Positions 1 through 64,000 of a stretch of 64,000 bases of DNA are shown in pieces; within the stretch, counting starts at the first letter, position 1; each line of letters starts with the position of its first letter. The notes under the pieces were generated by a model, which saw only the letters and a list, made by a program, of their open reading frames with translations, was not told where the DNA came from and ran no database searches. Source of the DNA: Penicillus capitatus (lineage: Eukaryota; Plantae; Chlorophyta); NCBI GenBank assembly GCA_965649825.1, contig OZ287702.1, positions 1,106,786-1,170,785 on the forward strand, read 5' to 3'. The position numbers were made by a program, and so were the translations under genes.

Positions 1-2927
1 TCCAGAGCGATCGCGCCTCCTTCTTCAGCACGGCAGCCAGTTATCGTGACATTTCGAAGCCAAAAGGAGACATTTCCAATGCCATTGAGGCTGCCTCCAT
101 ATTGGCTGAATCCATCGGCGAAGAAAGAGTCTGTCAGACGCACGTGTCCATCTCTCGTGGCATAGATGGATCCACCAGCAAGAGCACGATTTCTGGAGAA
201 ATTGCACAAGTGAAAGCTGGCGTTTGCTTGTTCGATGTAGATTGCTCCTCCAGGTCCTTCAGCTTCATTGGAAAGGAATTCGCAACGGGCGATTCTGGCA
301 AGGGCGCTGTGATGGATCATTAAGGACCCGCCGCTGTACGCTTTGTTCCTGGAAAAGATGGAATCTGTGGCTTCCAATTGACTTTCACCCGCACACGCAA
401 TTCCTCCGTAGCCCAGTTGTGTGGTGCTGTCAGAGATGTTGCTGATCTGGATGCGCAGGGTGCTGTTTTGCATGTAAATGCTGGCCCCGCTGTCTTGTGA
501 ATTGCACCCGGTGAGAGAGGAATGGCGAATACTGACCACAGAGCTTCTACTGATTACCATGCATCCTCCAAGTACTGCAGAGCCGTTTGTGAAAGAAGAG
601 TTCGAAATGACAATCTCGGAGAGCATAACGGAGAGATGACCACCATGGAGTGCTGTTCCCCCTGCAAAACGCGTCCGATTCAAGGAGAGGCTCCCTTCCT
701 CCATGTAGATAGAACCGCCGGATTCAGAGGCTTGGTTTCGCCACAGAAGGCTGTGACTGATGTATCCACGGCTTTGGGATCGTATGTACAGAGCACCGCC
801 AAACCTGGCAGCATTTCCCTCAAGGACGGAGTCTGAGATTTCCAGTCTGCTGTTATTGAAACAAGAGACAACGCCGCCGTTCTCCGCCCCTGTGTTGTTA
901 GCTGCCAAGATGTCCTTGATGACAGTCGTCGAAGCTTTGCTGTAGATGACGTTTCCCTCACTCGCTGCAGTGTTAGAGACGAATGTGACATTTTCGAAGC
1001 CGATTGAAGAGTGGCTTTGCAGATGGATAGCGCCTCCGTCTTGTCTGGCCTTACAGAACTGCACCGATGCGTGTCGGACTTGAGAGCGGCCGTCGTTCTC
1101 GAGTGCGATGCATCCACCGAATTCCCCTGATCCCCTTACGAACACAGATCGACTGATGTTCGAGATGGACTCTGTCGTGGCAAGAAACCCTCCTCGGTTG
1201 GCCGAGCCGTTCTCGAATTGACAATGGCGAATCGTCATGTTGGAGCCTTCTGTGTAGACACTGCCTCCTTTGTCGACCGCAGAGTTGTTCAAGAAATCGA
1301 GACGCGTGGCGTAGACATTGGACTCGGAGGCAAAGAAAGCACCGCCGTCTCTAGAGGCATGGTTCGAGAGGAGCACGCAGTGGTGGAGAAAGGCAGCGCT
1401 GTTCATCTCCAGAAAAAGGACACCCCCTCTGGTCGCGGTGTTCTCTTCAAACGAGGTGTCAGACAGAGAGACGTTGGATGCTTCGATGTAAAGGGCAGCT
1501 CCTGATGGACCTCTGTTCTTCCGGAAGATGCTGCTGGATACAGTGACTGAGCTCCTCGTAAGATAAAGACAGGGACTCGGTTGGTCGCCGTCTTCTTGGA
1601 AACTGACAGAGTTCTTCTGAAAGCTCGATCTTGACAAGGACAGCGATGCATCAGACAGGTGAAACACGGTCAGCACGTTCCGCGATACGACCAGTCCTTC
1701 GATGTTTGTATGAGATCCAGGAGGAGCGTGGAAGAGGTGAGTGTTTCTGTCCCGGGGGTCTTCCAAGCGATTTCTGGAGACGGTACAGTTCTCCATTCGG
1801 TTCTCCTGAGACAGGAGTGCACCGCATGCTTGGCCTGAACAGGTATTGTTCTGATACCGAACTGAGATCATCTCCACCGCCGAACACGACGGAGCTTGCA
1901 CTTTGAGCCCTGTCTCAGCCGCCAATTGATTGTCTCTCACGATGATGCTGATCCATCGGACTGTGCCCTCCATTCCTCCAGATCTGCACGGTGCCACCTC
2001 AACGATGGCCTCTCTGCTGTCCAAGCCAAAAGAACATCCTTCGAAGACCAGATTGGCAAAGGTCACATTTCTAGCCCTAAAGACCCTCGTCTAGTAGAGA
2101 CGTCACACATAGGACGGTTCTTACCGGATGAGGAAGAGACCTTCGTTTTCGCCAGGACAAGAGAGGTGCGCTTTTCTCCGAGATTGCTGAAGAATGATGT
2201 CTTCATCAAAGTCGACCGCGCCGATATCTGTGTTGAATGTCAGAGACCAGGGGATGATCAGCCGCGTTGCGAGTCGAGTCGTGTGTGTTGTGTTAAGGGC
2301 GATCGTGTCCCCAGGGCGAGTGCAATTAATGATCATCTGCAGGTCATTTCGCAATCGAAACATAATCGAATCGTCCACACGCCACCCCCTCTGCCCCACG
2401 CGAATGCGCGCCAAGAGAGGACTCCCTCTCAATGCGCATTCGAACTCTGTGCAGAAGGCGTCGATGAACACCGGAATGATAGATGCGAGACGAAAGGGGA
2501 GACTGGGTACCTGAAGAGGCCTCATCGCCGTTTTCGGCATCTCCGACGTCTTGCAACAAAGCCCGTCGCGTTTCCGTCGTCTAGCAAGTGGCACTAGCCT
2601 GTTAATGTCTGAGGAGTGTATCACTGTCGCTGTTACCGTGACGGGACGACGGTTGAGCGAGAGGCTATACTCGGCGTCTGTTCCAAGGAAGAACGCCCGC
2701 GTCCGTTTTGCGTCTGGAATCGGGTAATAGGCTACTAAAGCGGGTAGTGATTTGCGGCATGGTTGGCCCTCCTGGCCGAAAAGGGTACCTGGCGTTTTCG
2801 ACGAGGGTGACGGTCTCACTCTACGTTCTTCGCTTCCCGAGGCCCATGTCGCAGCAGTGCAGTGGGGTAATAGAAACAATACCACCGAAAACAATGACAC
2901 CAGCCGACTATCGCAGTGCGGTCCCAT
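1..2927 (-). CDS. Secreted/surface right-handed beta-helix protein with polymorphic-membrane-protein-like GGA(I/L) repeats; spliced, runs off the left edge
   Basis: ATG at 2927 gives a signal-peptide-like start (MGPHCDSRLVSLFSVVLFLLPHCTA). A stop-free minus-strand frame from ~2070 to base 1 has repeated FxxNxAxxGGA(L/I) motifs (FRKNRGPSGAALY, LEGNAARFGGALY, FLSNEAEGPGGAIY). The ORF track misses it because there is no stop inside the window. Confidence 0.75.
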
Positions 2928-4939
2928 TGAAAGGAAAGCAGTGGTCGACAGCTGAGAGAAGTCTCCTCCTCTGCCTGAATTTATGACATCGGTTAGCAGC
3001 GTGATCTGTAGGCATTGAGGTGTCTTTCGCAAATGAAAGTTGATGTGCATCATCAGGGGAATTTTTGGATGGAATAGACGGGAAAACGTGAAGAAACGGC
3101 GGATTGCCGTCGTCGTTCAAAGCGGACTAACTCTGTCTGCTGACCTAAAACGACTTGCGCTCTTCTTTAGGGTTGGACTCCGCCGAACGGAGAAGACTGC
3201 ATGTATATCGCAACGGATCAGTGGAATCGAAGAAGATTCGATTCTTAACGAGGCCGACTTGCACGCGCGGAGAAAATGCGTGGCAAACAAGCCCGCTATG
3301 ATGAGGAGAGCGGATAAACGGAAGATTTTGCGATACTCTTCGTCGCGGCGGGAACATTTGATTGTATTCGTGGCCGTGAAAGAAACAACATGCCAAGACA
3401 TGGAGATTCAGAGAAGAGATGGGAACAGTTCTCACGTGATCAGATCCTCATCGGATAACATGTCCAGAGGAAGCGATGATGGGTTTGAATGATCGATAGA
3501 AGACGTCACGGATGACAGTCGAGGAAGAATATGGACAATACGAATTTTAACCAATAGCCCTGCGCGCAGCTACACAGACAGTTCGTTGCTGTGGTTGGAT
3601 ATCGGAGATGGAAAAGATGTAAAGCTAGTGTGACATTCTGCAGTTTGAAAGAGGCTCCACTCGTCGCGTATCCTCCATTGTTGGCAGCCGACCTCGAGCC
3701 ACCTCCACTCGTCACAGATAGGACGGCATCGACGCAACAAATTACCAGATTGAACGTCATTTCAGCCATAACCGAACATCTGTTTGACTGGATGTGCGAA
3801 GACAGGAGGGCTTCCTTCTTCGACTGAACGGAGATGACGGTATCCTGTTGAACCGAGCATTTCTGCGGATCCTCCCAGGTGTTTTTCGAGACATTTTGCG
3901 AACGCACACCGCTGGCTCTCGTGTCTGTCGACAGCACTGGCTCCGAAGCCTAGCGCGTGCCAAACGCAACTCCATCGCCGAAAGAGAACTCTCCGTCTCT
4001 GTCCTCACAGGCCTCACCTTCAGTTTCATTGATTAGCCAAACAAATTCTTTCGAATCTGCATTTATCTCGTCGGAAAACTGTCGTACTCATTTCTGAACC
4101 TTGTTTGTCTGCGTATTCCGCCCGCAAAGAGTCTATCAACAAATTCGACGAGGTGAAGCCAAGACCCCTTTATCTTAAACCGAATTGGTTTCCATCCGCA
4201 GAACGACTTCACGAGCATCTGCGAGTCACCGTACCCTCAAAAAATGGATAACGGTTCCCTCTCCGCCGCCAAACCGTTAAAACGACCAGTGGGAAAGGCA
4301 AGCAACTATGTTTTGACAAAGACGGTAAGCATGCATATTAGACTCGTCCTCATTCGTTGTCACGGCAAACGTTTCTCCAGCACGAGCATCAGACGGTTGC
4401 CGAAGAATCCGCACGCATCGAAGACTGTCCGAAAAAGCCGGACGAAAGTGAAGCGTGGGTACAAGGCCGAACGGGAACACCGCATACGCCCGCCGTGGTC
4501 GATGCCGCGCTACATAATGACCAACCTCGACGGGCAGAGGTGCTCGACAACCGTAAGAGATTACGAGCTCCGAATTGAGCGTTTTCGTTCAGGCTACCCG
4601 ACGTGCAGGTGGCAATTCGAGTCTGAGATTCGACGTCTGTCAAGTTTCGAAGGTGACTGATTCATCCAATACTGAACACTTTTGTCGCAACAGCGTATTA
4701 ACAGATATGGGATCCTTTCAGCGTCGTCAACAAGTTTCCTTCGCACACCTCTCGTCTTTGCTGTCATGGAAAGGGTCTTTCGGTTCTCTTCCCCAAAGAC
4801 CTAGACCGTAAACCAGTACCACGCACCAAGTCGCGTCTGTCAAAAGGCACGACTGCTAATAATCCTTTCTCGGTCAACTTGATTCGACCACATTCGCATC
4901 AAGCAGAGTGGATTCGCCCTCAGACTTCAGTTCTCACGC

Positions 4940-7900
4940 ATGCTAAGGTGTTCTGCATTTGCTTCTGTTCCGGGTTATAAAGAGCTCCTTGCTCAGGGAA
5001 ATTTCGAGGATATCTGCGAGCTCGAAGTCAAGAGGCATGGCCTCGTGCAGATCTTTCGAGCGGGAGAGTCCTTCGCAGGGAGGATTTTCGAACGCATGGG
5101 ACCGTTTTCGAGAAGTACGACGGTTCCGCTCTTCTGCAAGGGCTTCTCCGACCCGGAAGAATCGATGCGAGGCCTGGCCCACCTGCCACAGAGTGCTCTG
5201 CATCATCGCGTCCACGTCCTCTCCGATCAGAATAGTGGCGTGGGGAAGTTCATTTACGTGGGAGATCTCGGGCTTCTGGGCGGCGGAGACAGAGAACCCC
5301 CGTCCAGCAGCGATGCACGCGGACACCAGACTGTCGCCGAAAGCAGTGCCTCTTGTTCAGCGACACAAAGAGATTTGACTCGTTCGGAAAGAGATCTCGT
5401 TCGGAGAGTTTTCGCCAAAAGATCGTACCGAAGCCTCGACGAAGTCGTAAAGGCGTTCAACGAAACGGATGACAATGAGCAGAAAGTAGGCTTGGTGAAA
5501 GTGATGCACAAGATCGTCTACGCCTTGAACGACATGCCCATCGAAGACGCAACCGACAACCGAGGGGCCATTATCCGGGAGTGTCTAGCCATGTGCAGAC
5601 TGCACAGTGCTGGCGGTGAACACCTGCTTCTCCACAAGGAGTTCTTCGACGGGCTTCGCGACATGCTGTGCGGCGACACTCTCAACGACAGACATGTGAT
5701 GGAGGCAATCGAGCACACGCTTCAGGGCGTCGACACCGAAGTTTTTGAGAACGATCCGAGCTGTCTCGTTCAACTCGCCGATTCTCTGTTCGCTGCGTTT
5801 GATCCGGACAGTATGAGCTTTTCGAGAGAGACATTCCCCGTGCAATGTAGCTCTATGCACGCTCTTTTCGAGTGTGTGAGGATCCTCCATGATGTCAGCT
5901 CGGGCGGTTGGGATCCAGAAAAGCTTGAAGGGCTCGACGCCAAGTTCGCGGACTGGTGTCGGCGAGTGATCGATCTTTCAGAATACTATCCATTGAACTT
6001 CCAAGCGACGCTGGTGGAGCAGAGTTTGACCTCTTTGCGAACTTCCAAGGGAGCCAACCGCAATGCGAACAATGCAAGGCGCATCGCCAATCTTGCGCGC
6101 GGATGGATGGGAAAATATCGAGCGGTGCGAAAAGCAATCCACCTTGACTTTGATCTTGGAAAACCAGAATCCGTGACAAGGGCGCCGAAACAAGCGCTGG
6201 CACAAGCGCTGAAACAAGCGAGACACAGCAATATCGTTTGGAATGAACAGTGCCGTACGTACCACCATGCACTCAACACTGCATGTTTCGCGGCCATGGA
6301 AGATCCGTCTAATTTTGAAGCATTCAACGATCTCGTGTCCTCCATCGTCCTCGAACAAGAAGCGTCCAACCGTGAACACTGCAAGGCTCTGAGGTTTGGC
6401 GTAGTGCAGATGTTGAACATGCTTTCTATCCACGGGAAGGCCGCCGAAGTGCGCGGGACGAGTGCCGAGACTCTCGTAAGCTTCGTCGAACGGACAGATG
6501 AATGGGACTGGGCAAGTGACGCTGATCTCTTCTCGGAGCTGCTCGATAACCTTGCAGAGTTGGGCGTCCAGGGTCACGACGATGAAAAGCGTGCAGCACA
6601 GGTCGCCATCGGAAGATTGATTTCACTCGCGCACAACCCGGAGTGTGAAGAAGCGCTGTTTAAGTGGCAAGCAGAAGAGAAAAACGAAGAAGAGCTCGAT
6701 TCGCTATCTTCCGGCCAATCGCGCGCTTTGGACAGCAAGCTATTTTCGCAAGTGTGGAAAAGCCTCGAAGACGAAGTATGCCTCGCGACGGCCGAAGGTC
6801 ATTCTCGACCGAAGAATGACCATTCTTTAGTCTCGCCTTACATCGTTCGCTACTTTGCTGGAAGGAAAGAAGAATTTGAAAAACTCATCAACGCGTTCAC
6901 AACGAGCAGCGAAGCAGTTGTCACCAAGGCAATAGTAGGCCCGGGCGGCATAGGAAAGACCCAGCTGGCAATAAAGGTTTTTGAACGTTTGAGGAACACA
7001 TGCAACTACGACAAAGCCTTCTGGATCCCTTCAGATTCCAGGGAGAGCCTCTTCGCCGCCTTCTTACAGATCGCAGATTATCTGATCATTTCCGCATATG
7101 ACGAAATCGCAGTGCTCGTCAAACGTGTTCATCAAGAGCTCGGGAGATCGCGATGTCTGTACGTCTTCGACGACGCCCCGGATCTCGATATGATTCGCAC
7201 ATATCTCCCGCCGCAAGCTGGACATGTCATTGTTACGACGAGAGACGTTGGAGTAGTGGGCTGGGAGAGAGACACGGTGCAGCTCGGGCCGTTCGACGAA
7301 TGCGAAGCGTGGTTTCTGGCAAAGCAATTTGGATATACCCAGTCGGCGAACTCGGAGGGTTTGGACGACTTGCTCGAGTTGTTTCCTCTCTATCCACTGA
7401 CTCTGGCGCAGTTTTTCTCGATGATGAAGTACGAGGGCGTGTCGAGCCCCGCAGAATGGTTTTATCAAGCAGAACGGTATGCTCCTCCTACGAAAAGCGA
7501 AGATAAGGCAGTAAAAATGCTCTCCGCGAAGCACGACGTTAGAGGAGCCAGTGCGATGGTTTTCCTGTTTCGCTCGAGCGTGCTGAGCATTTCAAACGAA
7601 CACGGCGATCTAGGAACGCATTGTCTTGATATACTCAGCAAACTGGCGCTGCTCGACCCAAATGGAGTGCCCATCGACTGGGTGTACAAATGGTACGAAC
7701 ATGAAGATTTACAAACCAAGATAAGAACGCAGAAATCCATAAGGCTCCTTGAGCGGTACTCTTATGTCTCGTGGAACGCAGAAAACAATCAGATCTACAT
7801 CCACGCCGAGACACAGCTTCTTGCAAGACAATTGCTTTTACACATCGATGAAATTACCACCGGCCGAGCCGAGGAGCGCAAAGAAGAGGCCGGAGACAAG

Positions 7901-9073
7901 GCCAGAGATCAAATAAACATCGTCTTGAATTCGATCGTTCAATCTATTGGCGATTTGAAAATGGATTGTTCAAATCGAGAATCGCAGACCTCGCTCACTC
8001 GAAACATGATTTCGCTCCTCGAACAGTGTGAGAAGAGCCAAAACATCAGCGCGGAGTTCGCATTAGTCAGAATCATGGGAAGGATTTTCGCCGAGATATG
8101 CATGTTTTCCGAGTCGCTCAAGTTCAATAAAAGGGCCCTAGAGATGTGCGAGCGCATTCGCTGTGGAGAAGATAATCCAGAACTCGTCTCCTGCATCGTG
8201 AACTGCAGCATCTCACTCTCGAAGATGGGAAGGGACAGAGAAGGCCTGCCTCTCATTGAGCGGGCCCTCGGGATGTGCGAGCGTGTCCACGGCGAAGTGG
8301 ACCATCCGGACCTGGTCCGTTGCATCAGAGAGTACGCTATCGCACTCTCAAAGCTGGGAAGGTACAACGAAGCTCTTCCGTTTGACAAAAAAGCCCTCGA
8401 TATGTGCGAGCGTCTCCATGGCGGTAAGGACCATGAGCAACTCGCCGATTGCATCAGAGAGTACGCTATCGAACTCTCAAAGCTGGGAAGGTACAGTGAA
8501 GCTCTTCCGTTTGACAAAAAGGCCGTTGAGATGTACGAGCGCATCCACGGAGGAGCAGACCATCCGGACCTCGCCGATTGCATCAGAGAGTACGCTATCT
8601 CACTCTCGAAGATTGGAGAGGACGACGAAGCTCTACCACTCCTCAGGAGAGCCCTCAAGATGTGCGAGCGCATCCACGGTGGAGTGGACCATCCGGATCT
8701 GATTCGTTGCATCCAAAACTACGGCGCCCTACTCGCAAAGACGGGAAGTAAGAGTCAAGCTTTACCACTCCTCAAGAAGGCCGTCGAAATGTTTAAGCGC
8801 CTCCACAAAGGAGCGGACCATCCGGAACGCGTTAATTGCATCAGAAACTATGCCGTCTTACTCTCGATGTTAAACAGAAACAACGAAGCTCTACCACACC
8901 TTAGGGAAGCCCTCGAGATGTGCGAGCGCATCCACGGAGGAGCGGACCATCCGGACCTCGTCGATTGTCTCAAAGAGTACGCCTTCGGACTTGCAAGGAT
9001 GGAAAGGCACATCGAAAAGGTTATCTTACTTAAAGAAGCGGAAGACATGCTTGATCGACTTGGCAACCAATGA
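4940..9073 (+). CDS. NLR-like STAND NTPase (NB-ARC type) with a helical N-terminal domain and C-terminal TPR array
   Basis: 1377-aa uninterrupted ORF with Walker A GPGGIGKT (~6938-6961), Walker B LYVFDDA, RNBS-like VIVTTR, and seven 43-aa TPRs. Small GT-AG exons between 4244 and 4940 may extend the 5' end. Confidence 0.9.
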   Translation: MLRCSAFASVPGYKELLAQGNFEDICELEVKRHGLVQIFRAGESFAGRIFERMGPFSRSTTVPLFCKGFSDPEESMRGLAHLPQSALHHRVHVLSDQNSGVGKFIYVGDLGLLGGGDREPPSSSDARGHQTVAESSASCSATQRDLTRSERDLVRRVFAKRSYRSLDEVVKAFNETDDNEQKVGLVKVMHKIVYALNDMPIEDATDNRGAIIRECLAMCRLHSAGGEHLLLHKEFFDGLRDMLCGDTLNDRHVMEAIEHTLQGVDTEVFENDPSCLVQLADSLFAAFDPDSMSFSRETFPVQCSSMHALFECVRILHDVSSGGWDPEKLEGLDAKFADWCRRVIDLSEYYPLNFQATLVEQSLTSLRTSKGANRNANNARRIANLARGWMGKYRAVRKAIHLDFDLGKPESVTRAPKQALAQALKQARHSNIVWNEQCRTYHHALNTACFAAMEDPSNFEAFNDLVSSIVLEQEASNREHCKALRFGVVQMLNMLSIHGKAAEVRGTSAETLVSFVERTDEWDWASDADLFSELLDNLAELGVQGHDDEKRAAQVAIGRLISLAHNPECEEALFKWQAEEKNEEELDSLSSGQSRALDSKLFSQVWKSLEDEVCLATAEGHSRPKNDHSLVSPYIVRYFAGRKEEFEKLINAFTTSSEAVVTKAIVGPGGIGKTQLAIKVFERLRNTCNYDKAFWIPSDSRESLFAAFLQIADYLIISAYDEIAVLVKRVHQELGRSRCLYVFDDAPDLDMIRTYLPPQAGHVIVTTRDVGVVGWERDTVQLGPFDECEAWFLAKQFGYTQSANSEGLDDLLELFPLYPLTLAQFFSMMKYEGVSSPAEWFYQAERYAPPTKSEDKAVKMLSAKHDVRGASAMVFLFRSSVLSISNEHGDLGTHCLDILSKLALLDPNGVPIDWVYKWYEHEDLQTKIRTQKSIRLLERYSYVSWNAENNQIYIHAETQLLARQLLLHIDEITTGRAEERKEEAGDKARDQINIVLNSIVQSIGDLKMDCSNRESQTSLTRNMISLLEQCEKSQNISAEFALVRIMGRIFAEICMFSESLKFNKRALEMCERIRCGEDNPELVSCIVNCSISLSKMGRDREGLPLIERALGMCERVHGEVDHPDLVRCIREYAIALSKLGRYNEALPFDKKALDMCERLHGGKDHEQLADCIREYAIELSKLGRYSEALPFDKKAVEMYERIHGGADHPDLADCIREYAISLSKIGEDDEALPLLRRALKMCERIHGGVDHPDLIRCIQNYGALLAKTGSKSQALPLLKKAVEMFKRLHKGADHPERVNCIRNYAVLLSMLNRNNEALPHLREALEMCERIHGGADHPDLVDCLKEYAFGLARMERHIEKVILLKEAEDMLDRLGNQ
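8171..9060 (+). repeat. Tandem 129-nt (43-aa) TPR-coding repeats, about 7 units
   Basis: The GA(C/T)(C/A)AT..G anchor (DHPD/DNPE) recurs at 8171, 8300, 8429, 8558, 8687, 8816 and 8945. Confidence 0.9.
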
Positions 9074-9509
9074 ACCTGCTTTCTTATTGACTTCATCTCT
9101 GTCTTAAACCTTCGATGTTCTTAAAGCTCTCTTGCTATGTTTTAAAGATTTTAAAACGGTATGCTAGCAAAATTACCTTGATTGTCACATTCAAATGCCG
9201 TATGAAATCTGTCACACTGAGATACAAAACGGGGGACAATGAGTCTTGTTAACATCTCAGATTTTAAGATCGTTTACGTTCGCGTGTGTTGTTCACGACA
9301 GCGCGACATGGTTTTGCACTTGCCGGTCCAAGATGCAAAGTGGTCTACGCATTTTCGCCGGCCTTTTTTCGCGTTGTTTCCTTCGGGATGTGTCTGTTAA
9401 ACGTTGCTTCAGAAGACGCAGTAAAGTTCTTAAAAGAAAGCTCGTGCGCAGAAGTTCCAAATCTAATCGAATCTCTTTTTACTTATACGCATGATGTGAT
9501 GTTACCACC

Positions 9510-11100
9510 GTGCTGAGCACGGGACGATGTTCAGTAATGATCTTCATTACTTGCCTTCATCATCCCATCTCGACAGTGTCCGCTACACCTATCCTCGAAA
9601 AGAGTGAACGTGTTTCTGTTCGACAGCATAACTTTTCTGACCGTCGCACTACAGTATCTCCTACGCGCAAAGTGGTCCGTGGGAATTTTTCTGGTGTCGG
9701 TCGGATTCTGCATAACCCCCAACTAATCACTCATGTCACTACTTCGGATCCTGATTCATCTGAGCGCCCAGATGTTCATTCGGGATTGCAGTCCATTCCC
9801 TTTTCTGTTTGGCAGCCTCGTTTTCCTTACTTGTTTACTGATGACAATTGTGGATATGGTATATCTGCACCTCATAGGGCTCTCGCTGTTCACGCCAATG
9901 AACTCGTTTGGAAGTCTCCTGTTCCTTTCTCGAATTTTGGTACTCCTCCGTGGTTGACGGATTGTTCTCCTCAGGCTGCACAAGCTGAGATTCGGTCACT
10001 ACTATCCAGAGGGGTTATTCAGGAACTCAAACCTTTTGACCGTGGATTCTTTCGCCGATTGTTTCCTTAAAAACCTGATGGTCGTGTTAGAGTTGTGATG
10101 GGGGTACACCAACGGTTCTGGCCCCGCGGACCGGACACGCTGTCCGCTTCCTGATGGGACGGCGGTCCGCGGGTGCCGACGGGTATATAAGCTGACGTCA
10201 CGCCCTGCCTGTAGCATTTGCATTTGCTCAGGTTCGTCCCTCCGCTTCGCCGTGGCGCGTGCGCGCGACGCGGTGCGTCTTTCGTTTGGCATCCCCGTCA
10301 AGTTGTTGTCGATTTTCAAAAGTTAAATCTTTACTCTGAGGTGTGGAACTCGTACACCCCTGATACTTGCACCGCTCTTCGTGCGGTTGATCCATCTTGG
10401 CGTTTGTTTACTGTCCTTGACCTTCGAGATGGTTACTTTCATATACCTGTCGACACTTCCTTAAGTTCACTGTCTTGCTTCTTTTGTTTTGGTCGCCGAT
10501 ATCGTTTCGTGACACTTCTCAAGGTTGGACATCCAGTGTTGGATTCTTCAATGATAGAGTGCGGCGTATTTTGGGCCACCTCCCAGGCACTGCTTATTTT
10601 GATGACATTGTTGTGGGGGACACGATGAGAAATCACACGGTCGTAATTTGGAGGCCGTCTTATCAGCTTTACAGACTGCTGGAATGCACGTGAACCCATA
10701 AAAAGTTCAGCTTTGTAGCCCGACTGTACAGTTCTTGGGTTTTCTCTATCTGGTGATGCGTACCATCAACGCAATTATATCTCTAGGCAACTTGCCCAAT
10801 TAATTGCCAGCGGTTAGTTCGAAGAAAGATCTTCAACGTATTTTGGGTATTTTCACTGCGTGTCGGGGTACTTGTCCTGGGTAGGGGCTTGCTAGCGCAC
10901 CTCTTGACGCTTATCTTCAAACCCGTGTTCGAGAAGTTGACTGGTCGGTGGTGCAAAACATCGTCCGTTCGGTGGCCGCCCATCTACTACGTGACTCGCT
11001 TTCTTTTTGGCGTTGTGTTTCCTGTCCTGTTTTTCACTTAGAAGTCGATGCTCCTCTCTTCAGAACTCCGTCCGGTATTATAGAGTCCTACGTTGTGGAC
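9510..11100 (+). mobile_element. Degenerate retroelement pol relic (RT plus start of RNase H), Ty3/gypsy- or DIRS-like
   Basis: Motifs LLSRGVIQE, KPDGRVRVVVDFQKLN (after removing the insertion), VLDLRDGYFHIP, YFDD, VQFLG and FHLEVDA. It has stops and frameshifts. Confidence 0.85.
10096..10300. mobile_element. Solo LTR (205 bp) inserted in the RT
   Basis: TG...CA ends with an imperfect terminal inverted repeat (TGATGGGG / CCCCGTCA). 5-bp target-site duplication AGTTG at 10091-10095 and 10301-10305. Internal TATATAAG. Excision restores the RT frame. Confidence 0.8.
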
Positions 11101-12133
11101 CACTTGCTCCGCACCACGCAGAAGGAGTTCTGCTCGTTCTTGTTGACGAAAGTGATCGAGGCGTTTCTGAAAAGTCGGATATAACGGTGGGTATGGAAAG
11201 AGGCGCGCGGGATGGCCCGCTCCGCGTTGTCGTCGTGGGCCAGGATGACATCTCAAATCAAGCACACGACGTTCTTACAGTGAAACACCAAAGACAACAA
11301 ACGGTAAAAACTCTGCCTCTTATGCCCACCCCCTGATTTGACTTCGTAGACAGGTCACTCATCCGCTTCCCAGCTCCATGGAAACACGTCTGTAAAAGAA
11401 TGGCGCAATTCTGACGGAACGATGATGGGACGTCTATGTTATAAGTGACATTTCTGTCACTTAGCACTTGTCGCGTCAGTGGCTGTGCGACGTAACCGTC
11501 ACTGATGAGTCGCAAACAAGTCGTGATGACTGGGAATGAGTTCCTAAGAAGTTCCTAAAAAACTTCTAGAAGTTCATACTGAATTCCCTTCTCTCATTGA
11601 GAATCTCATTGTGAACTCATTCTTGAAGTTCATCGATCTTTCCTGTCGTCACATCAGGGATTGAGTATTTAAGCAAGGCTCGGACAAATAAAACACCTTT
11701 CGTTTAACGTCAAAGTTTACACTTGTGTTCTGAATCACATACAATCTGTTCCAAGTCCAAAAACAACATTCACTGTCCATCCTCTTTTGTAACAAGTTGT
11801 CTGTTGGCTGCAATCACTGAAGCCCCCTAACGTTGCGAATACATAAAGGACCGCCCGCCGCTCATTCCATAAACAAGACTTCCGCTGCGCTTGTGAAATG
11901 AGTCATTCCGGAGACGTCGAATGCCCGGTCTTGCCCAGTGAACCACCGCCGCCCGTCCGCCAAGTATGGGCGGAAGATGTCGTGGCTGATGTGGGCAAGA
12001 AGACCGGACGAGATGAATCTTCACAACGTCCTCTGGCGAACACGAGGCCCTTCCGACACAACCGGCCGTGCCTCCTGAAGCACCCGACCTCAGCTGAATA
12101 AGACAGTCCGATTACGATGGCCATCTTGACGAC

Positions 12134-13680
12134 AGCTAAATAGAGTTAACTAGTGGCTTGCAGATCAGAACATGTCCTGCACGAGCATAGACATAGAATC
12201 GATACGTCACTTGCGCCGACAATGAGATTAGGATTGCAGAATCGCCAATGCTTAATCCAGTTGTGCGGCTGTTTAACGCAAACCGGGAATCGAACGAATT
12301 CTCGAAGACAGAAAGTGAGTGAGCATTCAGAATTGCGTTTCTTGTCCGTCAGATGTTGTCCCGCTAGCAATGGTCGTCACGACTAGTGAATCAAAAGTCA
12401 AGGTCCTCAGAGTCTCGCGTTTGTGTGAGGCTAGCTGAGTAATGCGGATTAACAAAAAACCAATAGCGGACTCAAAGCCGCGATCTTTTCAACACTGGTT
12501 CGGAGCACATATTGGAGGTAGGTGCACAAACTAGCGTCGGCTAACGTTCTAAATGGTTTGTTCGTGTTTTCATAGAGTCCAGAAGAGCTTCGGTCAGTTC
12601 ATTGTCACCGAGCGAAAGAACTCCAAGTTGTGTTTCATCGTGCGCTTGTAGATGCGCTTCGCATCGGTGACGTTGAAATGCTGCGGGAGATTCAACAGTT
12701 CAGCTGCTTCTGTCACTAGCGGCCCAATCTCCAGAATTCCCGACACCCAACTCGTGTACGGACTTCCGAGACGAAAGACACCTAAAACAGAAATTGGCAT
12801 GGAATCGGGCATCAGATTTTAATTCACCTTTGTTTTTCATTCTCAATGCCAATTCATACCAAAGACGCACGTCGGAATCGGCAGCGATGGCGTTGTACTC
12901 TACTGGATAGCTTTTATCGACTCTCTGCAGGTACCCGGCAAAGTCCTTTGTGGTGGGAGTCGGTGTGATGTCGTCTATGGCGATGTCGTACGTCTTGAGC
13001 GTCTGCTTTGCACTCGTCTTGTAGTCTTTAGACAAGCCTCTCAAGAATCTCTTCAGCTCCGGCGAGCATTTGGCTTTTTTGCAAGCTTTCATCCAAATGC
13101 GTGATGTGTGGATCTCCCAGTAAGCGTCCTGAAGACGCATCGCGTCGAATGCGTCTTTCGGCAATGTGCCATACAACACGCCTGCACAATATTTTTCGAT
13201 GCAGACCGAAAAAAGGCGAAGCACCTTGAATGAATTCTGTATTGAACGCTTTCTCGACGGTGTCGATGTTCTCACACCACAACTGCTCGCTCAAGGTTGC
13301 GTGGACATGAGGGCTGGGAGGACAGTCCCATTTGAATTCTGACACCGTGATGGTGGGGCCGATGTTAATTTCCTCGTCCGCGAATACCCAACTGCTTGTG
13401 TCCTGCTCCTCGTCCGCGAATGCCCAACTGCTTGTGTCCTGCTCCGCGTTCGTCGATGGTTTGTATGTCTCCTTGTGCATGGCGAACAGGGTTAGGAAGA
13501 CACTAATTAGGACAACAATAATGGAAAGGCCCCAACAAAGAAGCTTGGGCCGCAGATCTGTGGTAAACGTTATTTGCGCCGTGACCACCATTTCCTTTTG
13601 CGTCGACGAAGAAGCCGTTACGGAGCGATAGCGTCGAGGAGGTCGCTCAAGTGACGGCGCGTACGACTGTTTGCGACGAT
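12134..13680. repeat. Segmental direct repeat, copy 1 (pairs with 25407-26890)
   Basis: Colinear match from AGCTA(A/G)ATAGAGTTAACTAGTGG to CGACTGTTTGCGACG, with an offset of about 13.2 kb. Confidence 0.95.
12594..13591 (-). CDS. TenA/THI-4/PQQC (haem-oxygenase-like fold) protein with an N-terminal TM anchor, copy 1; 3 exons
   Basis: After splicing 43-nt and 46-nt GT-AG introns it reads EFIQGVLYGTLPKDAFDAMRLQDAYW...TPTPTT...RLWYELA...SPYTSWV...NLEFF, matching the TenA pattern FVQGIGDGTLP..F..Y..QD. It has a 36-nt internal duplication (EQDTSSW[A/V]FADE x2). Confidence 0.75.
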
Positions 13681-13719
13681 TGGGCGATCCTTTCTCAAAG
13701 ATCGAATTAGTAATGTTAA

Positions 13720-14295
13720 TCTTGGAGTTCTGTGATAGTATTCCTAGACCATACGGATTACGACAAACACTAGCAATGCTCTCTAGTACACACCTGCATG
13801 ATGCAGTTGTATGGCTGTTTTTTCTTCATGCACGATGGCATTCATCGAAGACGATGAGCGCGATATCGGAGATACCCATTTCTCTAACCATAAGAAGATA
13901 TCACATCAAAGCGACGAAGAAATCGCTCACTGTCTCCGAAGGAGATTGGGCAGAATCTGTGGCGTCATGACCAAGACATCTCTCAGGATTAGCGACTCCA
14001 GGTAGAGGTATCGAGACTTCGTCATTTAATTGATCCCTCGAGTGTTCAGAAACACGGAGATCCGTGAACTGCTTCAGAACACCCGCCAGTTGATGGGGGA
14101 CCAGTCCTTTTTTAGAGACCAAAAAGAAAATGCATTTCCGTGGTGCCTTTGCGTTCGAAGCCTTGTAGGCCATCTTCGCCGCCACTTCCCGAATCAGAAA
14201 AACAGAAATGAAAGTCTTGCCAGATCCTGTATCCAAGTAGGCAATGACAGTTCTGCGACACGCGGTCGGTAGAGATCCAACTGGCGCTGACGAAT
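13720..14295 (-). pseudogene. Dicer-like N-terminal DExD/H helicase relic, frameshifted and truncated
   Basis: RQRQLDLY / TVIAYLDTGSGKTFISVFLI / IFFLVSK / DVLVMTPQIL / IVFDECH / K.PYNCIMQEYYH follow the Dicer helicase order. At least 3 frame changes are needed, and it stops at the junction with the repeat copy. Confidence 0.8.
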
Positions 14296-15525
14296 CGTCA
14301 CACGCCATCCCTTCTCATCCACCAAATCCTTCACTTGCTACATCTCAGAACTCCTAGATACCATCCACCTTCCACCTGCCACTTTAGACACATGCCCATC
14401 CATACCTTACCATTGGAGTCCGATTTTTGAGATGCTCCCTGCACCACTGCCGCTCTGACAGATACGACAGAGACGGTCGGATTTGTGGGAGTTCGTGTGA
14501 TGAGAGGCGATGGCATGGGAAGATTTGTCAGTACCAGATGGATGGACCGTCGCAGCAGGAAACGGTCCACAAATGGGCATCTCTCTTGGCGGCATCGCGC
14601 GGAGAACACGATACACCATTGATCGACCCATCAACGCCGCTTGCAGTATCTTCGTCGGCAGCTTCGCGTGCATATGGTACAGGACAATCTGAATCGGCGG
14701 GATGTTTCCCGAGACAAGAACACTTAGAGACACAAGCGTCACCCTAAACGTTCCGATAGTGGGCATACCATTATGCATCCTGTATTTTACTTGCAGGGCT
14801 TACTCTCCGTCAAGTCCACTGTGGGAAGCGACGCATGCTTCCGATTGTGACTTGTCGTCGACCTCGAATGCTTGTTGGTTTTCTGAGGGTACACTGCGCC
14901 GAAGAAAGAGTCGTGTAAGATTTCTTTCACGCTGCTTTCGTCGCTCTCGGAGTCCGACTCGCTTATCGTATAGAAATTACCGTCGTCGGATGCGGCGCCG
15001 GATATCGATGGATTCCTTATAATACTTCTCCTACCCACGTACTGCAATGTTACCTGTTACGCTTGTTTTGTTTCGAGTATTCTCTGTTCTGCAATCACGC
15101 AACATTAATAGAAACGAGCTGGGATGTGTTAAGAACACCTTGATTTCTACCTTTCTAGAAAATCGGTGACGTCGGGTGAACTCTACAGAGGACGATATTG
15201 TGCTTCCAGATGGGCAGCTAAGGGTTGATGATGAGTTTAGGCAGAATTCATAGGACGAAAGCGGAAAGCAACATTCCTTGTAAAAACAGAAGGAAAACGG
15301 ATGTGTGCAGAAAAACAATCGAAATGTAAATGAACAACTCGTCGAGAATCTTCGCACATGTATGCGAACATCGTCGACGAGTCGGAAGCGGAGTGCACAC
15401 AATACTATACTTGGCGAGAGGCTTATGTGCTTTGGAAAGTGCACCAGCTGGCAACAGCCAATTCTCGAGTGAAGATTCTTCAGAGTCCCATGGAATCACA
15501 CATCGACACCGACAAGATGGTGTAC

Positions 15526-16900
15526 CTAGCAATTCCTAAAAGGCCTCTTGGACGGGGATGTATCGATCGACGTCGAAAAGAGTTCCTCGGAATCCACTCT
15601 GCTGAGATCTGTCAGCCAAGGATCGATGTAGGTATCATCCTGACGTTCGAGGAAATCATCTTCGCCGGATTCCTCGTCATCGAATCGAACTGAAGCTGCG
15701 CCGGCCAACCTCTGTAAGACAACTGCCAGACAGGCCATCCGCTCGAACTCTTCTAGTGACATGCCAATCATCAGACACGTTGGATACACAGCCACTTCTG
15801 GCATGCAAACTGTCAGCTGCCCTCTGTCTTGCGACGACCATCCACATTCTCTCAGCCAGTGCCCAAGTAAGGCTGCTGAGAATTCTGTTGGCCTTTCCAG
15901 CATCCGAGATTTCCAGTCGTCACACCAGCCATGCAGAGGGTGCCTGATCTTAGAGAACGAACTTGCCGATCTCGATGACACCGAGATCAGACTTTCCTCG
16001 GGGACAGTTTCATCAATGCTTATACGTCTGGATACCGAGTCTGATTCGAGGTTCGAGAGTGGACAGTCTTGCTGGACAGAAGCCACATCTGGATTGGGCT
16101 TGACCTGTCTCCTGTCCGTGCCGCAGGGAGGCATTCCGTGTGCTATCGACTTGACTCCATGTCAAAGGCCGTTGCCTCCGGCGCCTGTGAAGCCAATCTC
16201 CGGTCCACCGAGCCTTGGAGCGCTGCCTTAGCGCCAAGTCGACGACTCGTGGCGCTCGCTTTACAGTGTAACCCATGTGCATCTTGGCCCTTGTCGTACA
16301 GGATCGGGGGCGAATTTGCCAACGGTCTCTGGAATTCACGGTTGCGTATACTGAATCTGTACGCGTCCCCCGCTTCAACGACGTCTGCTGAAGGTGCGAA
16401 CCGACGCACTTGCTCATTCAGCAGGGTGGATTCTCGTCTTCAAGACCAGCACAAACCATTCCGTCGTCCCATCTCTCAGTCTCTCAGTGCATGAGCTTCT
16501 CCAGACGGCCCTGGCAGAACTGGTTGGCCGTCTTTGGGTTACGATGGGAACTGCTCGACGACTGCTCTCGATACAGCTTCCCCTTTTTCTTTAGTGCATC
16601 CAAAACGCACAGGTACCTGTGGCTCGTGAAACTGTCTTGCCTGCTTAGGAATGGCGATGTCCTCATCTCCATGGAGAGGAATTGCATTGCCTCAGGTACA
16701 CCACATCCAGCATGAAACACATTGATCCCGTCAACGTAGTGTCTGTTTCGCCCAAGACGGCGACACAACTCACGACCGAATGGCCGTCTGGAGCTGTATA
16801 GCAGCCTGGTTGGTCTCCTGAGATGCGCCGCAATGCTTGCGTTGCTTACTTTGAGGAGACTGGCACATCGAGACGATCCTTCTTCATGTAAACATTGCTG
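15526..16900 (-). pseudogene. Possible Dicer-like mid-region relic (dimerisation domain to PAZ-connector)
   Basis: MPEVAVYP...FERMACLAVVLQRL (~15700-15805) resembles the Dicer connector PELC.IHP...WRKAVCLPSILYRL. ELCRRL...Y is weakly DUF283-like. No RNase III signature was seen. Confidence 0.4.
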
Positions 16901-17199
16901 TTGGTTTCATTGCTGAGAGCTGTCTGTTTTTTCCAACTGGAAGAGTATCGACACTATAGAATGGCATCCTGCACGCACATGCACTGTAAACAGTCACACG
17001 TGTAACACAAATCATCATGTTATCCTCCAACACTCGCTTCACTCTCTCACTCTGCTCTCTGCGTTTTCTGGGAGTTCAAAAGAAATTGCTATGATGCAAT
17101 ACCGATTCCCTCAACGCTTATCAACAGGTACAACGATCTCATGCGCGCACGCCGACGCTGCTATCATTTCTATCAGAGCTCCTTCCTCTGCGTCTTAAA

Positions 17200-19095
17200 A
17201 CTTGTTCAGAACATTTGAGGTCGGCCAGAACGAAACACCCCATAAAGGTAAAGATTCAGCTGTTTTGGTTGCTGCAACGATAGTGGCATGTCCTCCGCCG
17301 TCCAGCACCACTCCAGAGCTCCACCTCAGAAAGCACGAGAAGATGAATGTGCCATCGAACACTCTCGTGCACATATCACTCTTCCTCGGCGATATGTCCT
17401 ACCTAGACTGCTTCAGAGCAGAATACGAGCAAGACAACTGCTCCAGAACACAGCTGCTCTGCCAACCTGGAAACACGAAAGACGCAGGTCTTTCGTAATC
17501 TCACTCAAAAACAGCGATTCCCTGAGCTCTCTCTTTTCACGCGCTAGCAGACTGCGCTCGGCCAGAAGACTGGACCTGCTGCCATCCGCATGTGTCAGAG
17601 TTGCACCTGCCTGCCCGCAGCTCGCCCGTCACTCTCTGTGCCCATCACCCTGCTCAATGCAACTGGACGAGCGAACGCCGTTGACCGACTGCGCTCTTTC
17701 TTTCTCTGAGGGGCCGTGCATGCATCACCGGCCACTCCGAGTGCCCGAGCACAACGAGGATGTCTGCAGATCGATGGCAAACGACACTTCGGGGCTTCTG
17801 CGAGCGTCCAGCTCCACGGAGAACGACGTCGACTGAAAGGAATCGGTTCCGCGACGCTCCTGTGAACGACTTCTGCGGCGAGTCGGCCCCCAACATCCAC
17901 ATCCGGAGACCAGAGACCTCTAATGTCCGTGTCCTCTGACCGTTAGGCTGCAACCAAGGCGGCAAAAAGGACTTCCCCAGGCTGTAACTGACCTTTGTCT
18001 GTTTCTGCGCGCGCGTTTTCTACCGAGATGGACTGCGAGACAACGACGCCATGTGCCAACGACCCCAAATACACCTTCCCCGGAAAAGAGTAAGTGTTCT
18101 CCGTCTTCCGCCACCTCCGCCGCCATGCGTCATGGCCTCTGAGCCATGCGCTGACTTTTCCAGCGCTATCGCCTTCTGCGAGCGTCTTTTGGCCTGTGCG
18201 GACGTCAGACGCCAGAGAAGAGCTAATGGCCATCCGGTCGCGCAGCATGTGGCTCTTCCTGACGTCTACGCGCGTTTTTCTGTCTTACGGGCCGACGCCT
18301 ACAGACACGTTGCTCTGCATGGCAGAGACTAACTCTTTTTGTGTGGTCTGTAGGTTCTCAGAGATAACCCTACGCGAGGTCAAGGGGAAGTACCCCCCTA
18401 GGGGGTTCGAGGGGCTGGATCCTGCCCAGAGGGAGGAATTATTCTGGGCCCTTAAAGCCCAGTCGACGGCGCAGATGGCGCCTAACAATGAGCCCCCTGT
18501 CCGGTTTGGACCACCCGGTGGCCAAACCGGACAGGACACGACAATGAGGAGGCGCCCCCGTCGAGTTTCCGCCGCGGACCGACAATGGCGCCTCGCTTCC
18601 GACCAAGGCATCCCAGAGGTAAGCCCCTCACATCCACACACACGATTCTTTATGCTTGTTTTGTCTAGGGAAATCCTCCACCGCCATCTGCGCCGAAGCA
18701 GCCAAGCCCAGTAACGCAGCAATCCGCGCATCAGGCGCCGCTGCAGCACCCAAGCCCCCAACAGCAGGAATCCGCGCATCAGGCGCAGCCTCAGCCGCTG
18801 CAGCATCCATGGACATCCATGGATTGCCATCCGCCGCCGCCACCACAGCAGTCATCTGAACCACCGCCACCGCAGCAGCCATGCTATCCGACGCAGCAGC
18901 AGCAACCTTCTGGGACGCAGCAGCAGCAACATATCCCCGGGGCAACCATGCAATGGACCCCCTGTCCACCTCCAGAAAACACCACCCCACCTCCTTGCCT
19001 GCAGCCTGGTCCACCCTATCATCTCTTTCCTCCCCGTACCCAAGTCTTTTGCATCCCTGCATGCCCTCCACCTATCATTTCCCCCCGTCCTTTTA
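17200..19095 (+). pseudogene. Spliced ORF of unknown family with a Pro/Gln-rich tail, probably element-borne and decaying
   Basis: GT-AG intron at ~18620-18668 joins ...ASDQGIPE to GNPPPPSAPKQPS...QQQQ. Trp/Cys/Met codons are scattered through the low-complexity tail. The 5' exon structure is unresolved. Confidence 0.4.
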
Positions 19096-19405
19096 AATTC
19101 TCCTTCACCGCCCGACCTCCCCCATTTCCAGAGCGCATCTCAGTTTTTTCGCTGAGGTGCCAGCCTGTGATTCCCCCTCGGCCATTCATTTTTTCTGTGG
19201 GGCCGCTAGGCATTCCTCCGAGACCTTACTTCATGTCCGGAGAATGCGTCCGTGTCGGTACGTCCGCCATCCCAGAGCGGTTATTTTTCCTCTCCGGAGC
19301 TTGCGTAAGCCACTCTTCTACCTTTTCTCTTCTATTGTGTGTTTCTGTGTAGGTTACTAGCGGACAATAGCTCAAAGAGCCTTATCTGATAGGCTCTTTG
19401 GACAC

Positions 19406-19600
19406 TGTTTTCTTTTGGGGGCTGAAAAAAGAGAAAAAGTAAAAGAAAGTTTTTTTTTTGTTTTTTGTGGAGTTAGAGCTCTGCTTGCTGCCAGCTGTTT
19501 TCTTTTTCTTGGGGGGCTGCAAAAAGAAAAAAGAAAAAAAGTTTTTCAGTTTCTTCTGTGGAGTTAGGGATCTGCTTGCTGCCAACTGTTTTCTATTTTT
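19406..19600. repeat. About 2.2 copies of a ~90-bp A/T-tract repeat
   Basis: Unit CTGTTTTCTTTT..GGGGGCTG(C)AAAAA...GTGGAGTTAG..TCTGCTTGCTGCCA repeated. Confidence 0.8.
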
Positions 19601-20136
19601 TGCCTTTCAGAGCGTCCCTCGACAGTCATTTTTGGTATCGTGCACGGGACTGCATTGATTTTTCCTCATGTGTGCACCTTAACCAGGATCTGGATTGTTT
19701 GAGGGACCAGATTTAGACAAAGATCTGTTTTGCTTTTGTTTTTTGGCTGCCGCATGGCTGTTGTTTTGTGCCAGTGGCACTCATGGCTGGGAGATCGATT
19801 TTAATTTTTTGTACATATTAGTAATAAATGTGGGCAGGACATATTTCTGAGGTGCGGTGGTTCATTTGGCAGTGGTACATGGCTTTACTGTGTGGCGGTG
19901 GTGTACTTGTGCGGTCATTTCTGTTTTTCTGCGGTGGAAGATTATCATGTGCTCAGTTCTGGCGAGAAGGCGGCTTGTCAGATGGACTGGTTCTTAGTTC
20001 TGGAGCAGAGAAGGGCGAGGGGTGCTCATATTCACTGGGAAATGGATTGGATAATCTGGAGACCGTTTTCTAGAGCACTGGACTTCCAGGTGGTTTGTGC
20101 TGGTGGTGCATGGCGTGCTGGACAGGTGTCTCTGGT

Positions 20137-20338
20137 GTAGTGGACGTTGAGGTGTCCGGTGCTGGTGGTGGACGACGCGATGGACAGGTCTGATGCAGTG
20201 GATGTTGAGGTGTCCGGTGCTGGTGGTGGACGACGCGATGGACAGGTCTGAAGCAGTGGATGTTGATGTGTCCGGTGCTGGAGGAGGATGACGCGATGGA
20301 CAGGTCTGAAGCAGTGGATGTTGAGGTGTCCGGTGCTG
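20137..20338. repeat. 58-bp tandem repeat, about 3.5 copies
   Basis: G(C/T)AGTGGA(C/T)GTTGA(G/T)GTGTCCGGTGCTGG... units start at 20137, 20195, 20253 and 20311. Confidence 0.9.
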
Positions 20339-20340
20339 TG

Positions 20341-23300
20341 ATGTCATGGTCCATGTGCTGGACTGTCTTTGGGATGCAAAGTGTGCCGAAATGCTCCATG
20401 CTCTGGGAGGACCTGGGACGAGTGATGGATCTGTTTGTACAACAATATCCATGGATCATTACAGTATTCATTTGTATGGCACGGTAAGTGACATGATGAC
20501 TCGCTTTGTAGAGCAGAAGCTAATGAGGTGTCTTCTCTGCAGGATAGTGGATGCAACGGTGATTCGGTTTTTCAGGAATGCGAACATGACAAATCCGGAT
20601 TCGGGTTACAAGGCATGCTAAACAAAGGAGAGGTTTGCAGCATCATATGAACATGGTGAGAAGCCGCCAGACAGAGATCGTTTGAAACTTCAAGGTACAG
20701 TGTCCCCGTTATGATCATCTTATGCTCAAATTTGAAATCAGATACAAGAGAGGATTGAATCATGTTCATACATACTGAAGAGATGATTTCCAGAGAGAAG
20801 TCATCGCCAATCCAATGTCGTCATCTGACATCGTGAAGAGGATTCATGAGGCACAGCCTGGGACATAATGACAATGACCATTCCACAAATGCGACAAGAC
20901 TGAAGAGATCTCTCTTCATTGAAGGACGCAGTTTGGTTTTCATGCACAACAGACCCGTCGCATATTCGATTCTGCAAGGCTTGTGGACATCTATCTGACC
21001 TGATGTTCCCCGTCCATGATGGAATCTAAGGTTCCCAAAGAGGTCCTTTCATTTTAACATTTCGTGCTAAGTGGTGCTCTGTTCTGTAGAAAAGATGACA
21101 TGTCGAGAAGAGCATGCAAAACACACCACAGTTTCCATCCTGCGTGAGCTCGGTTGAATCAGCTGGAAAGTCTAAAGGACACTGGAGTATCGGTTTCTGC
21201 AGAGTGAATTCGTCTGACCAAGGAGCCTTTCGATGCGTACGTCAGCCCATCGCATCCTGCACTCACCAACACATTTCTCAAGGTAATCTGCAGATGCCTC
21301 ATGCTCCTTCGTGTACACTTGATTTGACAGGCATTTAAAGAGGCAGTGTCGAAGGAAGTGGCAGCAGTGGCCTGGATGCAATGACGAAGACGATTTGGTC
21401 AAGAGAAGACAGTTTGGATCGAGTCTGTTCTACAAGCCTTGGATCTATCGTCTCGTGAAAAGCGATGCATTCGGCAACAGATTCATCAATCATGACGACG
21501 GAAGACATGATTGCTGGATGACAGTGAAATCCTGGATCTCGCGGTGCTATGGCATTGAGTGTTCTCTGGTGTCTGTCTGGACTGGAGTAAAGAAGAAGAC
21601 TCAGATCCCAGACAACGACTGCCAAAGCCACCCTGGATTGAAGAGAGATATATCTTGTCTCTCCTGGATTCATGCACTCGGACAACGATGATGGTACAAC
21701 CAAACGCCGTTAATCATCTCAAAATACTGGATACGCCATGAAGAAAGCTGGAATGTATTCTTTGCCAACAGTTGATAAGATGCCCTGGATCAGATTTTCG
21801 AGGCATAGGGACTCTGAACTCAAGAGTCTCGCCGAAATGCACAGGCCATCCTGGATGCAAGATCATCAGAATAAAGGAGCCTTGTTGATCGCCAAGTCAA
21901 CTAACTGTTTTCCGAATTGGTCAGTCTGACAGTCGCCTGAGAGCTGCATGGGATCAAAAGATTGGCCCCCGACCTCCTCGAACATTCCTTTTGTTCACTC
22001 CAGGTATGTCTCCCTATGTCGCCTATGCACTCGATGAGCCTGCATCTCAGAATCAATGTGGAGTTAAAGAGGAGGACAAATGGGGCATGGACACTCGATG
22101 AGGTCAATCAAGATCTCAAACGGATCACTGTCATCCCTTTAGTGCTTGCTTCTTCGAGAAGAGGCAATTTTTCCCTTCACAAACGAGATGCTCGACATGA
22201 AATAAGATGCATCCAATCTGGCAGAGGAAGACGTGCTTCAGACGAACATTTGAGGTAATTCCTTCAGCCAGTTTGCCCAGTCAAAGACCACCTGTTGCAG
22301 ACCAAGCGTGGATGTTGGCTATCACAGTTGCGGAGAAGCATGAGTGGCTGTGCTGCATCAGATTCCCTCGGAGCACTGCTATTGGATTTGTCAGAGACGT
22401 GTGCCCGGGAATGCTGACGAGCTGGATGTCCGAGTTAGCCTGAATGCGGCTCCTCATTCCGAAGGCTCGACAGAAGCTGCCGCTGCATTCTCCGATGACA
22501 GAACAAGATTCAGAAGGATCTGAAGACTGACAGCCGCCCTTCCACAGGGCAGAGGACGAATTGGTGGTGTCTTCCTCGACCATGGCCGGGAGAGGCGCCA
22601 CTTGACAACACGAGCACTGCACTGACATTTCTCGTCAGGTAGAGAATGTCACATCTGCTCTTGTGCTCAAGGATACAGTGTCATCAGGATGAGATGAGGA
22701 AGACGTGTCAGAAGGAGATATAGACTCCTGGTAGATGTCTTTCGGAAGAGGCACTCATTTCCTCTTCATCTCACTGACAGAATCGAGAACGGACCAGCCG
22801 ACAGACTTTGAAGAGAACAACACGGCAAATGGGCAACTGGACACCTGCAGAGAGAAGAGCCAACAGCTGTGGGAGGCGGAAAGCAGAAAGGCTTCTAGTG
22901 AGGCAGTCAGTGCCGACGTTCGAGAAGGCCAGAAGCAGTCCTGGATCAGATTTCCTTGCACTGACCGATCCACTCCACCCACCCCAGGCAGCGGCAGCCG
23001 CATCAGGGGGGATGGTTGGGCGACAGGGAGAGCAGAGACAGTGACATTGGGCAGCCACGTGATTCGGTCGATGCCCACAGGTAAGCGTCCTTTGGATCGG
23101 CATCCAGGGCCGTCTCTTCTGTCCCTTTTCTCTCTCTTTCTCCCCTGGATGCCCGTCTTCTTCGATCTGGGCAACGGAATCGGCCTTTGTATTTCTTCCT
23201 GTGTGCCTGTGTATTGTCTTTTTGTGTGCCTGGCAGTTGTCATTGCTTTCCTTGTCTGCTTTTGTGCTCTGTGATTGTGTTTACCTTTCTTGTGCCTGTC

Positions 23301-23693
23301 GCCGATTCCGTTGTCCCCTATTGCATGTCTTTTCATCCTTCCTTTCTTTGCTGTTTTCTCTTGAACTGTGTTCTTTAATTTACATTGTAATGTTCATCCT
23401 GTCCTGTTCTTTCTGTTTTCTGTTTGCGTTTCCTTGCTTTCTTGATTCACTGTGTGTGCTGGGTCCCTTTTTGGACCTCTTATTTGCATGTCCTCGCAGC
23501 GCGCCGGATCCAAAGGACGATTCCAGGGATATTCGCCAATCACACTGGGAATTCTCACCCTTCCCAGGGCTGCTTTTCGGGAGAGGTCACTGGTACCTCT
23601 GCCAGGTTGCATCGAGCGGCGCCGCTAGCCAAAGGTATGTTCTCATGTCACTCAGATGTCACATATAACTCTGCCTTTGCAGATGGGGTTTAA
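20341..23693 (+). pseudogene. Multi-exon ORF (~860 codons) inactivated by about 22 in-frame stops without frameshifts; family unknown
   Basis: Phase-compatible exons 20341-20483, 20543-20694, 20742-21042, 21090-21282, 21331-22003, 22051-22254, 22301-23080, then ~23499-23635 and a short last exon ending TAA at 23693. By manual count the internal stops are 17 TGA, 3 TAA and 2 TAG. Confidence 0.65.
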
Positions 23694-24280
23694 CAGTACT
23701 CTCCAAGGTGAGAGTTGCAGACAATGTTCCCCTTTACAACATTGACTACAGAGGTAATCCAATCTAGCGATCTCTGTTTGCATTTGGCTGAATAGATTTT
23801 CTTAGGAGGATGGCTGGCATGCAAGAACCAAAAAAGGATCAACCTAAACATCCGCGAGGGAGTGTCGTTAATTCAGAGCGTGGCTTGATCTCCCTCCGGT
23901 GATGGCTTTCAGATACGCATCCAGGCCGTCTTTTCCATTCCTTTTCCGTTTCGCTCTCTCTCCCTGGATGCCAGTTTTCCTCTTCTGGGCCAACGGAGCC
24001 TCTGTTTCCTTTCTGACGGGTGACCATCTCCTTGTTTGCTGTATTGCTTTTTGTGCTTCTTCCTGACTTTACAGCATTCCTGCTTTGTTTGTGAACTTGT
24101 CTGTTCTTATATTGACTTTGTATGAAGATCTTTTATTTCTTTCACTGTGTCTCTGTCCTTGTTTATTTTTGCTCCTGTGAGTTTTCATTTTGTGTTTCGT
24201 ATTGTCGTTTTCGGTCCCTTTTTGGACACTTAACTGCATGTCCGCGCAGCGCGCCGGATCTGAAAGCCCCTGGAGATGGT
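23110..24280 (+). repeat. Degenerate duplication of a CT-rich intron plus acceptor/exon start (~23110-23530 vs ~23927-24280)
   Basis: Shared CCCTGGATGCC..T..TC.TCTGGGC.AACGGA and GGTCCCTTTTTGGAC.CTTA..TGCATGTCC.CGCAGCGCGCCGGATC blocks. Confidence 0.7.
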
Positions 24281-24399
24281 TGGGCCCACTCGCACCCTCA
24301 AAACTCTCCCACACTGCCCGAGCAGATAGATCCTATTATGCATGCCAATGGCACAATCCTCCGTTGCAGTTCGTCGACCATGCATCATCAAGTGAACGC

Positions 24400-25050
24400 T
24401 CTCTTCTCTCTCAATCGTTGTTACTAATCTCATGCCACAGGTGAAATGACTCATGCCTCCAACGAAGATGTCTGAAGGACCTTGATTCGAAGTCTGCACA
24501 TGAGTGACTGTTTGAACTCTTTCCTGGCTTTCGGATTCTTGTACCTCTTTTGATTTTCTTCGAAGGAAGAGAAAGGTATTCTCTACTGGAGAACAGCTAG
24601 TTGCCGCTGCTGTGGTTTTCCCTAGTCTGTCAGTGGGTGATCTCAGGAGTTTTGATTTCCAGTGGCAGGTGACATCTTGTTCTGCCCTGAGAACACACGG
24701 TTCAGCATTTACTGTTCGGCGTGTTTCTTTTCTGGATTTATTTCATTCTCCGTCTTCTTTTTTCGCACTCTCTACCCACGTTGTTGACCCAATGCGGCTG
24801 TTGACTTCGTTACATGACTAATGACTGTTTTAACTGGCTCCCTAGTTTCCGGGTCCATGAAGAACGCGATGGATGATTGCCAAATGTGCCGACAGATACC
24901 TAATTCGCCCTCGAATTGCTCACCAAAAAATGTGTGATTCTCGAATATGCCTCGGTGATGCCGAAGACGCAGTTGAGGATGTAGACGACTGACTGTCTTG
25001 TTGATGGAGATATAACTAATGTAGCAGACCCCCACATGCCACTGGCACAC
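24400..25050 (-). pseudogene. Second stop-riddled ORF relic in the element
   Basis: Frame GIFENHTFFGEQFEGELGICRHIWQSSIAFFMDPETREPVKTVISHV...QQRG*RVRKKK... continues through TAG/TAA/TGA stops in Gln/Arg-rich context. Confidence 0.35.
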
Positions 25051-25406
25051 GGGGCTGTAAGACCTGAATCATATATGTAGCAGAGGACAACGGTGGTCGG
25101 GATATATTCTGTCCTGAGTACTACACCCGTGGCTTGCGCTGTCTGATCTTGATCGGCAGCCCGAAAACGGCGAATGCGAACGTGAACGCTACCGCTGCAA
25201 CATATCCACGAGGAAAGACCAGTGGATATTATAACAGCGTCATCGGAACGTACGTTTATAGGCTGCAGTCACACAGTCGTTGTTGACTTGAAAGATCCCG
25301 ACTGTTACAAATTCGCCTGTCTTTGCGCACTGATCGTCGAATTTGAGGACGGGGTTTTGAGAGTTCTGTCCCATTCATGAACGGACAGTGAAAAGATTAG
25401 GAACAT

Positions 25407-26890
25407 AGCTAGATAGAGTTAACTAGTGGCTTGCAGATCAGAACATGTCCTGCACGAGCATAGACATAGAATCGATACGTCACTTGCGCCTTGCAGAATC
25501 GCCAATGCTTAATCCAGTTGCGCGGCTGTTCGGCGCGGACCGGGAATCGAACGAATTCTCGAAGACAGAGAGTGAGTGTGCATTCAGGATTGCGTTTCTT
25601 GTCCGTCAGATGCTGTCCTGCCAACGATGGTCGTCACGACTAGCGAATCAAAAGTGAAGGTCCTCAAGAGTCTCGCGTTTGTGTGAGGCTAGCTGAGTAA
25701 TGCGGATTAACAAAAAACCAACAGCGGACTCAAAGCCGCGATCTTTCCAACACTGGTTCGGAGCACATATTGGAGGTAGGTGCACAAACTAGCGTCGGCT
25801 AACGTTCTAAATGGTTTGTTCGTGTTTTCATAGAGTCCAGAAGAGCTTTAGTCAGTTCATTATCACCGAGCGAAAGAACTCCAAGTTGTGTTTCATCGTG
25901 CGCTTGTAGATGCGCTTCGCATCGGTGACGTTGAAATGCTGCGGGAGATTCAACAGTTCATCTGCTTCTGTCACTAGCGGCTCAATCTCCAGAATTTCCG
26001 ACACCCAACTCGTGTACGGACTTCCGAGACGAAAGACACCTAAGGCAGGCATTGGCATGGAATCGGGCATCAGATTTTAATTCACCTTTGTTTTTCATTC
26101 TCAACGCCAATTCATACCAAAGACGCAGGTTAACGTCAACAGTGATGACATTGTACTCTACTGGATAAGTCTTATCAACTCTTTGCAAATGACCCACAAA
26201 AGCCGTTGTGGTGGGAGTCGGTGTAATGTCGTCTATCGCGATGTCGTACGTCTTGAGCGTTTGCTTTGCAGTCGTTTTACAATCCTCCGCCAAGCCACTC
26301 AAGAATCTCTCCAGCTCCGGCGAGCATTTCGCTTTTTTGCAAGCTTTCATCCAAATGCGTGATGTGTGCATCTCCCAGTAAGCGTCCTGAAGACGCATCG
26401 TGTCGAATGCGTCTCTCGGCAACGTGCCATACAACACTCCTGCACAAGTCGTTTTCGATGCAGACCGAGAAAAAGGCGAAGTACCTTGAATGAATTCTGT
26501 GTTGAACGTTTCTTCGACGGTGTCGATGTTCTCACACCACAACTGCTCGCGCAAAGTTGCGTGGACATGAGGGCTGGGAGGACAGCCCCATTTGAATTCT
26601 GACACCGTAATTGTGGGACCGATGTTAATTTCCTCGTCCGCGAAGACCCAACTGCTTGTGCCCTGCGCCGCGTTCGTCGATGGTTTGTATATCTCCTTGT
26701 GGATTCTGAACAGGCTTAGGCAGACAATAATGGAAAGGCCCCAACAGAGAAGCATGGGCCACAGATCTGTCGCGAACGTTCTTCGCGCCGTGGCCACCAT
26801 TTCCTTCTGCGTCGACGAAGAAGCCGTTACGGAGCGATAGCGTCGATGAGGTCGTCCAAGTGACGGCGCGTACGACTGTTTGCGACGGTT
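25407..26890. repeat. Segmental direct repeat, copy 2 (pairs with 12134-13680)
   Basis: See copy 1. The 3' non-coding part is about 98% identical by manual comparison of ~180 nt. Confidence 0.95.
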
Positions 26891-26899
26891 GGACGACAT
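25852..26899 (-). CDS. TenA/THI-4/PQQC-fold protein with an N-terminal TM anchor, copy 2; 3 exons
   Basis: Same exon structure (45-nt and 46-nt introns). Reads EFIQGVLYGTLPRDAFDTMRLQDAYW...RLWYELA...NLEFF, with an intact frame from ATG 26899. Confidence 0.75.
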
Positions 26900-26961
26900 G
26901 TTTCAAAATGGAAGCTAAAACGACCTATTCCGTCTTGAGAGTGAGACAAAGCGTGTTTGGA

Positions 26962-28318
26962 CTAGGGTTTGCTCCATCCACGAAAACTCTCGCTCAGTCT
27001 AAGCGTTTCCGACAGGACAGAAGGGTGGCGATCAAACATCACACCCTTCGAAGCTTCGCCATTGACGAATGCCAACTCCTCCACTTTTCTCTGAGCCTTC
27101 GCTGCATTGATCTTCGTGTCTTCGCTCCAAATCTGATCGCATGTTGTGAGTTCGACGAAAGAGAGTAAGCAGAAGAGCGATACCTTCAGTACACTCGCCT
27201 GAAGAGCACGTCCAAAGGAGAAAGAGAGTCGCCACGGAGCCTTTCGGTTGTCCAGCGCCCTTTTGTTGATTTCGGCCAGGTTGAGACTGGCTTCGGCTTC
27301 GCTCTGCCCACCACTCAGAAACATGACGCCCGGTATAGCAGGAGGCACGAATCTAGAAGAGCCAGAGTGTCACTTCATTTTTCAGGATCCGATCACACCT
27401 GGCCAGTGTTCTCAGTGTCTCCTCGGCGACGTGATGTGACTTCTCTCCGGAAAGAGAAGGCACGCCGTTCATCATCTGTGGCTTCAGAAGGCAGTCCTCC
27501 AGCACTACCGGCCGTTTCCACAGCTCAGCGATGCATGCAGACAAGACACGGGCCGACGCTTCGCAGACTTGAGTTATGGGCTGCGTGCCATCCAATAGGA
27601 TTTCCGGCTCCACGATTGGCACCAAGCCGTACGACTACACAGCCAACGGTCGTTTGGATAAACAGAGTTTTCGGCCGACTTGACTCATGGCAGCGTATTC
27701 GGCTAACTGACAGGCATTGATCTGAATGGCCTTGTCCGATGGCAAGTCCTTCCCTAACTAAGAACCAAAACGTGCAGCTGACATGCGTTTCTTTGGGGCC
27801 ACCTTTAGAGCGGCTCGCCATTTTGTGAAGGTGGCACCTTGGGCCTTGTATTTCTCCAGGTTCTCGGCCAAATGTTCAAGGCCTTTCGTTTCCGTTTCAC
27901 TCTGCGTCCCCGCAATTTCCACCAGCCCCTGCGACCACAGATCTTCAACTCACGCCCGATCCTCAAGTACGACCGCACTTCATCGACTTTGATGCCAGGG
28001 AGGATTCCACGTTGCCTCATACACTCGACGAACGGTGTCCCGTCGCTCGCGGATTGAAAGAGCGTTTCCTTGTACAAAATTGCACCGGCGTAGGCACGAC
28101 CCACGTCGGCCGTATAGAACAGTTCTCGGTACGCTCGTCGCGTCTCCTTCTCATAGCGTCCCGTACAGCGACAGGCTGTGTCGTGTAGAACGCACCTCGT
28201 CATTCGGCAGACCGAACTTCTCAAAACGTTTGCCAATCGTTCCTGTGCTCTCATCCGATGCCAAAATCCCTTTCCCCCAGGCGCAGAGGCTCGTTACGTG
28301 GTCGTGCATCTCAGACAT
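26962..28318 (-). CDS. FBA: Fructose-bisphosphate aldolase, class I
   Basis: [59 protein letters not shown] and FSFGRALQ, with several short GT-AG introns. Confidence 0.95.
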
Positions 28319-28412
28319 GATGAAATGCGACGGGACGACAAGGCATCTGCGCTATCCGAGACATAGCAACGAAGGAACGTCATCGGCGAGTGATCTACAC
28401 CAAGTCGAGTGT

Positions 28413-29546
28413 TTAGATGCCGTATCCGAAAACGGCTTTGATGCGCGTCAGGATGCGCTCTTTCCATCCTGTCTCCGTGACTAGGAGAACATTGGCATTT
28501 CCATACATATCCTCTTCGGGGATCTTTGTCTGATGTAGAGTGACCACCGTCCGTCCACTCTCTGGATGATCGAATTTCATCGATACCTGTCACATCACGC
28601 TCAAAAACAAAGACATTGGCAAAGACTGCCTTCGCTGTACCTCCGAGAAATGATGATCGATCCAGTTGTTGAAGCGCCATGCAAAGGTCAGTTCTGTACA
28701 GGGTTGGATTTTGATGAAGTGTCCAGTGACGGCACCATCAAACCAAGAGAAATCCCCTCCGACAATGTAATCCACCTACGCATAGCATACGAGAGTGCTA
28801 TTGACTCCAAAAGAGCCAGTTACCTTTGCTGGACTCTGTGTGAACGTCTGGAGTTTCCCGGCAACGGTGAAACAATCGAATATATCCTGTGGATTGGCAT
28901 GGTAGCTTTCCACCAGACGGAGTTCATGGAATCCCGGTGTCGATGTCGATACCTGCTTCTTCGCATCACTCTTTTTCTTTGCAGGCAGCTTCTCCTTAGC
29001 TTCTTCCTCAACGGGCTGATCTCCCTGGCGATGAACTGGTACTCCGGATCGCAATTCCTCGACGAATGTTGTTAAACGCCTGCGCAATTCGTCCCTGCCC
29101 TTTGACTGTATCGCATCTTTTAGGCGACGCCCATCTAAATCCTCCTGACTCGGTGTTATCCGAAACTCCCAATCTTCTGGGTCCTGCTCGTCGCTGAAAT
29201 TTGGCACTTCGATAGAACCGGAACTCTTGTCTGCCGTCGGTGTCTGATCTCCTTGAAGGACTTCTCCAGTGTAACCAATTTTGAGATTGAGGTCAAAGCT
29301 GGCAAAGAGTTTGTTTTTTCGATTGTTGATGAAGACATCGCCCGTCACTTTCTCCGGACCCGTAAGTTTGATGGTGACAGAGGCATCGTTGCTGTCTATG
29401 AGTGTGACGTCCGTAAGGAGCTGCGCTAGACGTGTCTTAGACCACAACGTGCAATCCTTTTCCGTCCAATGCCAGTTCTTGACATTAGTACCGTCGTCAC
29501 GCTCTTCAACAATCCATCGAGGATCGCTCTCGTCAAACTTCGCCAT
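28413..29546 (-). CDS. AHA1: Activator of Hsp90 ATPase (Aha1), 3 exons
   Basis: MAKFDESDPRWIVEERDDGTNVKNWHWTEKD N-domain and a START-like C-domain (FSWFDGAVTG, WRFNNW, GWKERI). Stop TAA at 28413. Confidence 0.93.
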
Positions 29547-30060
29547 GGTTTAATCTGCTAACGGTATCCAAGTTTTCGAAAATGAAATGACGGGTGACAT
29601 CTCTGTCACAGAGATGTCATAGAACTCGATGATAATAAGAAGCAGCTGCTGGAAGGCATGCATGTCGTAGATCGAGTTGCCGAATTCGCCCATGTGCCAA
29701 TGCTGTTCTGGATCGTGGACGTCTGTCCATCATTGCCAACTCTTTCTCGCCACATAAAGAACAGCAGCCATACAGGAAAGCGAACATCGAGAGCTGTCCG
29801 ATTGCTCGACGCAATCAAACAGAGGGAAAGAGAAAAGTCGAACGCGAGTCCATTGGCGAAATCGTCAGAACTGAAAGGACAGCATGATCGGCCCGGCTGC
29901 CGTTGGCAGTCTGCCGTCTGCAATAACGACATTTCGCTTTCGGGATGTGATCAAGAGAGATCGTACATGCGCTTCATGTTTTATGCCGAATGCGCGATGG
30001 ATGTTTTTGCAAAACGTGGAGTCATCAACAATTGTTCTCGATCGGGTTCATCCGGAGCTT

Positions 30061-30565
30061 CTACCCCGTTACCTCCACTTGGATCTCCCCATCCTCCGTT
30101 TCGCGAACAGAATAGACCGGAAGCGGCGCAGGATCTCCTTTTCCCACGAAAGGGATTTCGGGAAATGACGGCGCCCAATCGCCCACCACTTCGCCCGTCT
30201 CCAACCTGAACTTCGTCTTGTGTGCCGGGCACGAAATGCAACCATCCTCCACCTGGTCACCAGCCGTCTGGGAAGCAACCTTGGTGTTCCCCTACCTCTC
30301 CTTGCAGAAAAGTTGTTCTCCCGACGATCGGGAGCTTCAGATGTGTACAGACGTTTGATAGGCAATAGAGTTTTCCTTCATACTCTTGAACGAAGACCTT
30401 TTTGCCGCCGACGCTGGCTCGCAAACGACCTCCGCCTTGCTCGAGATCCTTTCGAGTCCCGACCTTTTCATACTCTGCCACCACGATCGCTCGGCGTGGA
30501 ATCTTCGCCGAACGCGTCACCGGCCATCGAGCAAGCGGAGATCGGGTGACGGAACTTGATATCAT
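30061..30565 (-). CDS. Rieske [2Fe-2S] ferredoxin-type protein with a transit-peptide-like N-terminus, 2 exons
   Basis: CTH and CPAH ligand boxes (SNVCTHLKLP; ISCPAHKTKFRLETG) joined by one GT-AG intron. Confidence 0.88.
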
Positions 30566-30769
30566 GTTACAAATGCAAATGGATGTACCAGATGTCTGTT
30601 AGAGCATGGAACGTCACTGTCGAATGACGTGACGTTATCCTATATATTCACGTACCAATGATCCTGTAAGAATAGCCGTCCGGTTCCTCTAGTATCGCGG
30701 CCTCGACGCGCTCAGACCAATCGTCGACGCCCACGGACCTAGAGCATCTCTCCGCAACTCATCAGACAG

Positions 30770-31100
30770 ATGCTCGACCATCACAATTCCAACAAAGCGA
30801 CACTGCCTTTCTGCGATTTCCGTTTATTTGAAACCTGCGACACAGGATGATATCGAATCTCTGGATTACATTATCTCTTAACTTCAAAACGACAATCAAG
30901 ACTTTGTAGTTGGCGGCCTCCTTAACAGTCACTCGTCGCTTTAGAGTCCAGCTTCATCAAATCGTGCTGGCGAAAGACTTAAAGACTTAATTCACGAAAG
31001 AAACTAGCATGTCTTGAACAATCCGGACATCTAACCAACATTCATCACAAAGAAAACACAGAACAGTGGCTTGCTGTTACGTCGATCTCGCTGTGGGCGA
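30770..31100 (+). mobile_element. Non-LTR retrotransposon (LINE) AP-endonuclease relic
   Basis: ISVYLKP...FVVGGLLNSHSSL*SP.SSNRAGERLKDLI...VLNNPD..PTF matches the APE GGDFNAH..WGS..N.RG pattern and has several stops. Confidence 0.75.
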
Positions 31101-31262
31101 CGTTGATTTAAATCGAAACCTGATCGGTGTCTGGAACGCATCGCATCGCATCGTGTGATTCGATGATCGGTCGCGGGAGATCGACGACAAACGACGAAAC
31201 TGCATTCCAAATCTTACAAAGCAAATAACTTGTTGTCCTTTGCTCACGGATGCACACCCAAC

Positions 31263-33029
31263 CTAGTGATGAAATCCCGATTTATAAAGAGAATGTGCCG
31301 CCGTTCCGTGCTCCGCCTCTTCGTCCATGCGACGAGTCCGAATCTGAAGCTCGAATGTGGCTTCTTCCAAATGGTCTTCCTCCTCGTGAATCCACGAACG
31401 GTCGTTCTTGGCGGGATCATCAATCACAAAAGATCCATCGTGAAAGGCCTCCAGCTCCGGATACATCACTCCGCCATGCGCATTCTCCTCTCCGTTGTCA
31501 CACGGCTCGCTGGGGACCTCCTCTGCCAAAGTCGGCATCTTGATTCTGTGTGTCGTGTGCAGACTTTGATATCCATTGGGCTTGGGATTCTTGATGTAGT
31601 CTTTGGAACGATGCGGAAGCACCGGCCACAGTTCGTGAGCAAGGTCACAAATAACATAGCATCCCCTGACAGCCATTTCTTCACATATCTCTTCTGGACA
31701 TCTCGGCCATGCGACAACGCGAACACCCAAGATGTCATGAATCTCTTCTCTTCGTCGGCCGCCTTTGGCAAGCTCCGTCAACGAGAGTTCTTTCCTCATG
31801 AAGCTCGATGGAGACTTCACGCGTGTCTTGATCTCGACTCTATCGACCAGAGCTTTCAATTCTCTTCTTTCCTCCATTCCGTGCGTCAAAGAATTTCGAA
31901 TTTCGTCAAAGATGCCTGAACACATCCACAAAGTCTCCCGATCTTTCTGATCATTCGACATCCGAACGGACTTTCGCTTCGAAACGTGATTTCTCGAAGA
32001 TGCGCCACACTTGATGAATGCGATGCCGGAAAGAGAATCTCCATACAATAGTCCTCCATTCCTGCAGCCAGCTCATTCATATCCAATCTCCTTCCCACGG
32101 AGACATAAATGTACAATCCCTCCAATGCATACGGAACAAGAACATCCTTGGGGACCATCTACATCACAAACCCTTGGAGCGGCTGGATTTCCAGTGCAAC
32201 AAACGTAAGAATGGTACAGCACATCCAAACTCGACACGAACTGCAGAAGGATCGCACGTCTATCACACTGTTCAAAAATCATTTCCTGAATCTTCAGTGC
32301 CGTCGCATCTTCCAACACGTCAACACCATCCACAAGCTCCCGTATACTGATAACGGTTTTCACGAGCTCTGTCACATCAGGCCCCATGACCGTCCTCACA
32401 TCCTCCACGGACACATGTTCTTTCCAAACCTAACCGCACCGACAAACTGTTCGGGACACACAGATCGCTAGAGATGCCGTCACGTACGTGCTCAACGAGA
32501 AGGGCAGCCGCGATGGATGCTGCATCTGCGTACGGGTTTTCTAGACAGGACGTTTTCTCTTGTTTGGATGTCTGGATGCAAGAGATGATCCCACGTGCTT
32601 GACGGAGGGATGTGAGAATGGATGCCACCGACATGGACTTCTGCACCAAACGTCGACCCAGAAAAGGAAATTCCAAAGGGATCCTCTGACTGATGCTCAT
32701 CGAGAAGCGCAATGCCTTCACGATCATCACGACATTCTCATCCGCCACATCCCCTTTCCCAACGATCCCTTCTCCATTCCTCAATCGATCGTTCCATTAC
32801 CTTCAAGTGTCTGTAAGGAAGCAAAAAAGCGATTCCAGGCCTCGGACTGTTTGAACGGCTTCGAAGGGTTCGTCGTCGCGACCCGTTCATGGGGTTGCTT
32901 CTCTGCGTGATGCAGACGCCGCTGAGCGACATGTCTCAGGCGCAGCGGTCCGAATCGCGTTGTGTGGATCTTCTTCGCCTTCTCTGTGCGTCTGAAGCAC
33001 TGGATGCGGCAATCGACTGCCAGAGCCAT
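31263..33029 (-). CDS. RSH: RelA/SpoT homologue ((p)ppGpp synthetase) with a degenerate HD domain, probably plastid-targeted
   Basis: RVKS, IHDILGVRV, RSKDYIKNPKPNGYQSLHT and FELQIRT..M..EAE.G.AAH.LYK are present. The HD position reads AAALLVEH. Confidence 0.88.
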
Positions 33030-33186
33030 CTGGCGACAATGCAATACATCATCCCTCGATCGTCTGCATTGCGCATCGCATCATCTTCGTTGACCACACG
33101 CGAGCGGCACTGCTGCTGTTTGATGCCCCAAGTGAATGAAGCAGCATTGCCCGACCATCATGCATCAGGTTGCCGCCGTTCAAAGA

Positions 33187-34395
33187 TGGGAAGTCGAAAT
33201 CTCCGACGTCCAAGGAAGACTATCGAATCTTTATCTGTGGCCAGGGACATTAACCTGTGCCCGTTTAAAGTGTAATGTCATGCATGAGATGAAAGGAACT
33301 GGCTGTGATGGGTGACGCGATGTAGTTCAAGTCATTCGAGGAGACGTCATCGAGTATCAAGAAGTCACTCCATTCTTTGATGTCTCTTCATACGAAGTGA
33401 AATGCGAGTATCGTTTTGCTTTTGACGTCCCGATGAATTGCTCACACATTCATCTCTTCTTCATCTCTGGGGACATCCATCCAGTCAGCGGAAGACCCAA
33501 GCTGATATCTCGTGCACGTAGGATTCTGTCTTAGATTCTGTCTCATTGTCTGCTCTCAGAATTGTCTTTTAGGGATATCTGTCGCTGTATGCCACTAAAG
33601 AAGTATTTTACGTTGTACAGGAGAGACCGTGTGACACAGAATTGCATTCCGGGTGGTTACGTATGTATGGGTTTTACGTGTCATCGCCATGAATCTTATC
33701 ATGGTGTGATGGATGGCAATCGGATGTCCCTGGATCAAGTGAGTGTCTGCTCTTCTGCCAGAGACGGGGCTTTTGGATTTGCACATCCCTATGAACCAGA
33801 AACACATTCGTTACCCCCACGACCTGCCTCGGCCATTCCTCGAATGCTGCTCTCTGAAGACATCCACGTACCCACACGGATTATCATCCATCTGGCCTGT
33901 TCTGTTCCTGACTGTGGTGATTGATTCTAGTCGGTGTCCGCCTTAGAGGAATTCGAAAGTGACTCCATCTTTGGATCGACGGAGAGAAGCTCGCTTGACC
34001 CGCAACAGAGAACAGAGCAACAGAAGCAATCCGAGGTCTCCGTGCATCGTCATAGAGGTCGTATACTGAAGTGTTTTGGAGGATGTACCTGTTGCCTCTT
34101 CGAGTGGTGTCGAGGCAACTTCTCTGGCAAACGATAGAGCTGCCAGCAAACAATCCGAGGCATTGAGTGAGACGGGAACACATTCATCAAGTCATAGGTG
34201 CGTGTGCAACGGGGTCTGGATCTGAAGCAGCAGCTGTCAAGCTTTAGGGGTTCTCTACATAGTCCATGGTTTGGCATTTTGTTTGGTGCCACGCTTGGAG
34301 TTCTTGGCACCTTTGCGGTGGTGACACTTCGTTATTTATCGAGAAGAAACTCAAAAAGAAGACAAGCCAACGGAACTGGCGTTGTCTGCTGTTAG
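33187..34395 (+). CDS. Hypothetical multi-exon protein with a C-terminal transmembrane helix
   Basis: Protein-like exons (VQVIRGDVIEYQEVTPFFDV...) and a terminal WFGILFGATLGVLGTFAVVTL followed by a basic tail. Splicing is unresolved. Confidence 0.4.
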
Positions 34396-34570
34396 ATCTT
34401 TTCTTTGATTTTTGATTCGAACCTGCCATTTCTATAAATAAGCCCTCGGATAAACGCAATGGTGGAGGATTGATTGGATTCATCTGTGTGCGTGAGCGGC
34501 AATAGAGTCAAGAAGCACGATTCAAACGGGAGTGTACGATCTTCACAATTTGTTGTGATACGTCTCAGAG

Positions 34571-35928
34571 TCAATGGCTCTTGGCGGTGCGACCTTTTTT
34601 GGATCCTGAGTAGAATTTCTCCTTTAACTCGAAACAGGATTTCAGTTCATAACGATTTGCTGCCTCACCACCATGCGTCGAACGAATACGACTTTGTTTC
34701 CGTTTCTCCTCGCGGCAATTGTCTTCAAGTATCCTTTTCATGACGCCCTCTACCTGTTGAATCACGCAAATGATCGCTGTGTAAGAAAACCCGACGTCTC
34801 ACGTTGTTCTCAAGGGCTTGTCTTTGACGCGATCCATACGGAAAACTCTGACCGAATCTGATCTTCGATTTGACATAGAACGGAATCTGACGGTACTGTG
34901 TGAGAATCTCTTGCTCATACGGATACTGCCGATGAAGACTGTACACGTCATCATTTCCTCCACTGAAGAAGGACAGAAAAATAAACAGCACAATGGGCAG
35001 CAGACTGATCAGATTAAACATCTGAGCATTGGGATGGTTGCCGTTCGTTGGCACTGCCCCGGATCGAGGCGTCCTGCGAAAACGGCGTGTATGAAACGAC
35101 CTTCTCAGAATGTCATCACCGTCCATCGGGAAACTCCCCCTGCGCATCATCATCATCAGACAGGCCACGACACGAAGGTCGCTGTTCTACCCGAAAAACA
35201 TGTTGAAGATGTGTTCCGGGTCGAAATCGTCGGTATAGAAGTCGTGGCGATGCGGCGCTCGGATGTGCTGCGCGTGCTCCTCTGTGCCAAATCTGTCGTA
35301 GTTTTGTCGTTTGACTGGATCACTGAGACAGGAGAAGGCACGTGAAACAGCTTTGAAGGCCTCCTCCGCTCCAGCAGCTTTGTTCTTGTCGGGATGCAGC
35401 TTCAGAGCCAACTAACACAAAACACAGATATCATCCCCGATCTCCATACCCACACAAACACGTGCTTTCTTGTAGGCTCTCTTAATATCATCCTCCGTTG
35501 CCTCTCTTGTCACATCAAGTGTCTCGTAGAAATCTGTGGCACTCTTGATCTTGGCAATCAAAGCTTTCTGCTCAGGCGTTCCCTACAGTTAAGCGATCCC
35601 TCTTTGCCTGGTCTGTTCGACGCAGAGTGACAAACTTGTGGCTGCTGCTGGGCTCGTGCAGGACGTTGTCTTAGACTCGGTCCAGAGGAAGCGGAAGAAG
35701 AAGGTCCAGCTCGAGCACCCGAAGACAGCTTCTTCATGAATGCCGTTACCTTACGATACACGCGTTCCCTTGAGCGACGATACAAATACCCGTCACTTCA
35801 GGACAGTCGCAGAGCTTCTTTGCCTTCTGTGCAAACTTCTCCGCTTTGGCCAAGTCGCCTTTCTCGGCCGCGCGTTTCGCGACCTCTAAACATCGCAACG
35901 CGTCTTCTTTGTCAAACGCAGAGGCCAT
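34571..35928 (-). CDS. DNAJB12/14-like ER J-domain protein (DUF1977 type)
   Basis: N-terminal [13 protein letters not shown]..., J-domain [59 protein letters not shown] and a lumenal domain. Confidence 0.9.
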
Positions 35929-36074
35929 AGCCGCGGACAATACGTCGCTGCACCAGAACCTGCACTTCGCAAGACGGATACTGCCGTTTCGATGTGAGAC
36001 AGGTCACTGCGAAACAAATCAGAGAAAAGACAACGCGTGTCATTTATCACCTTAACGACAACATTTGAGCGGCA

Positions 36075-39000
36075 TTGGGAGGGCACCTTCGTCTCGATCG
36101 AGGGTTTGCTCGAGCGTTCCATGCAGCGACGACGATTTCCGCGACAGACGTCGTCGCAGCGACGTGCCAGATCTCCATCCATCGCACCTCTGCATCCAAA
36201 CCTCCTTCGAAATGTCGGACCCTTATCGTGCGTGTCCCTTTCTGTCGCACATCTGGGCGAGATGCGCCGAGTAGGGTGAAGCGGCCACGAAGCTATGGCG
36301 TCCGGCAGCGGATTCGCCACGCGTCTCCTCTCGTCGTCTGCTCGACGGACTACACTGAGAAGGATTTAATGCGCCTCACGCTTGTTGGACTTCAACAGAT
36401 CGTGATCGATTACGATCTCGGAGTGTACAAGGGCATGACGAAACGGGCTCTCTCAAAAGAGATACTCAAATCGCGTCCAGATGTCGATATCTACAATTAC
36501 AAAGGGTACACAGGTGCTGTGCAACAGCGAAGTGATATCACTCTGGATTCCTTGGAGTACAACAGCAGAAGCGAACTGATCGACCTGTTAAGCCGCTTTA
36601 CCTCGGAAGAACTGCAGGAGGAGCTGCGAACTCGAAAGGCCTCGACAGCTGGTCTCAAGATGAATATCGTCGAACGCCTGGCTGCACTGTTAGAAGAGGA
36701 GAAGCTGAAAGGAAACTTGTCATCCGATACATCTCCATTGGGTCCTTTGACAAGTGGCAAAACACCTTCGCAGAATGCAGATAAAATGAGTGACGTGGAA
36801 ATGCGAGCTCTGCTGGACAGCCGAATGGGCAGCGGTTTTATCAACTTCTCGAAGTACGTCGACGTGCGATATTTCGTGGAATGCCTCATGTTGGGCGATT
36901 CCCTTTGGAAAGCGCCAAAGATCGATGAAACAAAAGGAAAAATGGTCCAACGTATTGCGAGGGGTATCGAAGTCCTGCAGCCAGAAAACGAGACACTTCA
37001 GTCACTGATCACACGCTGTGAGGAACTGAAGGTGGAGCGAATGGAGAATGACACACATGACATTCTCTTGGAGAAGCTGAAGAAGGACGAAGCCGAACGG
37101 CTCAATGACATCAATAAAGAGGAAGGCGATCTGGAGTACCGTCTGTTTGAACAACTGAAGTTCTGGTTCGAAGACATTCAGGCTCAGCTCGCTTCAGCTC
37201 CAGACTTCCAAACGATTGCTCATGCCTCAGATGAGGTCGTCGTGCGAGAGGCACGCGAGTCAGGCTTCGATGAAGCGTCGGTGGAGGATTGCAGAGAGTT
37301 CCTGAGGGGGAAGAAAATGGTCGAGACACAGTTCTATATGCGTTCTATGGCTCTGCTGTCGACACAAATGATCCACCGTGTCCTGACGATGACAGCACAG
37401 GAGATCAGCTACATGTTTAACCTGTTGTCTCGCCAGATCAGTCTTCTTCACGAATCTAGTGGATACAGAAGTCTCATGCACGTCTTGTTTCTTCAACTGG
37501 CTATACCTGTGTTCGAGTCGTTGTATGAAAGCGTCATGGCGGTGGACGGAGAAACACGGGAAGTCATCGAGCAGTACAACAGTGAGATTGACTTGAGTTA
37601 TGCTGAAGCGGGGGACGAGACAGCTCCCGATCCACCTTTGTCCATCGGGGTCGTATTTGGAGTGACCCATGCGAAGATGATCGAAACCTTCTCGAGTGTC
37701 CATTGCTTAGTGGATCATCTTCAGAGCGCTCCGTACCAGACAGATCCCTTTAACAGAAAACGATCCGATACGAATATGTGTGTTGTCCTCTACTGTGTTC
37801 GAACGGACAAGAAACCGGCAATTGTTCAGAAAATGATGCTGGATGAGTTTCTTAGCCTGGACGTTTCGTACTTTACTCAGCCTCATAGCGAGAGCCGTCA
37901 CGTCGGTCAGACATATGCAGAGTTTAGCGATTTCTTGAACGAACTGAGTCTCTTGCATCACTGTATCTCATTGACGCCTTCTCTCGACGTCGTGGCTGCC
38001 GAAGACGCAGCAGTTGCGACACGGTTGAAAGAATTAGATGATCTCTTCATTGGGAGTTCAAGCTCTGCTCGGCTCATGACAAATAATCGGTTTGGATGTC
38101 TTGTCTATCTGCGTAAGAAGGGCTTTATGATTCCGCCTATCTATCGGTTACGGAAACAGCATCTTGTTGATCTGGAAAAATGGAGTCGAGGATTTGAACG
38201 CTGGTGCGAGTACCACAAAATGAGCAGAGTGCAACAGCTGTTTCAGCTACGGCCCTCCAACATCCACGAGAGAGAGGCACGTGTCGAAAGCACAGGGATC
38301 GCCGAAATTGTGTCGGCATCTCGGAGATTGTTTGAGGAGAAAGGAATGGAAGAAGTCATCATCCAGCCAAAGATGCCAAAGAATAGCTACATCGATTTCT
38401 CTTGTGTTGTCCTGGAGACGAAGCAAGGACCTCTTGCCCTCGCCCCAACGGAATTCGAAGAACTGCCCCCTGAACTCGTCCGAGCATTTTCCTCGCCTCT
38501 TCGACGGCACACACCGCCCAAACGCACAGCAGAAATGGTCCAGGCAATGCGCAATGTTGCTGCACGGGTGTTCAAGGAGTTAGATCTCTCCGGCTATGCA
38601 TGCATCCACGGCCGAGCCATGATCGACTATCAGAAAGAAGAAGACCTGAAAAACGAAAAGCTCGAGTATCCACGGCCGATCCCTGATATCCCTTCCCCAG
38701 AAGATGAGTTGGAGCTGCCGCCTGAGCTGATCGAACATATGGAGCATCTTTACGAGGAGCGAGAGAAGGAGTTGGATGAACTGGTCGAGAGCTATGATAC
38801 ATCGAGGTATACACTCGATGCGCTTCGCTACTTCGAGTTTCTGGACGAAGAGGATGCCAAGAAAGGCATTATTCGAAATCGATACCGGGAGCTCGAAGCA
38901 TGTATTGAACATCTGAGGTTTGCATCTGATCTCTATCTTGGTGCCGTGTTTGAACGTTTTCTCTTGCAGACACCGTAATGACCCAAAGAAGAGCGATCAT

Positions 39001-41229
39001 TCGACGATGATGCAGTCCCTTCGTTGGCAGGAGACGCTGGATGCAATGATTCGAGAGATGGAGAGTCAAGAGCCTTCGATTGCCTCGTTGTGTAAGGGAG
39101 AGGATTTCTCGATCTCGGTTACTGGAGTGGACAGTATTTTGCCCTTTGCTATGGACAGTCTGATTTTTCAGCAGGCGGCTGTTTCTGGACTTTCGCACAG
39201 ATGCGTTCTCATACATTTACTAAATCTAAAGCTCCCAAAGACGTGGCAGATTCCGGCAACGGCAGAGACGCCAGAGAAATGGAATCCGTTCTATCCAGAA
39301 ACGTACGTGGAGGGCGAGTTGGCTGCACACGATCAGCGACCCGCGCAGGTATGGATTCTGTGTGGAGGTGATAATGTGGGACACCAGGCTTCTCTGGCAT
39401 CTGGATTGAACGCACTGCTAAAACTGAGAAGCATGAACGATGTGCAGCCCTATCTCTTCATTCTCGACTGCGGACGGAGAATGGGTGCCACTCCAGAAGT
39501 GCTTAAAGCATTGATCGAGAGACGAGATGGACTGATGGAACAAGGCGTCCCTGAAGAGGAACTCATGGAGGAATGCACCAAGAAGTACTTGGCCAGTCCC
39601 AGAGCCGTCGAGCGCGACATGCCATGGAAGCCTGTCTGGTGTGTCCACGATGCACACACTCTGGTCCCGACCATCGACGAAGCCATCGAAGCCTCCGATC
39701 GTTACAGAGAACTGACAGTCTCGGCCACTGTGTCACACACAACCTTAACAAGCGATTACGAAGATATGCTGCTCGCTTTTCAGGCAGAGCTCAAGGAATC
39801 AGGTGTCGAGGGAGTCTGCAGCCTTTTTGGAGGAAAAGTTGACGAATTGCCGCCCGCAGCAAGAATGATGACGCTGGATGTGTTTGCCACCGAAGCGGCC
39901 AGTGTAGGAGCAACTGTCTTCTCGACAGTACATGGGGATATCGCACAGGATGGAATGCTTCAAGATTTCTTGCGCTCCTACGGCATTGTTTGCACAGGTA
40001 TCCATCCTATTGCTATGCCATTGCTTTCGATCCACCCCCGATCTCGCTGTGCAGGTTGTGGAGTGACAGCATCAAACTTATGTGCCAACAAGCAGGAAAT
40101 GACGGCGTATATCAATCAATTGAAACTGGCATCTGTTTTGCCGAAGAAACCGGTCACGATGATACAGCTAAAAGAATGCGCCAAAGATCTCGAGACAGCC
40201 GAGGAATTCCTCCGAGAGAGCGCGCAGTTCTTGAACAGTGGCACGGAGTTCTGCATCAAACCGGCACGAGATGCCTTCGGATGTGGTGTTGCCCGAATCG
40301 CCTCGGCAAAGGATCTGCAAGTGTATAGCCGAGCGCTGGAAGAGAAATGGGAAATCATTCCTGGCGATCTGCTGACAAGCGGACACTGCACCGTTCCGAT
40401 GCCCAAGCCGTCGTCTGAGACATACTTCCTCGAGCCGTACATCTCTCCGGCCCATCCTTCAGAGGTGGCGGATCTCGCACAGTTGCCAGTGGACAAGGCG
40501 TTTATGGAAGTCAGCTTCGGACTGGTCGGCGAATTTGGACAGATGTGGGTGTTAACGCCATCCCTCGTGTTCACCAACTTGATGTCCGACGATGCGATGG
40601 AAGACCGCCTTGTTCGCGGGAAAAAGCATGTGATGACACCGATTCCTGCATCCCTTATCGATGCCAACTTCGTCGAAACGGCCAAGAAAACAGTAGCCGT
40701 GCTTGCGGACTCTATGGGTCTCGCAGGAGTGGCCCGTGTGGATGCCTTTCTAAGTCCAGTGGATGGAGAACTTATCGTTATCGAGGTCGACACAACACCT
40801 TTTCTGGGAGAGCACTCGCTCATTCTCCAACAGGTTTGTTCTCGTGCACCATATGGAGCGTGATCTGGAATACGATACGTCTAGGCTGCTTTGGAGAGTC
40901 CTCCCATGCTTCCAGACGAAGTCTTTCGGCAGATCTTGGAGGCGGCTCACAAAGATGTTCCTCGATCGTTGACAGAAGTTTCAGAGGCGTTGCCAAAAGA
41001 ACCACCGCAAGGAGAAACCTCTGACGAGACGGAAGAAGATGAGGAGGATCCTTCGGATGTGGATGTGGACATCTGGGATGACAGTAAGCTTTGGGAATCG
41101 GACGATCTGGCAAAGAACGCATCGTTCGAAGCTTCGGATGAGAAACAGGAAACGCTCCGTAATCTATGGGGAAGCGATGACGAGGCAGGAATCACGGATT
41201 CCGACGAGAGCCTTCAGAACACATCGTAA
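36075..41229 (+). CDS. Plastid D-Ala-D-Ala-ligase-family protein (tandem ATP-grasp) with N-terminal SAP/HeH motifs; exact start uncertain
   Basis: ORFs 36075-38978, 38920-40863 and 40891-41229 join via GT-AG introns. Ddl-like motifs: PLALAPTE, RHTPP, ILCGGD...SLASG, TVHG...DG, CIKPARD..G.GV, IEVDTTP. SAP-like LSRFTSEELQEELRTRKASTAGLKMNIVERL. Confidence 0.8.
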
Positions 41230-41291
41230 CACTTTTGCTTAAAGTGAATATATCTGTAAACGCTGCTTCGGAAAGCACATGAGGCGCTTCA

Positions 41292-42635
<1,344 letters not shown>

Positions 42636-43631
42636 TTACTCTGGGCGTCTCCCACGAACGGCGCAATCTATCATCGCAGACGATTCGTCTAGCGTCTAGG
42701 GACGCGGTGAGCGAGACATGTATGGTGGTATTGTTGTTCCCGAGTTTTTAAATCTTAGTAATGTGCCGACTTGCAGAACTGCGACTTGGATGTGTTGCAG
42801 TGAAGTACGGATGACGACGGCTAGAGCAAGTTCTCATACGATTGATACCCAAACTAAAAAACACGAATCAAGATACGACGCGTGGCTCATTACCATCTTC
42901 TCTGATACTGAATAATCCCAAAAGCAGTCATACAAGAATCCTCGTCTTGAACGTTTGACAAGACAGATCTCATTGGAGGAGAACTGGGCAGTCAATAGTC
43001 ATGTTCCGTTTCCAGCTGAACTTCTTCTTTCAAGACACCCACCCCACTTTCTTGAAGTAGCAAAAACCGCATGATGCATCGTTAAGATGACAGCATCTGT
43101 GCCCAGTCAATCGCGCGTCGTGAATATTAATGCAAGCACAGAAACTGCACAAGTGCGTTTTCGTATAGCACTCAATCTCGACCATGTGCCGTTATTTTTC
43201 TTGCACCTTCTCTTTGTATGATAAGAAAAGGAAAACACATGGCTCGATGATAAAGAACAACAGAAAATGGATGAATCATAAGACAGGAAGGAAGAGGAAA
43301 GAAAGAAAGAACGGCTCCACCTCAGGTGTGCATTTGCTTACTTTTCAGACTTTTTTTACCGAGTCCCCCTCACACAAATCGTGACATATATAAGCTCCGA
43401 GATACCCCCTCCTCACAATTTCAGGATTCTCTGGAATCAAAACACTGTCGCGAAAGCGAGATGCCTAACTGGTTTTTGCACAACATAAGTTTAGCACAAG
43501 CAAGACAGAATGCGTCTCTGGAACGAAAAAGTCACTACAGCAATGCTTCTATGATTGGTCAGAAATCATGAAAAGCATTCGATACGATGCGAGATGGAGT
43601 CTGAATGAATCAAATGACAAGGGGTAAGATG

Positions 43632-45109
43632 TTATGCTCGCCTAGGTCGGGTCATGTCATCCAATACTTCTTCTTCACTCTGAAACGGCAGCATGGTCGA
43701 TTGGACTTCCAGCAAAACACCAGTCAGCACCTCACTGTTTCTGCAAACGCACACAGCCACAGGGTCACGAGAGGGAGGGGGAGAGAAGGGCGGACCGTCG
43801 TCTGAGGAAAGGTTGGAGGCGCAGCAGAGGAGTCTTTTTAGAGCACTAAATGGCGCAATCCTCCATCCGCTGGAGCTTTCAACGCTCGAACATCCATCCC
43901 ATGGACAGCAGCGAGAGAAAGCACGCGTGACAGGTTGCCATTTTTGCTTGATCGATTGATGGATGCCTTTCTTGATCTTGGGCGTTGTGAAACTCCATGT
44001 CGTATTGCTCGTAGAGTTCTCCCGAGCACAAGTGAAATGAAACTCGTTCGTGGACGAAGGCGGACCCGTTTGCAGGTTCTTTGCCACAATGTGTTGTAGA
44101 CATATTCCATCCACATTGAATCTCTCTGCTGTACTGTATTCGCCAGACAAATCACTATTGTCAATTGCACTCTGACTCTCCATAACCTCTTCTCTTACGG
44201 AATCCATCTGTTCGAATTCTCCAGACTGAACGAGCGTCGTCATCGAGACGGACTTGTAGAATCCAGTCGTTTTGCCATCAGGTCCCATTCGCCGTCGTCG
44301 CAGTCCCATTGGATGTTGTCTGCACATAGGTGTCCGTGGGATGGGGTGGGTGGATTGGTTAGAGGGTGAGCTTACGTTTCGTTACTGCAGAATTCCTCCT
44401 GGAACGGGGGAATATCTTCGAGTTCATCAAAACTGTGTGCATGTCTGCTTGCTTGGCGAATTACTTTATTGGCAGGCGATCGATTCCGAACATGAAATTG
44501 TTCCTCCCTCGCTTTTTCAATAAGGTACAGCGACATGGTACTTCCTCCAAGAATGACGAATCCTAATTGGACGTGTTCTGAGTCAGGTGTCGCAAACAAG
44601 TCCACTTTAATCCAATAATCGTCGTCTTGGGTGGTGTTGATGTCAGGAATTTCACTTGTGAAACATCCTCGTAGCGATTTGCTCGAGTCGCGTGCTCCCA
44701 AGCTCGCGAAACTGTCCATCACTCTGTGTCCTCCTTTTGCGCGGTCTAAAGTCGGTAGACACTTCAACGGTTCACATTCCGCAGGAGAGGGATAGATCAG
44801 TGTGTCAGGAACCCGGTTTTCATCGAAATTGTCCGAACCGGAGTGTATTGGGTTTTCTTCATGAGCGACCTAATGTTCAAGATGATCATTTGCGATCGTC
44901 TCTCACACTTTTCTCACTTTATCTGCTTCATCGAAAAGGAGTTTATGTTCTGATTCCTTTGTATCAAGTTCTGAGTTTAGTGATTCGGATGCGTCAGACG
45001 GACCGTCGCACCAGACCCCGAGAGACTCGACGGAGACGGACGAGTAGCTCTCCTCTCTCGACGGCTCCTCCCACATTTGTAATGCACTCGATAACATTTC
45101 AACGCTCAT
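43632..45109 (-). CDS. Hypothetical multi-exon protein
   Basis: Three long same-strand ORFs joinable by GT-AG introns (e.g. EADK|VAHEENP). No recognised domain. Confidence 0.55.
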
Positions 45110-46112
45110 GTCTCCGTGTAGGTTTGCGTAGAAATGTGCCTAGTGTACACCAGGGTTTGTTATGAACAGTAGATTAAGGAGCTGTCGCGAATCAGCGCGA
45201 TTTTCTCGACTTGTTAAATCAGGGGGTCGAATGGGCCAGGGCCATTCACAAATGAAAACAATGTAAGAGACGCGGGTTTGCGGATAGTAGCCTGGTAACG
45301 GTTAACGCTGCTGCCGAGGCCCCATCGCAAAAGACAACGCACGTAGCGCGATTACTTGGTCACAGAATGCCGCTGAAGATACTCGACTCAGAAAATCGAA
45401 CACCGCACGGACCTCTGCGTTGACAGAGATAATGCAGTTCTTGCTGAACTGTCGAGGAAGAGAAGGTGATGTCAGCACAGCGACGTAGGATGTTCGCGTT
45501 TCTCTCAAGACGTGTTGATGGTGGTCGACGCAAAAGAAAAAGGACGTCTTTAGACAAGGCGAGTTCGCCGCATGTATCAGGACATGAGCTTTAACCGCCA
45601 CGGAGACACGTGGTCCGCCGTTGCCATGACGCGTCAAAACGCATCGTCACCGAACTTCAGCAACAATGGATTGCTGAACCCGCTCGCTGACAAAGAGATT
45701 CAGAGCGGCTCCTTACGAAAAAGCTGTACGGACAACGCAACGCCGCGTCCAGAAGCTAACGGTCGAACCGTCGCACATGGAGAAAAATTCTAAGCACTGG
45801 CGGGCAATGCACGTAGACAGCACAACCGCTATAATAAACACAATCCCCTGCCCATGGTCTTCGATGAAAAGTCCGTACCGCATATAGTCTGCTTGCGTGC
45901 TGCAGAGGCTGTACAGTAATTATGATCCGCGCCGCAGTGCCTCTCCATCCAACCCGTCAGCATGACAGCCGGTCCAGTGCTGTGCCGTGCTGTGACTCCA
46001 TATCCTTCCATCTTGAGCTGAGGAATCCGCACAAGCTGTCAGCCTTCTGCTCAGCACCATTGTCAAATCGTACGACAGGGCAGTCGGGTCGAAACGATCA
46101 AGATCTTTGTCC

Positions 46113-47991
46113 ATGGTTCTTCGGGCAACGCGGTGCGTCACAGCTCGAACGCGGGTCGTAAGGCGTTATACGCGAAGGAGAAATGTCGTGCTGTCGATTC
46201 TCAATGCTTCTCAAGAAACGGGCTCCCTATATTCCAACGCCTCTGCTCCAAAGCATCTCGTAGAGTGGCTCGAGGTTCGGCACATCGCCGCTGTGGCAGC
46301 GAATTGGCACACGGTCGATTGCGTCATAGAAACACCGAGTGCAGGATTTGAATGTGGCCATTCGCTCAAGCAGCATCGATGGGAAGTTCATTGACAAAAC
46401 AGTTGCTGCCAGAGATTTGCGTTCTGGCGACCTGGCTTTCTCCATTCCTTCCAAAATCGTCGTCACATTGGATCGAGTCTTTGAAGACGGCACACTTGGT
46501 TAGATAACTCTCACCGGCACAGCTGTGCGAATAATGGGCATGACAGCTGAGTTGCTGACGACGGACAAACTGTCAGAATTGGCATGTCTGACGCTATACA
46601 TGATGTACGAGAAGAAGAACGGCCCGAAAAGCTTTTGGCACAGCTTCATCAAAGAACTCGATCGATTGAAGGCCATTGGACAGCAAGGAGCCGAAAGTCC
46701 TGTGCTCTGGCCACAGCAAGAGGTATCCTTGGATTCGCCGAGAGATACAGCCAGCAGGAATGCTGGGATGATGTGACCCAGGCTGAACGATTGCTGATCG
46801 GAAGCCCTGTATTAAAAGAACTGAAAGAACGCATCCGTGGAATTGATGCAGAATACGAAGAGTGTGATACTGTATGGTATCTGGCTGGAAGGTTTGTGCG
46901 TGCGATCCATCTGTGCAATGGCGTGATTGATCTTTCCTTAGTTTGTTCAATGCCTATCCATACGATATTCCAACGGAGTGCTTCAAGAAAGAGACCTTTC
47001 GTCAAGCCTTTGCAGCCATTCAGGCGACGGTTGTGCATTTGCAGAATGTTCCGCTTTCCCGGCGCTTTGCTTTGGTGCCATTGGGACCCCCTCTTCTAAC
47101 GTACTCCTCCACGAGCAAGGTCTACCCTTTGAGTCTTTGCTCCTTTGCCATGGATGGTGACAGGCGCTGCTTACGATGAGTGAAGATGGAAGCAGCGTGG
47201 AACTGCGCGTGGATCGGGCCTATGCCAAAGGTGAACCCATCTTCGCATGGTGTGGCCCACAACCAAATCGACGGCTTCTGATTAACTATGGCATCGTGGA
47301 TGAGAACAACCCTTACGATTTCCTGCAGATCACAACAAGTCTGCTGAAATCGGATCCTCTCTTTCAAACAAAACGAACACTGCTCCTGCAGCATGGATTC
47401 GCTGCACAGAAACAAGTGATGCTTCCTTCAAAGCCCTCCCCACATGCGTCATACAGACGTGCAGGTTTTTCGCCTTCAGCGATCGGGTCCCTTTCCAAAT
47501 GGATTGATCACTTTCATGAGAGTCGCATTCATCCATTCCGAAGAAAAGCTCTTTCACGTGCGCCGCTCTTTTGCAGCTGTCTTCGAAAGACTTGGAATGT
47601 TCCAGAGTGATCTAATGGATCCAACGCTGCCAGATCCCTTGCTGGACGGTGTCATTTGTTCCTGTCTTCTCAATTACCTTCAGTCAAGGCTCCAAAACTA
47701 TAGGTCTATGGTGCATTCCCAAACACTTGTGACATTCATCGCATTTACAGGTCGCCGATCGAAGTCGATCTGCAAACATTGAAAGATCCAAACGCCTCTG
47801 CGAGAGAGAAGGTGGCAGCCACTCTCCTCAGAATCGAGAAGGAGATTCTGCACCGCACTGTCCATGAGCTGCTGAAACGGGCAGGTGTTCAAGGTACACG
47901 GCTCCACTCCGTCATCTTTCCCTCAATTCTCTTTCCAGATGCGAGCGATCTACCGGCTCTGCCACCGAGAGTGCCTGTCGAGCTTTTATGA
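46113..47991 (+). CDS. Rubisco-LSMT-family SET-domain protein, similar to Arabidopsis At5g14260 (SAFE1)
   Basis: LLTTDKLSELACLTLYMMYEKK, YPYDIPTE, VVHLQNVPLSRRFALVPLGPPLL and WCGPQPNRRLLINYG. Confidence 0.88.
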
Positions 47992-48146
47992 GAGATAACC
48001 TGTCACATCACTTTTACTCTCGATTGGTTTTCTGTCTGTTAATGTCATGTCAGCCCAGCGGGCGGTAGATGAATTGGACGGACGATCGTGACGTTCGTAT
48101 ATACGGGTCGATGTCTTCCGCGTTTCTTTAACGGCGTCATCGTGGG

Positions 48147-49628
48147 ATGGGCCAAAAGCTCTCGACTTCAGAAAATCCTTTGATCGAAGCGGCGTTCGAA
48201 GGAGACGAACCCAAACTTGAGCATCTTCTCGAAGCGGGCGGTAACCCTATTCAAACCGTGACACTTAAAGTACAGCATCCCTGCCTCGTTTGCTCATGCG
48301 TTACCCTATCTCCTCTCTAGCAACATGGAGAGGTTTCGCCTGTCGTCGCAGCTGTTCTCAATAACCAACTGCGTGCCGTGCGCCTGCTGCTCGGCACGAT
48401 GACAGCGGCTGAGGTGAACATGCGCTTCGGGACCCGAAAGATGTCGGCATTGCACGTCGCGGCGAGCGAAGGTCACGATGAAATCTGCGAGACGCTACTG
48501 ACAAAAGGTCAACACAGCTCACTACGACCTGAATCGACGCACACTCTTGCTGTTTGTACAGGAGCGGATCAACGTCTGCAGGACGCAGAAGGAAATACGC
48601 CACTGTTAACGGCTGTCCTGAAATGTCAGTTGAGTACAGTATGGGTGCTCACCGAGCATGCCCGACAATGCTATCCTCCAGCATTTTACAACATCACGAA
48701 TGCAAAGGGACAGACAGCTCTGCATGCTGCTTGTGATCTGGGAGATTTGGCGACAGTTTCGTGTCTGCTCAAGGCTGGAGCAGATCCAGACTATCCCATG
48801 AAAGGGAGAGGCCGCAATGGATGGTATCCCATTCACGTGGCTGTGGTGACGGGACATGACGACGTGGTCGCAGCACTGCTGACAGCTGGAAGTCGCATTC
48901 ATGCCGTCGACGAAGCGAAGTACGGGATGACACTGATGCATCTGGCAGTACTGCTGAACTATCCCAAAATCGTTCGTCTGTTGATGGAACATGGAGTAGA
49001 TATCGAGTCGGGCCGAACAAAAGACGTACAGAAAAAACCGAGTGATCTTCCAGCTGACCTCCCATCTCCTCTACTGGTAGCCGTGGCCTACGGCCGCGTC
49101 GACTGTTTCCAAGAAATCCTCAACGCACCACAAGGAGATATCGATCGTTGCACCGAGAAAGGTGGCAGGATCGATCTGCTTGCTCCTGTGCTGGAACGCG
49201 TAGTTGGACGCATACCAGAGACACCAGAGAATCCAATGTCCTGGGCGATTCAGTATCCATGTCGCTATGTTCATCACTCGGTGACGGTGCTGGGATTCAA
49301 AGGACATGTGCATTTCACGAGTGGGATGGAAACAATGACGAAGGGGCACTTTCTCTGCGTCGAGTTACTGTTGTTGGCTGGAGCAGGGATGACTTCTGAA
49401 CAGCTCTTAAAGGTTCAGCAGAATCTTGTCCATGCACGTTCAGCTGGTACATACGACAAAGACATGGAGCGCCTGAACGAGACGATCAAACTTCATTTGT
49501 GGCAGTGTGCGAAGTGTGGCTTGTATGGATTATGGCCAGAGAGCGAAGACGATATCCGAGGAGCACGCTTTTGTTCCGAACACAGTCTTTCTGCACATCA
49601 TCATTTCATTCATCCTTTCCTTCAATGA
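48147..49628 (+). CDS. Ankyrin-repeat protein with an MGQKLS N-myristoylation-like start
   Basis: Multiple ANK repeats (SALHVAASEGH, GNTPLLTAV, GQTALHAAC, GWYPIHVAV, MTLMHLAV) and a C-terminal CxxC...CxxH cluster. Confidence 0.85.
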
Positions 49629-49715
49629 TTTTTCGCTGAGTTGTTAGTTGTCGAAAACTGGGAAGGAGGCAGACAGTATGGGTAAAGTGGGCAGGCATTC
49701 GCGTACGCGTATGTG

Positions 49716-51894
49716 TCATGTCAAAAAGGACTGAACATCGACGAACGGCTCCTCAGCTTGTTCTTCGGCTTCCATTGACTCGCCCCTACCGGAACGCACT
49801 TGACGAACCTGACAGGCAGCAAACATCTGAAATATGATGTGACGTGCGGTAGGGGCGCACTTGGATGACATGTGTGGATGCAGTTCGCCAGATCGGCCGC
49901 CTTCCACTGCGGACAATAGCAACAAACTGACCGTCTGCGACATAACCTCGATCGAGGAGGATCTCCAGTGCTCTATTCCAGGCATTCCATATGTGATTGT
50001 TAGAGACGCATTCGTACAGGTGTTCTGCTACTTGTCAAACGTCGAGCCTGCCGAGTCACCAAAGGCCATGTATACAGCCGTGATGCCATGATAGAGTGCC
50101 AGGCGTCTCTGGACGTGTTCATCTTCCGTGAAGGCATAGATGGGATAGTCCGGACGATAATGGCTCAGCAGACCAGGCATGTTTCCCTTTCTGGTAAAAA
50201 CGACGAGGGAGGTCTTGATCGTGTTGGCCATCGTGGTCGCATGGTAGGCAAACATCTCAGAGAGATAAGGATTCGTATTCGTGGCGGCGCGTCTGTACTC
50301 CGGAATGATCCAATCGATCGCTGGCGCCTCTGTGCTACCAAATCGGCGACTGCCTGTGTAGCCAATCATGGACCGCTCCGTTCGGCGCACGACATCACTC
50401 ATGTGGGAAACGGCCTTGAATGGGAACTTCCCATAGGCCGTTTCACCCGACAGCATTACAGCATCCGCCCCTTCGCGAACGGCAATGGAGATATCGGACA
50501 CTTCGGCACGCGTCGGAGTCGGATGCTTGATCATAGACTCAAGCATGTTTGTCGCAACGATGACCGGTTTGCCCCGTTTGCGACATCCCTGAATGATCTT
50601 TGACTGAAAGTAAGGGACACGTTCAAGGGGCAACTCAGCGCCGAGATCGCCACGTGCGACCATAGCGCCATCCACAGCATCCAAGATCTCTCCCAAGTTC
50701 TCGATGCTCTCGGCACTTTCGATCTTTGCAAGAACGCCGATCTTTGCATCCTGCTGTCCTAGCCACCCCTTAAGCTCATAGATCACAGTGGCATCCTGGA
50801 GACAGAGTGCCTTGTCGTGAGCATCGCCGTTTGACGGAGGTTCTGTTGCTGACTTTGACAAAAGAGAGAGCATAGAAGTCGACACCCACCTCCACACCAA
50901 ATTGCAAATCCAGCCAGTCCTTTTCGGTAATGGATGGCAGCGTGGCAGACTTGCCGCGGACGTTGAGATGACGCCGAGAAGCCATAGTCCCTGGATCGAC
51001 GACTTCGACAATGACATCCGTTTCTGTCTTCTCTTTCACTAGGAAAGTGATCAGGCCACCATCCACCTACGACGTCCACACTTATTCAGTCCTCTCTGAA
51101 CGAAGCCACTCGCCAGAAGGATATCGTCAATGCTGACGTCATTGATGAACCCGTCGTAGTTGACAGATATTCTGCCATCCTGTCCGTCGGCTCCTTCGTG
51201 AATGGTAAAGGTGTAGGTTTCGCCTGAAGTATGAAGAGATCGATATCCTTTCCATTGAGTTGGAATTTAGAAGTGCGAGGGCGAACCCGTTTTGACGTCA
51301 ATAGGGGCAGCGAGATCGCCGCTGCGAACTTCTGGACCCTTTGTATCCAACATCACTGCCACATTCCCTCTCCCAAGTTCGTTATACTCTTTGACAAGAT
51401 CGACGATTGCTTTGTGTGAGGTGTGATCTCCGTGGGACATGTTCAACCGTGCGACATTCATGCCTGTGTACTTGCAGCCGTGTGAAAGGAGGTCTCGTTG
51501 AGTTGGGCGCGGCACCTTGATCGGCTAAACGAAAGAGGTCTTCTCTGTTGCACGTGCTCGGGCCAATTGTGCAGACAATTTTCGTTTTGCGAGAGAGAAG
51601 GAGCTCTGAGCCTGGCATGATGCTGATATCTGATTCATCTAGCGTCCTTCAGTTACACGCTCAGTAATCGCGAACAGTCTCTTCGACATGCTTCACACTT
51701 GCTGAAGCCTTCAGGGGCTGTGTAGAAGACGCTCTCTGAGGTATTGTAAATAATATTCCTTCTTGAGCTGTGTGCGGAAGACGAGATCTGGAAGGGCAGT
51801 CAAAGCGATGGGGTACGTGGCAGAACGAGGATGATGCAGTAGCCGTCGACGTCGTGGGGAGGATGGAAACGCACGATGCGATCGAGAAGGACAT
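49716..51894 (-). CDS. PKP: Plastid pyruvate kinase
   Basis: Transit peptide, RKTKIVCTIGPS, RLNMSHGDH, MLDTKGPEVRSG, AKIESAES, MVARGDLGAE, VATNMLESM, RAEVSDI and DAVMLSGETAYGKFP. Confidence 0.96.
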
Positions 51895-54423
51895 GCGGAA
51901 AAGGGTCCCCTTGAAGGAGAGATTGGAAGGCGAAGCTCTCGAATACGAAAACGCGGTATCATCTTTCTATACAGATTTGAAACCCAATGTGACTGGGATA
52001 TGATTACGGCTCAAGTTGCGTCAATTGATAGACATAGAAGTAGAACAATCAACATCGCAATGGCTACTCACATAACAAAAACAGTGAAAGCTGCGCAAAA
52101 TTGTGGCATTAAGTTCTCTTTTTACGCAATGTCGGGAGACTTCGGAACTTTTTCAAAGAATCCAACAGGAGACAATAAATCATAAGGTCTCATTTTATAC
52201 GCGTAGGAAGAACTTGAATAGTAATTGCATCACGATGACTCGTATGAGCATAAAAACAGTGCGTACTTGGGATACACTTCGCTTGGCGGTTAGCGAACTC
52301 GGGTTACACGGATTTAGTACCGCGAATAGAAATTCGGTACAATAAAATTGTGCAGTGTCGAACCCAGTCGACAGAAATAACACCTTCGGATGACAAATGA
52401 CCAGATCCATCTGTAGTGAGGGAAAATCTTCGAAGGCTCTTTTCTTATGACAATGTCTTTCTAACATTGATCACTTTGCACGAATGTTTGTCAAGGTATC
52501 GTTGCACATTGTTCTGCAATTCTTTATTCGTCGGAATCCTCTGTTTGCTGATCAATATGCTCATCATCGTCTTCGTACTTTTCTTTTAGCTGCGCTGTCT
52601 GTCTAGAAGTCACTTTTTGATTATTTCTTCATGATTAACTACAAGCTTCTTTTTCTATAAAAATATATCCATCGGTTCAAAAACAGATGGTTGGTTCTCA
52701 CTGAGCATTTGGTTGACCCTCTAATGCCACCTTCACAGAAACTAGTAGTGCGAGTTGCTGGGTTTAAACATTAGAACATACCTAACGAAAACATCGTCTA
52801 CTATAGTGAAAATCATCGTAAAAGTTGAAGCGATACACGCTATGCCCACATTTGGAAGCCTTGTAACGCAATCGAAACAATTCAGAATCGATCAGGACAC
52901 GAAGCACGAACGAATTTGCATGAAACTCAAGAACACGAGATGTATACAGAAGAGTGCTGTTCTTGAATACTAAAGGCGGCTAGGATTCATGGCCTTAGCT
53001 ACCGGCTGTCAGGAAACGCAGTGTGAGTTTATGGATAACCGCCCTATGGTTATTTGGGAATTGCAAGGAAACATCCACTAGCAGCTCTAGATGACTTGTA
53101 GACGTCTTGGTGGTTGTTAGGTCCGCAATAGTATGGATGGTTGCGCTAGCGGTTAGTATGCTAACCTCCTACACTATGGTGAAAGCCCAACCCCTTTATC
53201 TTTGTTAATAAATTCAAACCGGCGATAAGTGCTACAACTTTGGACTCACAGACCCAACAGTCGTTATTCTTGAATAAATCTTGGATAATTGATATTCGTA
53301 TAAATTGTTTTCAAAAAACTTGATTGCACATATTGCACTATCGATTGTGTCATGGACAGCTATCCACCTTCGCGCAGCTGTCCAAGGAATGCTTTAAATT
53401 CCAGACCATCAACGAATAGACAGTGTTTGTTAATCGATATGCCTTCGTTGTCATCGGTTTTCAGCGTTTTTTTGCGCGTTCCGATCGGCAGGGCTGTGAT
53501 AGATTGAGTATACATCGAAAGTAGTATACTTTAAGTAAACAGCGAAAGAACAGTGCGCGAACTACATTCATTATAGCTTTCTTAGAGTCGGTTGTGATAG
53601 TATTCTGCAAAACAAAATGCATTGCTTAAACGAAATAGACTTAAGCGATGAGAAAAATGTAGCTTACACCTTCTCTTCAAAGTGATTCTGTAATGGGCAA
53701 CAATGTAACAAATAAGATCGACGTTATAAAATCTCCATTTTGTGCGGATGACTGTCTGTTAAAAGATCGGTGCTTCGAGAGCTCGTTCTCCGCGTCGATT
53801 GCATGTTTTGTTTTCGAGCTGCGCTGATGTGGGCAGTCATAGCGACTGTCGTTTCTTACAGATTCCATAAGGACGAACGAACACATGAAGAACCACTATG
53901 CTACTATCTTGTTGAGAGATAGGTATGATCAAATCGTGTACACGGTCCGCAACGTCGGGAAAGAAAAAGTTCACCCGATAAATTGCGTCTCCATTTCTCA
54001 TCGATTTGAAGTTCAATCGCAAACCCAGGTACACTACAGGAATGTTTTCCCTGCGCTTTCCAAAAACTGCTTTCAGTTGAATTCGATCGCGGCATGAGTA
54101 GAGCAATATCAGTGACGGCTGCTTCGTACACGGATATGCGGTACAAATTTACTAAATACGAACAAGATTTTTTTCTTCTATGGTAAGTCGCTTAGAGTAC
54201 AAACTTCTTGCACTTATGTCCACCATCGAGAGATGTGAATGACGGTCCAATAGGAACCGATTGAACTCTTGCATCCGATTCCATAAAGATGGGACTCTAC
54301 TTTCTCGATATAGCAATGTCTTGTCGCGCGAACTCCAATCACCTTCATGCTTAACGATGCCTACGGCCAAGAAAATAAACGCAACGCGTGTAGCCATCGT
54401 CATCCTTCCATTTTTGAACGCGA

Positions 54424-55726
54424 ATGGTTTTTTCCACGACAGGCATCACCTTTTGTTTCCGTTTCCCTGACAGAATCAGCCAAAAGACTCAAACAGCACA
54501 GCGAGTCACTCGACGACGACGCAAGACGTTCAGCGTCTCGTGTGTCTCCGATAGTGAAGCGGATTCGCAGAGCGATGTACTCTACAACCCAGTCGTCCGG
54601 CACTCCTGGGATCAGTTGATGCGATGGTCCATTCTGGCAAGGAAGCAGCAGAACGGCCGGAGTGAATTGGACCGCGTTACCAAGATCGCGGTTTTCGGCG
54701 GAGGATCCTTCGGAACAGCTATGGGTGCTGCCCTGGCCCGTCGGAAAGAGAACCTCAAGCTCCAAATGCTTTTGCGCGATACCGACCTTGTCCATAACAT
54801 CAACGAACGGCACAAGAACACAAAATACCTAAACGTCTGTCTGCACACAGATCTCATTCTGTCATCGAGTCCTTGAACTGTAGGACTACGAATTGCCTGT
54901 CAATGTCGAGGCGACGATCCATTGTGCGAGAGCCATTGCTGATGCAGAATACATTGTCCATGCCATACCTGTGCAGCAGAGCCGCCGTTTTCTAGACGGC
55001 GTGAAGGAATACATACCTCCCGATGTGCCCATCATCTCAGTGAGCAAAGGGATGGAGACCGGGACAGGCGATATGATGTCCAAGATCATACCCGCCACAC
55101 TACACAAGAGACAGCCTGCCGTGTTTCTCTCGGGACCGTCGTTTGCCAAAGAAGTGATGGAAGGCAGATTGACGTCTTTGGTGGCGGCGTCGAGAAATAA
55201 GCGTCTCTGTGCCAGAGTACAAGATCTCTTAGCCTGCGAACGCATTCGTGTGAATTCCACGCGCGACGTCATCGGCGTCGAAGTCTGCGGTGCAACGAAG
55301 AACGTTCTGGCCATTGCAGCCGGAATTGTCGAAGGCCTCGAGTTGGGACATAACGCCATGGCCGGTCTCATCGCTCAAGGTTGTCGCGAAATTCGATGGC
55401 TTGCTAAGCGCATGGGTGGTCGACACGAGACAGTTGCCGGGTTGGCAGGCATTGGCGATATCATGTTAACCTGCTACGGTGATCTGTCACGAAATCGAAC
55501 GGTTGGCGTGCGGCTGGGTCGGGGCGAAAGCATCCACCAGATCTTGGGTTCGATGAATCAAGTCGCCGAGGGGGTCACGACGGCGTCGGTCGTTGTGACG
55601 TTGGCGCGCAAGTATCGTGTACAGTTGCCGGTTCTGACGGCCGTGGCGCAGGTACTCGACGGAAATTTGTCACCCGAACAGGCCGTCGCCGATATCATGC
55701 TACTGCCACAGATTGAGGAACGATAG
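54424..55726 (+). CDS. GLY1: Glycerol-3-phosphate dehydrogenase [NAD(P)+], plastid GLY1/SFD1 type, 2 exons
   Basis: IAVFGGGSFGTAM, ISVSKGME, LSGPSFAKEV, GATKNVLAIAAG, GIGDIMLTC..DLSRNRTVG and VAEGVTTA. Confidence 0.95.
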
Positions 55727-55813
55727 CAGCATTTGTTAAGTGAGGATACCTGCTGCGGATCGACGTCTTTTCGCGAGTCAAATCTTGTAGACGTCGTCCT
55801 CGTTGTCGACTGG

Positions 55814-57562
55814 ATGTCGCAGCATCGACCGGTCACACGTAGTCAAACGCAAGAAGCGCGACGAAAGGAGGGGGCGATCAAGCGCGATGTCAAGCCAACG
55901 ACGCCGCCGCCAGAAGCAAGACGCAAACAACGACGGCGCGCTAAGAAACGTAAGCTGCCTTCGCCACTCGCTGAGCTTTGTCTCGTCCCTCCTGAAGTGA
56001 CGTACTGCAGTTGAGGATGTCTCCGCCAATGTGGACCAAGACAGTCTAGAGGTTCGCCGCAAAAAGTGAGCCGCCTTGTCTTTTTTGCTAACAGTAGCCA
56101 AACGCATTTCAAGGGGACTTGATGATAGTTCCCTTAGAGACTATGAGAAGCGACGTAAGATGACGCATCTACGCAAGATCGGACACCATGTCTTTATCTG
56201 GGGAGATGGTTCTATGGGACAACTCGGAATGCCGACCGATCAAGATGACGATCCACAGATCATCCATCCAAGAGAGCTCATTCTTGAGACGCCTGTGGTG
56301 GCCATCGCTGCTGGAGGCATGCACACACTGATGCTCATGGAGGACGGATCGTTGCAGACCTTCGGTTCTAACGATGACGGCGCACTCGGTCGAAAGACGG
56401 TTGGAGATGTCTGGGGTGTCGACAAGGCTGAGAACGATCAGATGGAGCAGTGGAAACCGACGACAGTTGATATTCCAGATCTACCATCCGACGTGGAAGG
56501 CGTGCGTTGTACTGACAGCGGGAGCTTTGTCTGGACGGAAGATGGGAGTGTGTTTGGTTGGGGATCTTTTCGATCCAGTTCTGGTCTGGTGGGCTTCTCC
56601 GATAATGTCTGGATTCAGAAACTTCCAGTCTGTGTTTACAAACCGGCATCAAAGAAGAAATCTGTCACGAAACTGGCGACCGGAGGTCACCACGTCCTGG
56701 CTTTACTCAAGGTGGCAGACAATCATTGGCCTTCACCATCTGTTGAGTGTGTTTGTACAGGATGGCTCCGTGTTGAGTTGGGGAGATGGCGAAAGGGGAC
56801 AGCTAGGAAGGGGTTACCCTCAAGAAGAGGGTTCATCAGCGATGTTGACCCCTGCTGTGATCAGCAGTATCCAAGGCATCCATGTAAAGGATGTATTCTG
56901 TGGGGAATCGACATCGTTTTTCAAGACGGCTTCTGGGAAGATTCTCGCGTGCGGCATTAACAATGCAGGACAGCTCGGAATTGCCCCATCTGCTGACACT
57001 ACGACGGATTCTTGTCCCACCATCGAGAGCAGCGTCCGAGGCAAGGCGCTCTTCTTGGAACCGACAGAAGTTACATCTCTATCGAATCTGGAAATAGACG
57101 TCAAGCAAATCAGCTCTGGGAAACGACACACGTTGGTGCTGTCGGAGGATGGCTGTGTGTACTCCTTCGGGGCGCCGATCTACGGTGTCCTTGGTCGACT
57201 GGAAGAAGAATCGGACGTGTTCTCTGACAAACTCTATCCCACACCAGAAACTCTCTGTGGACTCGAGAATCATTGTATTGTGAGTATTGCTGCTGGACAG
57301 GTGAGACCTGCGCCTTGCGGACTTCATTGCTCAGGGGATGATACAGGACTGTTGCGCTTGTGTTGATGATGAAGGGTGCCTCTGGACATTCGGAGGCGAG
57401 CACTCTGGCCTCACATGTGTGGGAAATAATGGAGATGATCTTCTCCTTCCTAAGCTCTTGAAAAAAGGAAAAGCGACGAAGCTCTTCACGTTTAGATGTG
57501 TGGCATTCGGTGGCCAACATGGTGTCCTCCTCGGCCAGAGAAGAACAGAGGAGAGTAATTAA
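55814..57562 (+). CDS. RCC1: Regulator of chromosome condensation (RCC1/RanGEF-like)
   Basis: Basic N-terminal tail, then RCC1 repeats (FIWGDGSMGQLG, FGSNDDGALGR, WGSFR...GLVGF, WGDGERGQLGR, CGINNAGQLG, ISSGKRHTL). Confidence 0.88.
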
Positions 57563-57735
57563 GTGCCTTAACGCTATAAGTGAAGACATGCACAAACGAA
57601 TGACATGTAAAGTGTGAGACACTATTACAGGACTCTATCGATGTACCCAAATCAGCTCATGTACGAATCCAGTGCATTCTCCAAACACAGAACCTCTTGC
57701 AGAGTGTCCATTTCTGTATGTCGCCTTTGTGTGTT

Positions 57736-58694
57736 CTATGCTGTCACATCATAACAACGGAAGGATTGTGCCATGAACTGAAGCGTTTCCTGGGAGAAGA
57801 GGTATTGATCGTGTGTTAACTTCAGATGGGGTTTACCGTATCAGAAGCGGCTGCATTTCTATCCGACTGTAATCGGAATTCGTACTTTCGCTTGTTGGCC
57901 ACGCCAATGACGGTAAGCAGCCTTCTCTCCCATTCCAATTCCATAGATCTCTGCCGTTCCTGTTCGGTCACGGCCAGTTGACTCCGTGAAGCGTAGGAAC
58001 GCAAGATCACCTGTGCAACACAATGAAAAGCCACATCGGGTCGATCTCATATCCGCTCACCTCGATATCGTAGTAGATCTTTCCATCTGGTGTCTGTCTC
58101 TCTGCCCCTGATATAAACTCTCCTTGTCGGAGAACGCCAATGCGCGTGGACATGAATTCCGTCAAGTACTGTTGCAGAATGGCATTTCCTGCCTCTTCTG
58201 CTGTGCCAATGTCTTTCACAGATGCGAAGCGAGACGAGGAAGGCGATGAGATATTGACGAAGAGATTCTGTTCCGGATGTCGAAGGCTTCGGTAAGCAAC
58301 GTCGTTCCCTGTCGACTGACAACATTCCTCGATTTCGCTCTTTTTGGCAAGAGAGCTTTTACCGTGACGGGCAGCCAGTCGTCTTTGACAAAGAATTCAT
58401 ATCCATCCAGCACGTCTCTGTAGTATCCAAAACCTAAACGGCGCATTCATTCGACAGGACAGTGTGATCTGGACAGATGTCGCCTGGGGGTGGAATGGTA
58501 AAGGCGACAGTGGGAAGGGATCGCCACACGATATCTGTCCCCATAACCAGTGCGGGAACGAACAGGAACGTTCTGCGGGTCGCTGTTGCTCTCTTCTCGC
58601 GATGGCGGCTTTCGATTGGACCACACGCTGCAGCGGATGCCACCGAGAGGCGTGACACCGCCGCCACGGACATCGATCGACATCGGCTGAGCAT
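57736..58694 (-). CDS. PPD1: PsbP-domain protein 1 (thylakoid lumen)
   Basis: RR-type lumen signal, TIPPPG, YLTEFMSTRIGV, DGKIYYDIE, LEWERRLLTVIGVANKRKYEFRLQ, and a last exon FMAQSFRC. Confidence 0.9.
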
Positions 58695-58747
58695 TTTGGC
58701 CAACGATCACGAGGAGCGGATTGGTCGTACGCCCTGTCACGGACACC

Positions 58748-61700
58748 ATGCAGTGCACCACTGCCGCTCGACGCTTCTGGTTATTGGACAACGTTTGCTG
58801 TTTTCGAGAAAAGAGGCTTTTGGAGAAGAGACGCAGCGACCGGAGTCACCAGAGACGAGAACGGACGCGATGGGCAGCTGCTCGGGATCCATCCTTGGGA
58901 CTCACTGTGACCACAACAGGCGGTGCCTCTCGAAGTGACGTGCTACTGGACGGAAGCGGGAGAGAGGTGCTGACATTTCAGGAAGCGATCGCGAAGCTGC
59001 AGCTGTACTGGAGCTCCGTCGGCTGTGCCATCTGGCTCCCCCACAACACAGAAGCAGAGTCGACGCTACTCACAGTCCCTTTTCAGAATATGTCATCTAG
59101 GTGGGAGCTGGGACGATGAATCCGGCGACATTTCTGCGCGTCTTGGGTCCAGAGCCGTGGAATGTCTGTTATGCTGAGCCCAGCATCCGTCCCGATGACA
59201 GTCGCTACGGGGAAAACCCAAACCGCATCCAGCGACACACACAGTTTCAAGTAGGATCGCTGAGCAGAAATCATCTCTGCTGATATGGCTGCCTTCAGGT
59301 GATCCTGAAACCGGATCCAGACAATCCACAGGAACTGTATCTGAAGAGCTTGGATGCATTAGGAATTGATGTGACAGCACATGACGTTCGCTTTGTGGAG
59401 GACAACTGGGAGTCTCCTGTTCTGGGTGCGTGGGGATTGGGATGGGAAGTGTGGTTGGATGGAATGGAGATCACACAGTTTACGTACTTTCAGCAAGCAG
59501 GGGGTCTATCTCTGCCCGTCCCCGCCATCGAAATCACCTATGGCCTTGAACGTATTCTCATGTCGCGTCAAAATGTTCAGCACTTCAAAGACATCCAGTA
59601 CACAGATGTCTTGACCTATGGGGAGCTCCTGTTGCAGACAGAAATCGAGATGAGTCGTTACAATATGGACGAGGCATTGGTTGAAGATCACTGGAAACGG
59701 TTTCAGCTTTACCAGAAAGAAGCCCAGGTCATGCTGGACAAGGAATTGGCCCTGCCTGCCTATGATAACCTCCTCAAATGCTCACACAGTTTTAACATCC
59801 TCGATGCTCGAGGTGCCGTCGGTGTGACGGAGAGGAATGTTTGTTTCGGGACAATGCGAAAGCTCACGCGACAGGTGGCATCTCTTTGGTTGGAGCAACG
59901 TGCCAAAATGGAGTTTCCACTCGTCAAAGTGGACGCGCATCAGTCCGTTCCTATTGGCAGATCGAAGCTACAGAGTGCCGTGGAAGCTCGCTTGTTTGTT
60001 TTGGAGCTGGGTTGTGAGGAGATGCCACCACAAGACATTGCTTCGGCCGTTGAGCAGCTGAAAGACAAGTTTGAGACGTTTTTGCAGCAAGAACGCCTTG
60101 GGCATGATCGAATCGACGTCCACGGAACTGCCCGACGATTGGCCGTCATTGTTCACAATCTAGCCGGCACTCAGTCTGGCTTAGATGTCAAAGTCAAGGG
60201 TCCCCCTGTCAAGATTGCTTATGAAGCAAATGGCAAGCCATCGAAAGCACTCCGCGGATTCTGCAGAAAGAATAACTGTGCACCGACAGATGTCACAGTC
60301 GAGGCCGATTCAAAGGGAATCGAGTTTATTCACGTCGTTCGTCACGAACAGCCACTCAACACAGCCGATGTGCTCGCCGAAAAAATTCCTGATCTTATCC
60401 GACGCGTCACTTTCAAGAAGAGTATGCGATGGAATGGAGCGCAGACATGGAGTCGCCCTGTTCGATGGATTCTGGCCCTCCACGGAGACGTTGCTCTCTC
60501 TATCAGTTTTGCAGAAGTGACAGGCGACAACATCACTCACCTGCTTCGAAATGCATCCAGAGACCGAGCAGTTGTTCCGTCAGCCGAGAGCTATCTCGAT
60601 GTCATTTCCTCGTCAGGAATTATATTGGAGGCGAAGTTTAGAAGAGAGCATGTCTGGGATGCCGTGGTCGCTGCCGCCAGCCGTGTAGATGGCACAGTGC
60701 CAGAGAGATTCGCTCATGACCTCTTGGATGAGGTTCTGTACCTCGTCGAGGCACCGTCTATTGTGTTGGGATCTTTTTCTGCAGAATTCCTTCTGCTGCC
60801 AAGAGAAGTGCTGGAGACAGTGATGCAAAAGTATCAGAGATACTTCCCTGTTTACCGTTCCGGTGATGCATCAGAAATGCTGCCGTTCTTTGTGGCTGTG
60901 GGAAACGGCGAATTTGATGAAGAGACGGTCCGTAGAGGGAACGAAGATGTCCTGCGTGCTCGGTTTAAGGATGCTCAGTTCTTCTACGAGGAAGATGTGA
61001 AAAAACCCCTTGATGAATTTCGGCCAAAATTAGCAGGTACCTTGTTTCACAAGGACCTGGGAAATTTACTGGAGAAGTCGGAACGTATTCGACGACTTAT
61101 CCGCCCTTTCGCCGAGTGTATGAGGCTTGAGCCATCTCAACCAGCTGCAGAACGCGCAGCAGAGCTTGCCCGAGCAGATCTGGCGACTTATCTGGTCACC
61201 GAAATGACAGGACTGGCTGGAACTATGGGACAGCACTATGCTTTGAAATCTGGCGAAGCGTCCGATGTTGCAGATGCCATTTTCGAGGCCGTCCTTCCTC
61301 GATATGCAGGGGATTGCTTGCCAGCAACGACGGCGGGATTACTCGTATCGGTTGCGGACAGAATGGATAGTCTTGTCGGTCTGATCGCTGTCAAGTGTGC
61401 TCCGACTGCGACAGCAGATCCTTATGGACTAAGACGCATGGCGTACGGTTTGGTCGAGTCCTTGATCCATAACCAGATGCCCTTTGATCTTTCTCGCTCT
61501 ATTGATGTGACAGCAGCATTGCAGCCTGTTGATGTGACCAGTGATGTCAAGAGCGATGTCTTTGCATTTGTTCAGCGACGATTGGAGCAATACCTCCTTG
61601 ACCATGAGATCTCTCCAGAAATCGGTAAGAGAGGCTGTTTCTGAATCTGACGTACGAGGTGCCTTGTTTTGTGCAGTTCGTAGTGTCCTGGCCGAAAGAT

Positions 61701-62165
61701 CTGCAAATCCTTTCCTTGTCGAGAAAACGGCGAGAGACCTGAGTGAAGAATTCTCTAAGGGCACAACATCTCTGTTGCCATCGGTGATGACAGCTATGGG
61801 AAGAGTGTCCCGTATCGTCAAGGGACAGTCAACAGATGGAGATGTCTTTTCGTCACAGTTTTTGCAGACGGAAGAAACAAATCTATGGGAAGCTTATCAG
61901 ACAACAAAAGCCAAAGTAACCGTCACCGATACGATCTGACCATCAGGCTCAAGAGACAGACATCTAGGTGGACAGCGACATGTCCGTCGTTGCGTTCTTG
62001 AAGATCTGCCATGAGGATCTGGTGCCACAGATTGATGCATTCTTCGAAGAAGTCTTCGTCATGTGCGAAGACAGAGAAGTGCGCCACAATAGACTGAGGC
62101 TCTTACGCGCTGTTGCTTCTCTGCCTTCCGGTATTATGGATTTCTCAGAGCTTCCTGGAATGTAG
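58748..62165 (+). CDS. EDD1: Organellar glycyl-tRNA synthetase (fused alpha+beta, bacterial type)
   Basis: [82 protein letters not shown] and DPYGLRR. Confidence 0.96.
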
Positions 62166-62232
62166 CAAAGTCGATTTTGTTACAAATTAAAGGCAGTATT
62201 ATCGAGAAGAGATTCACAGAGGGCTTATGCTC

Positions 62233-63351
62233 TTATGCCCAAATGGCCAATACAGACATGGCACCGAAGCCCAGAAACATAACGGCCATTTTGCTTGCAA
62301 CGTGCTCAGCGTTTGACAGTTCACTAGGGATGATCTCCATCATGGCCACATAGAGGAAAGTGCCCGATGCTAGAGAGCTCAACGAAGCAGCACCGATGCC
62401 TTTGCTTACTTCAGATAGACCAAATCCAACGAGAATTCCGACAGGCGATGCGACAGAAAAACACCCAGTTACTTTCCAAAATCGCGATGCGGATGATTGG
62501 CTGTCTACCAGACTTGCTCCCAGTGCATACGCCGCCAGACCTTTATGTGCAGCAATGGCAATCAGCACATCCTTCGATGCATCGATCGTCTGCTGTGCCC
62601 CGAGGGCCAGTCCTTCGAGAACAGAATGCAAGGATAGGGCCAGTCCCAGAAAAAGCGCTGTCAGAAACGATACGCGCGCATGGCTCTCTTCCTCTTTCTG
62701 CAGATCACCCATTTCAAGGGCCTGCATCTCCAATGGCTCTTGTACAATCTTTCTTGACGCTGCCTTCCAGATACGCCCTGCAGAGGCGGTGACAAAAGCG
62801 TGGATACATCTGCGGTCGGTCGTACTGTTATTCGATGTGCTGTGGTTCTCTTCTGGTTCTTCAATGGCATCTGATCCGACGTGTTCCGGTCGGAGCAATG
62901 ACGAGCCATTCGTGTGATGATGCATGCGACGTGACAGATACGATGCATACTGATCGGCTGTCAGTGTCAATAAGTATCCAAAGGCGCAGAGAAATGGCGC
63001 GAGTGGAAAGTTCGGTACGGCTCTTTGTGTTTCGGGCAATGCGTCTGCCAACAGATGACAGAAACAGGCAGAGAGCATCACTACATCACTCTTTTCTCAC
63101 ACAAATAATAGAAAAGTGACATGACCTCCTGCACTCAACATGTTTCCCAGTTGGAACACAAAACTCCGTTCGTTGCCAGCAGCGCGTCCACGAACAGAGA
63201 GATGTCTCGGCAGATAGGACCCTGTCACGTCATCACTCAAAATACATAGATAAAAAGAGTGTGAAGACACACCTCCAAGGGCAACAATCAAAAGCATGAA
63301 CGCCGACCCGGCGTCAAATAGGAATCGCTCCCACGTGTTCGATGACACCAT
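62233..63351 (-). CDS. ZIP: ZIP-family Zn/Fe transporter
   Basis: GNMLSAG|VMLSACFCHLL, ALSLHSVLEGLALG, IAIAAHKGL, FSVASPVGIL and GTFLYVA. Confidence 0.93.
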
Positions 63352-63494
63352 TTTAATCTCGACCTGTAGTGCGTTCACGGTTCCTGTAAAAACTTCGGCG
63401 GAGTCGAAGCAAAAAACAAAGAACACTCGGATGGACGAACGATGTAGATGTTACATCGCAAATGCAGGACAGCGCGCATTTAAGAACCGCCGTT

Positions 63495-64000
63495 ATGAAG
63501 ACAGGAACTGCGCGATCCCTTTTGCCTGGCAGGGCACCGAGATGGCGTTATGTGGAAAGAGCCCCGCCAGCGCGTCGAAGGACTGGAGTCGTTCGCAGCG
63601 GTGGTGGTAATTTGGACGCTCTGCTGAATGAGATCCTCGAAAAGCACCAAAGCCTCTTCGGGGAGGCGGAAGATGGAGATGGTGAAGAGGAAGAAAGCGC
63701 AATGAAAAGGATGCTGATTGAGAACCAAGACTATGCAGATCGACAAGATGTATGGCCCGATGGCCAAGACGATTCTGAATATATACGCGTGCCACCTTTG
63801 AACATTGTATGCTCAGCCAGATGCCTGCCAACAGTAAAGATATCTCCTGTGTTGCCTCAGGGACCTGACCCGAAAAAAGGATCCATCGGGCAACAGGTCA
63901 GTTTTGATTATCAAAAGGCGATGCTCACAGATGCAGTCGATCCCGATCACATGCGTTACTGGTTCACGACCCCACCTGGTGGTCCATCACGTTGGGAGGT
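63495..64000 (+). CDS. 5' part of an unidentified spliced gene with a transit-peptide-like start; runs off the right edge
   Basis: MKTGTARSLLPGRAPRWR... followed by an acidic exon (EAEDGDGEEEE...YIRVPPLNI) and GT-AG introns. Confidence 0.4.
   Translation, partial: MKTGTARSLLPGRAPRWRYVERAPPARRRTGVVRSGGGNLDALLNEILEKHQSLFGEAEDGDGEEEESAMKRMLIENQDYADRQDVWPDGQDDSEYIRVPPLNIVCSARCLPTVKISPVLPQGPDPKKGSIGQQVSFDYQKAMLTDAVDPDHMRYWFTTPPGGPSRWE

Follow-up and report, generated by a model that had tools for sequence, protein, structure and literature searches.

Bacillus subtilis TenA, a thiaminase II (aminopyrimidine aminohydrolase), requires Cys135, Glu205, and Tyr112 for catalysis, and 2qcx is the structure of its Y112F mutant. 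A secreted subclass of thiaminase II was described by Stentz et al. 2023 around BtTenA (BT_3146), which degrades thiamin and is packed into extracellular vesicles (PMC10277260). This BtTenA-like TenA_C subclass is patchily distributed over aquatic bacteria, red algae, invertebrates, and fish, and the catalytic Cys and Glu are almost universal in it, with Cys164 and Glu229 (Bt numbering) kept by its members with one exception each (PMC10277260). The TenA_E proteins, a clade of their own, are enzymes that act on formylaminopyrimidine (PMC10277260, PMC10470507), and LysR2 (PDB 9wdg) is a TenA-family regulator that acts as a cytosolic bacterial transcription factor partner (PMC12817078).

The window, by which we mean the whole 64-kb stretch of DNA that was analyzed, carries two TenA-like genes, paralogues in the nuclear genome of a green alga of the Chlorophyta that probably belongs in or near the Bryopsidales. 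For a glycyl-tRNA synthetase ORF, the best named matches are from Bryopsis (56%), Ostreobium (55%), and Chlorella (56%). We consider it probable that the two TenA-like products are anchored, non-catalytic TenA derivatives that bind a ligand outside the cytoplasm, encoded by a gene-conversion mosaic that has kept one old island of sequence.

Two spliced genes for anchored TenA-fold proteins

A direct repeat block with 91% identity occupies positions 12134-13687 and 25407-26896 of the window, and each unit contains an intact spliced frame of three exons on the minus strand, on which all features given below also lie. Copy 1 (12594..13591, ATG at 13591) encodes 302 aa from ATG to stop, and copy 2 (25852..26800) encodes 285 aa when counted from the conserved ATG. 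Intron 1 of copy 1 (13182..13224, 43 nt, GT..AG) lies at a position common to copy 2 and the locus L002, and its removal restores both the reading frame and the alignment to the intronless homologue P0004. The corresponding intron of copy 2 (26440..26484, 45 nt) is in frame and without a stop; the 15 residues that would be gained by its retention are not present in homologues. Intron 2 measures 46 nt in both copies (12782..12827, GT..AG, in copy 1 and 26040..26085 in copy 2). A preliminary description of this DNA had called the two copies intact and identically spliced. The spliced frames are indeed unbroken and the splice positions of the two copies coincide (intron lengths 43-46 nt), but the lengths of intron 1 are 2 nt apart. 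The shared positions gain support because the syntenic orthologue in L002 has its introns (43 and 43 nt, more diverged than the exons) at the same sites, and because the P0004 orthologue aligns straight through both junctions.

In copy 2 only, an upstream in-frame ATG opens a 33-codon extension (26801..26899). This ATG at 26899 has no counterpart in copy 1 or in the sister-species locus L002, the leader of which contains an in-frame stop. The extension is probably 5' leader rather than coding sequence, and 26899 was rejected as the end of the copy 2 gene in favor of the conserved start at 26800. Copy 1, for its part, has a 36-nt tandem duplication in the linker (13371..13449, EQDTSSWAFADE / EQDTSSWVFADE), which is found neither in copy 2 nor in the sister species.

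Copy 2 occupies the parental locus, immediately downstream of a class I fructose-bisphosphate aldolase gene (3' part at 26962..27625). This gene is the conserved upstream neighbor of the TenA-like gene, and the order is kept in L002, L008, and L003. The TenA-like gene is single-copy in both sister-species contigs, and the flanks of copy 1 on the 5' and 3' sides lose their similarity to the sister-species locus beyond the duplicated block. Copy 1 is the transposed daughter copy.

The C-terminal domain has the TenA fold and belongs to the thiaminase II subclass typified by BT_3146 (BtTenA-like). A single-sequence phmmer search gave 2a2m (BT3146) as the best match (E 2.9e-6). A family profile built from 43 sequences, 35 of which match Pfam PF03070, retrieved BT_3146 from the PDB with an E-value of 1e-62 and B. 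subtilis TenA, over its full length, with 9e-29. The domain was modeled by AlphaFold2 with pLDDT 93-98. Foldseek ranks BT_3146 and TenA first for this model (TM-scores 0.80-0.84, normalized to target length), with haem oxygenase and CADD as far weaker matches; the fold match is partly circular, since TenA-like sequences made up the alignment behind the model. Profile search, model confidence (pLDDT >93), and structural comparison agree on the TenA-like fold proposed in the preliminary description.

Each protein has at its N-terminus a transmembrane or signal-anchor helix, which a linker joins to the TenA-fold domain. The helix covers residues 17-38 in copy 1 (13478..13543) and residues 13-31 in copy 2 (26708..26764), with Kyte-Doolittle 19-residue maxima of 2.66 and 2.12 respectively, in line with the transmembrane helix reported before for both copies; the AlphaFold2 model of copy 2 places a helix at residues 16-35. 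The helix of copy 1 is 5 residues longer (15-nt insertion) than that of copy 2. Hydropathy reaches at least 1.96 in 5/5 members of the clade described below, and the hydropathy scan found no second hydrophobic segment in these five. The proteins are predicted to be single-pass and N-terminally anchored, or possibly secreted; the hydrophobic N-terminus could instead be a cleaved signal peptide, especially in P0004 and P0005, and signal peptides are carried by many eukaryotic BtTenA-like members among the family sequences examined. Four clade-specific cysteines, C73, C89, C139, and C144 (copy 2 numbering), are invariant in a six-sequence alignment and would fit an oxidizing compartment.

Loss of the catalytic residues and the predicted role

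The catalytic positions were mapped by aligning the 43-sequence profile with the B. subtilis TenA structures and counting to residue numbers. Asp44 is kept (D141 and D124 in copies 1 and 2, respectively), the Cys135 position is taken by D226 and N209, the Glu205 position by N292 and N275, and the Tyr112 position by Phe in both copies. Asp44, Tyr163, and the aromatic wall of the pocket are retained in the window proteins. Profile mapping and residue count agree, and the assignments made earlier for Asp44, Cys135, and Glu205 stand.

In the neighbor-joining tree, copy 1, copy 2, L002, P0004, and P0008 are monophyletic. Their sister is the Caulerpa lentillifera protein P0005, in which the catalytic residues are kept, a placement that makes a bryopsidalean alga the probable host; a malawimonad and a fern record are also among the members of the subclass. 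Listed in the above order, the five proteins of the clade show D/D/D/V/L at the Asp44 position, D/N/D/H/S at Cys135, N/N/N/N/L at Glu205, and F/F/F/F/T at Tyr112. The same catalytic losses are seen in the positional orthologues of the sister species and of a more distant relative, with Asp44 additionally lost in some relatives within the clade. All 38 of the 38 other family members carry Asp44, Cys135, Tyr163, and Glu205. The variability of the pocket helix within the clade fits changing specificity but is also compatible with plain loss of constraint on the pocket.

Because the Cys and the Glu are replaced, Tyr112 is changed to Phe, and the proteins have an N-terminal anchor, canonical thiaminase II activity is very unlikely as judged from sequence, in agreement with what the preliminary description had concluded. 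The window proteins would no longer hydrolyze thiamine or aminopyrimidine, and their predicted role is that of a non-catalytic extracytoplasmic binding protein in the lumen of the secretory pathway or at the cell surface. The ligand-binding role is suggested by the residue patterns, and the predicted ligand is small and aromatic, with a pyrimidine related to thiamine as the most plausible candidate.

Two other fates of the proteins have to be weighed against this role. They may still be enzymes with altered chemistry, either a hydrolase that uses Asp or Asn together with other residues on a different substrate, a TenA_E-like amidohydrolase, or another haem-oxygenase-fold chemistry. The Asp at the nucleophile position could in principle serve as a nucleophile, and the activity of TenA_E proteins does not depend on the Cys (PMC10277260, PMC10470507), two points that count against a purely binding role; the retained Asp44, Tyr163, and aromatic pocket and the purifying selection on both copies would likewise suit an enzyme. 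However, no candidate catalytic residue is conserved over the Cys135, Glu205, and Asp44 positions of the clade, and haem oxygenase and CADD match the model much more weakly than TenA does, which makes altered chemistry unlikely in our view. A 3-His/3-carboxylate diiron site is absent, since the alignment of four clade sequences contains a single invariant His. With this single His and five members that differ at the nucleophile position, the new haem-oxygenase-fold chemistry suggested earlier is not borne out. We regard it as highly improbable that one or both copies are functionless and on the way to becoming pseudogenes. The loss of catalytic residues, the indels in the anchor and linker of copy 1, and the faster protein evolution of copy 2 in the island tract described below (dN/dS roughly 0.3 versus 0.07 in copy 1; a hand count gave 13 non-synonymous and 12 synonymous changes for copy 2 and 2 and 8, respectively, for copy 1, Fisher p = 0.13) could all be read in that way, but ORFs and splice sites are intact in both copies, every indel is in frame, dN/dS against the sister species is 0.22-0.23, and intact orthologues with conserved synteny exist in three other organisms.

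An island of divergence in a converted block

Repeated gene conversion has homogenized the two copies over almost the whole 1.5-kb duplicated block. The youngest homogenized tract (12408..12869 in copy 1 and 25665..26127 in copy 2) runs from the end of exon 2 through intron 2 and exon 3 into the 3' UTR, of which it takes in the first ~190 nt. The 3' near-identity noted in the preliminary description is confirmed, with 4 differences in the first 187 aligned nt past the stop, a stretch in which each copy departs from the sister-species sequence at 30-40% of its sites. Farther along, the divergence of the 3' non-coding DNA is mosaic (4/187, then 16/147, then 0/84).

A 170-bp island in the second half of exon 2 (12870..13039 in copy 1 and 26128..26297 in copy 2) is the exception to homogenization; here the two versions date back to the separation from the sister species, which has one copy. 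The island was delimited as the maximum chi-square window, the statistic of which was reached by 0/300 permutations. It codes for the last part of helix 146-169, for helix 181-196, where the Tyr112 position lies, and for the beginning of what was once the active-site helix, where the Cys135 position lies. In the 65-codon tract around the island, dS between the copies is 0.77 and dN/dS is 0.17, whereas dS drops to 0.11 over the remaining CDS and to 0.02 in exon 3. A Fisher test on silent sites gives p = 6e-7, with ~44 synonymous sites and a single outgroup species behind the island statistics. The tract dS is seven-fold above that elsewhere and equal to the between-species level. Copy 1, copy 2, and the sister-species orthologue are about equidistant in the tract and form a star, versus ((copy 1, copy 2), sister) elsewhere; the copies agree against the sister species at 14 of the tract's 53 variable sites and at 256 of the 333 that lie outside it. 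Such a pattern is what gene conversion between paralogues of old standing leaves behind, or else the import of a tract from a third paralogue.

The nine-codon patch at the Cys135 position reads NAIAADSDV in copy 1 (12868..12894, including Asp226), near the NAISANSDV of the sister species, and NVITVDVNL in copy 2 (26126..26152, including Asn209), which is the derived state. Six of the nine residues differ, and the earlier count of 11 differences in 27 nt is exact. The copies differ at 41 amino acids, 11 of which lie in helix 181-196 and the first turns of helix 199-222. Changes on the copy 2 branch comprise 7 non-synonymous and 2 synonymous ones in the patch, versus 6 and 10 in the rest of the tract (Fisher p = 0.10); a near-neutral replacement rate is thus confined to these nine codons on this branch and is not significant. 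Lineage-specific changes in the tract number 24 in copy 2 and 11 in copy 1, synonymous and non-synonymous alike, and dS between copy 1 and the sister species is 0.51 in the tract and 0.58 elsewhere. Both versions of the island are under purifying selection, and copy 2, at the ancestral locus, appears to hold the derived sequence.

We favor the explanation that the helix divergence would be an unconverted remnant of a gene-conversion mosaic between two old copies and not an adaptive burst, though in the island it is not copy 2, the positional orthologue, that comes closest to the sister species, so that old duplication with conversion needs an extra event. The preliminary description had pictured a recent duplication followed by positive selection that diversified the pocket, an impression given by the six changed residues of the patch beside an almost identical 3' region. 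That history is hardly credible given the tract dS at the between-species level, the low tract dN/dS, and the shift of the local tree to a star.

A less likely possibility is that the island is preserved by selection against conversion, the ligand specificities having diverged at two pocket-lining helices and converted variants being purged. Conversion has reached every other part of the 1.5-kb block one or more times, at several ages, and the island never, the two helices are rich in the amino-acid differences counted above, and replacement in the copy 2 patch is about neutral. On the other side, the excess in the patch is not significant, an unconverted 170-bp gap among random tracts would not be surprising by chance, and dN/dS over the whole tract is 0.17. 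If selection of this kind were at work, the divergence peak would point to differences that matter for function, a variant of the earlier idea. It is rather doubtful that the copy 2 island is a conversion tract from a third, more divergent paralogue or pseudogene and that the duplication itself is recent. Copy 1 does show ordinary orthologous divergence from the sister species, with copy 2 as the outlier in both site classes, and the sister species is single-copy in both contigs; but tblastn found no third copy in the 64-kb window, and the copy 2 ORF is alone in its 90% cluster. The sequence searches, in which the window was the part of the 6.9-Mb contig and of the genome covered directly, returned no further close relatives. 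An imported tract, there from a neutral pseudogene, is also the outcome that the preliminary description had itself named as contradicting its inference.

Comparison with known systems

BtTenA (PDB 2a2m/2a2o) is the best match in both sequence and structure; its domain length and helix order are those of the window proteins, and its subclass is likewise extracytoplasmic. The window proteins differ from it by Asp or Asn in place of Cys, Asn in place of Glu, Phe at the Tyr112 position, a long N-terminal anchor and linker, and four extra conserved cysteines. B. subtilis TenA (1yaf, 1tyh, 2qcx) has the same fold with full-length profile homology, and its Asp44, Tyr163, Tyr139, and Phe208 positions are conserved or aromatic in the window proteins. 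In contrast, it is a cytosolic enzyme, whose Cys135, Glu205, and Tyr112 are all replaced here. The TenA_E structure 2f2g (Arabidopsis At3g16990) gives a weak, partial profile match to the window family (E 4e-8); unlike TenA_E, the window proteins group with BtTenA-like TenA_C and have no Glu205 equivalent.

LysR2 and the haem-oxygenase-fold pseudo-enzymes are similar to the window proteins in that a TenA/haem-oxygenase-like scaffold is reused without the ancestral chemistry, but the tie of LysR2 to the window proteins is limited to the fold (profile E 1.9e-9, low rank). In the model of neofunctionalization under gene conversion, duplicates keep an island of divergence amid ongoing conversion. 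The window genes resemble this model in the sharp silent-site mosaic between nearby paralogues, in which an old island is set between young converted flanks.

Two gene copies and their surroundings

The window is eukaryotic nuclear DNA with a GC content of about 50%, located on a metagenome-assembled contig of 6.93 Mb, and it contains a 1.5-kb block twice in direct orientation (12134-13687 and 25407-26896, 91% identity). One intact three-exon gene is located on the minus strand inside each block. Copy 1 starts at the ATG at 13591, has a stop codon ending at 12594 and encodes 302 aa; its introns are at 13224-13182 (intron 1, 43 nt) and 12827-12782 (intron 2, 46 nt). Copy 2 extends from the ATG at 26800 to a stop codon ending at 25852 and encodes 285 aa, with introns at 26484-26440 (intron 1, 45 nt) and 26085-26040 (intron 2, 46 nt). 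The intron positions are identical in the two copies and show GT..AG ends. Furthermore, the syntenic orthologue in a sister species (locus L002) carries introns at the same sites (43 and 43 nt) that have diverged more than its exons, and the alignment to the intronless orthologue P0004 runs uninterrupted over both splice junctions; these observations together support the intron models. The preliminary description had extended copy 2 to an ATG at 26899. Copy 1 has no ATG there, and in the sister species the equivalent position also lacks one and the leader carries an in-frame stop, so the conserved start is placed at 26800. The 5' leader of about 100 nt (13592-13692 and 26801-26901 in the window, 9499-9600 in L002) diverges between species by about 20%, similar to the exons, compared with 30-40% in the 3' UTR. 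Its conservation suggests a functional leader or a regulatory element.

The order RelA/SpoT homologue (31263-32048, minus strand), Aha1, aldolase and TenA-like gene is kept in two sister-species contigs (L002 and L008), where the TenA-like gene is single-copy, and P0004 is found directly downstream of the aldolase C-terminus in a coral-metagenome contig. This conserved gene order places copy 2 at the ancestral locus. Copy 1 lies 13.3 kb away, and its flanks share no similarity with the sister locus past both ends of the block; copy 1 is the transposed copy. The two sister-species contigs, both from sample ERZ26696514, are collinear (598 kb and 4.08 Mb, with coverages of 162x and 180x), their TenA-like proteins are one residue apart, and they are probably two haplotypes or strains. 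The aldolase gene neighbouring copy 2 has an apparent intron of about 50 nt, as read from ORF translations, and finds its best PDB matches in the Toxoplasma and Babesia aldolases.

One ORF of 1377 aa on the plus strand (4940-9073) codes for an NB-ARC domain and, after it, many TPR_10/TPR_12 repeats; a tandem repeat of 129/258 nt lies at 8210-8983. The sister-species locus has a diverged counterpart at its matching end (L002 18134-20142). Between the TenA-like and NB-ARC genes lie 16 kb in the window and 7 kb in the sister species, and window 13700-25400 shares no detectable similarity with L002 11192-18134. This interval turns over quickly, which may be related to the placement of copy 1. No confident Pfam domain and no thiamine-related domain was found between the copies (13.7-25.4 kb). 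The region holds a ResIII-helicase-like ORF fragment (13901-14308, minus strand) and Pro/Gln-rich low-complexity ORFs (18.8-19.4 kb). Its repeats are tandem (58 nt, 20139-20338), T-rich (91 nt, 19408-19602) or paired at a spacing of 750 bp (23466 and 24216).

Elsewhere in the window, two long overlapping ORFs of 967 and 647 aa (36075-40863, plus strand) may constitute one large gene, whose C-terminal part, when the translation is read by eye, resembles a D-Ala-D-Ala ligase/ATP-grasp protein. A 2.4-kb segment of lower GC content (51900-54300; 0.38-0.44 versus 0.48-0.54 elsewhere) separates a pyruvate kinase gene from glycerol-3-phosphate dehydrogenase-like ORFs. For the organelle-type fused glycyl-tRNA synthetase at 59299-61644, the best named matches come from Bryopsis (56%), Ostreobium (55%) and Chlorella (56%), and a EukProt protein matches it at 59%. 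Taken with the Caulerpa protein that is sister to the TenA-like clade, these matches put the host among the chlorophyte green algae, probably within or close to the Bryopsidales. The alveolate origin to which the aldolase matches pointed was dropped on these grounds, and the pyruvate kinase was uninformative on taxonomy. No Rfam match was obtained in the window.

A diverged island in converted paralogues

With the sister-species orthologue as the outgroup for site patterns, the two copies show a sharply mosaic relationship. Outside a 65-codon tract (alignment columns 741-936), the copies are alike and differ from the outgroup at 256 of 333 variable sites, compared with only 14 of 53 inside it. 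A maximum chi-square scan delimited the diverged island within exon 2 to columns 756-925 (copy 1 13039-12870, copy 2 26297-26128), with a statistic reached by none of 300 permutations. Between the copies, the tract has a dS of 0.77, a dN of 0.13 and a dN/dS of 0.17, and the rest of the CDS has a dS of 0.11 and a dN/dS of 0.45 (Fisher p = 6e-7 for silent sites, tract versus rest). Over the end of exon 2 and exon 3, dS falls to 0.02 and dN/dS is 1.10 (1 synonymous and 4 non-synonymous changes). Either copy compared with the sister species gives a dS of 0.5-0.6 and a dN/dS of 0.22-0.23. The non-coding DNA 3' of the gene is itself a mosaic between the copies, with 4 differences in the first 187 aligned nt past the stop, then 16 in 147, then 0 in 84. 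The pair are thus paralogues with gene conversion, recognised by the silent-site mosaic and the local change of tree along the alignment. By its silent sites the island dates back to the species split, and its dN/dS shows purifying selection. Gene conversion has homogenised the remainder of the block, 3' UTR included, on several separate occasions.

These results change how an earlier contrast should be read. The preliminary description had counted 11 of 27 nt as different in the 9-codon patch (NAIAADSDV in copy 1, NVITVDVNL in copy 2) beside near-identical 3' non-coding DNA, and both counts are reproduced here. It had used the 3' UTR as a neutral yardstick and proposed that the pocket diversified after duplication. 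The yardstick fails, as the 3' UTR has been homogenised by conversion, and the proposed diversification is not supported, the pattern being that of a conversion mosaic around an old island under purifying selection. Where a near-identical UTR adjoins a diverged coding patch, gene conversion should be presumed unless synonymous sites argue against it.

Within the island, copy 1 stays near the outgroup (NAIAADSDV versus NAISANSDV), and copy 2 shows the derived state. By hand count, the branch dN/dS in the tract is about 0.3 for copy 2 (13 non-synonymous, 12 synonymous) versus 0.07 for copy 1 (2 and 8), a difference that is not significant (p = 0.13). Replacements of copy 2 in the 9-codon patch accumulated at about the neutral rate, again without significance (p = 0.10). 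At most, there is a non-significant hint that the copy 2 pocket helix accumulated replacements faster. As for the origin of the island, a duplication may have predated the species split, with one copy later lost in the sister species, or the tract may have been imported from a third paralogue. Against such an import, the 64-kb window contains no third copy and the 90% cluster of the copy 2 ORF has no other member. Selection may also keep the island from being converted.

Fold and subclass of the encoded proteins

An exhaustive HMMER search yielded 49 relatives, and the family profile was built from 43 sequences (the window proteins and 41 relatives). In a single-sequence search of solved structures, the best match was 2a2m (BT_3146, the Bacteroides thetaiotaomicron thiaminase II; E 2.9e-6), and TenA structures matched more weakly; phmmer gave 30 bits to 2a2m versus 16-19 bits to other TenA structures. 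The 43-sequence profile matched BT3146 at E 1e-62 (215 bits) and B. subtilis TenA over its full length at E 9e-29 (104 bits), and its match to the TenA_E structure 2f2g was weak and partial. Pfam PF03070 stayed below its gathering score for the window proteins (copy 2, 13.6 bits and E 0.056 versus a cut-off of 22; copy 1, no match), and it is matched individually by 35 of the 43 family members.

A single-sequence AlphaFold2 prediction was unusable (mean pLDDT 41) and was replaced by a model from the family alignment, which reached a domain pLDDT of 93-98 over residues 80-285 with an alignment input that is itself TenA-like. The top 38 Foldseek matches of this model were all TenA-family structures, BT_3146 first and then thiaminase II, with TM-scores of 0.80-0.84 (target-length normalised). 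CADD and HmuO scored far lower, with reduced TM-scores and E-values of 4e-4 to 1e-3. By profile homology over the full length and by the model, the window proteins are members of the TenA/THI-4/PqqC superfamily with its haem-oxygenase-like all-alpha fold. Their sequences are nearer to BT_3146 than to classical TenA_C or TenA_E, which places them in the BtTenA-like subclass. TenA_E membership was rejected: the Cys is absent as in TenA_E, yet the proteins group inside the BtTenA-like sequences. Matches to the N-terminal domain of the orange carotenoid protein (Pfam E 0.0035-0.11) were below the cut-off and were treated as helical noise.

BtTenA, a thiamin-degrading protein released in vesicles, is the founding member of a TenA_C subclass that was described recently; this subclass occurs patchily in aquatic bacteria, red algae, invertebrates and fish, with a Cys and a Glu that are nearly always conserved (PMC10277260). 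We also found BtTenA-like proteins with a signal peptide and intact catalytic residues in the malawimonad Gefionella okellyi, a killifish (Fundulus) and the fern Adiantum nelumboides, the last in several copies (P0007, P0012 and P0024). These records widen the published host range, and those from the fern could be contamination. Word-index protein searches queried with copy 2 or a clade alignment retrieved nothing beyond the window's own ORFs and the orthologue P0008, missing a 75% identical exon-2 ORF (P0003) that the exhaustive search recovered, and a metagenome scan found only two contigs, those with P0004 and its near-identical variant P0173.

Catalytic losses, predicted anchor and possible function

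The columns of Asp44, Cys135 and Glu205 were fixed by counting profile positions against the chain numbering of B. subtilis TenA. Among the residues tested for thiaminase II/TenA_C (EC 3.5.99.2), Asp44 is kept in the predicted proteins (D141 in copy 1, D124 in copy 2), and three are lost: Cys135 is D226 in copy 1 and N209 in copy 2, Glu205 is N292 and N275, and Tyr112 is Phe in both copies as well as in the L002 orthologue and P0004. Around them, Tyr47 and Tyr139 are both Trp, retaining an aromatic residue, and Tyr163 and Phe208 are unchanged in both copies. The replacements agree with the preliminary description and bear out its conclusion that the pair are not thiaminase II, and the Tyr112 change adds to them. 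The Asp44, Cys135, Tyr163 and Glu205 columns are intact in all 38 other family members. The members with catalytic losses form a single clade in a neighbour-joining tree, composed of copy 1, copy 2, the sister-species orthologue, P0004 and P0008. In that order, the Cys135 column reads D/N/D/H/S and the Glu205 column N/N/N/N/L, and Asp44 is also gone in P0004 (Val) and P0008 (Leu). The sister branch of the clade is the Caulerpa lentillifera homologue P0005, which carries a signal peptide and retains the full catalytic set. Within the clade itself, none of the residues that might be catalytic is conserved. Three His plus three carboxylate metal ligands, or a proximal His, are likewise absent; His274 is the sole invariant His among the four aligned clade sequences, which leaves no diiron or haem site. 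With this ligand set absent and the Foldseek matches weaker, identity as a haem-oxygenase-like diiron oxidase, CADD or haem oxygenase was rejected.

All five clade members possess one N-terminal hydrophobic segment of transmembrane length (Kyte-Doolittle 19-residue maxima of 1.96-2.66), and none has a second, the maximum past residue 60 being at most 1.39. The proteins are thus predicted to be single-pass, with the N-terminal segment acting as an uncleaved anchor or a cleaved signal peptide. In the window species, the linker after this segment is acidic, Ser/Thr-rich and of low AlphaFold2 confidence. A plastid-targeting leader was rejected because the linker is acidic and primary-plastid algae are not known to use signal-peptide leaders. 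Four cysteines (C73, C89, C139 and C144, copy 2 numbering) are invariant in the clade and its Caulerpa sister and absent elsewhere in the family; they would fit two disulfides, predicted as C73-C89 and C139-C144, in an oxidising, extracytoplasmic compartment. An N-x-T sequon (26021-26029, copy 2 residues 260-262; 12763-12771, copy 1 residues 277-279) reads NVT in the window and NIT in the sister species, and does not occur in P0004 and P0008. It is a possible N-glycosylation site of the ectodomain, consistent with a secretory route.

Collectively, the two proteins represent an anchored branch of the BtTenA-like thiaminase subclass that has degenerated catalytically in a green-algal lineage, and we infer that they are most plausibly non-catalytic extracytoplasmic binding proteins. 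A more specific reading, which we regard as improbable, is that both act as non-catalytic receptors at the cell surface or in a lumen, descended from a secreted thiaminase, each capturing a different B1 vitamer (thiamine, HMP, aminomethyl- or formylaminomethyl-pyrimidine) for a siphonous green alga, with selection against gene conversion keeping the two pocket-lining helices distinct. If this were true, no TenA-derived binding pseudo-enzyme would have been known before, and algal B1 scavenging would gain a new component.

The BtTenA-like thiaminases are a barely understood family, recognised only in 2023 as a patchy, secreted TenA subclass. The subclass conserves Cys164 and Glu229 (Bt numbering), whereas the window proteins have neither. 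Vitamin-B1 biology still lacks the components that take up and sense pyrimidine vitamers, and the pair clearly qualify as a candidate case of an enzyme turned binding protein within it. In a probably bryopsidalean green-algal lineage, the same scaffold was apparently anchored to the membrane, lost the Cys/Glu/Tyr set and then remained under long purifying selection, with two copies in one species.
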